A DNA stretch of 64,000 nucleotides from Escherichia coli (GTDB lineage: Bacteria; Pseudomonadota; Gammaproteobacteria; Enterobacterales; Enterobacteriaceae), in assembly GCF_003334315.1 (NCBI RefSeq), contig NZ_QOWR01000004.1. One strand, given 5' to 3'. The notes beneath the pieces are model-generated. The model was not told the DNA's origin, did not search any database, and was given only the letters and a program-made list of their open reading frames with translations. The position numbers were made by a program, and so were the translations under genes. Shown here one piece after another: positions 1 to 64,000 of this stretch. How positions within the stretch are numbered: position 1 is the stretch's first letter; the number at the start of each line of letters is the position of its first letter.

Positions 1-1
1 C

Positions 2-874
2 GCGGCGCTGATGGACTCACATCAGCAAAAACAGTGGCACAAAGCGCAGAAGAAAAAGCATAAGCAAGAAGCGAAAGCAGCAAAAGCGAAAGCCAAACTG
101 GGCGAGGTGGCAACTGACAGTAAACCCCGCGTCTGGGTGCTGGATTTTAAAGGCAGCATGGACGCCCATGAAGTGAACTCGCTACGTGAAGAGATAACGG
201 CTGTACTCGCAGCATTCAAACCGCAGGATCAGGTTGTGCTACGTCTGGAAAGCCCTGGTGGCATGGTGCATGGTTACGGGTTGGCGGCTTCGCAGCTGCA
301 GCGTCTGCGTGATAAAAACATTCCTTTAACTGTTACGGTAGACAAAGTCGCTGCCAGCGGCGGTTACATGATGGCCTGTGTGGCGGACAAAATTGTTTCC
401 GCACCGTTTGCTATTGTGGGTTCCATTGGCGTGGTGGCGCAAATGCCCAACTTTAACCGCTTCCTGAAAAGCAAAGATATTGATATCGAACTGCACACCG
501 CCGGGCAGTATAAGCGCACGCTGACCTTGCTGGGTGAAAACACCGAAGAAGGGCGGGAGAAATTCCGCGAAGAGCTGAACGAAACGCATCAGTTATTTAA
601 AGATTTTGTGAAGCGTATGCGTCCGTCTCTGGATATTGAACAGGTGGCAACGGGTGAACACTGGTACGGACAACAGGCGGTAGAGAAAGGCCTGGTTGAT
701 GAAATCAACACCAGTGATGAAGTTATTCTTAGCCTGATGGAAGGCCGTGAAGTGGTTAATGTACGCTATATGCAGCGTAAACGACTCATTGACCGATTCA
801 CCGGCAGCGCGGCAGAGAGCGCCGATCGATTGTTGTTACGCTGGTGGCAGCGGGGTCAAAAGCCATTGATGTAA
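2..874 (+). CDS. sohB: S49-family periplasmic protease SohB, 5'-truncated by window edge
   Basis: ORF track 11..874 is open to the window start; protein recognised from memory; synteny with yciN/topA. Confidence 0.85.
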   Translation, partial: AALMDSHQQKQWHKAQKKKHKQEAKAAKAKAKLGEVATDSKPRVWVLDFKGSMDAHEVNSLREEITAVLAAFKPQDQVVLRLESPGGMVHGYGLAASQLQRLRDKNIPLTVTVDKVAASGGYMMACVADKIVSAPFAIVGSIGVVAQMPNFNRFLKSKDIDIELHTAGQYKRTLTLLGENTEEGREKFREELNETHQLFKDFVKRMRPSLDIEQVATGEHWYGQQAVEKGLVDEINTSDEVILSLMEGREVVNVRYMQRKRLIDRFTGSAAESADRLLLRWWQRGQKPLM

Positions 875-879
875 AAGAC

Positions 880-907
880 AAACGCGAGGGTAAGACCTCG
901 CGTTTTG
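880..907. terminator. GC-rich hairpin between convergent sohB and yciN, likely bidirectional intrinsic terminator
   Basis: Read from sequence: aaacgcgaggg-taagacc-tcgcgttttg; approximate coordinates. Confidence 0.55.
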
Positions 908-909
908 CT

Positions 910-1161
910 TTAATCAACCAGGTGATATTTTTCTGAAAGCACATGGGCCAGGTGTTTGAACATATTAAACACCGCGGTGCTTTTGGCTGTTGGCAATCCT
1001 TGTTCATCTAAAAAGTAGTCGCCGGTAAATACCAGCACGCCATTACGCTGCGTGACGCCGGTGGCTTCAATCCCTGCGAGCGTATCCTCATGCTCACGAA
1101 TGATTTTGTTGGCCTCTTTCAACAGCGTTTCGCGGTCGATGGGTTGTGTCTCTTTGTTCAT
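910..1161 (-). CDS. yciN: DUF2498 family protein YciN (83 aa)
   Basis: ORF track 910..1161; 83 aa matches expected length; position upstream of topA. Confidence 0.85.
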
Positions 1162-1540
1162 TATTTACTCCTTAAACAAGGACATTAGTCTACGCCAGGC
1201 ATGGCTTGCAGACAAATATACCACGCTGGTGGCAAGAGCGCCTTACTGGCAACTTTGGATTTTGCATGCTAATAAAGTTGCGTATCGGATTTTATCAGGT
1301 ACAGTGTGACGCTTTCGTCAATCTGGCAATAGATTTGCTTGACATTCGACCAAAATTCCGTCGTGCTATAGCGCCTGTAGGCCAAGACCTGTTAACTCAG
1401 TCACCTGAATTTTCGTGAACAGAGTCACGACAAGGGGTTGATATCCGCAGAGAGCGAGTCCATATCGGTAACTCGTTGCCAGTGGAAGGTTTATCAACGT
1501 GCGACGCATTCCTGGAAGAATCAAATTAGGTAAGGTGAAT

Positions 1541-4138
1541 ATGGGTAAAGCTCTTGTCATCGTTGAGTCCCCGGCAAAAGCCAAAACGATCAACAAGTAT
1601 CTGGGTAGTGACTACGTGGTGAAATCCAGCGTCGGTCACATCCGCGATTTGCCGACCAGTGGCTCAGCTGCCAAAAAGAGTGCCGACTCTACCTCCACCA
1701 AGACGGCTAAAAAGCCTAAAAAGGATGAACGTGGCGCTCTCGTCAACCGTATGGGGGTTGACCCGTGGCACAATTGGGAGGCGCACTATGAAGTGTTGCC
1801 TGGTAAAGAGAAGGTCGTCTCTGAACTGAAACAACTGGCTGAAAAAGCCGACCACATCTATCTCGCAACCGACCTTGACCGCGAAGGGGAAGCCATTGCA
1901 TGGCACCTGCGGGAAGTGATTGGTGGTGATGATGCGCGCTATAGCCGAGTGGTGTTTAACGAAATTACTAAAAACGCGATCCGCCAGGCATTTAACAAAC
2001 CGGGTGAGCTGAATATTGATCGTGTTAATGCCCAGCAGGCGCGTCGCTTTATGGACCGCGTGGTGGGGTATATGGTTTCGCCGCTGCTATGGAAAAAGAT
2101 CGCTCGTGGTCTGTCTGCCGGTCGTGTGCAGTCGGTGGCGGTTCGCCTGGTGGTCGAGCGTGAGCGTGAAATTAAAGCGTTCGTGCCGGAAGAGTTCTGG
2201 GAAGTCGATGCCAGCACGACCACGCCATCTGGTGAAGCGTTGGCGTTGCAGGTGACTCATCAGAACGACAAACCGTTCCGTCCGGTCAACAAAGAACAAA
2301 CTCAGGCTGCGGTAAGTCTGCTGGAAAAAGCGCGCTACAGCGTGCTGGAACGTGAAGACAAACCGACAACCAGTAAACCTGGCGCTCCTTTTATTACCTC
2401 TACGCTGCAACAAGCTGCCAGCACCCGTCTTGGATTTGGCGTGAAAAAAACCATGATGATGGCGCAGCGTTTGTATGAAGCAGGCTATATCACTTACATG
2501 CGTACCGACTCCACTAACCTGAGTCAGGACGCGGTAAATATGGTTCGCGGTTATATCAGCGATAATTTTGGTAAGAAATATCTGCCGGAAAGTCCGAATC
2601 AGTACGCCAGCAAAGAAAACTCACAGGAAGCGCACGAAGCGATTCGTCCTTCTGACGTCAATGTGATGGCGGAATCGCTGAAGGATATGGAAGCAGATGC
2701 GCAGAAACTGTACCAGTTAATCTGGCGTCAGTTCGTTGCCTGCCAGATGACCCCAGCGAAATATGACTCCACGACGCTGACCGTTGGTGCGGGCGATTTC
2801 CGCCTGAAAGCACGCGGTCGTATTTTGCGCTTTGATGGCTGGACGAAAGTGATGCCTGCACTGCGTAAAGGCGATGAAGATCGTATCTTACCGGCAGTCG
2901 ATAAAGGCGATGCTCTGACGCTCGTTGAACTGACACCAGCCCAGCACTTTACCAAGCCGCCAGCCCGTTTCAGTGAAGCATCGCTGGTTAAAGAACTGGA
3001 AAAACGTGGTATCGGTCGTCCGTCTACCTATGCGTCGATCATTTCGACCATTCAGGATCGTGGCTATGTGCGAGTAGAAAATCGTCGTTTCTATGCGGAA
3101 AAAATGGGCGAAATCGTCACCGATCGCCTGGAAGAGAATTTCCGCGAGTTAATGAACTACGACTTCACCGCGCAGATGGAAAACAGCCTCGACCAGGTGG
3201 CAAATCACGAAGCAGAGTGGAAAGCTGTACTGGATCACTTCTTCTCGGATTTCACCCAGCAGTTAGATAAAGCTGAAAAAGATCCGGAAGAGGGTGGTAT
3301 GCGCCCGAACCAGATGGTTCTGACCAGCATTGACTGCCCGACTTGTGGTCGCAAAATGGGGATTCGCACAGCGAGCACCGGGGTATTCCTTGGCTGTTCT
3401 GGCTATGCGCTGCCGCCGAAAGAGCGTTGCAAAACCACCATTAACCTGGTGCCGGAAAACGAAGTGCTGAACGTGCTGGAAGGCGAAGACGCTGAAACCA
3501 ACGCGCTGCGCGCAAAACGTCGTTGCCCGAAATGCGGCACGGCGATGGACAGCTATCTCATCGATCCGAAACGTAAGTTGCATGTCTGTGGTAATAACCC
3601 AACCTGCGACGGTTACGAGATCGAAGAGGGCGAATTCCGCATTAAAGGTTATGACGGCCCGATCGTTGAGTGTGAAAAATGTGGCTCTGAAATGCACCTG
3701 AAAATGGGGCGTTTCGGTAAATACATGGCCTGCACCAACGAAGAGTGTAAAAACACACGTAAGATTTTACGTAACGGCGAAGTGGCACCACCGAAAGAAG
3801 ATCCGGTGCCATTACCTGAGCTGCCGTGCGAAAAATCAGATGCTTATTTCGTGCTGCGTGACGGCGCTGCCGGTGTGTTCCTGGCTGCCAACACTTTCCC
3901 GAAATCGCGTGAAACGCGTGCGCCACTGGTGGAAGAGCTTTATCGCTTCCGCGACCGTCTGCCGGAAAAACTGCGTTATCTGGCAGATGCGCCACAGCAG
4001 GATCCTGAAGGTAATAAGACCATGGTTCGCTTTAGCCGTAAAACCAAACAGCAATATGTCTCTTCGGAAAAAGACGGAAAGGCGACTGGCTGGTCAGCAT
4101 TTTATGTTGATGGCAAATGGGTTGAAGGGAAAAAATAA
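1541..4138 (+). CDS. topA: DNA topoisomerase I (865 aa)
   Basis: ORF track 1499..4138; start moved to in-frame ATG ([22 protein letters not shown]-terminus); C-terminal Cys-rich zinc-ribbon repeats. Confidence 0.95.
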
Positions 4139-4167
4139 CCTTTAATTCTGTCAGGTTTTTATAAACA

Positions 4168-4196
4168 AAGGGTCGCGAAAGCGGCCCTTTTTTATT
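4168..4196 (+). terminator. Intrinsic terminator downstream of topA
   Basis: Read from sequence: hairpin gggtcgcgaaagcggccc followed by T-run; approximate coordinates. Confidence 0.6.
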
Positions 4197-4324
4197 GCAT
4201 ATTATTTTTTCTTCACACCTATACACTAAGGCTATAAATGATATAGTGGTTATAGTTAGCACCTTTTTTATTATTAAATCGTATTAGTCACGCCGCCTGG
4301 TGTGACGAAAAAACGATGTTCTGA

Positions 4325-5323
<999 letters not shown>

Positions 5324-5653
5324 TTTCTTGCGTTATTTTCGGCACCTTTTATGTAGCGAAGGTGCCGGAATATATTCTCTTTTGTTACTTATTTGTATAC
5401 CGTGCACAATATTTTTATCCCTCATATTTATAGGGTAAATTACCTGTAAAGTAGTGTCTAATTACCCGCCTCGCAAATTCCAGTTTTCAAATATCTATTT
5501 CAGGTCAAAAGATTGAATTATTCACTGGAGACGATTCGTAAATTCGCTGGATTTTTGACTAAAGTTTCTTTAGGATTTGTCTCATCGTATGATTAATTAC
5601 ACCAATCGTTCAACGTCTTGCTGATAAGTGATGGCGATTATATGAGGTTAGCA

Positions 5654-5782
5654 ATGCCTTCTGGAAATCAGGAACCCCGCCGCGATCCTGAATTAAAACG
5701 TAAAGCCTGGCTGGCGGTTTTTCTTGGTTCTGCACTTTTCTGGGTGGTTGTCGCACTGCTGATTTGGAAAGTGTGGGGATAA
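5654..5782 (+). CDS. ymiA: Small membrane protein YmiA (42 aa)
   Basis: Read from sequence: ATG..TAA encoding MPSGNQEPRRDPELKRKAWLAVFLGSALFWVVVALLIWKVWG; below ORF-track size cutoff; stop overlaps the yciX upstream frame. Confidence 0.7.
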   Translation: MPSGNQEPRRDPELKRKAWLAVFLGSALFWVVVALLIWKVWG

Positions 5783-5784
5783 CT

Positions 5785-5952
5785 ATGGTCGGTCAGGAGC
5801 AACTGGAGTCGTCACCATTATGCCAGCATAGTGACAATGAAACAGAAACGAAACGGGAATGTTCCGTCGTTATTCCAGACGACTGGCAACTAACATCGCA
5901 GCAGCAAGCCTTTATAGAACTGTTTGCTGAAGATGATCAGCCGAAACAATAA
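5785..5952 (+). CDS. yciX: Small protein YciX (55 aa)
   Basis: ORF track 5764..5952 (TTG-initiated); annotated here from internal ATG (MVGQEQLESSPLCQHSD...). Confidence 0.7.
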   Translation: MVGQEQLESSPLCQHSDNETETKRECSVVIPDDWQLTSQQQAFIELFAEDDQPKQ

Positions 5953-6065
5953 TTATCATCATTCTTATTACCCATTTTTAATGAATTACAGGGCTTTTAA
6001 TACACCGCAGCAATAACAGGTTGAGTTATCTCAACACAAAGTAATAACCGTTAAGGGTGTAGCCT

Positions 6066-6161
6066 ATGATCAACACAAATATGAAATATTGGTCCTGGAT
6101 GGGCGCGTTTTCTCTGTCGATGCTCTTCTGGGCCGAACTCCTCTGGATCATTACTCACTGA
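6066..6161 (+). CDS. Candidate 31-aa hydrophobic small protein upstream of acnA
   Basis: Read from sequence: MINTNMKYWSWMGAFSLSMLFWAELLWIITH; single predicted TM helix; not in ORF track (too short); not matched to a named gene. Confidence 0.3.
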   Translation: MINTNMKYWSWMGAFSLSMLFWAELLWIITH

Positions 6162-6324
6162 TCCCTGACCCCGTTGCGGCGGGGTTTTCATTTGCTTTGC
6201 CACAAGGTTTCTCCTCTTTTATCAATTTGGGTTGTTATCAAATCGTTACGCGATGTTTGTGTTATCTTTAATATTCACCCTGAAGAGAATCAGGGCTTCG
6301 CAACCCTGTCATTAAGGAGGAGCT

Positions 6325-9000
6325 ATGTCGTCAACCCTACGAGAAGCCAGTAAGGACGCGTTGCAGGCCAAAGATAAAACTTACCACTACTACAGCCTGC
6401 CGCTTGCTGCCAAATCACTGGGCGATATCACCCGTCTACCCAAGTCACTCAAAGTTTTGCTCGAAAACCTGCTGCGCTGGCAGGATGGTAACTCGGTTAC
6501 CGAAGAGGATATCCACGCGCTGGCGGGATGGCTGAAAAATGCCCATGCTGACCGTGAAATTGCCTACCGCCCGGCAAGGGTGCTGATGCAGGACTTTACC
6601 GGCGTACCTGCCGTTGTTGATCTGGCGGCAATGCGCGAAGCGGTTAAACGCCTCGGCGGCGATACTGCAAAGGTTAATCCGCTCTCACCGGTCGACCTGG
6701 TCATTGACCACTCGGTGACTGTCGATCGTTTTGGTGATGATGAGGCATTTGAAGAAAACGTACGCCTGGAAATGGAGCGCAACCACGAACGTTATGTGTT
6801 CCTGAAATGGGGAAAGCAGGCGTTCAGTCGGTTTAGCGTCGTGCCGCCAGGCACAGGCATTTGCCATCAGGTTAACCTCGAATATCTCGGCAAAGCAGTG
6901 TGGAGCGAATTGCAGGACGGTGAATGGATTGCTTATCCGGATACACTCGTTGGTACTGACTCGCACACCACCATGATCAACGGCCTTGGCGTGCTGGGGT
7001 GGGGCGTTGGTGGCATCGAAGCAGAAGCCGCAATGTTAGGCCAGCCGGTTTCCATGCTTATCCCGGACGTAGTGGGCTTCAAACTTACCGGAAAATTACG
7101 TGAAGGTATTACCGCCACAGACCTGGTTCTCACTGTTACCCAAATGCTGCGCAAACATGGCGTGGTGGGGAAATTCGTCGAATTTTATGGTGATGGTCTG
7201 GATTCACTACCGTTGGCGGATCGCGCCACCATTGCCAATATGTCGCCAGAATATGGTGCCACCTGTGGCTTCTTCCCAATCGATGCTGTAACCCTCGATT
7301 ACATGCGTTTAAGCGGGCGCAGCGAAGATCAGGTCGAGTTGGTCGAAAAATATGCCAAAGCGCAGGGCATGTGGCGTAACCCGGGCGATGAACCGATTTT
7401 TACCAGTACGTTAGAACTGGATATGAATGACGTTGAAGCGAGCCTGGCAGGGCCAAAACGCCCACAGGATCGCGTTGCACTGCCCGATGTACCAAAAGCA
7501 TTTGCCGCCAGTAACGAACTGGAAGTGAATGCCACGCATAAAGATCGCCAGCCGGTCGATTATGTTATGAACGGACATCAGTATCAGTTACCTGATGGCG
7601 CTGTGGTCATTGCTGCGATAACCTCGTGCACCAACACCTCTAACCCAAGTGTGCTGATGGCCGCAGGCTTGCTGGCGAAAAAAGCCGTAACTCTGGGCCT
7701 CAAGCGGCAACCATGGGTCAAAGCGTCGCTGGCACCGGGTTCGAAAGTCGTTTCTGATTATCTGGCAAAAGCGAAACTGACACCGTATCTCGACGAACTG
7801 GGGTTTAACCTTGTGGGATACGGTTGTACCACCTGTATTGGTAACTCTGGGCCGCTGCCCGATCCTATCGAAACGGCAATCAAAAAAGGCGATTTAACCG
7901 TCGGTGCGGTGCTGTCCGGCAACCGTAACTTTGAAGGCCGTATCCATCCGCTGGTTAAAACTAACTGGCTGGCCTCGCCGCCGCTGGTGGTTGCCTATGC
8001 GCTGGCGGGAAATATGAATATCAACCTGGCTTCTGAGCCTATCGGCCATGATCGCAAAGGCGATCCGGTTTATCTGAAAGATATCTGGCCATCGGCACAA
8101 GAAATTGCCCGTGCGGTAGAACAAGTCTCCACAGAAATGTTCCGCAAAGAGTACGCAGAAGTTTTTGAAGGCACAGCAGAGTGGAAGGGAATTCACGTCA
8201 CACGATCCGATACCTACGGTTGGCAGGAGGACTCAACCTATATTCGCTTATCGCCTTTCTTTGATGAAATGCAGGCAACACCAGCACCAGTGGAAGATAT
8301 TCACGGTGCGCGGATCCTCGCAATGCTGGGGGATTCAGTCACCACTGACCATATCTCTCCGGCGGGCAGTATTAAGCCCGACAGCCCAGCGGGTCGATAT
8401 CTACAAGGTCGGGGTGTTGAGCGAAAAGACTTTAACTCCTACGGTTCGCGGCGTGGTAACCATGAAGTGATGATGCGCGGCACCTTCGCCAATATTCGCA
8501 TCCGTAATGAAATGGTGCCTGGCGTTGAAGGGGGGATGACGCGGCATTTACCTTACAGCGACGTAGTCTCTATTTATGATGCTGCGATGCGCTATAAGCA
8601 GGAGCAAACGCCGCTGGCGGTGATTGCCGGGAAAGAGTATGGATCAGGCTCCAGTCGTGACTGGGCGGCAAAAGGTCCGCGTCTGCTTGGTATTCGTGTG
8701 GTGATTGCCGAATCGTTTGAACGAATTCACCGTTCGAATTTAATTGGCATGGGCATCCTGCCGCTGGAATTTCCGCAAGGCGTAACGCGTAAAACGTTAG
8801 GGCTAACCGGGGAAGAGAAGATTGATATTGGCGATCTGCAAAACCTACAACCCGGCGCGACGGTTTCGGTGACGCTTACGCGCGCGGATGGTAGCCAGGA
8901 AGTCGTACCCTGCCGTTGTCGTATCGACACCGCGACGGAGTTGACCTACTACCAGAACGACGGCATTTTGCATTATGTCATTCGTAATATGTTGAAGTAA
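6325..9000 (+). CDS. acnA: Aconitate hydratase A (891 aa)
   Basis: ORF track; RBS aggagg upstream; aconitase family motifs with Cys ligands; length 891 aa. Confidence 0.95.
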
Positions 9001-9007
9001 CAACTAT

Positions 9008-9040
9008 TTGCTTGCCGGTTATTTTGCTTCCGGCAAGCAA
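9008..9040. terminator. Hairpin between convergent acnA and ribA, likely bidirectional terminator
   Basis: Read from sequence: cttgccgg-ttattttgctt-ccggcaag; approximate coordinates. Confidence 0.6.
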
Positions 9041-9063
9041 ATGAATTACACAATGCAAGAGGG

Positions 9064-9654
9064 TTATTTGTTCAGCAAATGGCCCATTTTCTCGGCTTTG
9101 GTATCGAGATAATGTTCGTTATTGGGGTTACGACCTACAATCAATGGTACGCGTTCAACAATATTAATCCCTGCTTCGGTCAGAATTTCGACTTTTTTCG
9201 GGTTATTGGTTAACAAGCGGACTTCATTGACGCCAAGGAGTTTGAACATATCAGCGCAAAGAGTGAAGTCGCGCTCATCAGCGGCGAAGCCTAACTGGTG
9301 GTTAGCCTCTACGGTATCGTAACCTTGATCCTGCAGTGCGTAAGCGCGGATTTTATTCAGCAGACCAATGTTACGACCTTCCTGACGGTGATACAGCAAA
9401 ATACCACGGCCTTCCTCGGCAATTTGCGTCAATGCCGCTTCGAGCTGGAAGCCACAATCGCAGCGCAAGCTGAACAGGGCGTCACCGGTCAGACATTCGG
9501 AATGGACGCGCGCAAGTACCGGGGTATGCCCGGAAATATCGCCATAGACTAGCGCGACATGATCGTGTCCGGTTGCCAGTTCTTCAAATCCCACCATCAG
9601 GAAATCGCCCCATGGGGTTGGCAGTTTGGCTTCTGCCACACGTTTAAGCTGCAT
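9064..9654 (-). CDS. ribA: GTP cyclohydrolase II (196 aa)
   Basis: ORF track 9064..9717; start moved to internal Met ([18 protein letters not shown]); Cys-x2-Cys-x-Cys zinc motif. Confidence 0.92.
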
Positions 9655-9823
9655 GAAATTCTCCAGATAATGCTGGTTCTGTATTGGCTTATTTTGCCAT
9701 AACGAGAAGGGGTTCACCTAATCACGACGCGTCGATCGTTCACGGAATGGCACAAATCTGTCAATTTTTCCTGGAACTGGCGTTTTCAGTTATGATTGTG
9801 GGACTTATCAAAAAGGAGAGGCC

Positions 9824-10588
9824 ATGCGTTCGATTGCCAGACGTACCGCAGTGGGAGCTGCACTATTGCTTGTCATGCCAGTAGCCGTATGGATTTCTGG
9901 CTGGCGTTGGCAACCTGGAGAACAAAGTTGGCTACTAAAAGCGGCTTTTTGGGTTACTGAAACTGTCACCCAGCCCTGGGGCGTCATTACACATTTGATT
10001 TTATTCGGCTGGTTTCTCTGGTGTCTGCGTTTTCGCATTAAGGCTGCCTTTGTATTATTTGCCATTCTGGCGGCCGCAATCCTTGTGGGACAAGGCGTTA
10101 AATCCTGGATCAAAGACAAAGTCCAGGAACCACGACCTTTTGTTATCTGGCTGGAAAAAACACATCATATTCCGGTTGATGAGTTCTACACTTTAAAGCG
10201 AGCAGAACGCGGAAATCTAGTGAAAGAACAGTTGGCTGAAGAGAAAAATATCCCACAATATTTGCGTTCACACTGGCAGAAAGAGACGGGGTTTGCCTTT
10301 CCTTCCGGTCACACGATGTTTGCTGCCAGTTGGGCACTGCTGGCCGTTGGTTTGCTGTGGCCGCGTCGGCGAACGTTAACCATTGCTATCTTGCTGGTCT
10401 GGGCAACGGGAGTCATGGGAAGCCGCCTGCTGCTCGGGATGCATTGGCCACGCGATCTGGTAGTAGCTACGTTGATTTCGTGGGCGCTGGTGGCGGTGGC
10501 AACGTGGCTTGCGCAACGAATTTGTGGGCCATTAACACCACCTGCGGAAGAAAATCGCGAAATAGCGCAACGAGAACAAGAAAGTTAA
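9824..10588 (+). CDS. pgpB: Phosphatidylglycerophosphatase B (254 aa, PAP2 family)
   Basis: ORF track; multi-TM protein, PSGH motif of PAP2 phosphatases. Confidence 0.9.
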   Translation: MRSIARRTAVGAALLLVMPVAVWISGWRWQPGEQSWLLKAAFWVTETVTQPWGVITHLILFGWFLWCLRFRIKAAFVLFAILAAAILVGQGVKSWIKDKVQEPRPFVIWLEKTHHIPVDEFYTLKRAERGNLVKEQLAEEKNIPQYLRSHWQKETGFAFPSGHTMFAASWALLAVGLLWPRRRTLTIAILLVWATGVMGSRLLLGMHWPRDLVVATLISWALVAVATWLAQRICGPLTPPAEENREIAQREQES

Positions 10589-10736
10589 CGCTGGTTGATT
10601 TTCCGAATTTAGCCCTTAAATCATCAACAATGCGTGTGGATGCCATTTCGCAGACGGCGCGAAAATGGTACTTTAAAGGGCTATTGCGGTAAGTTGACCA
10701 TAATTTATTCGCTCTAACCACATAACGGGAAGTAAT

Positions 10737-11045
10737 GTGAAATATTTACTCATTTTCTTACTGGTGTTAGCGATCTTCGTGATTTCGGTCACGTTGGGTG
10801 CGCAGAACGATCAACAGGTGACGTTTAATTATCTGTTAGCGCAAGGGGAGTACCGTATTTCCACATTGCTGGCGGTATTGTTTGCTGCGGGGTTTGCTAT
10901 CGGTTGGTTGATTTGTGGCCTGTTCTGGCTGCGAGTTCGTGTTTCCCTGGCGCGCGCTGAACGTAAAATAAAGCGACTGGAAAACCAGCTTTCACCCGCG
11001 ACTGACGTGGCTGTAGTGCCGCACTCGTCAGCGGCGAAGGAATAA
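10737..11045 (+). CDS. lapA: LPS assembly protein LapA (YciS), 102 aa
   Basis: ORF track; small 2-TM protein immediately upstream of lapB. Confidence 0.85.
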   Translation: MKYLLIFLLVLAIFVISVTLGAQNDQQVTFNYLLAQGEYRISTLLAVLFAAGFAIGWLICGLFWLRVRVSLARAERKIKRLENQLSPATDVAVVPHSSAAKE

Positions 11046-11051
11046 CTTTCT

Positions 11052-12221
11052 ATGCTGGAGTTGTTGTTTCTGCTTTTGCCTGTAGCCGCTGCCTATGGCT
11101 GGTATATGGGCCGCAGAAGTGCGCAACAAAACAAGCAAGATGAAGCCAACCGCTTGTCGCGTGATTACGTAGCGGGGGTTAACTTCCTGCTTAGTAATCA
11201 ACAGGATAAAGCGGTAGACCTGTTTCTCGATATGCTTAAAGAGGATACAGGCACCGTTGAAGCCCACCTTACGCTCGGAAACCTGTTCCGTTCGCGTGGC
11301 GAAGTTGATCGCGCTATTCGCATCCATCAGACCCTAATGGAAAGCGCCTCGCTGACCTATGAACAGCGTCTGTTGGCGATTCAACAACTGGGGCGTGATT
11401 ACATGGCCGCCGGGTTATATGACCGCGCGGAAGACATGTTCAATCAGCTGACCGATGAAACTGACTTCCGCATTGGCGCGCTGCAACAGTTGCTACAAAT
11501 CTACCAGGCTACCAGTGAGTGGCAGAAAGCAATTGATGTTGCCGAACGCCTGGTGAAGCTGGGTAAAGATAAACAGCGCGTCGAAATTGCCCATTTCTAC
11601 TGTGAGTTAGCCCTGCAGCACATGGCCAGCGACGATCTCGATCGTGCCATGACCTTGCTAAAAAAAGGGGCGGCGGCAGATAAAAACAGCGCCCGCGTAT
11701 CCATAATGATGGGACGCGTGTTTATGGCGAAAGGAGAATACGCCAAAGCCGTCGAAAGTCTGCAACGCGTGATATCCCAGGACAGAGAACTGGTCAGCGA
11801 AACGCTGGAAATGTTGCAAACCTGCTATCAGCAGTTGGGTAAAACTGCCGAATGGGCAGAATTCCTGCAGCGTGCGGTGGAAGAGAACACCGGTGCCGAT
11901 GCTGAATTGATGCTTGCTGATATCATCGAAGCACGCGACGGTAGTGAGGCCGCACAGGTCTATATTACGCGCCAGCTTCAGCGTCATCCGACCATGCGTG
12001 TGTTCCATAAGTTAATGGATTACCACTTAAATGAAGCGGAAGAAGGGCGTGCCAAAGAGAGCCTGATGGTGCTGCGTGACATGGTTGGCGAGAAGGTACG
12101 TAGTAAGCCTCGTTATCGTTGCCAGAAATGTGGTTTTACCGCATACACCCTCTACTGGCATTGTCCGTCTTGTCGGGCCTGGTCAACCATTAAACCGATT
12201 CGCGGTCTTGATGGCCTGTAA
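11052..12221 (+). CDS. lapB: LPS assembly protein LapB (YciM), TPR repeats plus C-terminal rubredoxin-like Cys motif (389 aa)
   Basis: ORF track; C-terminal CQKCGF...CPSC motif; length 389. Confidence 0.9.
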   Translation: MLELLFLLLPVAAAYGWYMGRRSAQQNKQDEANRLSRDYVAGVNFLLSNQQDKAVDLFLDMLKEDTGTVEAHLTLGNLFRSRGEVDRAIRIHQTLMESASLTYEQRLLAIQQLGRDYMAAGLYDRAEDMFNQLTDETDFRIGALQQLLQIYQATSEWQKAIDVAERLVKLGKDKQRVEIAHFYCELALQHMASDDLDRAMTLLKKGAAADKNSARVSIMMGRVFMAKGEYAKAVESLQRVISQDRELVSETLEMLQTCYQQLGKTAEWAEFLQRAVEENTGADAELMLADIIEARDGSEAAQVYITRQLQRHPTMRVFHKLMDYHLNEAEEGRAKESLMVLRDMVGEKVRSKPRYRCQKCGFTAYTLYWHCPSCRAWSTIKPIRGLDGL

Positions 12222-12414
12222 TTTTTAAAAAAAATCCGACTTTAGTTACAACATACTAATTATTAATGTTCCATTGTGCTCCGGCAACGACGGCGCAGAA
12301 AAAGCCTGCCAGGGGAGAAATCGCAACTGTTAATTTTTTATTTCCACGGGTAGAATGCTCGCCGTTTACCTGTTTCGCGCCACTTCCGGTGCCCATCATC
12401 AAGAAGGTCTGGTC

Positions 12415-13152
12415 ATGACGTTAACTGCTTCATCTTCTTCCCGCGCTGTTACGAATTCTCCTGTGGTTGTTGCCCTTGATTATCATAATCGTGATGACGC
12501 GCTGGCCTTTGTCGACAAGATCGACCCACGCGATTGTCGTCTGAAGGTCGGCAAAGAGATGTTTACATTGTTTGGGCCACAGTTTGTGCGCGAACTTCAA
12601 CAGCGTGGTTTTGATATCTTTCTTGACCTGAAATTCCACGATATCCCCAACACTGCAGCGCACGCTGTCGCTGCTGCAGCTGACTTAGGCGTGTGGATGG
12701 TGAATGTTCATGCCTCTGGTGGGGCGCGTATGATGACCGCAGCGCGTGAGGCACTGGTTCCGTTTGGCAAAGATGCACCGCTTTTGATTGCTGTGACAGT
12801 GTTGACCAGCATGGAAGCCAGCGACCTGGTCGATCTTGGCATGACACTGTCACCTGCAGATTATGCAGAACGTCTGGCGGCACTGACGCAAAAATGTGGC
12901 CTTGATGGTGTGGTGTGTTCTGCTCAGGAAGCTGTGCGCTTTAAACAGGTATTCGGTCAGGAGTTCAAACTGGTTACGCCGGGCATTCGTCCGCAGGGGA
13001 GTGAAGCTGGTGACCAGCGCCGCATTATGACGCCAGAACAGGCGTTGTCGGCTGGTGTTGATTATATGGTGATTGGTCGCCCGGTAACGCAATCGGTAGA
13101 TCCAGCGCAGACGCTGAAAGCGATCAACGCCTCTTTACAGCGGAGTGCATGA
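12415..13152 (+). CDS. pyrF: Orotidine-5'-phosphate decarboxylase (245 aa)
   Basis: ORF track 12355..13152; start moved to internal ATG ([12 protein letters not shown]). Confidence 0.92.
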
Positions 13153-25010: not shown

Positions 25011-25962
25011 ACCATTCCTTATGTTTCAGAGGGTTAGCCATGGCACCCAAAATATCAGAAATCACGTTAACAATAATGACCAGTGAGCCACACACCATCA
25101 CTCCGGCGGAAATGGCTGCGTAATCCTGCTGGCGGATGGCGTTAATTAACCAGCGCCCTAAACCCGGCCAGCTAAAAACCATTTCGGTGATCATCGCCAG
25201 CGTCAGCATGGTGGAAAACTGTAAGCCCAGGCGAGGAATAACCGGCGGTAACGCGTTATGCAGAACGTGGCGACGCAAAATAGTAAAGCGCGACAAACCG
25301 CGGGTCGCCGCCGCTTTTACATAGTTCTGGTCATACACTTCGATAGTGCTGATACGCATCAGGCGGATCACTTCAGTTGTTGGCGCAACCGACAGGGTGA
25401 TCACGGGCAATATCATATGGCGGATTGCGCTCATGATCATTTCATCCCGCCATGGTGAGTCCGAAAGCCAGGCATCAATCAACGCAAAACCGGTAATCGG
25501 TTTCACTTCGTAGAGCAGATCGAAACGCCCTGAAACGGGCAACCAACCTAGCGTGAGTGAACAAAACAGCGTCAACAGAAGCGCCAGCCAGAACACCGGG
25601 ATTGAAAAGCCCAGTAAGGCGATGGCGTTGATCAAGTTATCCTGCCACTTATGGCGCGTAATCCCGGCAATCATCCCCACGGGGATGCCAACAATCAGCG
25701 CAAAACCGAAGGCGAGGATGCACAGTTCCATCGTCGCCGGGAAGACCTCTTTTAACTGTTCGGCAATCGGTTGACCGTTAATGCTGGAAACACCAAAATC
25801 CCAGTGGATCAGGCCGTTAAACCAGAACACCCAGGCATTCCACAGTGACGCGCCTTGTAACGGCGCATGAGGGGTGAAATAGCTCAAGCTGAAGCCAACG
25901 AAGGTCAGCAGGAACAAGGTGACAATCAATAACAAAATGCGGCGTAAGGTGAAGATAATCAT
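24997..25962 (-). CDS. sapB: ABC transporter permease SapB (321 aa)
   Basis: ORF track; polytopic permease overlapping sapC/sapA. Confidence 0.9.
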
Positions 25963-27602
25963 GGTTTTTTCACCTCATCCTGTTTCTCGCGATACACCCC
26001 AGCAAAGGAGGCGTTACCAAACGGGCTAAGTACCAGACCTTTGATATCGTACCGATAGGCCTGCAAACGCAATGACGACGCCAGCGGCAAAATGGGCAAT
26101 TCCTGCGCCAGAATACTCTGCGCTTCGTCATAGGCTTCAATACGCGCCGCCAGCTGCTGCGAAGAGAGTGCCTTACGCAATACGCTGTCGAATTTCGGAT
26201 CGCACCAGTGGGCGAGGTTGGTCTGCGAATGAATTGCCGCGCAGCTCAGTAACGGACGGAAGAAACTGTCCGGGTCGTTACTGTCCGTCGCCCAACCGGA
26301 TAACGTCAGATCATGGCTCATATCCATCAACCGCGCCTCCTGAAAGCGACCTTCTACCGGCACAATCACCACTTTTACGCCAACCTGCGCCATATCCGCC
26401 TGAATCAGTTCGGCAGTTTTCAGTGGACTGGGGTTCCACGCCTGCGAACGTGTGGGCACCCACAGTTTCAGCGTTAAATTTTCCAGCCCCAACGACTTCA
26501 ACTGTTCGCGCGATTTCGCCGGATTGTATTCAGTAATTTTAGCCTCGTTGTCATAGGCCCACGAGGCGCGCGGTAAAATAGAGGCCGCCGTTTCAGCCGT
26601 ACCATAATAGATGGATTGCATCAGGCGCTGGTTATTAATCGCCAGTGCCAGCGCATGGCGGACAGCGGGATTATTTAGCGGCGGTTTGGCGGTGTTAAAT
26701 GCCAGATAGGCGACGTTCATCCCAGGACGCAGCGTTAAACGCAAGCGCGGGTCGTCACGCAAAATGGATAGCTGGCTGGCAGCAGGCCAGGCCAGAACGT
26801 CGCATTCCCCGGTCAGGAGTTTCGACAGACGTCCGGTGCCGCCGGAGCCTAAATCCACCACTACCTGCGGCATTAACGGTTTACCGCGCCAGAAGTCATC
26901 ATGACGTTGTAGGCGAATAAATTGCCCGGCGCGGTATTCCGACAACTGATACGGACCGGTGCCGACCGGTTGACGGTCGAGTTGCTCCTGGCGATCTTCT
27001 TTCTCTAACTTCCGGGCATATTCTGCCGACATGACCGAAGCATAATGGGTTGCGAGGTGCCACAAAAAAGAAGCATCCGGCTGGGCGAGTCGGAACTCAA
27101 CGGTATGATTATCCAGTTTGCGGACGCTTTTCACGTTATCGGCAAATTGCAGGCTGTCGAAGTAGGGGAAGTTGCTGCCGTTGACGTTATGCCACGGGTT
27201 GTTGCGGTCAAAAATTCGCTGGAAGGTAAACACCACATCGTCGGCATTCATTTTACGAGTGGGAGTAAACCAGTCGGTTTTTTGAAACGGAACATCGCGA
27301 CGCAGGTGGAAGCGATAGGTCGCGCCGTTGTCGAGTACTTCCCAGCTTTCGGCAAGTTCCGGCATCAGGCGATAGGTATAGGGATCGACATCCAGCAGTC
27401 GATCATAAAACTGGGCGGCAAGGGTATCGACAATTAACCCACTGCTCGCTTTGGATGGGTTAAAGGTGTTGACTTGCCCGCTGACGCAATAGACAAAACC
27501 GCTGTCGCGGATATCAGCATGCGGGGGAGATTCAGGCGCGGCGATTGCCTGACCACTCACAAGTCCAGCAATCACCAAAAGAGACGATAATACCTGGCGC
27601 AT
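25959..27602 (-). CDS. sapA: Periplasmic substrate-binding protein SapA (547 aa)
   Basis: ORF track; signal peptide, family-5 SBP. Confidence 0.92.
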
Positions 27603-27851
27603 AATATTAAGGGATTTTATGTAAAGAGGCTATCTTACTAATATTTAATGACATTTGCCATTACCGTTTGTGTTCAGGGGTCGTAATGAGGGCCGTGTGG
27701 TTGGTCGTTGAACAGGTGACGTCGCCATCTGTTCAACATTCGTACCCGTGATTTCTCTATAACTATAACTCACAGAACAACTTAGCGAGGAGCAGAGCGG
27801 TACGATCGTGAGAAACCCATTAAAGCACGCTGCAGTGCGTGTCATTGTTAG

Positions 27852-27885
27852 CCAGATGCGGCGTGAACGCTTTATCCGGACAACG
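27852..27885. repeat. REP (repetitive extragenic palindrome) element downstream of ymjA
   Basis: Read from sequence: gccagatgcggcgtgaacgctttatccggac matches REP consensus; approximate coordinates. Confidence 0.55.
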
Positions 27886-27914
27886 ATACTGACCGATCGT
27901 CTGCAATTAAATCA

Positions 27915-28160
27915 TTACTCATTACCCCATTGATTCAAAAACTCTGCGATCTCATCAATGCGTACGGGATTAATCCCCGCTTCAGCAGCCATTTCATGTT
28001 GGGCTTCTTCGCTGATCTCTTCATTGTTCATCAAACGGGTGAGCAGTAACTGGAAGTAGTGGGCCAGCGGTGTGCGTTCAGCCTCTGCGACAGGCTCTGC
28101 GCATTCGGTCGCGTACTCATCGGCAATATCAAAATATTTTAGCGGGATATCGTGGTTCAT
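27915..28160 (-). CDS. ymjA: DUF2543 small protein YmjA (81 aa)
   Basis: ORF track; size/position between sapA and puuP. Confidence 0.8.
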
Positions 28161-28293
28161 TATTTGCCCCTGGGGTTAATGCGCTAAGCATAAGGGCGGA
28201 TGATAGCACTCGTGATCCGGGTCATACATCTTTTTATAGTTAATGGCGCGGCGCGTTACCCTCAGGCAGGATAATGCGCCGCGCATCCGACTA

Positions 28294-29679
28294 TTACGTT
28301 TCACTCACCGGCGTTCTGTCACCATCATACAACGGCACTTTGCGATAGCGGCGGATCAGATACCATAAATATGCGCCGCCTAACGAAGCCCATACCAGAC
28401 CGAGTGTCAGTGACGTTGACTCGAGGTTAACCCACAGCACACCCACCGTCAGCGCGCCAACCAGCGGCATCAGCAAATAGTGGAAGTGATCCTTCCAGCT
28501 TTTATTCATTCCTTTACGCCGCCAGAAATGATTAAACACCGACAGATTCACGAAGGTAAACGCCACCAGAGCACCGAAGTTAATTAACGCTGTGGCGGTA
28601 ACTAAATCGAAGAACAGCGCCGACAACGCGACAATCCCGACCATAATGACGTTGAGTGCCGGAGTCCGCCATTTTGGGTGCACATAGCCAAACACGCGCT
28701 CCGGAAACACATTGTCACGCCCCATCACATACAGCAGACGCGACACGCTGGCATGTGAAGCCAGGCCAGAGGCTAACGTGTTCACAAACGTGGTGCAGAG
28801 GAAAATCGACTGGAAGAGCTTGCCGCCGACGTACAGCGCAATTTCAGGCAGTGCGGCATCCGGATCTTTAAAGCGGCTGATATCGGGAAAGAACAGCTGC
28901 ATAAAGAACGACGCCGCGATAAAGATAACGCCACCGTAGACCGCCGTCAGGAAGATGGCTTTCGGGATCACGCGTGCGGCGTCCGGCGTCTCTTCCGAAA
29001 GCGTGGTCACCGCATCGAAACCGAGGAAGGAGAAACAGACAATCGTCGCCCCGGTAATAATCGGGATCAGGTGCGCGTTCTCGCTGATAAACGGCTGAAG
29101 TGACCAGACGGTGCCAACGTCTTCTCCTTTATGCAGTCCCTGAACTACCAGGAAGATAAACACCACCATGATGGAGATTTGTACCAGTACAAACAGGGTA
29201 TTGAAGTTAGCGACCAGGTTGACGCTCTTCAGATTCGCGGCGGTTAAAATGGCGACGAAGGTTACCACCCACACCCACGGCGGCACTTCCGGGAAGAGGG
29301 CGGAGAGATAGATTTTCGCCAACAAGACGTTAATCATCGGCAAAAAGAGATAATCCAGCAGCGATGACCAGCCGACCATAAATCCGACGTGCGGGTTAAT
29401 CGACTTTTGCGCGTAGGTATAGGCCGAACCGGCCTCCGGAAACTGGCGAACCAGTTTGCCGTAGCTGATAGCGGTAAACAGCACACCCGCCAGCGCCAGC
29501 AAATAGGACGCCGGAACGTGACCGTCGCTAATGCCGGAGACAATACCAAAAGTATCAAATACGGTCATCGGCGTGAGATAGGCCAGACCCATCATCACCA
29601 CCTGCCACAATTTCAGTGATTTTCGCAGACGGGTTTTGCCGGGTTGCGCAGCAATATTCAGTGGTGAATTAATAGCCAT
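28294..29679 (-). CDS. puuP: Putrescine importer PuuP (APC family), 461 aa
   Basis: ORF track 28294..29733; start moved to internal Met ([14 protein letters not shown]); about 12 TM segments. Confidence 0.9.
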
Positions 29680-29981
29680 AATTGCTGCCTCCCCTGCGTA
29701 ATAAGGTTTGCGGTCGTGTCGACCTGAAATCAAACCTGTTTAGCAAGGGAAGCAAAGGGGGCGGAGTCCAGTCAGTAGCAGGAGGGGCGCATACGCAGCC
29801 TCCCTCGCCATGCGGGGATTTAATCATCGGCATCATCTCATTTCCTCGTCACAGTCTTAATCGTTAACGGAAGCCCGTTGCCGCCCGCGCTCCATAACGC
29901 GACATCCGGGAAATGTCTGGATTACCAGCAAATGTCAGGCCTGGCTCCGCTCAGGCCGATGAAACAACCCCGCAAGGGGTA

Positions 29982-31401
29982 TTACGCGTTTTTCAACATC
30001 CACTCAATTTCTGTTTCTGTGATGAGGCGCTCAAACTGCAACAGCTCATCATTTTTACAGGCGTGATAGACATGGCAGAAGCGTTCGCCTAAATAGCGGC
30101 GCAGGTGATCATTCTCGATAAACTCACCCAGGGCATCGCTCTGGCGAATCGGAAAGGGTAAGCCTTCCTGTTCCAGCCCGTTGCCTTCGACTTCTTCCTG
30201 CAACGGCAGCTCGTTATCAAGGCCATGCAAAATACCGGCAAAAATCGCTGCCATCACCAGATATGGGGTGGCATCGGCACCCGCCACGCGATATTCCACG
30301 CGGTGATTATGACGGTCGCCGCACGGAATACGCAGGGCGACGGTGCGGTTGTTATGGCCCCACGACGCCTGCGTCGGCACATACATTCCCGGCTGGAAGC
30401 GGCGATACGAGTTCACGTTTGGTGCCAGCAACGCCATCGACGACGGCATCAGGTCAATCATCCCGGCGAGCATCTTTTTCAGCAGCGGCGAATCTTCGCC
30501 TTCCGCGTCAGAAAGCACGTTCTCGCCACGATTATTTTGCATACTGATATGGATATGCATTCCGCTGCCCGCGTGCTCTTCATACGGCTTCGCCATAAAA
30601 GTGGCGTGCATCTTATGCCTTTTCTGCCATCAGACGCACCAGGCGTTTTAGTGCCAGCGCATCATCGCAGGCTTCCAGCACGTTATCAGTATGGTAAAGG
30701 TTGATTTCAAACTGACCCGGCGAGGCCTCAGCGACCGCGCCATCTGCCGGAATCAGCTGTAACTGCGCCAGTTCATCAATATCATTGAGCACGTCGGCGA
30801 AGTGGTTGAGGTTATCAACGGAGTAAACCTGGCTTTGTGTATTGCGGTCATCGGTGCCAGGCGCGCAGGGCGGTTGCAGATACCCTTCAGCGTCGCGCTG
30901 GCGATCCAGTAAATAGAACTCCAGCTCTACCGCTACGACCGGGAACAATCCGCGCTGGCGCAGCTGCTGCCACAGGCGGTTAAGAACGTTCCGCGGCTCA
31001 ACGTCAAAGGGAGCGCCATCTTCATCGACCATGGTCAGGAGCATCTGACCGATAAACTCTGGATCGGCGGCAGAAGGAGTTAAGGAACCGAGAACAGGAA
31101 CACAGGTACGATCCGGCTCGCCCATTTCCTGACCCAGACCTGCTTCTTCTACTACGTTGCCCAGAATATCCATTGCAAATACCGAGGCCGGGAAATAACA
31201 CCCTTTCTCGAGCTTCTTCAGGCTTGAAACAGGAATACGCTTTCCACGGAAGCAACCATTTAAATCGGTAAGTAAAACATCAACATATTGCGTATTCGGG
31301 TAGCGCTCCAGGTAGCGTTTCACTTCCTGCGTAAAGGCGCTACCCCGCCTCTCTTCTGACTGCTGAACAAAGTTCTCTACTTCAACGATATTGGTTTCCA
31401 T
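29982..31401 (-). pseudogene. puuA: Gamma-glutamylputrescine synthetase PuuA (glutamine synthetase family), disrupted by a +1 frameshift near 30612-30619
   Basis: ORF track splits the gene into 30613..31479 (N-terminal, ends ...RLMAEKA*) and 29982..30611 (starts MHATFMAKPYEEHAGSGMHIH) in different frames; removing one G restores a 472-aa product. Confidence 0.8.
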
Positions 31402-31612
31402 GATTCTTCGCCTTTGGTTTGTTTTCCGCTCGTTATCAAAGCGTAAAATATAATGACCACCATTCGAATCTGTATGCAAACTAAATGTTTGTCAAATGTT
31501 AAATTGAGTTTGCAAAAATGAAAACCCACTGCTAGATTGAAAAAATATTGAACATAAAGGTCATTTAAAGCGCAGTAATGGCGATAATTTAGTCCACTTT
31601 GTGAGATTGAGC

Positions 31613-32377
31613 ATGGAAAATATAATGAACAATCCGGTTATCGGTGTCGTAATGTGCAGGAACAGGCTTAAGGGTCATGCGCCCCAGACTCTGCAAGAAA
31701 AGTACCTGAATGCCATCATCCATGCAGGCGGCTTGCCTATTGCGCTACCACATGCGCTGGCGGAACCGTCATTACTTGAACAACTTTTGCCGAAACTCGA
31801 TGGCATTTATCTTCCTGGTAGTCCCAGCAATGTGCAGCCGCACCTATATGGTGAAAACGGCGATGAGCCTGACGCCGATCCCGGGCGTGATCTTCTGAGC
31901 ATGGCGATAATTAATGCCGCACTCGAAAGGCGCATCCCCATTTTCGCCATCTGCCGGGGTTTACAAGAACTGGTGGTGGCAACCGGTGGTTCGTTGCATC
32001 GCAAGCTGTGCGAACAGCCTGAATTGCTGGAACATCGGGAAGATCCCGAACTGCCGGTGGAACAGCAATATGCACCGTCGCATGAAGTTCAGGTTGAAGA
32101 GGGGGGATTACTGTCTGCGTTGTTACCTGAATGTAGCAACTTTTGGGTAAACTCTCTACATGGACAAGGGGCGAAGGTCGTTAGCCCACGGTTGCGTGTT
32201 GAAGCTCGCTCGCCGGATGGCTTAGTTGAGGCGGTTAGCGTCATCAATCATCCTTTTGCGCTGGGCGTACAGTGGCACCCGGAATGGAACAGTAGCGAGT
32301 ACGCGCTTTCGCGTATATTGTTCGAGGGCTTTATCACCGCTTGTCAGCACCATATCGCTGAAAAACAGCGACTCTGA
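31613..32377 (+). CDS. puuD: Gamma-glutamyl-GABA hydrolase PuuD (class I glutamine amidotransferase-like), 254 aa
   Basis: ORF track 31601..32377 (GTG); start moved to ATG (MENIMNNPVIGVV); catalytic Cys in AICRG motif. Confidence 0.9.
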   Translation: MENIMNNPVIGVVMCRNRLKGHAPQTLQEKYLNAIIHAGGLPIALPHALAEPSLLEQLLPKLDGIYLPGSPSNVQPHLYGENGDEPDADPGRDLLSMAIINAALERRIPIFAICRGLQELVVATGGSLHRKLCEQPELLEHREDPELPVEQQYAPSHEVQVEEGGLLSALLPECSNFWVNSLHGQGAKVVSPRLRVEARSPDGLVEAVSVINHPFALGVQWHPEWNSSEYALSRILFEGFITACQHHIAEKQRL

Positions 32378-32403
32378 CCACTACAGTTTAAGGAAATGCA
32401 AAT

Positions 32404-32961
32404 ATGAGTGATGAGGGACTGGCGCCAGGAAAACGCTTGTCGGAAATCCGCCAGCAGCAGGGGCTTTCACAACGTCGTGCCGCCGAACTCTCCGGGCTGA
32501 CTCACAGTGCTATCAGTACGATAGAACAAGATAAAGTCAGCCCTGCCATCAGTACGCTGCAAAAGCTGCTGAAGGTGTATGGTCTGTCACTCTCGGAATT
32601 CTTTTCCGAGCCGGAAAAACCTGATGAGCCGCAGGTCGTCATTAATCAGGACGACTTAATTGAGATGGGTAGTCAGGGTGTGTCAATGAAGCTGGTTCAT
32701 AACGGTAACCCGAATCGCACGCTGGCGATGATCTTTGAAACGTACCAGCCGGGCACAACCACTGGGGAAAGAATTAAGCATCAGGGTGAGGAAATAGGCA
32801 CTGTACTGGAAGGTGAAATTGTTCTGACGATTAATGGTCAGGATTACCACCTCGTCGCGGGGCAAAGTTATGCCATTAATACCGGCATCCCGCACAGTTT
32901 CAGTAATACGTCGGCAGGTATTTGCCGAATTATCAGCGCCCATACGCCCACCACGTTTTAA
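32404..32961 (+). CDS. puuR: HTH (XRE) plus cupin repressor PuuR (185 aa)
   Basis: ORF track; N-terminal HTH and C-terminal cupin. Confidence 0.9.
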   Translation: MSDEGLAPGKRLSEIRQQQGLSQRRAAELSGLTHSAISTIEQDKVSPAISTLQKLLKVYGLSLSEFFSEPEKPDEPQVVINQDDLIEMGSQGVSMKLVHNGNPNRTLAMIFETYQPGTTTGERIKHQGEEIGTVLEGEIVLTINGQDYHLVAGQSYAINTGIPHSFSNTSAGICRIISAHTPTTF

Positions 32962-32975
32962 TCTTTTTGTTCTGT

Positions 32976-33005
32976 AAGCCGGGTAAGCGCAATGCGCCCG
33001 GCAAT
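32976..33005. repeat. REP-like palindrome / possible puuR terminator hairpin
   Basis: Read from sequence: taagccgggtaagcgcaatgcgcccggcaa; approximate coordinates. Confidence 0.5.
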
Positions 33006-33035
33006 CTATACACAAAATCATTCAAGTTGCATCAA

Positions 33036-33135
33036 GGCGGCAAGTGAGCGAATCCCGATGAGCTTACTCAGGTAAGTGATTCGGGGGAGCGAACGCAGCC
33101 AAGGCAGAGGCGGCTTGAAGGATGAAGTGTATATA
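33036..33135. repeat. ERIC/IRU (enterobacterial repetitive intergenic consensus) element
   Basis: Read from sequence: gcgaatcccgatgagcttactca and ggtaagtgattcgggggagcg match the two ERIC core arms; outer boundaries approximate. Confidence 0.65.
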
Positions 33136-33235
33136 AAGAATGTCGCCAGAAATAAACGGGCATACGGCCCGGGGATCTCTGCGCCCTGACGTTCACAAAC
33201 TGCATATATCTGATAGACGTGAAACAGGAGTCATA

Positions 33236-34723
33236 ATGAATTTTCATCATCTGGCTTACTGGCAGGATAAAGCGTTAAGTCTCGCCATTGAAAACCGCTT
33301 ATTTATTAACGGTGAATATACTGCTGCGGCGGAAAATGAAACCTTTGAAACCGTTGATCCGGTCACCCAGGCACCGCTGGCGAAAATTGCCCGCGGCAAG
33401 AGCGTCGATATCGACCGTGCGATGAGCGCAGCACGCGGCGTATTTGAACGCGGCGACTGGTCACTCTCTTCTCCGGCTAAACGTAAAGCGGTACTGAATA
33501 AACTCGCCGATTTAATGGAAGCCCACGCCGAAGAGCTGGCACTGCTGGAAACTCTCGACACCGGCAAACCGATTCGTCACAGTCTGCGTGATGATATTCC
33601 CGGCGCGGCGCGCGCCATTCGCTGGTACGCCGAAGCGATCGACAAAGTGTATGGCGAAGTGGCGACCACCAGTAGCCATGAGCTGGCGATGATCGTGCGT
33701 GAACCGGTCGGCGTGATTGCCGCCATCGTGCCGTGGAACTTCCCGCTGTTGCTGACTTGCTGGAAACTCGGCCCGGCGCTGGCGGCGGGAAACAGCGTGA
33801 TTCTAAAACCGTCTGAAAAATCACCGCTCAGTGCGATTCGTCTCGCGGGGCTGGCGAAAGAAGCAGGCTTGCCGGATGGTGTGTTGAACGTGGTGACGGG
33901 TTTTGGTCATGAAGCCGGGCAGGCGCTGTCGCGTCATAACGATATCGACGCCATTGCCTTTACCGGTTCAACCCGTACCGGGAAACAACTGCTGAAAGAT
34001 GCGGGCGACAGCAACATGAAACGCGTCTGGCTGGAAGCGGGCGGCAAAAGCGCCAACATCGTTTTCGCTGACTGCCCGGATTTGCAACAGGCGGCAAGCG
34101 CCACCGCAGCAGGCATTTTCTACAACCAGGGACAGGTGTGCATCGCCGGAACGCGCCTGTTGCTGGAAGAGAGCATCGCCGATGAATTCTTAGCCCTGTT
34201 AAAACAGCAGGCGCAAAACTGGCAGCCGGGCCATCCACTTGATCCCGCAACCACCATGGGCACCTTAATCGACTGCGCCCACGCCGACTCGGTCCATAGC
34301 TTTATTCGGGAAGGCGAAAGCAAAGGGCAACTGTTGTTGGATGGCCGTAACGCCGGGCTGGCTGCCGCCATCGGCCCGACCATCTTTGTGGATGTGGACC
34401 CGAATGCGTCCTTAAGTCGCGAAGAGATTTTCGGTCCGGTGCTGGTGGTCACGCGTTTCACATCAGAAGAACAGGCGCTACAGCTTGCCAACGACAGCCA
34501 GTACGGCCTTGGCGCGGCGGTATGGACGCGCGACCTCTCCCGCGCGCACCGCATGAGCCGACGCCTGAAAGCCGGTTCCGTCTTCGTCAATAACTACAAC
34601 GACGGCGATATGACCGTGCCGTTTGGCGGCTATAAGCAGAGCGGCAACGGTCGCGACAAATCCCTGCATGCCCTTGAAAAATTCACTGAACTGAAAACCA
34701 TCTGGATAAGCCTGGAGGCCTGA
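33236..34723 (+). CDS. puuC: Gamma-glutamyl-gamma-aminobutyraldehyde dehydrogenase PuuC (aldehyde dehydrogenase family), 495 aa
   Basis: ORF track 33140..34723; start moved to internal ATG (MNFHHLAYWQDKAL); ALDH catalytic Cys/Glu motifs. Confidence 0.9.
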   Translation: MNFHHLAYWQDKALSLAIENRLFINGEYTAAAENETFETVDPVTQAPLAKIARGKSVDIDRAMSAARGVFERGDWSLSSPAKRKAVLNKLADLMEAHAEELALLETLDTGKPIRHSLRDDIPGAARAIRWYAEAIDKVYGEVATTSSHELAMIVREPVGVIAAIVPWNFPLLLTCWKLGPALAAGNSVILKPSEKSPLSAIRLAGLAKEAGLPDGVLNVVTGFGHEAGQALSRHNDIDAIAFTGSTRTGKQLLKDAGDSNMKRVWLEAGGKSANIVFADCPDLQQAASATAAGIFYNQGQVCIAGTRLLLEESIADEFLALLKQQAQNWQPGHPLDPATTMGTLIDCAHADSVHSFIREGESKGQLLLDGRNAGLAAAIGPTIFVDVDPNASLSREEIFGPVLVVTRFTSEEQALQLANDSQYGLGAAVWTRDLSRAHRMSRRLKAGSVFVNNYNDGDMTVPFGGYKQSGNGRDKSLHALEKFTELKTIWISLEA

Positions 34724-34724
34724 A

Positions 34725-36005
34725 ATGACCGAACATACCAGCAGTTACTACGCCGCCAGTGCGAATAAATATGCACCATTCGACACGCTGAATGAGTCAA
34801 TCACCTGCGACGTTTGCGTGGTTGGCGGCGGCTATACCGGGCTCTCCTCCGCGCTGCATCTGGCGGAAGCGGGCTTTGACGTAGTGGTTCTCGAAGCCTC
34901 ACGCATCGGCTTTGGCGCAAGCGGGCGCAATGGCGGACAGCTTGTGAACTCCTACAGCCGCGACATCGACGTGATCGAAAAAAGCTACGGCATGGACACC
35001 GCCCGTATGCTCGGCAGCATGATGTTCGAAGGTGGTGAGATCATCCGCGAACGTATCAAACGTTATCAGATTGACTGCGACTACCGCCCCGGCGGCCTGT
35101 TTGTGGCGATGAATGATAAACAGCTCGCCACACTTGAAGAGCAGAAAGAGAACTGGGAACGCTACGGCAATAAACAGCTGGAATTGCTGGACGCCAACGC
35201 CATTCGCCGTGAAGTAGCCAGCGATCGCTATACCGGTGCGCTGCTGGATCACAGCGGTGGGCATATTCATCCGCTAAACCTTGCCATTGGCGAAGCGGAC
35301 GCCATCCGCCTCAACGGCGGGCGCGTGTATGAACTTTCTGCCGTGACGCAGATCCAGCACACCACGCCAGCCGTGGTGCGAACTGCCAAAGGTCAGGTGA
35401 CGGCGAAGTATGTGATTGTCGCCGGGAATGCGTATCTGGGCGATAAAGTAGAGCCGGAACTGGCGAAACGCAGCATGCCGTGCGGTACGCAGGTGATCAC
35501 CACCGAACGGCTGTCGGAAGATTTAGCCCGTTCGCTGATCCCGAAAAACTACTGTGTGGAAGACTGTAACTATCTGCTTGATTACTACCGTCTTACCGCC
35601 GACAACCGCCTGCTGTACGGCGGCGGCGTGGTCTACGGCGCGCGCGACCCGGATGACGTTGAGCGCCTTGTGGTGCCGAAACTGCTGAAAACCTTCCCGC
35701 AGCTGAAGGGCGTGAAAATTGATTACCGCTGGACGGGCAACTTCCTGCTGACCCTGTCGCGTATGCCGCAGTTTGGTCGCCTCGATACCAACATCTATTA
35801 CATGCAGGGCTACAGCGGCCACGGCGTGACCTGTACTCATCTAGCCGGACGTTTGATTGCCGAACTGCTGCGCGGCGACGCCGAACGTTTCGATGCCTTC
35901 GCCAATCTGCCGCATTACCCGTTCCCCGGCGGGCGCACGCTGCGTGTGCCGTTTACCGCGATGGGCGCGGCGTATTACAGCCTGCGCGATCGTCTGGGCG
36001 TTTAA
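34725..36005 (+). CDS. puuB: Gamma-glutamylputrescine oxidase PuuB (FAD-dependent), 426 aa
   Basis: ORF track; N-terminal GGGYTG FAD-binding motif. Confidence 0.9.
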   Translation: MTEHTSSYYAASANKYAPFDTLNESITCDVCVVGGGYTGLSSALHLAEAGFDVVVLEASRIGFGASGRNGGQLVNSYSRDIDVIEKSYGMDTARMLGSMMFEGGEIIRERIKRYQIDCDYRPGGLFVAMNDKQLATLEEQKENWERYGNKQLELLDANAIRREVASDRYTGALLDHSGGHIHPLNLAIGEADAIRLNGGRVYELSAVTQIQHTTPAVVRTAKGQVTAKYVIVAGNAYLGDKVEPELAKRSMPCGTQVITTERLSEDLARSLIPKNYCVEDCNYLLDYYRLTADNRLLYGGGVVYGARDPDDVERLVVPKLLKTFPQLKGVKIDYRWTGNFLLTLSRMPQFGRLDTNIYYMQGYSGHGVTCTHLAGRLIAELLRGDAERFDAFANLPHYPFPGGRTLRVPFTAMGAAYYSLRDRLGV

Positions 36006-36042
36006 TTTCCGATTAACCGTGAAGAGTCAAAAGGTGTGAAAC

Positions 36043-37308
36043 ATGAGCAACAATGAATTCCATCAGCGTCGTCTTTCTGCCACTCCGCGCGGGGTTGGCG
36101 TGATGTGTAACTTCTTCGCCCAGTCGGCTGAAAACGCCACGCTGAAGGATGTTGAGGGCAACGAGTACATCGATTTCGCCGCAGGCATTGCGGTGCTGAA
36201 TACCGGACATCGCCACCCTGATCTGGTCGCGGCGGTGGAGCAGCAACTGCAACAGTTTACCCACACCGCGTATCAGATTGTGCCGTATGAAAGCTACGTC
36301 ACCCTGGCGGAGAAAATCAACGCCCTTGCCCCGGTGAGCGGGCAGGCCAAAACCGCGTTCTTCACCACCGGTGCGGAAGCGGTGGAAAACGCGGTGAAAA
36401 TTGCTCGCGCCCATACCGGACGCCCTGGCGTGATTGCGTTTAGCGGCGGCTTTCACGGTCGTACGTATATGACCATGGCGCTGACCGGAAAAGTTGCGCC
36501 GTACAAAATCGGCTTCGGCCCGTTCCCTGGTTCGGTGTATCACGTACCTTATCCGTCAGATTTACACGGCATTTCAACACAGGACTCCCTCGACGCCATC
36601 GAACGCTTGTTTAAATCAGACATCGAAGCGAAGCAGGTGGCGGCGATTATTTTCGAACCGGTGCAGGGCGAGGGCGGTTTCAACGTTGCGCCAAAAGAGC
36701 TGGTTGCCGCTATTCGCCGCCTGTGCGACGAGCACGGTATTGTGATGATTGCTGATGAAGTGCAAAGCGGCTTTGCGCGTACCGGTAAGCTGTTTGCCAT
36801 GGATCATTACGCCGATAAGCCGGATTTAATGACGATGGCGAAAAGCCTCGCGGGCGGGATGCCGCTTTCGGGCGTGGTCGGTAACGCGAATATTATGGAC
36901 GCACCCGCGCCGGGCGGGCTTGGCGGCACCTACGCCGGTAACCCGCTGGCGGTGGCTGCCGCGCACGCGGTGCTCAACATTATCGACAAAGAATCACTCT
37001 GCGAACGCGCGAATCAACTGGGCCAGCGTCTCAAAAACACGTTGATTGATGCCAAAGAAAGCGTTCCGGCCATTGCTGCGGTACGCGGCCTGGGGTCGAT
37101 GATTGCGGTAGAGTTTAACGATCCGCAAACGGGCGAGCCGTCAGCGGCGATTGCACAGAAAATCCAGCAACGCGCGCTGGCGCAGGGGCTGCTCCTGCTG
37201 ACCTGTGGCGCATACGGCAACGTGATTCGCTTCCTGTATCCGCTGACCATCCCGGATGCGCAATTCGATGCGGCAATGAAAATTTTGCAGGATGCGCTGA
37301 GCGATTAA
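36043..37308 (+). CDS. puuE: 4-aminobutyrate aminotransferase PuuE (class III PLP aminotransferase), 421 aa
   Basis: ORF track; class III aminotransferase fold. Confidence 0.9.
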   Translation: MSNNEFHQRRLSATPRGVGVMCNFFAQSAENATLKDVEGNEYIDFAAGIAVLNTGHRHPDLVAAVEQQLQQFTHTAYQIVPYESYVTLAEKINALAPVSGQAKTAFFTTGAEAVENAVKIARAHTGRPGVIAFSGGFHGRTYMTMALTGKVAPYKIGFGPFPGSVYHVPYPSDLHGISTQDSLDAIERLFKSDIEAKQVAAIIFEPVQGEGGFNVAPKELVAAIRRLCDEHGIVMIADEVQSGFARTGKLFAMDHYADKPDLMTMAKSLAGGMPLSGVVGNANIMDAPAPGGLGGTYAGNPLAVAAAHAVLNIIDKESLCERANQLGQRLKNTLIDAKESVPAIAAVRGLGSMIAVEFNDPQTGEPSAAIAQKIQQRALAQGLLLLTCGAYGNVIRFLYPLTIPDAQFDAAMKILQDALSD

Positions 37309-37327
37309 TAGCCCAACGCAATAATGT

Positions 37328-37410
37328 CTGATGCGCTGCGCTTATCAGGCCTGCAAACGACGTATTGATTATGTATGCCGAATAAAGCATTCACGCCGCA
37401 TCCGGCAAGT
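37328..37410. repeat. BIME: two REP elements in opposite orientation between puuE and pspF
   Basis: Read from sequence: gatgcgctgcgcttatcaggcctgc ... gcattcacgccgcatccggcaag; approximate coordinates. Confidence 0.65.
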
Positions 37411-37427
37411 TGTATTGCTCAACTTCG

Positions 37428-38405
37428 CTAAATCTGGTGCTTTTTCAACAACGCGCGGAACTGATGATAAGTTAACCCCAGTAATTCAGCCGCGCGCTTC
37501 TGGTTATATTTCCCTTGTTGCAAACTGAGTTGCAGCAACTCTTTTTCCTGCTGCATCTGAAACTCACGTAAATCCAGCGGCAGTGTTGGAAGCGAGGTGG
37601 TTTCTGAAACGGCGATAGCGTCTTCAGGCGGACGCCGTTTAAAGGGATCAATAATGATGTCATCAAGCGGATAATCGCTGGTGCCGTGGCGATACACTGA
37701 ACGTTCCACCACGTTTTTCAATTCACGAATATTTCCCGGCCAACGATAATTCAGCAATGTTTCTCTGGCGCGCTCCGTAAACCCCGGGAACAGAGGCAGC
37801 TTGATTTCCCGACACATCTGGATGGCAAAGTATTCTGCCATCAACATTATGTCGCTTTCGCGCTCGCGCAGTGGTGGCAGTTGTACAACATCAAAAGCCA
37901 GTCGGTCGAGCAGGTCAGCGCGAAAAGTGCCTTCATTGACCATCGCCGGGAGATCGGCATTCGTCGCGCATACCAACCGCACATTCACCTGCAATGGCTG
38001 GCTGCCGCCAACGCGCTCCAGTTCACCGTACTCAATCACGCGCAATAATTTCTCCTGCACCATCATCGGTGCCGTAGCGAGTTCATCAAGAAATAGCGTA
38101 CCGCCGTCGGCACGTTCAAATCTCCCTGGATGACGTTTTTGCGCACCGGTAAACGCCCCCGCTTCGTGACCAAACAGTTCGGAATCCAGCAGATTTTCAT
38201 TTAACGCCGCGCAGTTAAGGGAAATAAACGGCCCTTGCCAACGGGAGGAGAGATAATGCAGGCGGCTGGCAATCAGCTCTTTACCGGTGCCGCGTTCGCC
38301 GATGATGAGCACCGGTTTGTCCAGCGGTGCGAGATGCGAAACCTGTTCCAGCACTTCGAGAAAGCTGTTCGCCTCACCAAGTAAATTATCTTTGTATTCT
38401 GCCAT
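37428..38405 (-). CDS. pspF: Sigma-54-dependent transcriptional activator PspF (325 aa)
   Basis: ORF track 37428..38420; start moved to internal Met (MAEYKDNLLGEANSF); AAA+ domain with GAFTGA motif, C-terminal HTH. Confidence 0.93.
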   Translation of the reverse strand: MAEYKDNLLGEANSFLEVLEQVSHLAPLDKPVLIIGERGTGKELIASRLHYLSSRWQGPFISLNCAALNENLLDSELFGHEAGAFTGAQKRHPGRFERADGGTLFLDELATAPMMVQEKLLRVIEYGELERVGGSQPLQVNVRLVCATNADLPAMVNEGTFRADLLDRLAFDVVQLPPLRERESDIMLMAEYFAIQMCREIKLPLFPGFTERARETLLNYRWPGNIRELKNVVERSVYRHGTSDYPLDDIIIDPFKRRPPEDAIAVSETTSLPTLPLDLREFQMQQEKELLQLSLQQGKYNQKRAAELLGLTYHQFRALLKKHQI

Positions 38406-38499
38406 GATGAAATTCGCCACTTGTTAGTGTAATTCGCTAACTCATCCTGGCATGTTGCTGTTGATTCTTCAATCAGATCTTTATAAATCAAAAAGATAA

Positions 38500-39240
<741 letters not shown>

Positions 39241-39293
39241 TAACATCCAGGCGGCGTCCGAACGCGCCGCCGCTCATCGTCTAAGGAGTACTT

Positions 39294-39518
39294 ATGAGCG
39301 CGCTATTTCTGGCTATTCCGTTAACCATTTTTGTGCTGTTTGTTTTACCGATCTGGTTATGGCTGCATTACAGCAATCGTTCTGGTCGCAGTGAATTGTC
39401 GCAAAGTGAGCAGCAGCGATTAGCGCAACTGGCTGATGAAGCAAAACGGATGCGCGAACGTATTCAGGCGCTGGAATCTATTCTTGATGCAGAACATCCG
39501 AACTGGAGGGATCGCTAA
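39294..39518 (+). CDS. pspB: Phage shock protein B (74 aa)
   Basis: ORF track; single TM helix. Confidence 0.92.
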   Translation: MSALFLAIPLTIFVLFVLPIWLWLHYSNRSGRSELSQSEQQRLAQLADEAKRMRERIQALESILDAEHPNWRDR

Positions 39519-39877
39519 TGGCGGGCATTAATCTCAATAAAAAATTATGGCGTATTCCACAGCAGGGCATGGTCCGCGGCGTCTGCGCCGGGATTGCCAA
39601 CTATTTTGATGTACCGGTAAAACTGGTGCGTATCCTGGTGGTGCTGTCGATTTTCTTCGGTCTGGCGCTGTTTACCCTGGTTGCTTACATCATTTTGTCA
39701 TTTGCGCTTGATCCAATGCCGGACAACATGGCCTTTGGTGAGCAGCTACCTTCCAGCAGCGAATTGCTGGATGAAGTCGACCGTGAACTGGCGGCAAGTG
39801 AAACGCGTTTACGCGAGATGGAACGTTATGTCACTTCCGATACTTTCACGTTACGTAGCCGTTTCCGTCAACTGTGA
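39518..39877 (+). CDS. pspC: Phage shock protein C (119 aa)
   Basis: ORF track; start overlaps pspB stop. Confidence 0.92.
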
Positions 39878-39885
39878 GGAAAGTT

Positions 39886-40107
39886 ATGAATACTCGCTGG
39901 CAACAGGCCGGGCAAAAGGTAAAGCCTGGTTTCAAATTAGCAGGCAAGCTGGTACTTCTTACCGCACTGCGCTATGGCCCGGCGGGTGTGGCGGGCTGGG
40001 CGATAAAATCAGTTGCTCGCCGACCGCTGAAAATGTTGCTGGCTGTGGCGCTGGAACCGCTGTTAAGTCGGGCTGCTAATAAACTGGCACAGCGTTATAA
40101 AAGGTGA
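39886..40107 (+). CDS. pspD: Phage shock protein D (73 aa)
   Basis: ORF track 39874..40107 (GTG); annotated from ATG ([10 protein letters not shown]). Confidence 0.88.
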
Positions 40108-40181
40108 GGGGAGTTTCGCAAAAATTGTTAAATCTCAGGCGTATAATGGATGGCAATTTTCATCCATAGAAGGACGCTTAC

Positions 40182-40496
40182 ATGTTTAAAAAAGGCTTAC
40201 TTGCTCTGGCACTGGTGTTTTCACTGCCCGTTTTCGCCGCTGAACACTGGATCGATGTTCGTGTTCCAGAGCAGTATCAGCAAGAGCACGTTCAGGGGGC
40301 CATCAATATTCCCCTGAAGGAAGTGAAAGAGCGCATTGCCACCGCCGTTCCGGATAAAAACGACACCGTGAAAGTGTATTGCAATGCCGGACGCCAGTCA
40401 GGGCAAGCAAAAGAGATCCTTAGCGAGATGGGATATACCCACGTTGAGAACGCCGGTGGCCTGAAAGACATCGCAATGCCGAAGGTCAAAGGTTAA
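40182..40496 (+). CDS. pspE: Thiosulfate sulfurtransferase PspE (rhodanese), 104 aa
   Basis: ORF track; signal peptide, rhodanese active-site Cys (CNAGRQS). Confidence 0.92.
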   Translation: MFKKGLLALALVFSLPVFAAEHWIDVRVPEQYQQEHVQGAINIPLKEVKERIATAVPDKNDTVKVYCNAGRQSGQAKEILSEMGYTHVENAGGLKDIAMPKVKG

Positions 40497-40510
40497 AAGA
40501 ATTCACCATG

Positions 40511-40538
40511 AGCGGCGCTTATGCGCCGTTTTTTTTTC
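40511..40538 (+). terminator. Intrinsic terminator after pspE
   Basis: Read from sequence: gagcggcgcttatgcgccg followed by a run of 9 T; approximate coordinates. Confidence 0.7.
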
Positions 40539-40708
40539 TGTCACACCTTATTTACATCCCCATAGATTATTTGCGTCAGCTCACAAATACGCTTTTTCCC
40601 TGGTAAAAAATGATTTCCTGCGTGACTAAAACCCTTGTGCTCAATTGACAGTTTATTTTCTGCGGAGTAGTCTCTCGTTTCATGGGACCGCTACCACGGA
40701 AAGGCAAC

Positions 40709-42388
40709 ATGAAACAGAAAATTACGGATTACCTGGACGAAATCTACGGTGGAACATTTACCGCAACTCATTTACAGAAACTTGTAACGCGTCTTGAGAG
40801 TGCGAAACGATTAATTACACAGCGACGTAAAAAACACTGGGATGAAAGTGATGTCGTGTTAATTACCTATGCCGATCAATTTCACAGCAATGATTTAAAA
40901 CCATTACCCACATTTAATCAGTTTTACCATCAATGGCTGCAAAGCATTTTTTCACATGTTCATTTGTTGCCGTTTTATCCATGGTCATCTGATGATGGCT
41001 TTTCGGTAATTGATTATCATCAGGTCGCCAGTGAAGCGGGGGAGTGGCAGGATATTCAGTAACTCGGTGAATGCAGTCATTTAATGTTTGATTTTGTCTG
41101 CAACCATATGTCGGCAAAAAGTGAATGGTTTAAAAACTATTTACAACAGCATCCAGGTTTTGAAGATTTTTTTATTGCCGTTGACCCGCAAACCGATCTC
41201 AGCGCCGTCACTCGCCCGCGTGCGTTACCGTTATTAACGCCATTCCAGATGCGCGATCATTCAACGCGCCATTTATGGACCACCTTTAGTGACGATCAAA
41301 TTGACCTGAATTACCGTAGCCCTGAAGTGTTGCTGGCGATGGTGGATGTTTTACTCTGTTACCTTGCGAAAGGTGCTGAGTATGTCCGCCTGGATGCCGT
41401 TGGCTTTATGTGGAAAGAGCCGGGAACAAGCTGCATCCATCTGGAAAAAACACATCTGATTATCAAACTGTTACGGTCGATTATTGATAACGTTGCGCCA
41501 GGTACAGTGATCATTACCGAGACCAATGTTCCGCATAAAGACAACATTGCTTACTTTGGCGCAGGCGATGACGAAGCACATATGGTGTACCAGTTCTCGC
41601 TGCCGCCACTGGTGCTGCATGCGGTGCAAAAACAGAACGTTGAGGCGCTTTGTGCGTGGGCGCAAAACCTGACACTACCTTCCAGCAACACCACCTGGTT
41701 TAACTTCCTCGCCTCTCACGATGGCATCGGGCTAAACCCGCTACGGGGCTTGTTGCCTGAAAGCGAAATATTAGAGCTGGTCGAGGCGTTACAGCAGGAA
41801 GGTGCATTAGTAAACTGGAAAAATAATCCCGACGGTACACGCAGTCCGTATGAAATAAATGTGACCTATATGGATGCGTTAAGCCGCCGTGAGAGTAGCG
41901 ATGAAGAACGTTGCGCCAGGTTTATCCTTGCCCATGCGATTTTGTTAAGTTTCCCCGGTGTGCCAGCGATATATATTCAAAGTATTCTTGGCTCGCGTAA
42001 TGATTACGCAGGTGTCGAAAAACTCGGATATAACCGTGCGATTAACCGTAAAAAATATCACAGTAAAGAGATAACCCGAGAACTGAACGATGAAGCTACA
42101 TTAAGGCATGCGGTATATCATGAGTTGTCGCGTTTAATTACACTTCGTCGCAGCCATAACGAGTTTCATCCGGATAATAATTTTACCATTGATACGATTA
42201 ATTCATCCGTAATGCGTATTCAAAGAAGTAACGCTGATGGTAATTGTCTGACTGGATTGTTTAATGTCAGTAAAAATATTCAGCATGTAAATATTACTAA
42301 TCTGCATGGTCGGGATCTGATTAGTGAAGTTGATATATTGGGTAATGAAATAACGCTGCGCCCCTGGCAGGTTATGTGGATTAAATAA
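40709..42388 (+). pseudogene. ycjM: GH13 sucrose-phosphorylase-like glucosylglycerate phosphorylase YcjM, interrupted by an in-frame TAA at 41060-41062
   Basis: ORF track gives two same-frame ORFs, 40682..41062 and 41084..42388 (offset 402 nt); 117 aa + stop codon + 7 aa + 434 aa reproduces the expected 559 codons. Confidence 0.8.
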
Positions 42389-42401
42389 AAAGGAACATCT
42401 C

Positions 42402-43694
42402 ATGATTAAATCAAAAATCGTGCTGTTATCAGCACTGGTTTCATGCGCCCTGATTTCAGGCTGTAAAGAAGAAAATAAAACGAATGTATCCATCGAATTT
42501 ATGCATTCTTCGGTGGAGCAGGAGCGCCAGGCCGTTATCAGTAAATTGATTGCCCGTTTTGAAAAAGAAAACCCTGGCATCACCGTTAAGCAAGTGCCCG
42601 TGGAAGAAGATGCCTATAACACTAAAGTCATTACTCTTTCACGTAGCGGTTCGCTGCCGGAAGTGATCGAAACCAGCCATGACTACGCCAAAGTGATGGA
42701 CAAAGAGCAGCTTATCGATCGCAAAGCGGTTGCCACAGTCATCAGCAACGTTGGTGAAGGCGCGTTTTACGATGGCGTACTGCGTATTGTGCGTACCGAA
42801 GATGGTAGCGCATGGACCGGTGTTCCTGTCAGCGCCTGGATTGGCGGTATCTGGTATCGCAAAGATGTGCTGGCAAAAGCGGGGCTTGAGGAGCCGAAAA
42901 ACTGGCAACAGCTGCTGGACGTTGCACAGAAACTGAATGACCCGGCGAATAAAAAATACGGCATTGCGCTGCCTACAGCAGAAAGCGTGTTGACGGAACA
43001 ATCCTTCTCCCAGTTTGCGTTATCCAACCAGGCTAACGTCTTTAACGCCGAAGGCAAAATCACCCTTGATACACCAGAGATGATGCAGGCACTGACCTAT
43101 TACCGCGACCTTGCTGCCAACACTATGCCGGGTTCTAACGACATCATGGAAGTGAAAGACGCCTTTATGAACGGCACCGCGCCGATGGCGATTTACTCCA
43201 CCTATATCCTTCCGGCTGTGATTAAAGAAGGCGACCCGAAAAACGTCGGTTTCGTGGTGCCAACCGAGAAAAACTCTGCGGTCTACGGCATGTTGACCTC
43301 GCTGACCATTACCGCCGGGCAAAAGACCGAAGAGACGGAAGCAGCAGAAAAATTTGTCACCTTTATGGAGCAGGCAGACAACATTGCCGACTGGGTGATG
43401 ATGTCGCCAGGTGCTGCGCTGCCGGTGAATAAAGCGGTGGTGACTACCGCCACCTGGAAAGACAACGACGTTATTAAGGCGCTGGGTGAACTACCGAATC
43501 AGCTAATCGGTGAACTGCCAAATATTCAGGTTTTTGGCGCAGTAGGGGATAAAAACTTTACCCGCATGGGTGATGTGACGGGTTCTGGCGTGGTGAGTTC
43601 AATGGTGCATAACGTCACCGTGGGTAAAGCCGATCTCTCTACTACGCTGCAAGCGAGCCAGAAAAAACTGGATGAACTGATCGAACAGCACTAA
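42402..43694 (+). CDS. ycjN: ABC transporter periplasmic sugar-binding protein YcjN (430 aa)
   Basis: ORF track; lipoprotein-type signal (LISGC). Confidence 0.85.
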   Translation: MIKSKIVLLSALVSCALISGCKEENKTNVSIEFMHSSVEQERQAVISKLIARFEKENPGITVKQVPVEEDAYNTKVITLSRSGSLPEVIETSHDYAKVMDKEQLIDRKAVATVISNVGEGAFYDGVLRIVRTEDGSAWTGVPVSAWIGGIWYRKDVLAKAGLEEPKNWQQLLDVAQKLNDPANKKYGIALPTAESVLTEQSFSQFALSNQANVFNAEGKITLDTPEMMQALTYYRDLAANTMPGSNDIMEVKDAFMNGTAPMAIYSTYILPAVIKEGDPKNVGFVVPTEKNSAVYGMLTSLTITAGQKTEETEAAEKFVTFMEQADNIADWVMMSPGAALPVNKAVVTTATWKDNDVIKALGELPNQLIGELPNIQVFGAVGDKNFTRMGDVTGSGVVSSMVHNVTVGKADLSTTLQASQKKLDELIEQH

Positions 43695-43714
43695 ACCCAG
43701 GACAGGAATCCGCA

Positions 43715-44596
43715 ATGAACAGGCTTTTTTCAGGTCGTTCCGATATGCCCTTTGCGCTGCTGCTTCTCGCGCCCAGCTTATTACTGCTGGGCGGTCTGGT
43801 GGCGTGGCCGATGGTGTCGAATATCGAAATCAGTTTTTTACGTCTGCCGCTCAATCCCAACATCGAGTCAACGTTTGTTGGGGTGAGCAACTATGTGCGT
43901 ATCCTCTCCGATCCCGGCTTCTGGCATTCGCTGTGGATGACGGTCTGGTATACCGCGCTGGTGGTGGCGGGCAGCACCGTGCTCGGGCTGGCGGTGGCGA
44001 TGTTTTTCAACCGCGAGTTCCGCCTGCGCAAAACCGCGCGTTCGCTGGTGATCCTCTCCTACGTAACGCCGTCCATTTCGCTGGTGTTCGCCTGGAAATA
44101 CATGTTCAACAACGGCTACGGCATTGTTAACTACCTCGGCGTCGATCTTCTGCATCTCTATGAGCAGGCACCGCTGTGGTTCGATAATCCGGGCAGTAGC
44201 TTTGTGCTGGTGGTGCTGTTCGCCATCTGGCGCTACTTCCCGTATGCCTTTATCTCGTTTCTGGCGATTTTGCAGACCATCGACAAATCGCTGTACGAAG
44301 CGGCAGAGATGGATGGCGCTAATGCCTGGCAACGGTTTCGTATCGTCACGCTGCCCGCAATTATGCCGGTCCTGGCGACGGTGGTGACACTGCGCACCAT
44401 CTGGATGTTCTACATGTTCGCGGATGTTTATTTGCTGACGACCAAGGTCGATATTCTCGGTGTATATCTCTACAAAACCGCCTTTGCCTTTAATGATTTA
44501 GGAAAAGCGGCGGCGATCTCGGTGGTGCTCTTCATCATTATTTTCGCTGTCATTCTGCTGACCAGGAAACGGGTGAACCTCAATGGCAACAAATAA
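43715..44596 (+). CDS. ycjO: ABC transporter permease YcjO (293 aa)
   Basis: ORF track; MalF/UgpA-like permease. Confidence 0.85.
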   Translation: MNRLFSGRSDMPFALLLLAPSLLLLGGLVAWPMVSNIEISFLRLPLNPNIESTFVGVSNYVRILSDPGFWHSLWMTVWYTALVVAGSTVLGLAVAMFFNREFRLRKTARSLVILSYVTPSISLVFAWKYMFNNGYGIVNYLGVDLLHLYEQAPLWFDNPGSSFVLVVLFAIWRYFPYAFISFLAILQTIDKSLYEAAEMDGANAWQRFRIVTLPAIMPVLATVVTLRTIWMFYMFADVYLLTTKVDILGVYLYKTAFAFNDLGKAAAISVVLFIIIFAVILLTRKRVNLNGNK

Positions 44597-45425
44597 ACGC
44601 ACACTCAGTCGCATCGGTTTTTACTGCGGGCTGGCGCTGTTTCTCATCATCACGCTGTTTCCATTTTTTGTGATGCTGATGACCTCGTTCAAGGGCGCGA
44701 AAGAGGCGATCTCACTGCATCCTACGCTGCTGCCGCAGCAGTGGACGCTGGAGCATTACGTCGACATTTTTAACCCGATGATTTTCCCGTTTGTCGACTA
44801 CTTCCGTAACAGTCTGGTGGTGTCTGTGGTTTCATCCGTGGTGGCGGTATTCCTCGGCATTCTTGGGGCTTACGCGCTTTCCCGCCTGCGCTTTAAAGGT
44901 CGGATGACCATCAACGCCAGCTTTTACACGGTGTATATGTTCTCTGGCATTTTGCTGGTGGTGCCGCTTTTCAAAATCATCACCGCGCTTGGCATTTACG
45001 ACACTGAGATGGCGCTGATCATCACCATGGTGACGCAAACTCTGCCCACCGCCGTGTTTATGCTGAAAAGCTACTTCGACACCATCCCCGATGAGATCGA
45101 AGAAGCGGCGATGATGGATGGCCTCAACCGTCTGCAAATTATCTTCCGCATCACCGTGCCGTTGGCGATGTCCGGGCTGATATCCGTGTTCGTCTACTGC
45201 TTTATGGTGGCGTGGAACGACTATCTGTTTGCGTCGATTTTCCTCTCCAGCGCCAGCAATTTCACCTTACCGGTGGGCCTGAACGCGCTGTTCAGTACGC
45301 CAGATTACATCTGGGGACAGATGATGGCGGCCTCACTGGTGACCGCATTGCCGGTGGTGATTATGTATGCGCTTTCGGAACGTTTTATTAAGAGTGGTTT
45401 GACCGCCGGTGGCGTGAAGGGCTAA
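44583..45425 (+). CDS. ycjP: ABC transporter permease YcjP (280 aa)
   Basis: ORF track; MalG-like permease. Confidence 0.85.
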   Translation: MATNKRTLSRIGFYCGLALFLIITLFPFFVMLMTSFKGAKEAISLHPTLLPQQWTLEHYVDIFNPMIFPFVDYFRNSLVVSVVSSVVAVFLGILGAYALSRLRFKGRMTINASFYTVYMFSGILLVVPLFKIITALGIYDTEMALIITMVTQTLPTAVFMLKSYFDTIPDEIEEAAMMDGLNRLQIIFRITVPLAMSGLISVFVYCFMVAWNDYLFASIFLSSASNFTLPVGLNALFSTPDYIWGQMMAASLVTALPVVIMYALSERFIKSGLTAGGVKG

Positions 45426-45455
45426 AGCGGCCAGTTTCTTTACAAGGAGTTTTAA

Positions 45456-46508
45456 ATGAAAAAGTTAGTAGCCACAGCACCGCGTGTTGCTGCGCTGGTT
45501 GAGTATGAAGATCGGGCGATTTTAGCTAATGAAGTGAAGATCCGCGTGCGTTTCGGCGCACCGAAACACGGAACGGAAGTGGTCGACTTCCGCGCCGCCA
45601 GCCCGTTTATTGATGAAGACTTTAACGGCGAATGGCAGATGTTCACTCCGCGTCCGGCAGATGCGCCGCGCGGCATTGAGTTTGGCAAATTCCAGCTTGG
45701 CAACATGGTGGTTGGCGACATTATCGAGTGCGGCAGCGACGTTACCGACTACGCGGTGGGCGACAGCGTATGCGGCTACGGCCCGCTCTCCGAGACGGTC
45801 ATCATTAACGCAGTGAATAACTACAAGCTGCGCAAAATGCCGCAAGGCAGCTCCTGGAAAAACGCCGTCTGCTACGACCCGGCGCAGTTTGCCATGAGCG
45901 GCGTGCGCGATGCCAACGTGCGCGTAGGGGATTTTGTGGTGGTGGTAGGGCTTGGCGCAATCGGTCAAATTGCCATCCAACTGGCTAAACGCGCTGGCGC
46001 TTCTGTGGTGATTGGCGTCGATCCTATCGCCCATCGCTGTGATATTGCCCGTCGCCACGGCGCGGATTTCTGCCTTAACCCCATCGGCACTGATGTAGGT
46101 AAAGAGATCAAAACGCTGACCGGCAAGCAGGGTGCCGATGTGATTATCGAAACCAGCGGCTACGCCGACGCGCTGCAATCGGCGCTCCGCGGTCTGGCTT
46201 ATGGCGGCACCATCTCCTATGTCGCGTTTGCCAAGCCGTTTGCCGAAGGTTTTAACCTCGGACGCGAAGCGCATTTCAATAACGCCAAAATTGTCTTCTC
46301 TCGCGCGTGCAGCGAACCGAACCCGGATTATCCGCGCTGGAGCCGCAAGCGTATTGAAGAAACCTGTTGGGAACTGCTGATGAACGGTTATCTCAATTGC
46401 GAAGATTTAATCGACCCGGTGGTGACCTTTGCCAATAGCCCGGAAAGCTATATGCAGTATGTCGACCAGCATCCGGAACAGAGCATCAAAATGGGCGTTA
46501 CGTTTTAA
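45456..46508 (+). CDS. ycjQ: Zinc-type alcohol dehydrogenase-like sugar dehydrogenase YcjQ (350 aa)
   Basis: ORF track; MDR family with GLGAIG Rossmann motif. Confidence 0.85.
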   Translation: MKKLVATAPRVAALVEYEDRAILANEVKIRVRFGAPKHGTEVVDFRAASPFIDEDFNGEWQMFTPRPADAPRGIEFGKFQLGNMVVGDIIECGSDVTDYAVGDSVCGYGPLSETVIINAVNNYKLRKMPQGSSWKNAVCYDPAQFAMSGVRDANVRVGDFVVVVGLGAIGQIAIQLAKRAGASVVIGVDPIAHRCDIARRHGADFCLNPIGTDVGKEIKTLTGKQGADVIIETSGYADALQSALRGLAYGGTISYVAFAKPFAEGFNLGREAHFNNAKIVFSRACSEPNPDYPRWSRKRIEETCWELLMNGYLNCEDLIDPVVTFANSPESYMQYVDQHPEQSIKMGVTF

Positions 46509-46526
46509 TTCAAAGGAATGAAAAAA

Positions 46527-47315
46527 ATGAAAATCGGCACACAGAATCAGGCGTTCTTTCCGGAAAACATTCTGGAGAAATTTCGTTATATCAAAGAGAT
46601 GGGCTTCGATGGTTTTGAGATTGACGGCAAACTGCTGGTTAACAACATCGAAGAAGTCAAAGCGGCGATCAAAGAAACCGGTTTACCGGTGACCACCGCC
46701 TGCGGTGGCTATGACGGATGGATTGGCGACTTTATCGAAGAGCGTCGTCTTAATGGCTTAAAGCAGATCGAGCGCATTCTCGAAGCGCTGGCAGAAGTGG
46801 GCGGTAAAGGCATCGTCGTTCCGGCTGCGTGGGGCATGTTTACCTTCCGCTTACCGCCGATGACCTCGCCGCGTAGCCTGGACGGCGACCGCAAAATGGT
46901 GAGTGATTCCCTGCGCGTACTGGAACAGGTCGCCGCGCGTACCGGAACCGTGGTGTATCTCGAACCGTTAAACCGCTATCAGGATCATATGATCAACACC
47001 CTCGCCGATGCCCGCCGTTACATCGTCGAAAACGATCTTAAACATGTACAGATTATCGGCGATTTCTATCACATGAATATCGAAGAAGATAACCTGGCGC
47101 AGGCGCTGCATGACAACCGCGACCTGCTCGGTCATGTGCATATTGCGGATAACCATCGCTACCAGCCGGGCAGCGGCACCCTGGATTTCCACGCGCTGTT
47201 TGAACAGCTGCGCGCGGATAACTATCAGGGCTATGTAGTGTACGAAGGGCGTATCCGGGCGGAAGATCCTGCCCAGGCGTACCGTGATTCGTTGGCCTGG
47301 TTGCGTACCTGCTAA
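46527..47315 (+). CDS. ycjR: Sugar phosphate isomerase/epimerase (xylose-isomerase-like TIM barrel) YcjR, 262 aa
   Basis: ORF track 46518..47315; start moved to MKIGTQNQAF. Confidence 0.85.
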   Translation: MKIGTQNQAFFPENILEKFRYIKEMGFDGFEIDGKLLVNNIEEVKAAIKETGLPVTTACGGYDGWIGDFIEERRLNGLKQIERILEALAEVGGKGIVVPAAWGMFTFRLPPMTSPRSLDGDRKMVSDSLRVLEQVAARTGTVVYLEPLNRYQDHMINTLADARRYIVENDLKHVQIIGDFYHMNIEEDNLAQALHDNRDLLGHVHIADNHRYQPGSGTLDFHALFEQLRADNYQGYVVYEGRIRAEDPAQAYRDSLAWLRTC

Positions 47316-47324
47316 GAGGTCTTT

Positions 47325-48380
47325 GTGAAAAGTGCAATGACAAGCTCTCCGCTGCGGGTCGCGATAATAGGCGCAGGCCAGGTGGCGGATAAGGTTCATG
47401 CTTCGTACTACTGCACCCGCAACGATCTGGAACTGGTGGCTGTCTGTGACAGCCGCCTTTCCCAGGCGCAGGCGCTGGCAGAAAAATACGGGAATGCATC
47501 CGTGTGGGACGATCCGCAGGCCATGCTGCTGGCGGTGAAACCTGATGTGGTTAGCGTCTGCTCACCTAACCGTTTTCATTACGAACATACCCTGATGGCA
47601 CTGGAAGCGGGCTGCCATGTGATGTGCGAAAAACCGCCCGCCATGACGCCAGAACAGGCGCGGGAAATGTGCGATACCGCGCGCAAACTGGGCAAGGTGC
47701 TGGCCTACGACTTTCACCATCGTTTTGCGCTCGATACGCAACAGCTGCGTGAACAGGTGACCAACGGCGTTTTGGGAGAGATTTACGTTACCACCGCCCG
47801 CGCCCTGCGTCGCTGCGGCGTTCCCGGCTGGGGTGTCTTTACCAATAAAGAACTGCAGGGTGGTGGCCCGCTGATCGACATCGGCATTCATATGCTGGAT
47901 GCTGCGATGTATGTGCTGGGCTTTCCGGCGGTGAAAAGCGTGAATGCGCATAGCTTTCAAAAGATCGGCACGCAAAAGAGCTGTGGTCAATTTGGTGAGT
48001 GGGATCCGGCAACTTACAGCGTCGAAGATTCGCTGTTTGGCACCATTGAATTTCATAACGGCGGCATTCTGTGGCTGGAAACGTCATTTGCACTCAACAT
48101 CCGCGAACAGTCGATTATGAACGTCAGCTTTTGTGGTGATAAAGCTGGTGCGACGCTGTTTCCAGCACATATCTACACCGATAACAACGGTGAATTAATG
48201 ACGCTGATGCAACGGGAAATGGCAGACGACAACCGCCATTTGCGCAGCATGGAAGCCTTTATCAATCACGTACAGGGCAAGCCCGTGATGATAGCCGACG
48301 CCGAGCAGGGGTACATCATCCAGCAACTGGTGGCGGCGTTGTATCAATCCGCAGAAACAGGGACGCGTGTGGAATTATGA
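47325..48380 (+). CDS. ycjS: Gfo/Idh/MocA-family NAD-dependent oxidoreductase YcjS (351 aa)
   Basis: ORF track; N-terminal VAIIGAGQVA Rossmann motif. Confidence 0.85.
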   Translation: MKSAMTSSPLRVAIIGAGQVADKVHASYYCTRNDLELVAVCDSRLSQAQALAEKYGNASVWDDPQAMLLAVKPDVVSVCSPNRFHYEHTLMALEAGCHVMCEKPPAMTPEQAREMCDTARKLGKVLAYDFHHRFALDTQQLREQVTNGVLGEIYVTTARALRRCGVPGWGVFTNKELQGGGPLIDIGIHMLDAAMYVLGFPAVKSVNAHSFQKIGTQKSCGQFGEWDPATYSVEDSLFGTIEFHNGGILWLETSFALNIREQSIMNVSFCGDKAGATLFPAHIYTDNNGELMTLMQREMADDNRHLRSMEAFINHVQGKPVMIADAEQGYIIQQLVAALYQSAETGTRVEL

Positions 48381-50644
48381 CCAGGCCAGTAACGTTATCA
48401 GAACCCCATTTCAGCCAGCATACCCTGAACAAGTATGCATCGCTGATGGCGCAGGGGAACGGCTATCTTGGGCTTCGCGCCAGCCATGAAGAAGATTACA
48501 CGCGCCAGACGCGAGGGATGTATCTGGCGGGGCTGTATCATCGGGCGGGAAAAGGTGAAATCAACGAACTGGTGAACCTGCCTGATGTCGTGGGGATGGA
48601 GATTGCCATAAATGGTGAGGTTTTCTCGTTATCCCACGAAGCCTGGCAGCGTGAGCTTGACTTTGCCAGTGGCGAATTACGCCGCAATGTTGTCTGGCGT
48701 ACCAGCAACGGCTCAGGTTACACCATCGCCAGCCGTCGCTTTGTTTCGGCAGACCAACTGCCGCTCATTGCGCTGGAAATCACTATTACGCCACTGGACG
48801 CCGACGCGTCAGTGCTGATTTCAACAGGCATTGACGCCACGCAAACCAATCACGGTCGCCAACATCTCGACGAAACCCAGGTGCGGGTGTTTGGTCAGCA
48901 TCTGATGCAGGGGAGCTACACCACCCAGGATGGACGCAGTGATGTGGCCATCAGCTGTTGCTGTAAGGTGAGCGGTGATGTGCAGCAATGCTATACCGCC
49001 AAAGAGCGCCGTTTACTGCAACATACCAGTGCGCAGCTTCATGCAGGCGAGACAATGACGTTGCAAAAACTGGTGTGGATCGACTGGCGGGATGACAGGC
49101 AAGCTGCTTTAGACGAGTGGGGCAGCGCGTCGCTTCGCCAGCTTGAAATGTGCGCGCAGCAGAGTTACGACCAACTTCTTGCAGCATCAACAGAAAACTG
49201 GCGTCAATGGTGGCAGAAACGTCGTATCACGGTAAATGGCGGCGAAGCGCACGATCAGCAAGCGTTAGATTATGCGCTTTATCATCTGCGCATCATGACG
49301 CCTGCCCACGACGAGCGCAGCAGCATTGCGGCAAAAGGCTTAACCGGCGAAGGCTACAAAGGCCACGTTTTCTGGGATACAGAAGTATTTTTGTTACCGT
49401 TTCATCTGTTTAGCGATCCGACGGTTGCCCGAAGTTTACTGCGTTATCGCTGGCACAACTTGCCAGGCGCGCAGGAGAAAGCGCGACGCAACGGCTGGCA
49501 GGGCGCGCTATTTCCGTGGGAAAGCGCGCGCAGCGGCGAAGAAGAGACGCCGGAATTTGCCGCCATTAACATTCGCACCGGGCTGCGGCAAAAAGTGGCC
49601 TCGGCGCAGGCGGAACATCATCTGGTGGCCGATATCGCCTGGGCGGTTATTCAATACTGGCAGACCACGGGGGATGAAAGTTTCATTGCGCATGAAGGCA
49701 TGGCGCTACTTCTGGAGACGGCAAAGTTCTGGATTAGCCGCGCGGTGAGAGTTAACGATCGTCTGGAAATTCATGATGTTATTGGGCCAGACGAATATAC
49801 CGAACATGTCAATAATAATGCATACACCAGCTATATGGCCCGCTACAACGTTCAACAGGCGCTGAATATTGCCCGCCAGTTCGGCTGTAGCGACGATGCG
49901 TTTATCCATCGCGCCGAAATGTTCCTCAAAGAGCTATGGATGCCAGAAATTCAGCCCGACGGCGTTTTGCCGCAGGATGATTCGTTTATGGCTAAGCCGG
50001 CGATTAATCTGGCGAAATACAAAGCGGCGGCGGGGAAGCAAACCATACTGCTGGATTATTCACGCGCAGAAGTGAACGAGATGCAGATCCTCAAACAAGC
50101 TGATGTGGTGATGCTCAATTACATGCTGCCGGAGCAGTTCTCAGCGGCATCGTGTCTTGCCAATCTGCAATTTTATGAACCGCGCACTATTCACGACTCG
50201 TCATTAAGTAAAGCAATCCACGGCATTGTTGCCGCACGCTGTGGCCTGCTGACCCAAAGTTATCAGTTCTGGCGCGAGGGGACTGAAATCGATCTTGGTG
50301 CTGATCCGCATAGTTGTGATGATGGTATCCATGCTGCCGCAACTGGCGCTATCTGGCTGGGGGCGATTCAGGGTTTTGCCGGGGTGAGCGTGCGTGACGG
50401 TGAATTGCATCTCAATCCGGCGTTACCTGAGCAGTGGCAACAGTTGTCTTTCCCTCTGTTCTGGCAGGGCTGCGAATTACAGGTCACTCTTGACGCGCAG
50501 CGTATTGCGATTCGAACTTCTGCGCCCGTTTCACTGCGTTTGAACGGTCAGCTTATAACCGTGGCTGAAGAATCTGTTTTCTGTTTGGGTGATTTTATTT
50601 TGCCCTTCAATGGGACCGCTACCAAACATCAGGAGGATGAATGA
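48377..50644 (+). CDS. ycjT: GH65 kojibiose phosphorylase YcjT (755 aa)
   Basis: ORF track; GH65 family, overlaps ycjS/ycjU by 4 nt. Confidence 0.88.
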
Positions 50645-51300
50645 AACTGCAAGGGGTAATTTTCGATCTGGATGGTGTAATCACCGATACCGCGCATCTG
50701 CATTTCCAGGCGTGGCAGCAGATTGCCGCTGAAATTGGCATCAGCATTGATGCGCAGTTTAACGAATCCCTAAAAGGGATCAGCCGCGATGAGTCTCTGC
50801 GGCGCATTCTGCAACACGGGGGCAAAGAGGGCGACTTTAACTCGCAGGAGAGGGCGCAACTGGCGTATCGCAAAAATCTGCTCTATGTCCACTCACTACG
50901 CGAGTTGACGGTCAACGCTGTTCTACCCGGCATTCGCTCTTTGCTGGCAGATCTCCGTGCACAGCAGATCTCGGTTGGGCTGGCTTCTGTCTCCCTGAAT
51001 GCGCCGACGATTTTAGCGGCGCTGGAGCTGCGCGAGTTTTTCACCTTCTGCGCGGATGCTTCCCAACTTAAAAACTCGAAACCGGACCCGGAAATCTTTC
51101 TCGCCGCCTGTGCAGGGCTGGGCGTGCCGCCGCAGGCATGTATCGGCATTGAAGATGCGCAGGCGGGCATTGACGCCATTAACGCCAGCGGTATGCGCTC
51201 GGTGGGGATCGGCGCGGGCTTAACCGGGGCGCAATTACTGTTGCCTTCAACGGAATCACTCACCTGGCCGCGGTTATCGGCCTTCTGGCAAAACGTATAG
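50641..51300 (+). CDS. ycjU: Beta-phosphoglucomutase YcjU (HAD superfamily), 219 aa
   Basis: ORF track; HAD motif [10 protein letters not shown]. Confidence 0.9.
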
Positions 51301-51313
51301 CAAAGGAATCAAC

Positions 51314-52396
51314 ATGGCTCAGCTTTCGTTACAACATATTCAAAAAATCTACGATAACCAGGTGCATGTGGTGAAGGACTTCAACCTGGAAATTGCCGAT
51401 AAAGAGTTCATCGTGTTTGTCGGCCCGTCGGGCTGCGGTAAGTCGACCACCCTGCGCATGATTGCCGGGCTTGAGGAGATCAGCGGCGGCGATCTGTTGA
51501 TCGACGGCAAACGAATGAATGACGTTCCAGCCAAAGCACGCAATATAGCGATGGTGTTCCAGAACTACGCGTTGTATCCGCATATGACGGTTTACGACAA
51601 CATGGCGTTTGGTCTGAAGATGCAAAAAATCGCCAAAGAGGTGATTGATGAGCGGGTGAACTGGGCGGCGCAAATTCTCGGCCTGCGTGAGTACCTGAAA
51701 CGTAAGCCGGGGGCGCTTTCCGGCGGGCAACGTCAGCGAGTGGCGCTTGGGCGGGCGATTGTACGCGAAGCGGGCGTGTTTTTAATGGATGAACCGCTCT
51801 CTAACCTTGATGCCAAGCTGCGCGTGCAAATGCGCGCAGAGATCAGCAAGCTGCATCAGAAACTGAACACCACCATGATCTACGTGACCCACGATCAGAC
51901 CGAAGCGATGACCATGGCGACGCGGATTGTGATTATGAAAGACGGGATTGTTCAGCAAGTAGGTGCGCCGAAAACCGTTTATAACCAACCCGCGAATATG
52001 TTTGTTTCCGGATTTATTGGATCACCAGCGATGAATTTTATTCGCGGCACGATCGATGGCGATAAATTCGTTACGGAAACGCTTAAATTAACCATTCCCG
52101 AAGAGAAATTAGCGGTTCTGAAAACACAGGAAAGTTTGCATAAGCCCATCGTGATGGGAATACGACCGGAAGATATTCATCCGGACGCGCAAGAGGAAAA
52201 TAACATTTCCGCCAAAATTAGCGTGGCAGAATTAACCGGTGCGGAATTTATGCTCTACACCACGGTTGGGGGGCACGAGTTAGTGGTCCGTGCTGGTGCG
52301 TTAAATGATTATCATGCAGGAGAAAATATCACTATTCATTTTGATATGACGAAATGTCATTTCTTTGATGCAGAAACGGAAATAGCAATTCGCTAA
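51314..52396 (+). CDS. ycjV: MalK-like ABC transporter ATP-binding protein YcjV, intact 360 aa
   Basis: ORF track; Walker A GPSGCGKST, signature LSGGQRQRV. Confidence 0.88.
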   Translation: MAQLSLQHIQKIYDNQVHVVKDFNLEIADKEFIVFVGPSGCGKSTTLRMIAGLEEISGGDLLIDGKRMNDVPAKARNIAMVFQNYALYPHMTVYDNMAFGLKMQKIAKEVIDERVNWAAQILGLREYLKRKPGALSGGQRQRVALGRAIVREAGVFLMDEPLSNLDAKLRVQMRAEISKLHQKLNTTMIYVTHDQTEAMTMATRIVIMKDGIVQQVGAPKTVYNQPANMFVSGFIGSPAMNFIRGTIDGDKFVTETLKLTIPEEKLAVLKTQESLHKPIVMGIRPEDIHPDAQEENNISAKISVAELTGAEFMLYTTVGGHELVVRAGALNDYHAGENITIHFDMTKCHFFDAETEIAIR

Positions 52397-52440
52397 ATAC
52401 AGGGGGAAGGCATTCCCCCAGGATAATACAAGGAACAATA

Positions 52441-53346
52441 ATGAAAAAGTTATTACCCTGTACCGCACTGGTGATGTGTGCGGGAATGGCCTGCGCACAG
52501 GCCGAGGAAAGGAACGACTGGCACTTTAATATCGGCGCGATGTACGAAATAGAAAACGTCGAGGGTTATGGCGAAGATATGGATGGGCTGGCGGAGCCTT
52601 CAGTCTATTTTAATGCCGCCAACGGGCCGTGGAGAATTGCTCTGGCCTATTATCAGGAAGGGCCGGTAGATTATAGCGCGGGTAAACGTGGAACGTGGTT
52701 TGATCGCCCGGAGCTGGAGGTGCATTATCAGTTCCTCGAAAACGATGATTTCAGTTTCGGCCTGACCGGCGGTTTCCGTAATTATGGTTATCACTACGTT
52801 GATGAACCGGGTAAAGACACGGCGAATATGCAGCGCTGGAAAATCGCGCCAGACTGGGATGTGAAACTGACTGACGATTTACGTTTCAACGGTTGGTTGT
52901 CGATGTATAAATTTGCCAACGATCTGAACACTACCGGTTACGCTGATACCCGTGTCGAAACGGAAACAGGTCTGCAATATACCTTCAACGAAACGGTTGC
53001 CTTGCGAGTGAACTATTATCTCGAGCGCGGCTTCAATATGGACGACAGCCGCAATAACGGTGAGTTTTCCACGCAAGAAATTCGCGCCTATTTGCCGCTG
53101 ACGCTCGGCAACCACTCGGTGACGCCGTATACGCGCATTGGGCTGGATCGCTGGAGTAACTGGGACTGGCAGGATGATATTGAACGTGAAGGCCATGATT
53201 TTAACCGTGTAGGTTTATTTTACGGTTATGATTTCCAGAACGGACTTTCCGTTTCGCTGGAATACGCGTTTGAGTGGCAGGATCACGACGAAGGCGACAG
53301 TGATAAATTCCATTATGCAGGTGTCGGCGTAAATTACTCGTTCTGA
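52441..53346 (+). CDS. ompG: Outer membrane porin OmpG (301 aa)
   Basis: ORF track; signal peptide, beta-barrel with C-terminal aromatic residue. Confidence 0.92.
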   Translation: MKKLLPCTALVMCAGMACAQAEERNDWHFNIGAMYEIENVEGYGEDMDGLAEPSVYFNAANGPWRIALAYYQEGPVDYSAGKRGTWFDRPELEVHYQFLENDDFSFGLTGGFRNYGYHYVDEPGKDTANMQRWKIAPDWDVKLTDDLRFNGWLSMYKFANDLNTTGYADTRVETETGLQYTFNETVALRVNYYLERGFNMDDSRNNGEFSTQEIRAYLPLTLGNHSVTPYTRIGLDRWSNWDWQDDIEREGHDFNRVGLFYGYDFQNGLSVSLEYAFEWQDHDEGDSDKFHYAGVGVNYSF

Positions 53347-53359
53347 TAATGGGCTAAAT

Positions 53360-53440
53360 TGCCGGATGCGGCGCGAGTACTTTATCCGATCTATAAATGT
53401 AGGCCGGATAAGATGCGCTAGCATCGCATCTGGCATTCAG
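53360..53440. repeat. BIME / REP elements between ompG and ycjW
   Basis: Read from sequence: gccggatgcggcgcgag ... taggccggataagatgcgctagcatcgcatctggca; approximate coordinates. Confidence 0.65.
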
Positions 53441-53456
53441 GCAAGGTAGCTGGTAT

Positions 53457-54455
53457 TTATTTCAGCGTCATATGCGTGGCAACGGTAATATTCTGTGGTG
53501 ACGGTTTTCCAGAAATTAAGCGGAATAATAACTCGCAGCTTTGTTGACCTAACTCCTGCGTCGGAACATCGATGCCGCCCGGTGCAGGCGTTAAAATAAA
53601 TGACAGCGTTTCATTGCTATAACCCACCACCGCTAACTGCTGCGGAATAGCAATATTTTTCTCTGCTGCCGCACGATAAATGCTCATTAATTTCAGGCTG
53701 TCAGTGGCAAACACCGCCTCAGGCAACGGTGACTGGCTTAATAATTGCCGTGCTGCTTTTAATGCAGTTTCATGGGTATAACCGCCATCAACAATCCATT
53801 CATCACGCACTGCAATATTATGCGCAGCCAGGCTCTGCTTATAACCATTAACGCGATCAACCGAAACATGGACATCAAGCGGAGCATGCAGGCAGGCAAT
53901 ATTTTGATGCCCACTTTCAATTAATGCATCGGTCAACGCAATGCTGTCGCCAAAATTATCGGTATCGACAGAATAAACATGGGCATATTGACCTTCAACT
54001 TTGCCAATCACCACCACCGGAATATCATATTTATCGAGTTGGGCAAAAAATGACTCATCCGCTGGCGAACTGAGCATAATAATGCCTTTAATCATTTTCT
54101 GCTTAATTTTGCTTTCGCATTTTTGCAGATCTTCTGCCGGATTGTGCGACGTTTGTAATATCACGTCGAAACCTTCTTCTTCAGCTTTGGCGGTGATGGC
54201 ATGCAAAACTTCAGAGAAAAACGGATTACCCGCCGTAGTTTTGGTCGAACGGGTAGAAATCACCATAATGGCATCAAAACCCGAAGAGGTCAGCGCGCGG
54301 GCCAGCTTGTTTGGCTGATACTGTAATTCTTCAATGGCCCGTAACACTTTTTCGCGCGCTTCCGGGGAGATATTAGTTTGCTTATTCAGCACGCGTGATA
54401 CGGTGGATTTTGATACGCCTGCAACCCTGGCAATATCATAAATAGTAGGGGACAT
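53457..54455 (-). CDS. ycjW: LacI-family transcriptional regulator YcjW (332 aa)
   Basis: ORF track; N-terminal HTH ([24 protein letters not shown]). Confidence 0.9.
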
Positions 54456-54610
54456 AGGTCAGGAACTCCGTCCGAACGTGAATGCTGCACATCTTATGGA
54501 GTTCGCCGGTCGATGACAACACGGGCAGTTGATAATCAATGGCCTGGCCCCCACATTCATATCCTTACGAATGATTTTTTTTCTGGTCTTCAGAGCAGCA
54601 CAGGACAGCA

Positions 54611-56008
54611 ATGAAGCGACTTAAAAATGAACTCAATGCGCTGGTGAATCGGGGTGTCGACAGACATCTGCGCCTCGCTGTAACCGGACTTAGCCGCAGC
54701 GGCAAAACAGCGTTTATCACCGCGATGGTTAATCAGTTGCTTAATATTCACGCCGGAGCACGTTTGCCGCTGTTAAGTGCGGTGCGTGAAGAGCGCCTGC
54801 TGGGCGTGAAACGCATTCCCCAGCGTGACTTTGGCATTCCGCGCTTCACCTATGACGAAGGGCTGGCGCAGTTATATGGCGATCCACCCGCCTGGCCAAC
54901 GCCAACGCGCGGCGTCAGTGAAATCCGCCTGGCGCTACGTTTTAAATCGAATGATTCGCTGCTACGCCACTTTAAGGATACCTCCACGCTGTATCTGGAA
55001 ATTGTGGATTATCCCGGCGAATGGTTGCTCGACCTGCCGATGCTGGCGCAGGACTATTTAAGCTGGTCGCGCCAGATGACGGGCTTACTCAATGGTCAGC
55101 GCGGAGAATGGTCGGCGAAATGGCGAATGATGAGCGAAGGGCTGGACCCGCTAGCGCCTGCCGACGAAAACCGGCTGGCGGACATTGCCGCCGCGTGGAC
55201 CGATTATCTCCACCACTGTAAAGAGCAGGGGCTGCACTTTATTCAGCCTGGGCGCTTTGTCTTGCCGGGAGATATGGCAGGTGCGCCCGCGCTGCAATTC
55301 TTCCCGTGGCCGGATGTCGATACCTGGGGCGAGTCCAAACTGGCGCAGGCCGATAAGCATACCAATGCCGGAATGCTGCGCGAGCGCTTTAATTATTACT
55401 GCGAGAAGGTGGTGAAGGGGTTCTATAAGAATCATTTTCTGCGCTTTGACCGCCAGATTGTGCTGGTGGATTGCCTGCAACCTCTCAACAGTGGGCCACA
55501 GGCATTTAATGATATGCGTCTGGCACTGACGCAGCTGATGCAAAGTTTTCACTACGGGCAGCGTACCCTGTTCCGGCGTTTGTTTTCGCCGGTTATCGAT
55601 AAGCTATTGTTTGCTGCCACTAAAGCGGACCATGTGACCATCGATCAGCACGCTAATATGGTTTCATTACTGCAACAACTGATTCAGGATGCCTGGCAAA
55701 ATGCGGCGTTCGAAGGGATCAGCATGGACTGCCTGGGGCTGGCGTCAGTTCAGGCGACCACCAGCGGCATTATTGATGTTAACGGTGAGAAAATCCCGGC
55801 GCTGCGTGGTAATCGACTTAGCGATGGCGCACCGCTCACTGTTTATCCTGGCGAAGTTCCCGCACGTTTGCCTGGTCAGGCGTTCTGGGATAAGCAAGGC
55901 TTCCAGTTTGAGGCATTTCGTCCGCAGGTGATGGATGTCGACAAACCACTACCGCATATTCGTCTTGATGCTGCGCTGGAATTTTTAATAGGAGATAAAT
56001 TGCGATGA
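54611..56008 (+). CDS. ycjX: Uncharacterised P-loop NTPase YcjX (DUF463), 465 aa
   Basis: ORF track; Walker A GLSRSGKT. Confidence 0.85.
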
Positions 56009-57066
56009 CCGAACCGTTAAAACCACGTATTGATTTCGACGGTCCTCTGGAGGTCGATCAGAATCCTAAATTCAGGGCGCAGCAGACCTTTGACGAAAAT
56101 CAGGCGCAAAATTTTGCCCCGGCCACGCTCGACGAAGCGCAGGAAGAAGAGGGGCAAGTCGAAGCGGTAATGGACGCAGCGTTACGTCCGAAACGCAGCC
56201 TGTGGCGCAAAATGGTGATGGGAGGGCTGGCTCTGTTTGGCGCAAGCGTTGTCGGGCAGGGTGTACAGTGGACAATGAATGCCTGGCAAACCCAGGACTG
56301 GGTGGCGCTGGGTGGATGTGCCGCTGGGGCATTGATTATCGGCGCTGGCGTAGGTTCTGTGGTAACAGAGTGGCGGCGCTTATGGCGCTTGCGACAGCGC
56401 GCCCATGAACGCGACGAAGCGCGTGATTTATTGCATAGCCACGGCACGGGCAAAGGCCGCGCATTTTGCGAAAAACTGGCGCAGCAGGCGGGTATTGATC
56501 AGTCGCATCCGGCGCTGCAACGCTGGTATGCCTCAATCCATGAAACGCAAAACGACCGTGAAGTGGTCAGCCTGTATGCGCATTTGGTCCAGCCAGTTTT
56601 AGATGCCCAGGCGCGGCGCGAAATCAGCCGTTCGGCGGCGGAATCAACGTTGATGATTGCGGTCAGCCCGCTGGCGTTGGTCGATATGGCGTTTATCGCC
56701 TGGCGCAATCTGCGTTTAATTAATCGCATCGCCACGCTGTATGGCATTGAACTGGGGTATTACAGCCGTTTGCGTCTGTTTAAGCTGGTATTGCTGAATA
56801 TCGCTTTTGCCGGAGCCAGCGAACTGGTGCGCGAAGTGGGGATGGACTGGATGTCGCAAGATCTCGCTGCTCGTTTGTCTACCCGCGCAGCTCAGGGGAT
56901 TGGTGCAGGACTTCTGACGGCACGACTCGGGATTAAAGCTATGGAGCTTTGCCGCCCGCTGCCGTGGATTGACGATGACAAACCTCGCCTCGGGGATTTC
57001 CGTCGTCAGCTTATCGGTCAGGTGAAAGAAACGCTGCAAAAAGGCAAAACGCCCAGCGAAAAATAA
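56005..57066 (+). CDS. ycjF: Uncharacterised inner-membrane protein YcjF (DUF697/UPF0283), 353 aa
   Basis: ORF track; translationally coupled to ycjX (4-nt overlap). Confidence 0.85.
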
Positions 57067-57124
57067 TGCAATATCGGGTGCTGACCGGATATCTTTACGC
57101 CGAAGTGCCCGTTTTTCCGTCTTT

Positions 57125-57142
57125 GTGTCAATGATTGTTGAC
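57125..57142 (+). promoter_or_regulatory. TyrR box (TGTCAA-N6-TTGACA) in the tyrR promoter region
   Basis: Read from sequence: tgtcaatgattgttgaca about 70 bp upstream of the tyrR start; fits TGTAAA-N6-TTTACA consensus. Confidence 0.7.
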
Positions 57143-57213
57143 AGAAACCTTCCTGCTATCCAAATAGTGTCATATCATCATATTAATTGTTCTTTTTTCA
57201 GGTGAAGGTTCCC

Positions 57214-58755
57214 ATGCGTCTGGAAGTCTTTTGTGAAGACCGACTCGGTCTGACCCGCGAATTACTCGATCTACTCGTGCTAAGAGGCATTGATTTACGC
57301 GGTATTGAGATTGATCCCATTGGGCGAATCTACCTCAATTTTGCTGAACTGGAGTTTGAGAGTTTCAGCAGTCTGATGGCCGAAATACGCCGTATTGCGG
57401 GTGTTACCGATGTGCGTACTGTCCCGTGGATGCCTTCCGAACGTGAGCATCTGGCGTTGAGCGCGTTACTGGAGGCGTTGCCTGAACCTGTGCTCTCTGT
57501 CGATATGAAAAGCAAAGTGGATATGGCGAACCCGGCGAGCTGTCAGCTTTTTGGGCAAAAATTGGATCGCCTGCGCAACCATACCGCCGCACAATTGATT
57601 AACGGCTTTAATTTTTTACGTTGGCTGGAAAGCGAACCGCAAGATTCGCATAACGAGCATGTCGTTATTAATGGGCAGAATTTCCTGATGGAGATTACGC
57701 CTGTTTATCTTCAGGATGAAAATGATCAACACGTCCTGACCGGTGCGGTGGTGATGTTGCGATCAACGATTCGTATGGGCCGCCAGTTGCAAAATGTCGC
57801 CGCCCAGGACGTCAGCGCCTTCAGTCAAATTGTCGCCGTCAGCCCGAAAATGAAGCATGTTGTCGAACAGGCGCAGAAACTGGCGATGCTAAGCGCGCCG
57901 CTGCTGATTACGGGTGACACAGGTACAGGTAAAGATCTCTTTGCCTACGCCTGCCATCAGGCAAGCCCCAGAGCGGGCAAACCTTACCTGGCGCTGAACT
58001 GTGCGTCTATACCGGAAGATGCGGTCGAGAGTGAACTGTTTGGTCATGCTCCGGAAGGGAAGAAAGGATTCTTTGAGCAGGCGAACGGTGGTTCGGTGCT
58101 GTTGGATGAAATAGGGGAAATGTCACCACGGATGCAGGCGAAATTACTGCGTTTCCTTAATGATGGCACTTTCCGTCGGGTTGGCGAAGACCATGAGGTG
58201 CATGTCGATGTGCGGGTGATTTGCGCTACGCAGAAGAATCTGGTCGAACTGGTGCAAAAAGGCATGTTCCGTGAAGATCTCTATTATCGTCTGAACGTGT
58301 TGACGCTCAATCTGCCGCCGCTACGTGACTGTCCGCAGGACATCATGCCGTTAACTGAGCTGTTCGTCGCCCGCTTTGCCGACGAGCAGGGCGTGCCGCG
58401 TCCGAAACTGGCCGCTGACCTGAATACTGTACTTACGCGTTATGCGTGGCCGGGAAATGTGCGGCAGTTAAAGAACGCTATCTATCGCGCACTGACACAA
58501 CTGGACGGTTATGAGCTGCGTCCACAGGATATTTTGTTGCCGGATTATGACGCCGCAACGGTAGCCGTGGGCGAAGATGCGATGGAAGGTTCGCTGGACG
58601 AAATCACCAGCCGTTTTGAACGCTCGGTATTAACCCAGCTTTATCGCAATTATCCCAGCACGCGCAAACTGGCAAAACGTCTCGGCGTTTCACATACCGC
58701 GATTGCCAATAAGTTGCGGGAATATGGTCTGAGTCAGAAGAAGAACGAAGAGTAA
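57214..58755 (+). CDS. tyrR: Transcriptional regulator TyrR (ACT-PAS-AAA+-HTH), 513 aa
   Basis: ORF track 57187..58755; start moved to MRLEVFCEDRLGLTREL. Confidence 0.95.
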   Translation: MRLEVFCEDRLGLTRELLDLLVLRGIDLRGIEIDPIGRIYLNFAELEFESFSSLMAEIRRIAGVTDVRTVPWMPSEREHLALSALLEALPEPVLSVDMKSKVDMANPASCQLFGQKLDRLRNHTAAQLINGFNFLRWLESEPQDSHNEHVVINGQNFLMEITPVYLQDENDQHVLTGAVVMLRSTIRMGRQLQNVAAQDVSAFSQIVAVSPKMKHVVEQAQKLAMLSAPLLITGDTGTGKDLFAYACHQASPRAGKPYLALNCASIPEDAVESELFGHAPEGKKGFFEQANGGSVLLDEIGEMSPRMQAKLLRFLNDGTFRRVGEDHEVHVDVRVICATQKNLVELVQKGMFREDLYYRLNVLTLNLPPLRDCPQDIMPLTELFVARFADEQGVPRPKLAADLNTVLTRYAWPGNVRQLKNAIYRALTQLDGYELRPQDILLPDYDAATVAVGEDAMEGSLDEITSRFERSVLTQLYRNYPSTRKLAKRLGVSHTAIANKLREYGLSQKKNEE

Positions 58756-58760
58756 GCGCG

Positions 58761-58795
58761 AATATGCCTGATGGTGCAACACCATCAGGCATATT
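58761..58795. terminator. Bidirectional terminator hairpin between tyrR and tpx
   Basis: Read from sequence: aatatgcctgatggtgcaacaccatcaggcatatt; approximate coordinates. Confidence 0.7.
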
Positions 58796-58798
58796 AAA

Positions 58799-59305
58799 TT
58801 ATGCTTTCAGTACAGCCAGAGCTGCTTCGTAATCCGGCTCGGTGGTGATTTCATCCACCAGCTGGCTGAAAATCACATTGTCATTTTCGTCAATAACCAC
58901 AACGGCACGCGCTGCCAGACCTTTCAGTGGGCCATCAGCAATTGCCACACCGTAAGCTTGCAGAAATTCAGCGTTACGGAAAGTGGAGAGGGTGATAACG
59001 TTGTTCAGACCTTCTGCGCCGCAGAAACGAGACTGGGCGAACGGCAGATCGGCAGAGATACACAGCACAACGGTGTTGTCGATCTCAGTTGCCAGTTGGT
59101 TAAACTTACGTACTGATGCGGCGCAAACACCGGTATCAATACTCGGGAAAATGTTCAGCACTTTGCGTTTACCCGCAAACTGACCGAGGGTGACGTCAGA
59201 CAGATCTTTTGCCACGAGAGTAAAAGTCTGCGCTTTGCTACCCGCCTGCGGGATGGAATTGGCGACTGTAACCGGGTTGCCCTGGAAATGAACGGTTTGT
59301 GACAT
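58799..59305 (-). CDS. tpx: Thiol peroxidase Tpx (168 aa)
   Basis: ORF track; atypical 2-Cys peroxiredoxin. Confidence 0.95.
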
Positions 59306-59413
59306 GATTATCTTTCCTGTTTACATATAGTTAACGTCACACCTAGTTTATGCTAACTGTCAATAACACAGCAAACGCTATTTGCGCTTAATCCGCAGAC
59401 CACCGCGACAACA

Positions 59414-60363
<950 letters not shown>

Positions 60364-60389
<26 letters not shown>

Positions 60390-64000: not shown

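Follow-up and report, generated by a model that had tools for sequence, protein, structure and literature searches.

The cysB-acnA interval and the ymiC gene

The window, by which we mean the whole stretch of 64,000 nt that was analyzed, comes from Escherichia coli contig NZ_QOWR01000004.1 (GCF_003334315.1) and shows the enterobacterial arrangement topA-cysB-acnA-ribA. Three short plus-strand frames, ymiA, yciX and ymiC, lie between cysB (4349-5323) and acnA (6325-9000); their coordinates and those of the associated signals are collected in Table 1.

Table 1 Features between cysB and acnA, in coordinates of the window
Feature	Position	Strand	Description
Candidate degenerate PhoP box and -10 region	5563..5596	+	Block conserved ahead of ymiA, with AGTTTC-TTTAG-GATTTG followed by TATGATTAAT; putative promoter of the operon
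ymiA	5654..5782	+	42 aa; first gene of the proposed operon; transmembrane helix most likely related to YmiC
yciX	5785..5952	+	55 aa, acidic, soluble; middle gene, start 2 nt past the ymiA stop
Rfam RF02079 'STnc180' match	5993..6195	+	ymiC 5' leader, ORF and terminator; mRNA segment
Conserved 5' leader motif	5999..6013	+	AATACACCGCAGCAA; invariant columns; putative function
Small leader hairpin	6020..6035	+	GTTGAG-TTAT-CTCAAC; other genera have a hairpin of another sequence in about this position
Shine-Dalgarno-like AAGGGTG	6053..6059	+	6-12 nt before the ymiC ATG
ymiC CDS	6066..6161	+	ATG..TGA, 31 codons; single-pass small membrane protein
Intrinsic-terminator-like hairpin and T-run	6167..6195	+	GACCCCGTTGCGGCGGGGTT; begins 5 nt past the ymiC stop; presumed operon end

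An earlier note, made from the sequence, had singled out the last of these frames as a candidate membrane peptide "about 160 bp" upstream of acnA and had left its annotation open. The translation of the frame, MINTNMKYWSWMGAFSLSMLFWAELLWIITH, matches the peptide of that note exactly, and the gap between its stop codon (6159-6161) and the acnA start is 163 nt. The frame is a real gene but not a candidate, being already annotated as ymiC: the peptide is identical in 31/31 positions to YmiC of E. coli K-12 MG1655 (b4741, YP_009518771.1), which is encoded at the same place between yciX and acnA. It scores 66.3 bits against the NCBIfam equivalog NF041484 ('small membrane protein YmiC'; cut-off 42) and 87.4 bits against Pfam PF23694, above the curated threshold and over model positions 1-31 of 31. 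In all E. coli records inspected the RefSeq product name is 'small membrane protein YmiC' and the accession WP_001310756.1. The cysB-acnA region was found in 5,422 of 5,426 complete E. coli genomes, and the genes under the region match, among the matches listed from RefSeq, are ymiA, yciX, ymiC and acnA.

The gene was named by VanOrsdel et al. in 2018, when its chromosomally SPA-tagged product was detected by immunoblot; a ribosome-profiling screen with tetracycline likewise scored ymiC as positive (PMC6001520). In a 2024-25 preprint using ribosome profiling at low Mg2+, YmiC is one of 17 small proteins induced by Mg2+ starvation, and a GFP-YmiC fusion localises to the cell periphery (PMC11429745). 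Translation, which the earlier note had proposed to check by ribosome profiling and an epitope tag, is thus documented by both approaches. With a name since 2018, RefSeq annotation, Pfam and NCBIfam models and an experimental study behind it, the finding itself adds nothing new; the recognition of a real 31-codon gene from raw sequence without tools serves as a positive control.

The lengths given earlier for the two upstream genes, 55 aa for yciX and 42 aa for ymiA, agree with the frames in Table 1. K-12 RefSeq annotates ymiA as 46 aa from ATG 5642, but the 42-aa form is favoured, because in the cross-genus alignment ATG 5642 is replaced by ACG, AAG or ATC in other genera while GAGG and ATG 5654 are kept, and because the NCBIfam YmiA model has a length of 42 positions. 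A search for a ribosome-binding site of ymiC, also suggested in the earlier note, turned up a Shine-Dalgarno (SD) sequence of moderate strength: the anti-SD duplex of AAGGGTG is calculated at -5.9 kcal/mol, compared with -6.3 for ymiA and -5.5 for yciX, and a G-rich element aligns at this position in other genera.

The description of the product as a Trp-rich, single-helix hydrophobic membrane peptide holds well. Trp accounts for 4 of the 31 residues, AlphaFold2 predicts one helix over residues 3-30 (pLDDT 88), and the peripheral GFP-YmiC signal (PMC11429745) fits this; the best 19-residue hydropathy window is 1.54 (residues 12-30), a value that is borderline for a classical transmembrane segment. 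On a helical wheel K7, W11, S18 and W22 fall within 60 degrees and so form one face. A search of the PDB found no relative.

Conservation of YmiC and its similarity to YmiA

Loci were sampled through the AcnA N-terminus and the region upstream of acnA was then inspected, a design that avoids bias to conserved peptides. The sample comprised at least nine Enterobacteriaceae loci, other Enterobacterales loci and Mangrovibacter; Salmonella and Klebsiella lie outside it, Salmonella being covered solely through the Rfam consensus. Within this sample the ymiC frame is kept at the same position, with 31-33 codons, in at least seven genera, and the core KYWSW..[FL][ST].S.LFW is present in E. coli, Enterobacter cloacae and two other 'Enterobacter' isolates as well as in Pseudocitrobacter, Superficieibacter and 'Enterobacter sp. 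Ag1'. Among the matches listed, two Citrobacter loci and Mangrovibacter retain ymiA and yciX and are devoid of ymiC. In the acnA-anchored sample, E. albertii has a deletion of ymiA-yciX-ymiC with the hairpin retained, and ymiC was not found upstream of acnA in Yersinia, Serratia, Rahnella, Photorhabdus, Providencia and Pectobacterium. Because it is missing in such close relatives as the two Citrobacter loci, Mangrovibacter and E. albertii, ymiC is dispensable.

Lack of conservation of the reading frame in related species would have refuted the earlier note; the frame is intact in related genera, with a codon-periodic pattern of substitution. The mean pairwise difference over 25 ungapped codons is 0.34 for the first, 0.19 for the second and 0.53 for the third codon position, and across the seven genera pS is 0.71 vs. 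a pN of 0.25 in the ymiC frame; as a control, pS was approximately equal to pN in both other frames of the same block. Where dS is unsaturated, dN/dS ranges from 0.12 to 0.39. A chance ORF was rejected on the grounds that the frame is kept across genera, that substitution in it is codon-periodic and that pN is well below pS, the frame being far more than such an ORF.

A profile search of 1.84 billion representative proteins gave only 17 clusters. About a dozen of these (clustered at 50% identity) hold intact members of 30-33 aa, all from Enterobacteriaceae, and the rest are frameshifted or read-through gene calls. Intact variants come from Enterobacter, Kosakonia, Yokenella, Atlantibacter, Cedecea and Citrobacter enshiensis. 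Of the members examined for their genomic context, the two most divergent (P0014 and P0011) are syntenic, with cysB-ymiA and acnA as flanks, and the position of ymiC downstream of ymiA (and of yciX if present) and directly upstream of acnA is conserved in the window, in the seven genera and in these two members. Seven residues, K7, Y8, W9, W11, S18, L20 and W22, are invariant in 15 YmiC sequences. Among E. coli alleles of the locus, which are diverged by about 3%, one synonymous change was seen in ymiC and none that alters the peptide; the inspected alleles share the same YmiC accession, whereas the accessions of YmiA and YciX differ. Taken together, the codon periodicity, the excess of pS over pN and the invariance both across genera and within E. 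coli argue that the YmiC peptide itself is under purifying selection along the whole helix.

The most similar sequence lies close by. Weak tblastn cross-matches were obtained between YmiC and the transmembrane segment of YmiA, and hhalign aligned the two families with 92.9% probability when 7 and 10 sequences were used and with 94.7% (P = 6e-8, 26 columns) when 15 and 16 were used, the alignment covering 24-26 columns over both runs. The aligned invariant pairs are K7/K19, W11/W23, F15/F27, S18/S30, L20/L32, F21/F33 and W22/W34. The hhalign score of 31.9 compares with 10.1 +/- 2.6 (maximum 20.6) when the YmiA transmembrane columns were shuffled 300 times, five small, unrelated transmembrane proteins gave probabilities of at most 1%, and an independent shuffle of BLOSUM column scores gave z = 5.4-6.1. 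The Pfam YmiA model (PF22868) has no match to E. coli YmiC at E <= 10, the link being seen by profile-profile comparison alone. Since the pattern K-x3-W-x3-F-x2-S-x-L-F-W, (near-)invariant in both families, is carried by the helix of YmiA (b4522; PF22868; NF000536), whose gene lies some 400 bp upstream of ymiC, the most likely interpretation is that YmiC represents a shortened paralogue of this helix. Over some 26 residues the similarity could in principle also reflect convergence on a common partner instead of common descent. A natural chimera of the two genes occurs in one E. coli assembly within a tandem duplication, ymiA-yciX-(YmiC1-11::YmiA24-46)-yciX-ymiC; its halves meet at a CCTGG microhomology, and the junction keeps exactly the register of the hhalign alignment.

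YmiA resembles YmiC in its membrane localisation and in its induction at low Mg2+ (PMC11429745). It differs from YmiC in carrying about 14 further residues at the N-terminus, which form a charged tail, and W-K-x-W-G at the C-terminus, and the two are placed in separate Pfam families. Overexpression of YmiA delays growth and elongates cells, whereas overexpression of YmiC is without effect (PMC11429745). No statement of YmiA-YmiC paralogy was found in the searchable papers that mention ymiC; this relation, the identity of STnc180 with ymiC mRNA and the three hairpin alleles (the latter two described below) may be side observations new to the literature. For these two orphan proteins of Mg2+ stress, the relation to each other yields a concrete hypothesis: they may form a heteromer or share a partner.

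Promoter, leader and terminator signals

The region upstream of ymiA shows PhoQ-dependent reporter activity and the region immediately upstream of ymiC negligible promoter activity, results from which a ymiA-yciX-ymiC operon was proposed (PMC11429745). The invariant columns of the conserved block upstream of ymiA are TTAGGATT, and locus L008 has GTTTTA-N5-GATTTA. The block (5563-5579) would be compatible with a degenerate PhoP box, which the PhoQ-dependent reporter activity (PMC11429745) fits; a search with the PhoP-box pattern at 3 mismatches gave 167 matches vs. about 125 expected and is thus not specific.

In the ymiC leader, the minimum-energy folds of E. coli and of loci L004, L007 and L009 (4 of 7 genera) show UACACC paired with GGUGUA of the SD region, a pairing (AAUACAC(C) with GGUGU(A)) that the Rfam consensus also depicts. 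No variation is seen in the paired bases, and the leader folds have z-scores of -2.1 to +0.1, not unusually stable compared with shuffled sequence, so that a structure sequestering the SD may be taken as a weak lead.

The hairpin that follows ymiC (6167-6186) has a calculated energy of -12.9 kcal/mol, and equivalent hairpins follow ymiC in six other genera. In E. coli 5 nt separate the stop codon from the hairpin; four genera have a spacer of about 9-14 nt, and in loci L007 and L010 it reaches about 30 and about 65 nt, respectively. Within E. coli, hairpin alleles were sorted by identity to window positions 6120-6250 across the 5,422 complete genomes. The intact type of the window, GGGGTTTTCATTT, is the less common one (at least 99% identity; 410 genomes). 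A band at 95-99% identity (3,869 genomes) includes the K-12 allele, GGGGTTGTCATTT, which is 97.7% identical and differs by three SNPs, one of them a T-to-G change inside the T-run. In a further 1,143 genomes (about 21%; 80-90% identity) a 14-bp deletion of 6177-6190 has removed the 3' arm and the T-run. The YmiC peptide is unchanged across all inspected hairpin alleles.

Downstream of the hairpin the window contains, at 6254-6270, the sequence TGTTTGTGTTATCTTTA, at which phospho-PhoP binds the proximal promoter of acnA according to a study in Salmonella (PMC10294627). PhoP may therefore act on the ymiA operon and on acnA independently.

Proposed role of YmiC and alternative readings

The explanation that we consider very probable as a whole is that ymiC is a genuine gene, the last cistron of a low-Mg2+ operon, and that it encodes a functional, selected peptide which is a shortened paralogue of YmiA. 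YmiC would be a 31-residue single-pass inner-membrane protein made from a transcript ymiA-yciX-ymiC that is induced via PhoQ/PhoP at low Mg2+ and that would end, in the window, at the intrinsic terminator past the ymiC stop. The functional product would be the peptide itself, beyond the mere act of translation, with selection keeping a stripe on the helix face (K7, W11, S18 and W22) plus Y8, W9 and L20. MgrB and MgtS work by binding larger membrane proteins. By analogy with these PhoP-regulated proteins, the YmiC helix probably exerts its action by contacting a helix of YmiA or of a larger membrane protein. All three proteins are short, span the inner membrane once and are induced at low Mg2+ via PhoQ/PhoP (PMC11429745), a likeness of topology and regulation for which no sequence relationship is claimed. 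Neither deletion nor overexpression of ymiC at low Mg2+ produced a phenotype (PMC11429745), which counts against this explanation.

The same stretch of DNA is catalogued in Rfam as STnc180 (RF02079), and the element could accordingly be read as an Hfq-associated sRNA, a riboregulator or dual-function RNA in which the ORF is secondary. The match is full length (200.8 bits vs. a gathering threshold of 50, model positions 1-208 of 208), the family goes back to Salmonella cDNAs co-immunoprecipitated with Hfq (PMC2515195), a hairpin with a U-tail closes the element, and the 5' leader motif does not vary between genera. Against this, the STnc180 probe of Sittka 2008 detected on Northern blots only species of 500-2000 nt, judged 'likely processed mRNA' (PMC2515195), the matches among related loci occur only where ymiC is present, and the consensus line of the family itself translates to a 31-aa YmiC orthologue. 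For these reasons STnc180 is the ymiC portion of an mRNA and not a stand-alone non-coding sRNA. The codon-periodic variation across genera, the loss of the 3' hairpin from about a fifth of E. coli genomes, the negligible promoter activity immediately upstream of ymiC (PMC11429745) and leader folds no more stable than shuffled sequence likewise speak against a riboregulator, a role that we regard as very unlikely; a pure sRNA was rejected because the stretch holds the complete ymiC ORF, with codon-periodic change and pN well below pS. Another reading, which a short membrane peptide in an sRNA-like locus might invite, is that of a hydrophobic peptide resembling a type I toxin, and a Shigella preprint lists YmiC among 'type I and II TA module components', without supporting data (bioRxiv 10.1101/2025.06.29.662172). 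Overexpression of YmiC, however, barely affects growth in a study in which the true toxin DinQ did slow it (PMC11429745), and ymiC stands in a sense operon with ymiA and yciX; on these two points the toxin was rejected, and it strikes us as extremely improbable. A consensus scan, in itself weak evidence, also detected no antisense promoter-like site over the ymiC ORF, the sole minus-strand site (5981-5952) lying outside it and pointing away.

A cis-acting role is a further reading, which we think unlikely. Here ymiC would be a uORF or leader of acnA, and a ribosome that reaches its stop codon would mask the hairpin's 5' arm, suppressing termination and allowing read-through into acnA from the operon or from a distal promoter. 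Such a distal promoter was reportedly mapped by Cunningham, Gruer and Guest in 1997 about 407 bp upstream of acnA, which would place ymiC within the acnA leader, but it is unconfirmed in the searchable literature. The stop codon is only 5 nt from the hairpin, and both the ymiA operon (PMC11429745) and the acnA proximal promoter (PMC10294627) are reported as PhoP-responsive. In Adams et al. 2021, ymiC-acnA appears among validated small ORFs that are followed within less than 200 nt by an RNA 3' end and regarded as potential uORF regulators (PMC7815308); that 3' end, however, is K-12 position 1335835, inside the start of acnA and away from the hairpin, and it is not Rho-dependent. The geometry of stop codon and terminator is not conserved either, ranging from 5 to about 65 nt between genera, and Citrobacter and E. 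albertii retain the acnA promoter block without ymiC. What is selected is the peptide sequence along the helix rather than translation alone: with seven invariant positions spread over residues 7-22 and the low dN/dS, the sequence is neither free to vary nor limited to a stalling motif. Because the hairpin exists in three alleles, including the 14-bp deletion in 1,143 of 5,422 genomes and the T-to-G change of the K-12 type, while the peptide stays invariant, a primarily cis-regulatory role is disfavoured. Some read-through coupling into acnA may nevertheless occur, especially in the deletion lineage.

Returning to the reading of YmiC as a selected membrane peptide, it can be extended into a proposal that we put forward as tentative and, on balance, doubtful: YmiC would have arisen by duplication of the YmiA helix, both proteins would act via a K-x3-W-x6-S-x3-W face on each other or on a shared partner, and the terminator alleles would set the level of PhoP-induced read-through into acnA in each lineage. 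In the papers that mention ymiC we found neither action through a shared helix face nor read-through dependent on terminator alleles. The loss, in certain lineages, of the terminator that separates a PhoP-induced operon from acnA amounts to a natural read-through experiment. A minor point concerns the curation of Rfam, where STnc180, which covers the same DNA as ymiC over its full length, is catalogued as non-coding despite its validated and selected ORF, although it is a coding mRNA segment.

Rfam STnc180 and the ymiC transcript

The part of the window that carries ymiC, the last cistron of the ymiA-yciX-ymiC operon between cysB and acnA, gave a full-length match (200.8 bits) to RF02079, "STnc180", which is filed in Rfam under the type non-coding sRNA. 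The entire validated ymiC ORF lies inside the matching stretch, and the consensus line of RF02079 itself translates into a 31-aa YmiC orthologue. The STnc180 transcripts described in the original paper were exclusively of 500-2000 nt (PMC2515195). RF02079 looks like an mRNA segment catalogued as an sRNA, and hence like an issue of Rfam curation.

The ymiC leader contains a motif, AAUACACC..CAGCAA, that shows no variation across genera; a similar motif is also found in Mangrovibacter, though ymiC is missing there. In 4 of 7 genera the leader sequence UACACC is able to pair with GGUGUA of the ymiC Shine-Dalgarno (SD) region, a pairing that might sequester the SD, but this is unproven because the ymiC leader folds were no more stable than those of shuffled sequences. 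The terminator hairpin that starts 5 nt after the ymiC stop codon occurs as three alleles among 5,422 complete E. coli genomes: 410 genomes have the hairpin intact, as in the window, 3,869 fall in a band of 95-99% identity that includes the K-12 allele with a T-to-G change in the T-run, and 1,143 carry a 14-bp deletion that removes the 3' arm and the T-run. The YmiC peptide was identical across every hairpin allele inspected.

Positions of the features in the window and in homologous loci (L-numbers)
Feature	Sequence	Position	Strand
Region examined for the ymiA start	window	5642-5656	
GAGG	window	5644-5647	
ymiA	window	5654-5782	
RF02079 match	window	5993-6195	+
ymiC leader motif	window	5999-6013	+
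GGUGUA, ymiC SD region	window	6055-6061	+
ymiC	window	6066-6161	+
Terminator hairpin alleles	window	6165-6190	
	L001	3672-3694	
	L083, L084	~870-880	
TGTTTGTGTTATCTTTA	window	6254-6270	+
acnA leader, CCCTG	window	6278-6282	+
acnA leader, CAGGG	window	6291-6295	+
acnA leader, CCCTG	window	6304-6308	+
Region of small-gene loss	L003	2240-2400	
Insertion sequences	L082	514-1211	
	L085	3594-4740	
Tandem duplication	L090	2589-3484	

Relationship between YmiA and YmiC

The transmembrane helices of YmiC and YmiA have K-x3-W-x3-F-x2-S-x-L-F-W in common, at positions that are invariant within the families. Alignment of the two with hhalign gave a probability of 94.7% and a score above all 300 composition-preserving shuffles. 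YmiA and YmiC are probable paralogues inside one operon, a relationship of which we found no mention in the searchable ymiC literature. One E. coli assembly (GCA_014330495.1, locus L090) carries a tandem duplication, ymiA-yciX-[chimera YmiC1-11::YmiA24-46]-yciX-ymiC, in which the chimera is joined at a CCTGG microhomology and its junction agrees in register with the YmiA/YmiC alignment; this arrangement is possibly an assembly artefact, since it is known from one contig only.

The K-12 RefSeq start of ymiA is ATG 5642, giving 46 aa, and this codon is replaced by ACG, AAG or ATC in L006, L007, L009 and L078. GAGG and the downstream ATG 5654 are kept across loci, and the NCBIfam YmiA model is 42 positions long. 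The real form of YmiA is probably the 42-aa one, judging from these sequences.

A Shigella transcriptome preprint places ymiC under "type I and II TA module components" (bioRxiv 10.1101/2025.06.29.662172). We found no evidence for this label, and YmiC overexpression was reported to be harmless in E. coli (PMC11429745).

Loss and disruption of the small genes

Escherichia albertii NBRC 107761 (L003) lacks ymiA, yciX and almost all of ymiC, leaving a cysB-acnA gap of only 263 bp. It still has the acnA promoter and the terminator hairpin, together with the conserved block that lies 5' of ymiA in the window. Two Citrobacter loci (L002 and L005) and that of Mangrovibacter (L078) have ymiA-yciX and are devoid of ymiC. 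Insertion sequences lie within the cluster in some E. coli strains, and IS1 lies under a split match in five of the strains listed (H1, H4, H5, H15 and H20). In the one strain inspected, H4 (L082), it is located between cysB and ymiA, ~100 bp 5' of ymiA, where it could upset the promoter of the ymiA operon. In strain 102651, yciX is broken by the IS5-family element ISKpn26.

The acnA promoter and leader

The acnA proximal promoter contains TGTTTGTGTTATCTTTA, reported as a PhoP-binding site at acnA of Salmonella Enteritidis (PMC10294627), and the surrounding block is near-invariant among the Enterobacteriaceae loci compared; PhoP may therefore target acnA as well as the operon of small proteins that precedes it. 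The 5' leader of acnA has a CCCTG/CAGGG/CCCTG layout, also present in most other Enterobacteriaceae loci, in which CAGGG is complementary to the CCCTG on each side of it, so that two mutually exclusive hairpins are possible. An RNA 3' end at K-12 position 1335835 was mapped shortly 3' of these segments (Adams et al., PMC7815308).

Follow-up and report, generated by a model that had tools for sequence, protein, structure and literature searches.

A probable recent, lineage-private single-base insertion in puuA within an otherwise intact Escherichia coli putrescine-utilization cluster

In a 64,000-nucleotide stretch of DNA from a phylogroup-A-like Escherichia coli strain (hereafter the window), puuA has very probably been made a pseudogene by a genuine, recent and lineage-private insertion of one G after codon 261. 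In the major putrescine pathway, PuuA performs the initial glutamylation, which is ATP-dependent; putrescine enters the cell through PuuP, and PuuR is the repressor of both puuAP and puuDRCBE (PMC9397018; PMC11968103). An uninterrupted puuA frame of about 472 codons is absent from the window, where a premature TAA follows the +1 insertion. The locus should be annotated as a frameshifted puuA pseudogene, and not as two glutamine-synthetase-like genes or as an assembly error.

A program-made list of open reading frames places two adjacent minus-strand ORFs in different frames at 30613..31479 and 29982..30611, as a first-pass annotation of this DNA had reported. The former encodes 288 aa when read from an upstream TTG, and 262 aa when read from the true ATG at 31401. 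The minus-strand junction between them is GAAAAG[G]CATAAG, with the extra G at window position 30618/30619; the coding strand across it is ctgatggcagaaaagGcataagatgcacgcc, read in codons as CTG ATG GCA GAA AAG GCA TAA G ATG CAC GCC ACT TTT ATG GCG AAG CCG. Translation from 31401 gives 262 residues with the C-terminal end LVRLMAEKA*, and the second frame translates as HKMHATFMAKPY and runs on to the normal stop at 29982 as HKMHATFMAKPYEEHAGSGMHIH. Removing the extra G restores the ATFMxKP motif and a product of 472 aa, an expectation of the first-pass annotation that both translation and alignment bear out. The fragments, the lesion and the neighbouring genes are listed in Table 1.

Table 1. 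The interrupted puuA gene and the surrounding putrescine-utilization genes in the window.
Feature	Position	Strand	Observation
puuA 5′ fragment	30613..31401	-	262 codons: wild-type M1..K261, then A262 and premature TAA at 30615-30613
puuA lesion	30618..30619	-	GG vs single G in every reference; one inserted G:C pair; AAG-GCA-TAA vs AAG-CAT-AAG
puuA 3′ fragment	29982..30611	-	209-codon ORF; ATG at 30611-30609 is wild-type M264; begins MHATFMAKPY
puuP (putrescine/H+ symporter)	28294..29679	-	intact, 461 codons; single change G187D (window 29120)
ymjE (small ORF between puuA and puuP)	29669..29833	-	identical to BL12
puuD	31613..32377	+	intact; nucleotide-identical to BL12
puuR (repressor)	32404..32961	+	intact; nucleotide-identical to BL12
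puuC	33236..34723	+	intact; nucleotide-identical to BL12
puuB	34725..36005	+	intact; nucleotide-identical to BL12
puuE	36043..37308	+	intact; nucleotide-identical to BL12

Megablast annotation, Pfam and gene order agree with the original assignment of the gene as puuA, of the glutamine-synthetase family. A megablast search with 29982-31401 found matches in 4374 of 5426 complete RefSeq E. coli genomes, the best of them spanning 1420 bases of the query and 1419 of the subject with 99.9% identity and annotated ‘puuA: glutamate-putrescine ligase’; six matches lie on plasmid-typed records, and a few genomes have two copies. Alignment to reference puuA had been proposed as a check on the frameshift, and in pairwise alignments with HS30-1, BL12 and others the window agrees at 1419 of 1419 aligned bases and has one base inserted, with no other difference in the gene from HS30-1 or BL12. 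The nearest relatives, BL12, Z1323PEC0010 and HS30-1, each have an intact 472-codon puuA. The repaired protein matches the Pfam domain Gln-synt_C over residues 134-467 (E = 7e-105), a domain that in the window is divided over the two ORFs. It also aligns lengthwise with solved glutamine synthetases, the segment LVRLMAEKHKMHATFMAKPYEEHAGSGMHIH being matched to 7tfc, and this alignment places the break at a helix-to-strand turn, two residues ahead of the conserved HATFMxKP/GSGMH core. Among glutamine-synthetase-type models of NCBIfam, each fragment matches one half only. No NCBIfam model reaches its curated cut-off even with intact PuuA, so this collection neither confirms nor denies membership, and identity to annotated puuA and the Pfam match were used instead.

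The insertion is absent from large genome collections. A 61-base probe on the junction matches 4372 complete E. coli genomes, every one at 98.4% identity, which corresponds to one gap; with none reaching 99%, the extra G is present in 0 of the 4372 complete puuA-bearing genomes. The two-ORF arrangement is thus not how reference puuA is built. A junction with a G or A insertion (ATGGCAGAAAARGCATAAGATGCAC) likewise has no match in species-representative genomes or JGI metagenome contigs. Because the extra G is missing from complete genomes, species representatives and metagenome contigs alike, we regard it as derived and private.

The same allele is found in Logan, a set of assemblies made independently from public sequencing runs, which was searched by the exact 262-aa and 209-aa products; both are present in its contigs. 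A contig from SRR1122540 is 100% identical to window 21707-41401 over the 19,695 bp compared, a stretch that contains the puuA insertion together with lineage-private single-nucleotide polymorphisms (SNPs) at 23290 and 29120. Contigs from SRR3951468 (11,921 bp), SRR25039417 (1,122 bp) and SRR25039420 (930 bp) also match the window at 100% identity with the insertion included. Independent assemblies could have shown one continuous ORF; contigs from these four runs carry the insertion instead. The first of these contigs, SRR1122540_157, is 41,868 bp long and from 21707 would reach 63574, a few bases inside the IS1 element that starts at 63548. Since it ends at the window's IS1, its reads and the window derive from one clone. 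The runs, at least four in number, may represent a single strain sequenced repeatedly; what they establish is the base in that strain's DNA, not its presence in a natural population. The allele encoding the AEKA* ending is on record in Logan read assemblies only, and not among NCBI protein records.

Where the break lies with respect to the conserved core leads us to expect that PuuA enzyme activity is lost. Read from its usual start, the gene ends at the TAA two codons past the insertion. The resulting 262-aa fragment retains the N-terminal domain and the beginning of the catalytic domain; missing from it are the HATFMxKP strand, the GSGMH metal/ATP loop and every substrate-binding residue further downstream. 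Ribosomes may or may not start again at the ATG 1 nt past the stop to translate the other 209 codons. Their product, which holds HATFMAKPY..GSGMH and the remainder of the catalytic domain, would have neither the N-domain nor the initial part of the barrel. With no single polypeptide bearing a complete active site, we expect gamma-glutamylputrescine synthesis to have been lost.

A second putrescine pathway of E. coli begins with the transaminase PatA (PMC11968103). In this strain, putrescine imported by PuuP would go through the PatA/PatD transaminase route only; PuuC and PuuE would keep a use, and PuuB and PuuD would have no substrate. The first-pass annotation had the pathway disabled; that expectation stands for the glutamylated (Puu) route and fails for putrescine use overall, because the PatA route exists. 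Growth on putrescine as nitrogen source reportedly stops only when both pathways are blocked, and PuuC and PuuE are said to be redundant with PatD and GabT and to serve the PatA route as well. If they do, the intactness of the neighbouring genes is not paradoxical, even leaving aside how young the mutation is. We predict that the strain lacks glutamylated putrescine catabolism and keeps the other route, and that it probably fails to grow with putrescine as sole carbon source. A sole-carbon-source test would thus discriminate, whereas a test with putrescine as sole nitrogen source probably would not. Mutants in puuA are also said to accumulate putrescine, and intracellular putrescine may be higher in this strain.

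The rest of the cluster has the gene order of annotated relatives, sapA-ymjA-puuP-ymjE-puuA with divergent puuD-puuR-puuC-puuB-puuE-pspF. Annotated coding sequences of BL12 (NZ_CP079780), the closest complete genome, were mapped onto the window, and puuP, puuD, puuR, puuC, puuB and puuE proved as intact as they had first appeared, puuP with its one amino-acid change. The G187D change is private, as its 61-mer occurs in 0 of 3906 complete E. coli genomes. Residue 187 belongs to the loop HKGE-G-VGT, which follows a transmembrane segment; among 85 aligned homologues the position is Gly in 43 sequences, gapped in 19 and Asp in 4. The idea that puuP is also damaged is weakened by these figures, which mark a length-variable loop where Gly is found in only 43 of 85 sequences and Asp in 4, and G187D is probably tolerated.

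Comparison with close relatives suggests that the lesion is young. Over 63,546 bases the window differs from BL12 by 13 SNPs and three single-base indels, and the window assembly is not indel-ridden. When differences are polarised with Z1323PEC0010 and the K-12-like strain ER1709, the changes private to the window's lineage in 63.5 kb are eight SNPs, the puuA insertion, loss of one A from an A8 run in pgrR and an IS1 insertion. The SNPs (8866, 11621, 11933, 16301, 20449, 23290, 29120 and 45319) are all transitions, seven of them G:C to A:T, and five of the eight are non-synonymous (acnA P848S, pdeR R312H, yciW A51T, puuP G187D and ycjP R246Q). BL12 has a private load of five SNPs and one indel over the same 63.5 kb, with a similar spectrum. 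A mutagenised or mismatch-repair mutator lineage was considered and dropped on this comparison: with comparable loads, ordinary divergence suffices without any such history. About 10 point events, the frameshift among them, part this clone from its nearest sequenced relatives, and the frameshift appears to be recent, which fits the lack of any secondary decay in the gene and its neighbours.

Several other features of the window were recorded alongside these comparisons. In pgrR (ycjZ; 62485-63383, plus strand), an A7 run at about 63247 stands where BL12 and Z1323PEC0010 have A8, and the frame is shifted at codon 257 of 299. The corresponding 66-mer with A7 is carried by 50 of 4290 complete E. 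coli genomes, which makes A7 either a homopolymer frameshift that has arisen repeatedly or an assembly error that keeps recurring. Just downstream, 63548-64000 is the left end of IS1 (GGTAATGACTCCAACTTATTGATAGTG), which is not in BL12. The glucosylglycerate phosphorylase gene ycjM (40709-42388, plus strand) has an internal stop common to BL12 and Z1323PEC0010; it is annotated as a pseudogene in both and is intact in the K-12-like ER1709. In the gap between mpaA and ycjY (about 61100-61420), the window and BL12 are without approximately 1.7 kb that is found in Z1323PEC0010 and holds a second alpha/beta hydrolase gene and an SDR oxidoreductase gene, and BL12 retains only a remnant ‘NAD-dependent dehydratase’ pseudogene there. 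The sole Rfam family to reach its gathering score in the window is the enterobacterial small RNA STnc180 (200.8 bits; 5993-6195, plus strand), which overlaps the ymiC region.

Selection is another account of the loss. Inactivation of puuA, possibly together with the puuP change, could have been favoured for raising or stabilising intracellular putrescine, in parallel with the absence of puu from phylogroup B2, and we consider this unlikely, although it fares better than the other alternatives. Two of the roughly 10 private point changes in 63.5 kb fall within the 2.8-kb puuAP operon; about 0.5 would be expected there by chance, however, and finding two has P ~0.09, which is not significant. 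The natural lack of puu in B2 strains and the putrescine build-up said to occur in puuA mutants would both suit selection, whereas the variable loop hit by the PuuP change has Asp in some natural homologues, and the allele is known from one clone only. An allele from run ERR10499010 also bears on the question: its contig has an inserted A (GAAAAAGCATAAG) at 1480-1495, near window position 30620, one base upstream of the window's G and with the same AEKA* product. It is 98.4% identical to the window's allele, and its best genome matches differ from it by the inserted A alone. This may be an independent frameshift and so a weak hint of selected loss, or it may be a homopolymer read error, for it comes from a single 1.5-kb contig and extends A4 to A5; were it real, GAAAAG would be a site of minor, recurrent indels.

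Continued function of the gene is considerably less probable than selection. In this account, the two halves are re-initiated and reassembled, or ribosomes shift by +1 at GCA-TAA and produce a full-length protein with H262A. The ATG of the 3′ fragment lies 1 nt past the premature TAA (TAAGATG), and the inserted G creates an AAGG (30621-30618) that sits 6 nt upstream of this ATG, so that re-initiation of the C-terminal half is plausible from the local signals. The split falls at a turn from helix to strand, and only H262 and K263 would be lost. Yet reassembly of the halves into an active oligomer is speculative: active-site residues are split over the fragments, and efficient complementation is unlikely in a large oligomer. 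Slimmer still than for continued function taken as a whole is the chance of an active gamma-glutamylputrescine synthetase in two pieces, both supplied through termination and re-initiation with the help of the new AAGG; if real, it would represent natural fragment complementation in a dodecamer of the glutamine-synthetase fold.

Recoding has a known counterpart in the programmed +1 site of prfB (RF2), which like the puuA junction has an in-frame stop near the shift point and an AAGG resembling a Shine–Dalgarno element just upstream. Unlike prfB, the puuA site has no slippery P-site codon, its Shine–Dalgarno-like element adjoins the codon instead of standing at 3-nt spacing, and it is conserved in no orthologue. 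With GCA in the P site, tRNA-Ala could not re-pair at CAU, and a shift from AAG to AGG would pair poorly; of a slippery codon beside a slow A-site codon, the junction has just the TAA stop. As a +1 frameshift site, the junction is found in 0 of 4372 genomes and has no match in species representatives or metagenome contigs, and nothing in this distribution suggests a programmed event.

Least probable of all is a sequencing or assembly artefact, in which the extra G would not be in the organism's DNA: the allele is unique against 4372 complete genomes and two further indels of one base that separate the window from BL12 are in A7/A8 runs, a classic error context, but the insertion recurs in independently assembled contigs from at least four different runs, the site goes from G1 to G2 and is not a long homopolymer, and of the two A-run indels, that at 12227 is private to BL12 and not to the window, while that at 63247 is an allele common to 50 complete genomes. 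The first-pass annotation had rated a base-calling error as equally likely with a true mutation; given the same allele in contigs of these runs, it is now unlikely.

A private insertion that inactivated puuA, our preferred reading, adds a new case to a well-known process, and we regard the result as an ordinary strain-specific pseudogene. Its consequence is limited, because the PatA pathway exists and because about 19% of complete E. coli genomes (1052 of 5426) have no puuA match by megablast. A literature search found no paper on this allele or on the run accessions; the paper on DGF-298 only lists puu genes in an engineered deletion. Truncated or partial PuuA proteins from E. coli and Shigella form two protein clusters, of 461 and 593; some of these records are cut by contig ends only, and several lie on megabase contigs. 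Two short forms, EGI96775.1 (313 aa) from Shigella boydii 5216-82 and STI86431.1 (132 aa), are on long contigs and point to recurrent pseudogenisation, with break points that differ from the one in the window.

Compared with puuA of E. coli K-12 (b1297, in the puuAP-puuDRCBE cluster), the window's gene shares the Gln-synt_C catalytic domain, but where the K-12 gene has 472 codons the window's is broken after codon 261 into ORFs of 262 and 209 codons. The closest parallel at the level of metabolism is phylogroup B2, whose strains generally do without the PuuA-initiated pathway (bioRxiv 10.64898/2025.12.08.692790), an absence consistent with the 1052 genomes without a match. As in B2, the PuuA-initiated route would be lost here and the PatA route kept. 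In B2 the whole cluster is missing, whereas the window has only a point lesion in puuA with the other genes intact, which points to a very recent event; the allele would be a further example of the known tendency of E. coli lineages toward loss of the Puu pathway.

Follow-up and report, generated by a model that had tools for sequence, protein, structure and literature searches.

Classical polar nonsense mutations of E. coli operons, such as those of lac, trp and gal, act through Rho-dependent termination. In E. coli K-12, ycjM is the first gene of a predicted sugar operon, ycjMNOPQRSTUV-ompG, and under standard laboratory conditions the cluster is repressed by YcjW, which has one binding site immediately before the ycjM start codon and a second between ycjT and ycjU, the operator being 14 bp in length (PMC6599011). 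The E. coli YcjM protein is a strict 2-O-glucosylglycerate phosphorylase (PMC7178133) and belongs to GH13 subfamily 18 (GH13_18). Within this subfamily, the roles of active-site residues have been described for the B. adolescentis sucrose phosphorylase (BaSP; structures 1R7A and 2GDU), where Asp50 binds the glucosyl OH4 and Phe53 forms a platform (PMC7178133). ycjM has also been put forward as a PCR marker for enteric E. coli, as far as can be told from the way in which the proposal (Deng et al. 2014) is cited in PMC11995477 and PMC13118800.

We analysed a stretch of 64,000 nucleotides of E. coli DNA (the window), which is colinear with positions 1,329,508-1,393,053 of the K-12 chromosome at 99.77% identity. 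ycjM lies at 40709-42388 on the + strand and, read from the K-12 start at 40709, spans 1,680 nt, equivalent to 559 codons plus the stop. In a pairwise comparison with the K-12 MG1655 gene (b1309, NP_415825.4), it occupies the same locus, with the same neighbours from pspE through ycjW, and has the same length, with no indel; 1,678 of the 1,680 nucleotides are identical. The first of the two differences is a C to T change at 41060, which converts CAA in K-12 to TAA in the window and so places a premature, in-frame stop (Q118*) at 41060-41062 on the + strand. Upstream of it remains an N-terminal fragment of 117 codons (40709-41059, +). The ORF listing shows two ORFs in the same frame, 40682-41062 and 41084-42388, whose starts are 402 nt apart, and the translation around the stop reads ...EWQDIQ*LGECSHLMFDFVCNHMSAK...

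These results bear out an earlier note on this DNA, which had described ycjM as the first gene of the operon, split by a TAA into two same-frame ORFs, and had taken the stop for a substitution, plausibly CAA to TAA, rather than an indel. The predicted operon structure agrees with the position assigned to the gene, the pieces add up to the 559 codons of b1309, and comparison with orthologues gives CAA (Gln118) as the ancestral codon, present in K-12 and in no fewer than 4,443 complete genomes. The note had also allowed for a naturally short protein of about 117 aa followed by a separate gene. Two natural genes at this locus are ruled out: the uninterrupted 559-codon ORF is the usual form in E. 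coli.

The second difference from K-12 is a C to A change at 42222 (+ strand), which makes codon 505 CAA (Q) in the window where K-12 has CCA (P). In a codon-505 allele search of complete E. coli genomes, the Q505 allele of the window was matched by 3,213 genomes, 2,769 of them exactly. Q505 is thus the majority allele of the species, from which K-12 deviates, and this rules out P505Q as a second lesion in ycjM. As judged from these alignments, ycjM in the window is the common species allele plus one nonsense mutation.

The frequency of the stop was determined in a collection of 5,426 complete E. coli genomes, using megablast with the SNP in the middle of a 41-nt query, an arrangement in which the 28-base exact seed must always span the variable base. 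The TAA allele was found in 63 genomes (∼1%), at 100% identity and on the chromosome in every case. A few of these assemblies are duplicate deposits, recognised by the same strain name or record length, leaving ∼59 distinct isolates. The CAA allele was present in at least 4,443 of the 5,426; ycjM was detectable in 5,033 genomes, 527 of which the 41-nt allele test left unclassified. The nearest relatives of the window carry an uninterrupted 559-aa YcjM (WP_000810500.1). Since the identical TAA recurs in 63 assemblies, Q118* is not a sequencing error; it is an inherited allele.

Elsewhere, the window has changes of its own. An additional C at 30618 shifts the frame of puuA and was found in 0 of the 5,426 genomes. 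In ycjP, R246Q (at 45319) is private, being absent from every comparison genome that covers the site. A homopolymer frameshift, A8 to A7, lies at ∼63248 in pgrR, a gene that is intact in BL12 and K-12; a query for the A7 allele returned no matches from the collection, but seeding may have been prevented by low-complexity masking of the A-run. Finally, a copy of IS1A, inserted after K-12 position 1,393,053 between pgrR and mppA, begins at 63548 and runs off the end of the window. Each of these changes was missing from all comparison genomes that cover its site. They may be genuine mutations private to this genome or errors of assembly, and in contrast to the TAA they are without independent support.

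The relationship among genomes with the stop was examined over 29500-54499 of the window by comparing seven carriers (CP53, with partial coverage, BL12, 2017.17.03CC, PSS-13, HS30-1, 2018-01-1CC and HCP6S3_I2) with the closest genomes in which ycjM is intact (CFS3246, SX45, TO73 and K-12). The seven carriers have in common, besides the T at 41060, alleles at 31682 (puuD), 33988 (puuC) and 35375 and 35486 (puuB), and all except HCP6S3_I2 share that at 30268 (puuA). Because the seven carriers checked share this linked haplotype, the comparison indicates that Q118* arose once, in the ancestor of a small E. coli group that is close to K-12 in this region. When the left 20 kb of the window, which is more polymorphic, was used for matching, the 60 best-matching genomes were almost all TAA carriers. 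One exception is CP131_Sichuan, in which ycjM is intact and the ycj haplotype is another one; by that token it is a recombinant across this region.

Each carrier has between zero and nine private SNPs in the 25 kb. At commonly quoted E. coli clock rates, this suggests an age for the lineage of the order of 10^2-10^3 years, a very rough figure which assembly errors may inflate. Within ycjM, the sole further substitution in the carriers examined is the synonymous V302V in PSS-13. The sources of the carriers are varied: pigs, poultry, ducks, dogs, frogs, a pangolin, cattle, water and humans. Country of origin was looked up for five of them, and these (from China, Viet Nam, Ecuador and the UK) span three continents. 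One carrier, 14EC001, is ST793 O115:H10 (PMC6206212), and it is the only one that could be typed from the literature.

The consequence for the enzyme was considered by combining the published BaSP residue roles with an alignment of YcjM to 1R7A. In intact YcjM, the PF00128 alpha-amylase catalytic domain covers residues 83-317 (E = 1.5e-20), and homology to the solved GH13_18 phosphorylases (7QQI, 7QQJ and 1R7A/2GDU) begins at residue 47. Codon 118 aligns with BaSP Glu73. BaSP Asp50 and Phe53 correspond to YcjM Asp95 and Phe98, His88 to His133 and Arg190 to Arg227, whilst the nucleophile Asp192 and the acid/base Glu232 correspond to Asp229 and Glu271, and His289 and Asp290 to His337 and Asp338, Asp338 being the transition-state stabiliser. 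The motifs RLDAVGF, ITETN and ASHDG, which map to BaSP Asp192, Glu232 and Asp290, are all found in the window translation. YcjM conserves the catalytic triad (Asp, Glu, Asp) of BaSP and other GH13_18 enzymes, and their subsite -1 residues as well. The substrates differ, YcjM being strict for glucosylglycerate.

The stop divides this predicted active site. The predicted subsite -1 residues Asp95 and Phe98 fall in the 117-codon fragment, and His133, Asp229, Glu271 and Asp338 lie beyond the stop. A functional GH13_18 member has one uninterrupted ORF for the whole catalytic barrel; the window has none, and the in-frame stop, at codon 118 of 559, removes a large and essential part of the protein. 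As neither fragment holds a complete active site, glucosylglycerate phosphorylase activity is most likely absent in this strain.

Downstream of the stop, an in-frame ORF of 434 codons (41084-42388, +) runs from Met126, the first in-frame ATG past the stop and 21 nt from it, and is a candidate re-initiation product. It holds His133, Arg227, Asp229, Glu271, His337 and Asp338. A Shine-Dalgarno-like GGTGA at 41066-41070 (+), with a calculated anti-SD duplex energy of -7.6 kcal/mol, precedes this ATG, and it is probably weak because its spacing from the ATG, 13 nt, is long. Low-level re-initiation at Met126 is possible, and the product, which would be without the first elements of the barrel and residues 118-125, would very probably be inactive.

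Taken as a whole, the best explanation is that a single C to T transition turned Gln118 (CAA) into an ochre stop (TAA) in the ancestor of the lineage, and that its descendants have inherited the allele. Translation from the normal ycjM start ends after 117 residues, the enzyme is most likely lost, and ycjM is a young pseudogene in an operon that has decayed repeatedly in E. coli. We put the probability of this explanation at about 90%.

The competing explanations can be weighed against the same evidence. That the TAA might be an error of sequencing or assembly in one genome, with ycjM really intact, draws some support from the two single-base frameshifts in puuA and pgrR, which show that this assembly may contain errors. 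However, the same TAA was deposited by different groups in different countries, it sits on a shared, linked haplotype, and the substitution at 41060 lies in non-repetitive sequence, so that the chance of such an error is close to nil. Equally hard to credit is a full-length YcjM made by readthrough, whether through a suppressor tRNA or programmed recoding. Of the bacterial stop codons UAA is the most efficient, which counts against this, and the context, TAAC, which terminates somewhat less efficiently than TAAT, offers nothing specific in its favour. No tRNA gene that might serve as a suppressor lies in the 64-kb window. Moreover, a recoding site would be expected to be conserved, but this stop is confined to ∼1% of genomes and, in the carriers examined, to one haplotype.

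A gene that works in two pieces, with the 434-aa product of a restart at Met126 active alone or together with the 117-aa fragment, has several features in its favour: the in-frame ATG with GGTGA upstream, the retention of His133, Asp229, Glu271 and Asp338 in the C-terminal ORF, and the presence of nothing beyond a synonymous substitution in ycjM of the carriers examined. It is nonetheless highly improbable. The 13-nt spacing is unfavourable. In the alignment, residues 47-125, among them the glucosyl-binding Asp95 and Phe98, make up the initial strands and helices of the catalytic barrel, and eight residues (118-125) would be in neither fragment. IS1 or IS5 has entered ycjM in three carriers, as expected for a dead gene, and the lineage is too young for a scarcity of substitutions to signal constraint. 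It is also conceivable that loss of ycjM, or a polar damping of the cluster, was selected, for example against wasteful phosphorolysis or the cost of expression. The spread of the carriers across hosts and three continents, and the repeated hits on the cluster in E. coli, would fit this, but the carriers examined fit one mutational origin with no convergence at the site, and the allele has reached only ∼1%. Because K-12 keeps the operon repressed under standard conditions, neutral decay accounts for all the observations, and hitch-hiking with a successful clone would here be indistinguishable from selection; we regard selected loss as quite unlikely. A further proposal, that Q118* is maintained because a restart at Met126 gives a working two-fragment enzyme, or else that its polarity tunes down a costly cluster and so aids the spread of this multi-host lineage, in a gene put forward as a marker of enteric life, is very unlikely.

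The rest of the cluster is in good order. ycjN, O, P, Q, R, S, T, U and V and ompG (42402-53346, +) are all intact, and are possible targets of polarity. ycjW (53457-54455, - strand), which encodes the LacI-type repressor of the cluster (PMC6599011), is identical to that of K-12. ycjN, O, P, Q, R, S, T and U, ompG and ycjW show no more than one amino-acid difference each from K-12. ycjV is a complete ORF of 1,083 nt in the window; its K-12 counterpart is frameshifted, with G6 reduced to G5 at the position equivalent to window 52268. This agrees with the view in the earlier note that the remainder of the operon is intact.

Other genomes show further, independent damage to the cluster. Insertions of IS1A or IS5 inside ycjM are found in the carriers ECZP248, 23CRST042 and ET670. 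In the carrier PSS-13, IS1A lies in ycjV, in HS30-1 ISKpn26 lies between ompG and ycjW, and in 2018-01-1CC the 3' end of ycjW is truncated by IS1A. A separate internal stop, in ycjS, is present in CP131_Sichuan, which does not belong to the lineage. This seldom expressed cluster thus undergoes recurrent erosion in E. coli that is probably neutral.

As the first gene of the operon, ycjM could, when interrupted, also affect the genes behind it, a polarity that the earlier note had suggested and that is plausible. Release of ribosomes at codon 118 would leave up to ∼1.3 kb of ycjM mRNA untranslated; without a restart, the ribosome-free stretch from 41063 to the ycjN start is 1,339 nt, although the in-frame ATG 21 nt downstream might re-load ribosomes. 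Within this RNA, a C-rich, G-poor stretch at 41645-41750 (+; C 36-38%, G 15-19%, in 78-nt windows) is a candidate Rho-utilisation site. Of the 78-nt windows, the one beginning at 41663 ranks best (C 38%, G 15%), a value that describes composition only and is uncalibrated against known rut sites. In the part of ycjM downstream of the stop, the composition scan gave C/G of at least 1.5 in 24 of 211 windows. The composition at 41645-41750 would suit Rho loading, and Rho could then terminate transcription early, lowering the expression of ycjN-ycjT when the operon is induced. We give polarity of at least 2-fold on the downstream genes even odds at best, and perhaps slightly less. A restart at Met126 could keep ribosomes on the mRNA and blunt the effect.

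Since the operon is repressed by YcjW, any polarity would matter only on induction. The second YcjW site, ahead of ycjU, may mark a point of internal control, in which case ycjU-ompG might escape polarity from upstream. On the other side of ycjM, a hairpin and T-run resembling an intrinsic terminator follow pspE (40510-40540, +) and would separate psp transcription from ycjM; a scan with consensus promoter elements gave no hit on the + strand ahead of ycjM. An effect through lost translational coupling to ycjN was considered and is unlikely. In the predicted fold the ycjN SD is unpaired, and the ycjM-ycjN junction is without significant structure (z = -0.85), which together imply that any polarity would be transcriptional rather than a loss of coupling. 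Among the carriers, the private SNPs in ycjN-ompG are four nonsynonymous to two synonymous, and those in the flanking puu and psp genes are eight to three, so that no extra relaxation of selection downstream of the stop, and nothing to suggest that these genes have become dispensable, was detected, in a tiny sample with very little power.

The stop is already recorded in the databases. RefSeq/PGAP annotates ycjM as a pseudogene with an 'internal stop' in all seven carriers inspected, the records including EAH50_RS14560 (CP53), KYX59_RS03995 (BL12) and DKQ63_RS12385 (HS30-1). The nearest relatives have ycjM annotated as a normal CDS (WP_000810500.1), and for the remaining ycj proteins they share their accessions with most carriers.

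The importance of the finding is small beyond bookkeeping, and its uses are modest. On the basis of the sequence, the carriers would be natural ycjM-null strains from the faeces of many hosts, and such strains argue that glucosylglycerate phosphorylase is dispensable for gut carriage. A PCR assay based on ycjM would presumably give a positive result with such null strains as well. A convenient marker of the lineage is provided by the SNP at 41060 and the SNPs linked to it in puuD, puuC and puuB. The carriers and their near-identical relatives with intact ycjM (CFS3246, SX45 and TO73) form a natural pair in which to study nonsense polarity in the ycj operon.

Among known systems, the classical polar nonsense mutations of lac, trp and gal offer a comparison of how the lesion might work, and of that alone: the likeness lies in an early, promoter-proximal stop, after which a long RNA containing a C-rich, G-poor stretch would go untranslated. 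The ycj operon differs in that the restart 21 nt downstream and the second YcjW site could limit the effect. Among the closest counterparts are the PGAP pseudogene records themselves. Those of CP53 and BL12 are 100% identical to the window over a 1,851-nt query that takes in ycjM, TAA included, and that of HS30-1 has the same stop; none differs from the window at ycjM, and the genome of the window has its private changes elsewhere. The ycjM gene described here is an ordinary, lineage-specific nonsense pseudogene of the textbook kind, already annotated in RefSeq. K-12 itself provides a parallel in ycjV'/ymjB', likewise a lineage-specific, single-base lesion in the same YcjW-repressed cluster. 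There, in another lineage, a frameshift has struck an ABC-transporter ATPase gene near the end of the operon, whereas in the window a nonsense mutation has struck the first gene.

SNPs at positions 31682, 33988, 35375 and 35486, in puuD, puuC and puuB, were linked with the ycjM TAA codon in all of the carriers that we examined. A further SNP at 30268, in puuA, was also linked with the stop codon in these genomes, HCP6S3_I2 excepted. The TAA-linked changes include a T24P substitution in PuuD. None of these five puu SNPs is found in the nearest genomes with an intact ycjM, and together they provide a useful haplotype marker for the carrier lineage.

The differences between the window and K-12 are strongly clustered, with 106 of the 139 SNPs falling within the first 18 kb, 37 of these between 16000 and 18000, while between 20000 and 63500 there is only about one SNP per 2 kb. 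The SNP-rich regions extend from 1541 to 9000 (topA, cysB and acnA) and from 15250 to 19404 (pdeR and rnb). From their distribution along the sequence, these clusters look like recombination tracts, the remaining backbone being K-12-like. CP131_Sichuan (NZ_CP053720.1) carries the same haplotype as the window over positions 1–20000 and a divergent haplotype over puuA–puuB and ycjT, and this mixture indicates recombination in that strain. Its ycjM is intact and its ycjS is flagged as having an internal stop (6175–7230 of locus L014), giving this strain an independent pseudogene of its own within the ycj cluster.

Additional insertion sequences were also seen within or beside the ycj cluster of carrier genomes. 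In PSS-13, ycjV is interrupted by IS1A (21814–23673 of locus L007). In HS30-1, a copy of ISKpn26 lies between ompG and ycjW (23854–25048 of locus L008), and in 2018-01-1CC, IS1A has cut ycjW to 993 nt (24048–24745 of locus L009). Three further carriers, ECZP248, 23CRST042 and ET670, have IS1A or IS5 within ycjM itself.

Two frameshifts lie elsewhere in the window. The glutamate–putrescine ligase gene puuA (29982–31401, minus strand) has an extra C at 30618 relative to K-12 and all 11 comparison genomes. The insertion shifts the reading frame near codon 262 of the 472. When the 5,426 complete genomes were searched with a 41-nt query spanning 30618, there was no match to this allele; the extra base is a mutation private to this genome or else an assembly error. 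In pgrR (62485–63383, plus strand), the A-run at 63248–63254 contains seven residues, versus eight in K-12, which puts about 45 codons at the 3' end of the gene out of frame. The gene is intact in BL12, the closest genome, and a collection-wide query for the seven-residue allele gave no match, although low-complexity masking may have prevented matches; a miscounted homopolymer is a real possibility here. Colinearity with K-12 stops shortly afterwards, at 63546 (K-12 1,393,053), in the pgrR–mppA intergenic region. The sequence from 63548 to the window end at 64000 is IS1A sequence, all 453 nt being identical to the IS1A copy of PSS-13. Inspection of the BL12 locus revealed no insertion sequence at the matching site.

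Within the ycj cluster of the window, a G to A change at 45319 gives R246Q in YcjP (codon 246); of the 12 genomes that were compared, only that of the window has it. The ABC-transporter ATPase gene ycjV (51314–52396) is an intact 1,083-nt ORF, and it is likewise uninterrupted in every other non-K-12 genome inspected except PSS-13. The K-12 pseudogene ycjV'/ymjB' results from a deletion reducing six G residues to five, at a position equivalent to 52268. The Gln505 codon of ycjM (42222), which the window carries, was matched exactly in at least 2,769 genomes, and the Pro505 of K-12 is a minority allele.

Follow-up and report, generated by a model that had tools for sequence, protein, structure and literature searches.

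The window, that is, the whole stretch of 64,000 nucleotides of Escherichia coli DNA analysed here, carries the ycj gene cluster, and ycjV is the gene under study. A preliminary description of this DNA had called ycjV an intact ABC ATPase of 360 amino acids, and the ORF listing gives exactly such a gene: a single ORF of 360 codons with an ATG start, located at 51314..52396 on the + strand. A Shine-Dalgarno sequence, AAGGA, lies 6 nt 5' of the ATG, inside the 13-nt gap that follows the ycjU stop codon. The gene and the features assigned to it are as follows.

51303..51307, + strand: Shine-Dalgarno sequence AAGGA of ycjV (read from the sequence)
51314..52396, stop codon included, + strand: ycjV, predicted nucleotide-binding subunit of the YcjNOP-YcjV carbohydrate ABC importer (ORF listing, Pfam, RefSeq)
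51422..51445, + strand: Walker A motif (P-loop) GPSGCGKS, ycjV codons 37-44 (motif search of the translation)
51716..51730, + strand: ABC signature LSGGQ, ycjV codons 135-139 (motif search)
51776..51793, + strand: Walker B motif VFLMDE, ycjV codons 155-160, with the catalytic Glu160 (motif search)
51887..51895, + strand: H-switch THD, ycjV codons 192-194, with His193 (motif search)
52019..52366, + strand: C-terminal MalK-type regulatory domain, OB_MalK at residues 236-288 and TOBE_2 at residues 282-351 (Pfam; alignment with MsmX 6YIR)
52268..52273, + strand: homopolymer of six G (G6) in ycjV codons Gly319-Gly320, where K-12 has five (G5) (alignment, allele counts)

All six motifs of an ABC nucleotide-binding domain (PF00005) are present in YcjV, in the expected order; in addition to those listed, the motif search of the translation detected the Q-loop (Q83) and, after Walker B, the D-loop (SNLD, residues 163-166). 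The Pfam matches comprise ABC_tran (PF00005, residues 21-162, E 2.6e-31), OB_MalK (E 6.5e-14) and TOBE_2 (E 9.8e-10). Motif search and Pfam thus agree with the earlier description, which had credited the protein with Walker A and signature motifs and with a regulatory domain at the C-terminus. In both protein and DNA, the gene is identical to that of WP_000057985.1, the RefSeq YcjV of strain ST12468. No difference separates the window protein from this accession, which represents non-K-12 strains and is likewise encoded between ycjU/pgmB and ompG. The WP_000057985.1 protein has been purified, accumulates on expression and retains ATPase activity (Leisico 2020, PMC7658222). With an identical RefSeq protein and a 64%-identical crystal structure in existence, the identity of YcjV can be considered settled, and no evidence in this analysis contradicts it. 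We put at about 95% the probability that the window ORF is the ancestral, functional-type ycjV allele, encoding the ATPase of a type I, CUT1-family carbohydrate ABC importer. Although correct, the finding is an ordinary one and contains nothing new, since the intact protein already has a RefSeq accession and published biochemistry.

The closest solved relatives of YcjV are MsmX (6YIR, E 1e-148), the ABC protein 7X0Q, AlgS, an archaeal MalK, SugC and E. coli MalK. All of these are nucleotide-binding domains of sugar importers, which supports the reading of YcjV as a sugar-importer ATPase. YcjV aligns end to end with MsmX, AlgS and MalK, and the alignment includes the OB/TOBE regulatory domain. 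Among the NCBIfam models, YcjV scores above the cut-off of NF008653 (UgpC-type subfamily; 482.9 bits against 432) and below that of the MalK equivalog NF008233 (429.1 bits against 568). YcjV is a paralogue of MalK and not MalK itself, and shows no sign of regulation by MalT or EIIA-Glc; the E. coli MalK structures (PDB 1Q12 and 2R6G; E 1.5e-99) have the fold and mechanism class in common with it, and MalK is about 45% identical to the MsmX group (PMC7658222).

The best solved-structure match, Bacillus subtilis MsmX (PDB 6YIR), is a multitask ATPase, and it aligns with YcjV over the full length and has the same architecture of a nucleotide-binding domain followed by OB/TOBE domains. On the basis of this match and the 64% identity of the two proteins (PMC7658222), YcjV might be thought to be a shared, MsmX/MsmK-like ATPase, energising several importers and not YcjNOP alone. 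This is very improbable. MsmX is encoded by an orphan gene, whereas ycjV is embedded in the operon of its own transporter, and YcjV does not complement an msmX null in B. subtilis, where it fails to replace MsmX for AraNPQ and GanSPQ (PMC7658222). Moreover, the four charged residues of the proposed multitask signature (D77, R104, E110 and K154 in MsmX) all differ in YcjV, where an ungapped alignment places N77, Q104, V110 and G154. The lack of these four residues is consistent with the failed complementation, and YcjV falls outside the multitask class. The ATPase of its own operon's importer is the preferred reading of YcjV.

YcjV is predicted to work with the binding lipoprotein YcjN and with two permeases, YcjO and YcjP (PMC11543891); a screen of YcjN for ligands by nanoDSF found none (PMC11543891). 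A transport mechanism of the MalK type may be proposed by analogy. OmpG would provide entry through the outer membrane, YcjN would bind the substrate, YcjO and YcjP would form the permease, and YcjV, probably the partner of these three proteins, would act as the cytoplasmic ATPase. Judging from its homologues MalK and MsmX, YcjV would dock on YcjOP as two subunits, held together as a dimer by their C-terminal OB/TOBE domains. The dimer would close around two ATP molecules, with the Walker A and B motifs of one subunit set against the LSGGQ of the other, and hydrolysis of the ATP would then drive release of the substrate into the cell.

The same preliminary description had stated that MG1655 splits this gene into two pseudogenes, ycjV' and ymjB, and the annotation of MG1655 (NC_000913.3) agrees, with the pseudogenes ycjV (b1318, 1380821-1381789) and ymjB (b4524, 1381789-1381902). 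The gene of K-12 ER3413 is flagged as 'frameshifted' in RefSeq. The alignment to MG1655 ycjV/ymjB that had been suggested as a check was run, and the same uninterrupted 360-codon ORF is absent from MG1655. A three-way alignment of the window, MG1655 and ER3413 contains one difference in 1083 columns, namely the G run, which has six G in the window and five in each of the two K-12 records, a result well outside what chance would give. The MG1655 ycjV'/ymjB sequence, at the same locus, is thus identical to the window gene at 1082 of 1083 positions; it lacks one G of the run, and its frame shifts after Gly320. That frame ends ...TTVGGTS*, with Thr, Ser and a stop following Gly320, for a product of 322 amino acids.

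The K-12 product lacks the last 40 residues of the protein (321-360), which amount to about half of the TOBE_2 match and, in the MsmX alignment, to the terminal part of the C-terminal barrel. These residues survive in K-12 only as the ymjB fragment, in which the last 37 codons of the gene are stranded. Judged by the domain boundaries, the truncation of YcjV in K-12 is probably a loss of function. K-12 carries a derived deletion of one base from the G6 run at codons 319-320, which the window strain has never undergone. Programmed ribosomal or transcriptional slippage was considered as a means of restoring the K-12 frame and was set aside, as no slippery heptamer is evident; to our knowledge, a run of five G is below the length of known transcriptional slippage. 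The pseudogene status of ycjV in K-12 is itself already well known, being part of the reference annotation. The gene is listed among the pseudogenes in evolution experiments (PMC4786092) and is used by metabolic engineers as a neutral site for integration (PMC10380740), while a literature search on 'ymjB' returned nothing informative.

The distribution of the two alleles was determined in a database of 5,426 complete E. coli genomes, using queries of 45-47 nt centred on the G run, for which megablast seeds only on the exact allele. The G6 allele was detected in 4,617 of these genomes, including O157:H7, UM146 and O103:H2; the window groups with them and is not a member of the K-12 pseudogene allele class. 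The G5 allele was detected in 371 of the 5,426, nearly all of them K-12 laboratory derivatives, and most carriers bear K-12 names (MG1655, W3110, BW2952, C600, XL1-Blue, MC4100) and have genomes of about 4.6 Mb. Together, the two alleles account for 4,988 genomes, a number near the 4,981-5,002 that have ycjV at all; 424 of the 5,426 complete genomes give no megablast match to the gene. A G7 (+1) allele, sought to see whether the run slips in both directions, was found in none of the 5,426.

Purifying selection on ycjV is strong: pN/pS lies between 0.008 and 0.07 in five of the six comparisons of the window gene with other E. coli alleles; the sixth, with OkiPb01703, gives 0.19, a value derived from five differences only. 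Divergent intact alleles differ almost only at third codon positions, and no stops occur in any of them. Because G6 is the commonest allele and the gene is conserved, intact ycjV is taken to be the ancestral and selected state, and K-12 the exception. The intact gene is the norm of the species and K-12 the oddity, which reverses the emphasis of the first description.

Since the window gene is otherwise base-for-base identical to that of K-12, the sixth G could in principle be a sequencing or assembly error, or a reversion in a descendant of a K-12-like G5 ancestor. Homopolymers are error-prone, G5 occurs sporadically on unrelated haplotypes, and two further private changes in the window are possibly errors. 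However, the 4,617 complete genomes with G6 are independent and represent all major lineages, and 1,612 records match ycjV at an identity of at least 99%, six of which, in a spread sample, are 100% identical over the whole gene. The G6 frame, moreover, yields a full TOBE domain that aligns to the end of MsmX. An error or a reversion can be given almost no weight against this evidence, and a genuine G6 allele, inherited intact, is retained as the explanation for the window gene.

Some G5 carriers lie outside the laboratory strains. Three haplotypes unrelated to K-12, those of 95-3192, OkiPb01703 and EC6622 (L005, L006 and L008, with ycjV at 567-1648), have the G5 allele and are separated from K-12 by 15, 5 and 21 substitutions, respectively, and these differences rule out that all non-K-12 carriers of G5 are relatives of K-12. 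PJ-T13, also a G5 carrier, is identical to K-12 over 3 kb. The presence of G5 on clearly different haplotypes points to recurrent -1 slippage or to recurrent assembly error in the homopolymer. If the allele is real in each case, the G6 run would be a recurrent -1 hotspot, G5 being found on at least four ycjV haplotypes. Two other lesions at the locus, both involving IS1A, were observed in other strains. In one (L009, 2599-3296), an insertion at the 3' end of ycjV results in a 354-aa variant; in the other (L010, 4841-6234), IS1A bridges a remnant of ycjM and the last 234 nt of ycjV, with ycjN-ycjU deleted.

The remaining genes of the cluster in the window are the following.

40709..42388, + strand: ycjM, glucosylglycerate phosphorylase, a pseudogene in the window strain (Q118*, TAA at 41060-41062)
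42402..43694, + strand: ycjN, intact, encoding the importer's substrate-binding lipoprotein, with T238A against MG1655
43715..44596, + strand: ycjO, permease, intact, protein identical to that of MG1655
44583..45425, + strand: ycjP, permease, intact, with a private R246Q (A at 45319)
45456..51300, + strand: ycjQ, ycjR, ycjS, ycjT and ycjU (pgmB), catabolic enzymes, all intact
52441..53346, + strand: ompG, outer-membrane porin and final gene of the operon, protein identical to that of MG1655
53457..54455, - strand: ycjW, LacI-family repressor of the operon (function: PMC6599011), protein identical to that of MG1655

The ycjM nonsense codon had been described as the only visible lesion in the cluster, and at the level of ORFs this is borne out: ORFs of full length are present for ycjN, O, P, Q, R, S, T and U, ompG and ycjW. 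The lesion in ycjM is a change of CAA to TAA at 41060, in codon 118 of 559. Complete genomes with the Q118* allele number 63 and come from humans, pigs, poultry and frogs, and the ycjM of ST12468 carries the PGAP note 'internal stop'. The window belongs to a natural lineage marked by this allele. An in-frame ATG at 41084, 24 nt after the stop, opens an ORF of 434 amino acids (41084-42388); re-initiation there could soften polarity, and the resulting protein would be missing the phosphorylase's first 125 residues.

The private R246Q substitution of YcjP is absent from all 5,426 complete genomes searched. It was considered as a second lesion in the cluster and rejected as unlikely, as the position is variable, the aligned residue being Ser in SugB and Asp in MalG, both of them solved homologues.

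The cluster forms a predicted operon, ycjMNOPQRSTUV-ompG, that is repressed by YcjW, and a second ChIP peak for YcjW has been mapped upstream of ycjU (PMC6599011). In a scan around ycjV, promoter and terminator counts are not above the shuffled expectation, and no terminator-like site is found on the + strand between ycjV and ompG. Because ycjM is the first gene of the operon and contains a nonsense codon, the stop could be polar on the genes downstream. It may thus be that ycjV is intact and the importer nevertheless silent or crippled, either through Rho-dependent polarity from Q118*, given that a stop at codon 118 of 559 in a single predicted operon leaves about 1.3 kb of ycjM mRNA untranslated, or through impairment of the permease by R246Q, a substitution without a match in the genomes searched. 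Either outcome seems unlikely, although less so than the alternatives discussed above. Re-initiation at the ATG at 41084 could limit polarity, and the ChIP peak 5' of ycjU suggests internal control or transcription near ycjV. Every gene downstream of ycjM is also intact across the 63 genomes of the Q118* lineage, and residue 246 of YcjP is not conserved. The transporter may be functional in the window strain.

The MG1655 strain possesses a functional kojibiose phosphorylase and a repressor that responds to kojibiose (PMC6599011), and the same source reports that it does not grow when kojibiose is the only source of carbon. Recent functional work on 'YcjNOPV', including the ΔycjN phenotypes, was done in K-12 (PMC13053599). 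The words pseudogene and frameshift were not found in connection with ycjV in the literature on the Ycj transporter and YcjW, as far as it was searched. As a tentative suggestion, which we regard as possible but short of probable, the ycjV deletion of K-12 may explain the failure of MG1655 on kojibiose and may be an overlooked confounder in K-12 studies of 'YcjNOPV'. Conclusions on the Ycj transporter that derive from K-12 rest on a background in which the cognate ATPase is without its last 40 residues, and natural isolates with the G6 allele would be the right hosts for such work. Natural strains that are ycjV+ and ycjM-, such as the window strain, would, in addition, allow the kojibiose/guloside branch of the pathway to be told apart from its glucosylglycerate branch.

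The non-MG1655 background that had been claimed for this DNA is confirmed by 139 substitutions and five indels relative to MG1655 over 62.5 kb. From MG1655 position 1329508 onward the two sequences are collinear, with an identity of 99.77%. Natural isolates, among them ST12468 (from human blood, Houston), are the best matches of the window, and the identity to such isolates is 100% over the first 20 kb of the window. The differences from MG1655 are unevenly spread. Clusters lie at the window start (1-8000), with 15-20 substitutions per 2 kb, and at 16-18 kb, near pdeR, with 38, and almost none are found from 18 kb onward. This clustering resembles a recombination mosaic on a K-12-like backbone of phylogroup A.

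Outside the ycj cluster, the window has an extra C at 30618 in puuA (glutamate-putrescine ligase, approximately 29982-31401, - strand), reading ATGCCTTTTC where both MG1655 and ST12468 read ATGCTTTTC, which causes a frameshift at about codon 262 of 472. The extra-C allele matches none of the 5,426 complete genomes, which leaves a private lesion or an error of sequencing as its explanation. ST12468, the closest complete genome, has a frameshift in puuD (L004, 5073-5838) that is absent from the window. The window and ST12468 thus each have an apparent lesion of their own in the putrescine (puu) pathway, in puuA and puuD, respectively.

Follow-up and report, generated by a model that had tools for sequence, protein, structure and literature searches.

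[quoted passage not shown]

We analysed a 64-kb stretch of E. coli DNA, referred to here as the window. The region described below is the ycjX-ycjF operon (ycjXF), which consists of two overlapping open reading frames on the plus strand:

54611-56008, plus strand: ycjX coding sequence, 465 aa, for a soluble Ras-like GTP-binding protein (Pfam DUF463)
56005-57066, plus strand: ycjF coding sequence, 353 aa, for a predicted inner-membrane protein (DUF697/TIGR01620)
56005-56008, plus strand: ATGA overlap of the ycjX stop and the ycjF start, 4 nt common to both genes
53460-54455, minus strand: ycjW, the divergent gene on the flank before ycjX (annotation, window map)
about 57214-58755, plus strand: tyrR, the downstream neighbour (annotation, window map)

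The initial annotation had given exactly these coordinates and lengths for the two reading frames and had noted their 4-nt overlap, which is the ATGA; it had also placed the pair between ycjW and tyrR, as both the annotation and the window map confirm. Its family assignments were borne out as well. YcjX, which it had identified as a DUF463 protein with the Walker A motif GLSRSGKT, matches Pfam PF04317 (DUF463) at E=7.6e-181 over residues 20-464 and model positions 1-443 of 443, with the motif at residues 26-33. YcjF, which it had assigned to DUF697, matches PF05128 (DUF697; UPF0283) at E=1.2e-55 over residues 183-341 (nt 56551-57027), and scores 432.8 bits against NCBIfam TIGR01620, for which the cut-off is 160. 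Because the two Pfam E-values are this low, the reading frames do not reflect chance. Many E. coli chromosomes match the 2.9-kb region with 100% identity, and of 5426 complete E. coli genomes 5417 contain the pair: ycjXF is a near-universal core gene pair of E. coli, and its locus is ordinary. The earlier view of the pair as conserved and not novel was thus correct, and all the essentials are in print, namely the gene pair, the GTPase fold, the sigma-32 promoter and the linkage to psp. What we add is incremental: a codon bias at an embedded Shine-Dalgarno sequence, an island that appears to split ycjXF from psp, and two alternative regulatory set-ups.

YcjX carries three motifs of the GTPase fold:

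54686-54709, plus strand: G1/Walker A motif GLSRSGKT, YcjX residues 26-33 (sequence)
55007-55021, plus strand: G3/Walker B motif DYPGE, with DYPG at residues 133-136 (sequence)
55619-55630, plus strand: G4 motif TKAD, residues 337-340, the guanine-specificity motif

We assessed conservation in an alignment of 111 representatives of the family, which comprises 1735 clusters at 50% identity. Among these representatives, G31 and K32 of G1 are invariant, as are D133, Y134, P135, E137 and W138 of G3 (G136 is nearly so), and G4 has an invariant D340 and a nearly invariant K338. T99 is also nearly invariant in the alignment, which makes it a candidate switch-I threonine. E. coli YcjX has the fold of the solved YcjX structure, and a sequence scan detected no hydrophobic segment in it. 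Full-length relatives among the best 150 representatives are all stand-alone proteins of 440-526 aa. We conclude that YcjX belongs to the Ras-like (TRAFAC-class) GTP-binding proteins, as a soluble, divergent member in which the G1, G3 (DxxGE) and G4 (TKxD) motifs are conserved.

The PDB contains orthologue structures of YcjX from Shewanella, which belongs to another bacterial order (6NZ4, 6NZ5 and 6NZ6, with 6NZ4 titled YcjX-GDP). From the motifs and the GDP-bound orthologue in 6NZ4, we infer that E. coli YcjX binds and hydrolyses GTP. The Shewanella study of Tsai et al. (2019) reportedly gives the fold and the nucleotide-bound states, and not the cellular role. This structure paper is cited in PMC7680126 and PMC11237479. 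The initial annotation had described YcjX as a P-loop NTPase of unknown mechanism; the P-loop is present, but the conserved residues are, more specifically, those of a guanine-nucleotide switch. Likewise, its description of the pair as mechanistically uncharacterised still holds for the physiological role, but not for YcjX, a GTP-binding protein with a crystallised orthologue.

YcjF begins with an acidic, poorly conserved tail of low pLDDT (residues 1-65), followed by two hydrophobic helices (approximately residues 70-92 and 100-122; nt 56212-56370) joined by a 7-residue loop. The helix pair is flanked by RPKRSLWRK on one side and by a ten-residue stretch on the other, so that positive charge lies on both sides; sequence and model fit a hairpin whose two ends are cytoplasmic. 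A helical linker of moderate conservation makes up the middle part. Column conservation then rises to a mean of 0.74 over residues 200-320, compared with 0.40-0.54 elsewhere, and the DUF697 core contains the invariant residues S221, P222, D227, R234, Y246, G270, E273, S292, R294, Q297, G298, G302, R307, G309, R317 and P318. The AF2 monomer model is all-alpha with a pLDDT of 80.8, and further hydrophobic peaks at residues 213-235 and 263-285 lie within the predicted DUF697 region. We conclude that YcjF is a predicted inner-membrane protein with a two-helix hydrophobic hairpin and an all-helical DUF697 domain.

Searches with YcjF returned close orthologues only among the matches listed. A profile search of PDB sequences gave no structural relative, the best 50 Foldseek matches of the model in AFDB50 were all TIGR01620 orthologues, and the fold search yielded generic helical matches only. 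DUF697 domains reportedly occur fused to GTPase domains in other proteins, according to the Pfam description of the family. Among the best 150 YcjX representatives, we found neither a YcjX-YcjF nor a DUF697-GTPase fusion.

Several features of YcjF bear on whether it might be a channel or transporter gated by a separate G protein, YcjX, in a split analogue of the FeoB type that would tune ion flux or proton-motive force under stress. Invariant charged residues lie in DUF697 helices that are hydrophobic or amphipathic (D227, R234, E273, R294, R307 and R317), several YcjF helices are rich in glycine, and Psp is tied to damage that can compromise the integrity of the inner membrane (PMC5596341), all of which would suit such a role. 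An ASKA ycjF clone also passed an Ala-Ala export screen, but in the first round only, and was lost in later rounds (PMC10299036). Moreover, YcjF has no significant similarity to transporter or channel families in Pfam or the PDB, and the loop between the two DUF697 hydrophobic peaks (residues 236-262) has a net charge of +4, which argues against a periplasmic location. We consider a gated channel quite unlikely.

The initial annotation had proposed gene-neighbourhood and co-occurrence analysis as a check on the pair, and we carried this out in 80 gammaproteobacterial genomes in which YcjX is 45-99% identical. A YcjF homologue lies directly downstream of ycjX in 73 of the 80. The 4-nt overlap, as ATGA or GTGA, is present at 59 of the 73 adjacent loci as called, and at about 64 once over-extended starts are corrected; it spans Enterobacterales, Vibrionales, Alteromonadales and Oceanospirillales. 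In three more distant YcjX relatives (32-34% identity), the gene that follows likewise encodes a DUF697 protein; the two genes overlap by 4 nt or by 1 nt, or are 2 nt apart, and the 4-nt overlap is that of a relative of 32% identity. Azospirillum likewise has a ycjX-ycjF pair. The exceptions are some Pasteurellaceae, whose ycjF is displaced or found at a different genomic location; H. paraphrohaemolyticus nevertheless retains a TIGR01620 protein.

The ribosome-binding site of ycjF lies within the end of ycjX:

55990-55994, plus strand: ycjF Shine-Dalgarno sequence AGGAG, inside ycjX codons Gly461-Asp462 (GGA GAT), 10 nt before the ATG

We found that the codon at the Gly461 position is GGA at 56 of the 70 loci that keep the glycine, whereas GGA accounts for 13.3% of all glycine codons in the same genes. 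The neighbouring synonymous positions, in Leu, Asp and Lys codons, vary freely. Loci without the ATGA overlap mostly have GGC, GGG or GGT at this glycine, and one (L054) has GGA. Because the sequences are phylogenetically related, the raw GGA counts overstate independence; the bias nevertheless covers four orders. This codon bias speaks for selection that keeps a ribosome-binding site within ycjX and couples the translation of ycjX and ycjF, and the ATGA overlap together with the embedded Shine-Dalgarno sequence would provide coupled, co-ordinated synthesis of the two proteins. The genes are co-inherited and co-transcribed, and they are probably co-translated.

This arrangement speaks to a further alternative, namely that YcjX is a cytosolic stress GTPase acting, as other heat-induced bacterial GTPases do, on soluble targets, such as ribosomes or the clients of chaperones and proteases, and that YcjF is co-transcribed with it but has an unrelated role. 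The adjacency, the 4-nt overlap and the embedded Shine-Dalgarno sequence are all still seen at 32% identity, which would be difficult to account for if YcjX and YcjF had no function in common. In addition, the matches of YcjX to translational GTPases are limited to the G domain, and the recurrent neighbours of ycjXF are membrane-stress genes (psp), not ribosomal genes. A purely cytosolic YcjX is, in our assessment, unlikely.

Upstream of ycjX, we identified the following promoter and leader:

54529-54556, plus strand: sigma-32-type promoter, with the -35 element TTGATA at 54529-54534, a 14-nt spacer and the -10 element CCCCACAT at 54549-54556
54557-54610, plus strand: ycjX 5' leader, with the Shine-Dalgarno sequence AGGA at 54602-54605

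The 3' end of the promoter is 54 nt before the ycjX ATG, within an intergenic region of 155 nt. We scanned the window for the sigma-32 consensus TTGAAA-N13-15-CCCCATNT. The ycjX promoter, TTGATA-N14-CCCCACAT, has two mismatches to TTGAAA-N14-CCCCATNT and is the sole match with at most two mismatches in the 64-kb window; this single match compares with 2.07 expected per window by chance and is not significant alone. Because the motif itself is at chance level, the sigma-32 assignment rests on position, conservation and the literature. With respect to conservation, Citrobacter, Enterobacter, Pluralibacter and related genera have a motif in the corresponding place (CCCCATGT, CCCCATCT and similar; 45-53 nt upstream of the ATG), regardless of which gene precedes ycjX. 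In several Halomonas, a similar motif is nearer the ycjX start, at 32-39 nt. With respect to the literature, PMC3041696, citing Nonaka 2006, reports a sigma-32 promoter for ycjX, and PMC7572479 places both ycjX and ycjF among the genes that respond early to heat. Both genes are also up at the RNA and protein levels during lysis induced by phiX174 (PMC8125068). Given the motif and these reports, we conclude that in E. coli and its close relatives ycjXF is transcribed from a sigma-32-type heat-shock promoter.

Within the leader, A54567 (NC_000913.3:1384073, context UCAUAUCCUUACGAAUGAUUU) is a reported low-level TadA A-to-I editing site, 'ycjX-5p', edited at 3-15% (PMC13170351 supplement). Folding of the leader gave no stable local hairpin and nothing better than shuffled sequences, and there were no Rfam matches in or around the operon. 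Terminator-like hits within ycjX and ycjF were at chance level only, and we found no terminator-like site between ycjF and tyrR; RegulonDB lists a ycjX-ycjF-tyrR transcription unit (PMC3041696).

The window also contains the psp genes, which are separated from ycjX by a set of sugar-catabolism genes:

37431-38405: pspF (window map)
38572-40496, plus strand: pspABCDE operon, to the end of pspE including its stop codon (window map, annotation)
40709-54455: ycjM-ycjW/ompG sugar-catabolism island between pspE and ycjX, with genes ycjM to ycjV, ompG and ycjW

The distance from pspE to ycjX here is 14.1 kb, with the divergent ycjW in between, so that ycjXF is physically outside the psp operon. In the same neighbourhood analysis, 50 of the 80 genomes had a psp gene as the direct, same-strand upstream neighbour of ycjX (pspD in 25, pspC in 23 and pspE in 2), and in Yersinia, Rahnella, Serratia and Pantoea only 7 nt separate this neighbour from ycjX. 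The order pspFABCDE-ycjXF-tyrR, without the island, is seen in E. albertii, which is the sister species of E. coli. The island occurs in only four other sampled genomes (n=80); in Citrobacter it lies between pspD and pspE, and not after pspE (locus L022 and a plasmid copy). tyrR is downstream of ycjF at 56 of 74 loci, at a distance of less than 600 bp in 36. The adjacency of psp and ycjX in 50 of the 80 genomes, together with the gene order in E. albertii, indicates that the E. coli layout arose by a lineage-specific insertion of approximately 14 kb into an ancestral psp-ycjXF-tyrR block. On this comparison of gene orders, the sugar-catabolism island appears to have been inserted between pspE and ycjX, splitting ycjXF from the psp operon. 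Beyond psp and tyrR, we found no consistent neighbour theme in Vibrio, Halomonas or Pasteurellaceae.

The linkage agrees with published work. Y. enterocolitica has a pspABCD-ycjXF operon (PMC3467454), ycjX extends 32 of 81 psp operons (PMC3041696), and psp-ycjX linkage is also described in PMC9239133 and PMC11237479. In E. coli, psp and ycjXF use different sigma factors, that of ycjXF being sigma-32 (PMC3041696). Together, these data reveal two regulatory set-ups for ycjXF: it is either the tail of a psp operon or a unit with its own sigma-32 promoter.

The linkage does not make ycjXF a core part of the Psp response. In Y. enterocolitica, only the non-polar deletions that affected PspF, A, B or C had robust phenotypes (PMC3467454), and DUF463 is present in 14% of Psp-null genomes (PMC9239133); these two observations, as well as the separate sigma factors in E. 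coli, argue against a core Psp role. The pairing of the genes, the hydrophobic YcjF helices with their flanking positive charge, the all-alpha model of YcjF, the ATGA overlap with its GGA bias, the sigma-32 promoter and heat induction, and the linkage to psp all count in favour of a stress-induced, membrane-anchored GTPase switch that is accessory to inner-membrane stress responses, a reading to which we assign a probability of about 55%. In such a switch, YcjF would use DUF697 to hold YcjX at the inner membrane, on the cytoplasmic side, and the same domain may serve to regulate YcjX. The GTP- or GDP-bound state of YcjX would switch an activity that aids the homeostasis of the inner membrane or its proteins under heat or envelope stress, and the contribution of ycjXF would be accessory to the Psp response, not a core part of it. 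Two further observations count against the membrane-anchored switch: ycjX and ycjF are unlinked in some Pasteurellaceae, and the fold search with YcjF found only generic matches.

A more specific version would make ycjXF a nucleotide-driven accessory of membrane repair by PspA, the bacterial ESCRT-III-like protein. The pair would then be a split GTPase, anchored in the membrane, with the task of sensing or remodelling inner membrane that has been damaged, or of recycling assemblies of Psp; its genes would have started out in the psp operon and come under sigma-32 control later, in the lineage of E. coli. We regard a role this closely bound to PspA as improbable. Whatever its details, a defined role for ycjXF would connect the cytoplasmic stress response (sigma-32) with that of the envelope (Psp), and two widespread domains, DUF463 and DUF697, would gain a function. 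Few genes of the E. coli heat-shock regulon still lack a known function; ycjXF is among them, and it is also the commonest non-Psp passenger of psp operons.

Our preferred reading, the membrane-anchored switch, can be set beside several known GTPase systems. YcjX shares only 10-19% identity with Arf/Arl/Sar1, SR-beta and Rag. Unlike these small membrane-recruited GTPases, it is 465 aa long, with large insertions and a C-terminal beta-rich region, and it has neither an amphipathic N-terminal helix nor a lipid anchor. YcjX is not known to have a GEF or GAP. We also considered the dynamin-like proteins (DynA, LeoA, IniA and Campylobacter DLP1/2), whose large dynamin-type G domain, stalk and paddle are combined in one polypeptide; YcjX does not have this arrangement.

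The DO-GTPase/GAP1 systems (Kaur, Burroughs, Iyer and Aravind 2020, PMC7159879) resemble ycjXF in more respects. Their GTPases, like YcjX, are of the TRAFAC class and have a conserved Glu that follows the Gly of Walker B (DYPGE in YcjX), are often membrane-associated, and have a conserved non-enzymatic partner encoded downstream (PMC7159879). One alternative reading of ycjXF is a DO-GTPase-type system for biological conflict or for defence against phages: the psp-linked GTPase has been called a member of the DO-GTPase family (PMC11237479), Pfam DO-GTPase2 matches 1 of the 111 YcjX representatives at E<=1e-3 and 23 of the 111 at E<=0.1, and ycjX and ycjF are induced in the phiX174 infection noted above. 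However, E. coli YcjX has no match to the Pfam DO-GTPase1 or DO-GTPase2 models, neither YcjX nor YcjF has a PADLOC match at E<=0.1, and we found no PHROGs match and no copy in phage genomes. The DO-GTPase architecture comprises paired paralogous GTPases, GAP1 and variable effectors, whereas ycjXF encodes just one GTPase, without a paralogue to pair with it, and neither GAP1 nor variable effectors are encoded nearby. Its partner is a DUF697 protein, its neighbours are conserved housekeeping genes, and its distribution is not patchy: nearly all complete E. coli genomes, as counted above, have it as a core gene pair, and its locus is fixed. We judge a conflict system highly improbable.

The pspABCD-ycjXF operon of Yersinia enterocolitica contains the orthologous pair with the same ATGA overlap (at the two Yersinia loci L023 and L076), and the window likewise includes a psp operon. 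The two arrangements differ in how ycjXF is placed and expressed: ycjX starts 7 nt after pspD in Yersinia (L023), whereas in E. coli it lies 14.1 kb from pspE and has a sigma-32-type promoter of its own.

The interval between pspE and ycjX in the window (40497-54610) is occupied by a 14-kb ycjM-ycjV/ompG/ycjW sugar-catabolism cluster. In E. albertii (locus L004, 7878-8000), 123 bp lie between pspE and the downstream ycjX; judged from this sequence comparison, the cluster is an insertion in the window relative to E. albertii. In a Citrobacter locus (L022), the same island is placed before pspE, whereas in the window it follows pspE, and this difference in placement suggests that the insertion points within the psp-ycjXF block are independent or shifted. 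The island includes the following gene:

51314-52396, + strand: ycjV, ABC-transporter ATPase gene, an intact 360-aa ORF in the window.

In strain ER1709, whose ycjXF is identical to that of the window, ycjV is annotated as frameshifted; the window thus derives from another lineage than ER1709.

On the proximal side of the pair, one site in the ycjX leader has been described previously:

54567, + strand: A in the ycjX 5' leader, in UACG context, UCAUAUCCUUACGAAUGAUUU.

According to the supplement of PMC13170351, this position ('ycjX-5p') is a TadA-dependent A-to-I editing site that is 3-15% edited. Folding of the local sequence formed no stable tRNA-Arg2-like hairpin around A54567. On the distal side, the longest tyrR ORF in the window begins at TTG 57187, as called mechanically, whereas annotation and homology place the start at ATG 57214; the mechanical call is therefore 9 codons too long (57187-57213).

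We found that ycjF is not the next gene after ycjX in several Pasteurellaceae, namely the Haemophilus loci L056, L057, L060 and L067, together with L054 and L062. In L056, ycjX is followed by a convergent 879-aa ORF, read by eye as a putative ppc, while in L054 and L062 ycjF lies 1-2 kb downstream of ycjX. A TIGR01620 protein is still encoded elsewhere in H. paraphrohaemolyticus. In these Pasteurellaceae loci, where ycjX lacks an adjoining ycjF, the pair has been uncoupled naturally, which is rare.

The pair also occurs beyond the Gammaproteobacteria. On a replicon of the alphaproteobacterium Azospirillum thermophilum (L003, 5962-9139), ycjX and ycjF overlap by 14 nt, and the gene directly after the pair encodes an Hsp20 small heat-shock protein, a further heat-stress association outside that class. 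A Logan contig (DRR337551; L086, 3665-7626) encodes a DUF463-DUF697 pair that is 34% identical, and the adjoining gene product matches the mitochondrial carrier family (Mito_carr); this match is odd for a bacterial contig, and may mean that the organism is eukaryote-associated or that the assembly is chimeric.

Finally, a ycjXF-bearing, Citrobacter-like chromosomal block is present on L002 (NZ_AP025896.1, 200489-219883), which about 55 Enterobacter hormaechei plasmids resemble. The carriers of this block are conjugative IncHI2A megaplasmids of ~310-380 kb, and the block itself spans at least 19 kb, from ycjQ-like to ompG, ycjW, pspE, ycjX, ycjF, tyrR, tpx, ycjG, mpaA and mppA. The plasmid-encoded YcjX shares 95.5% identity with the E. 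coli protein.
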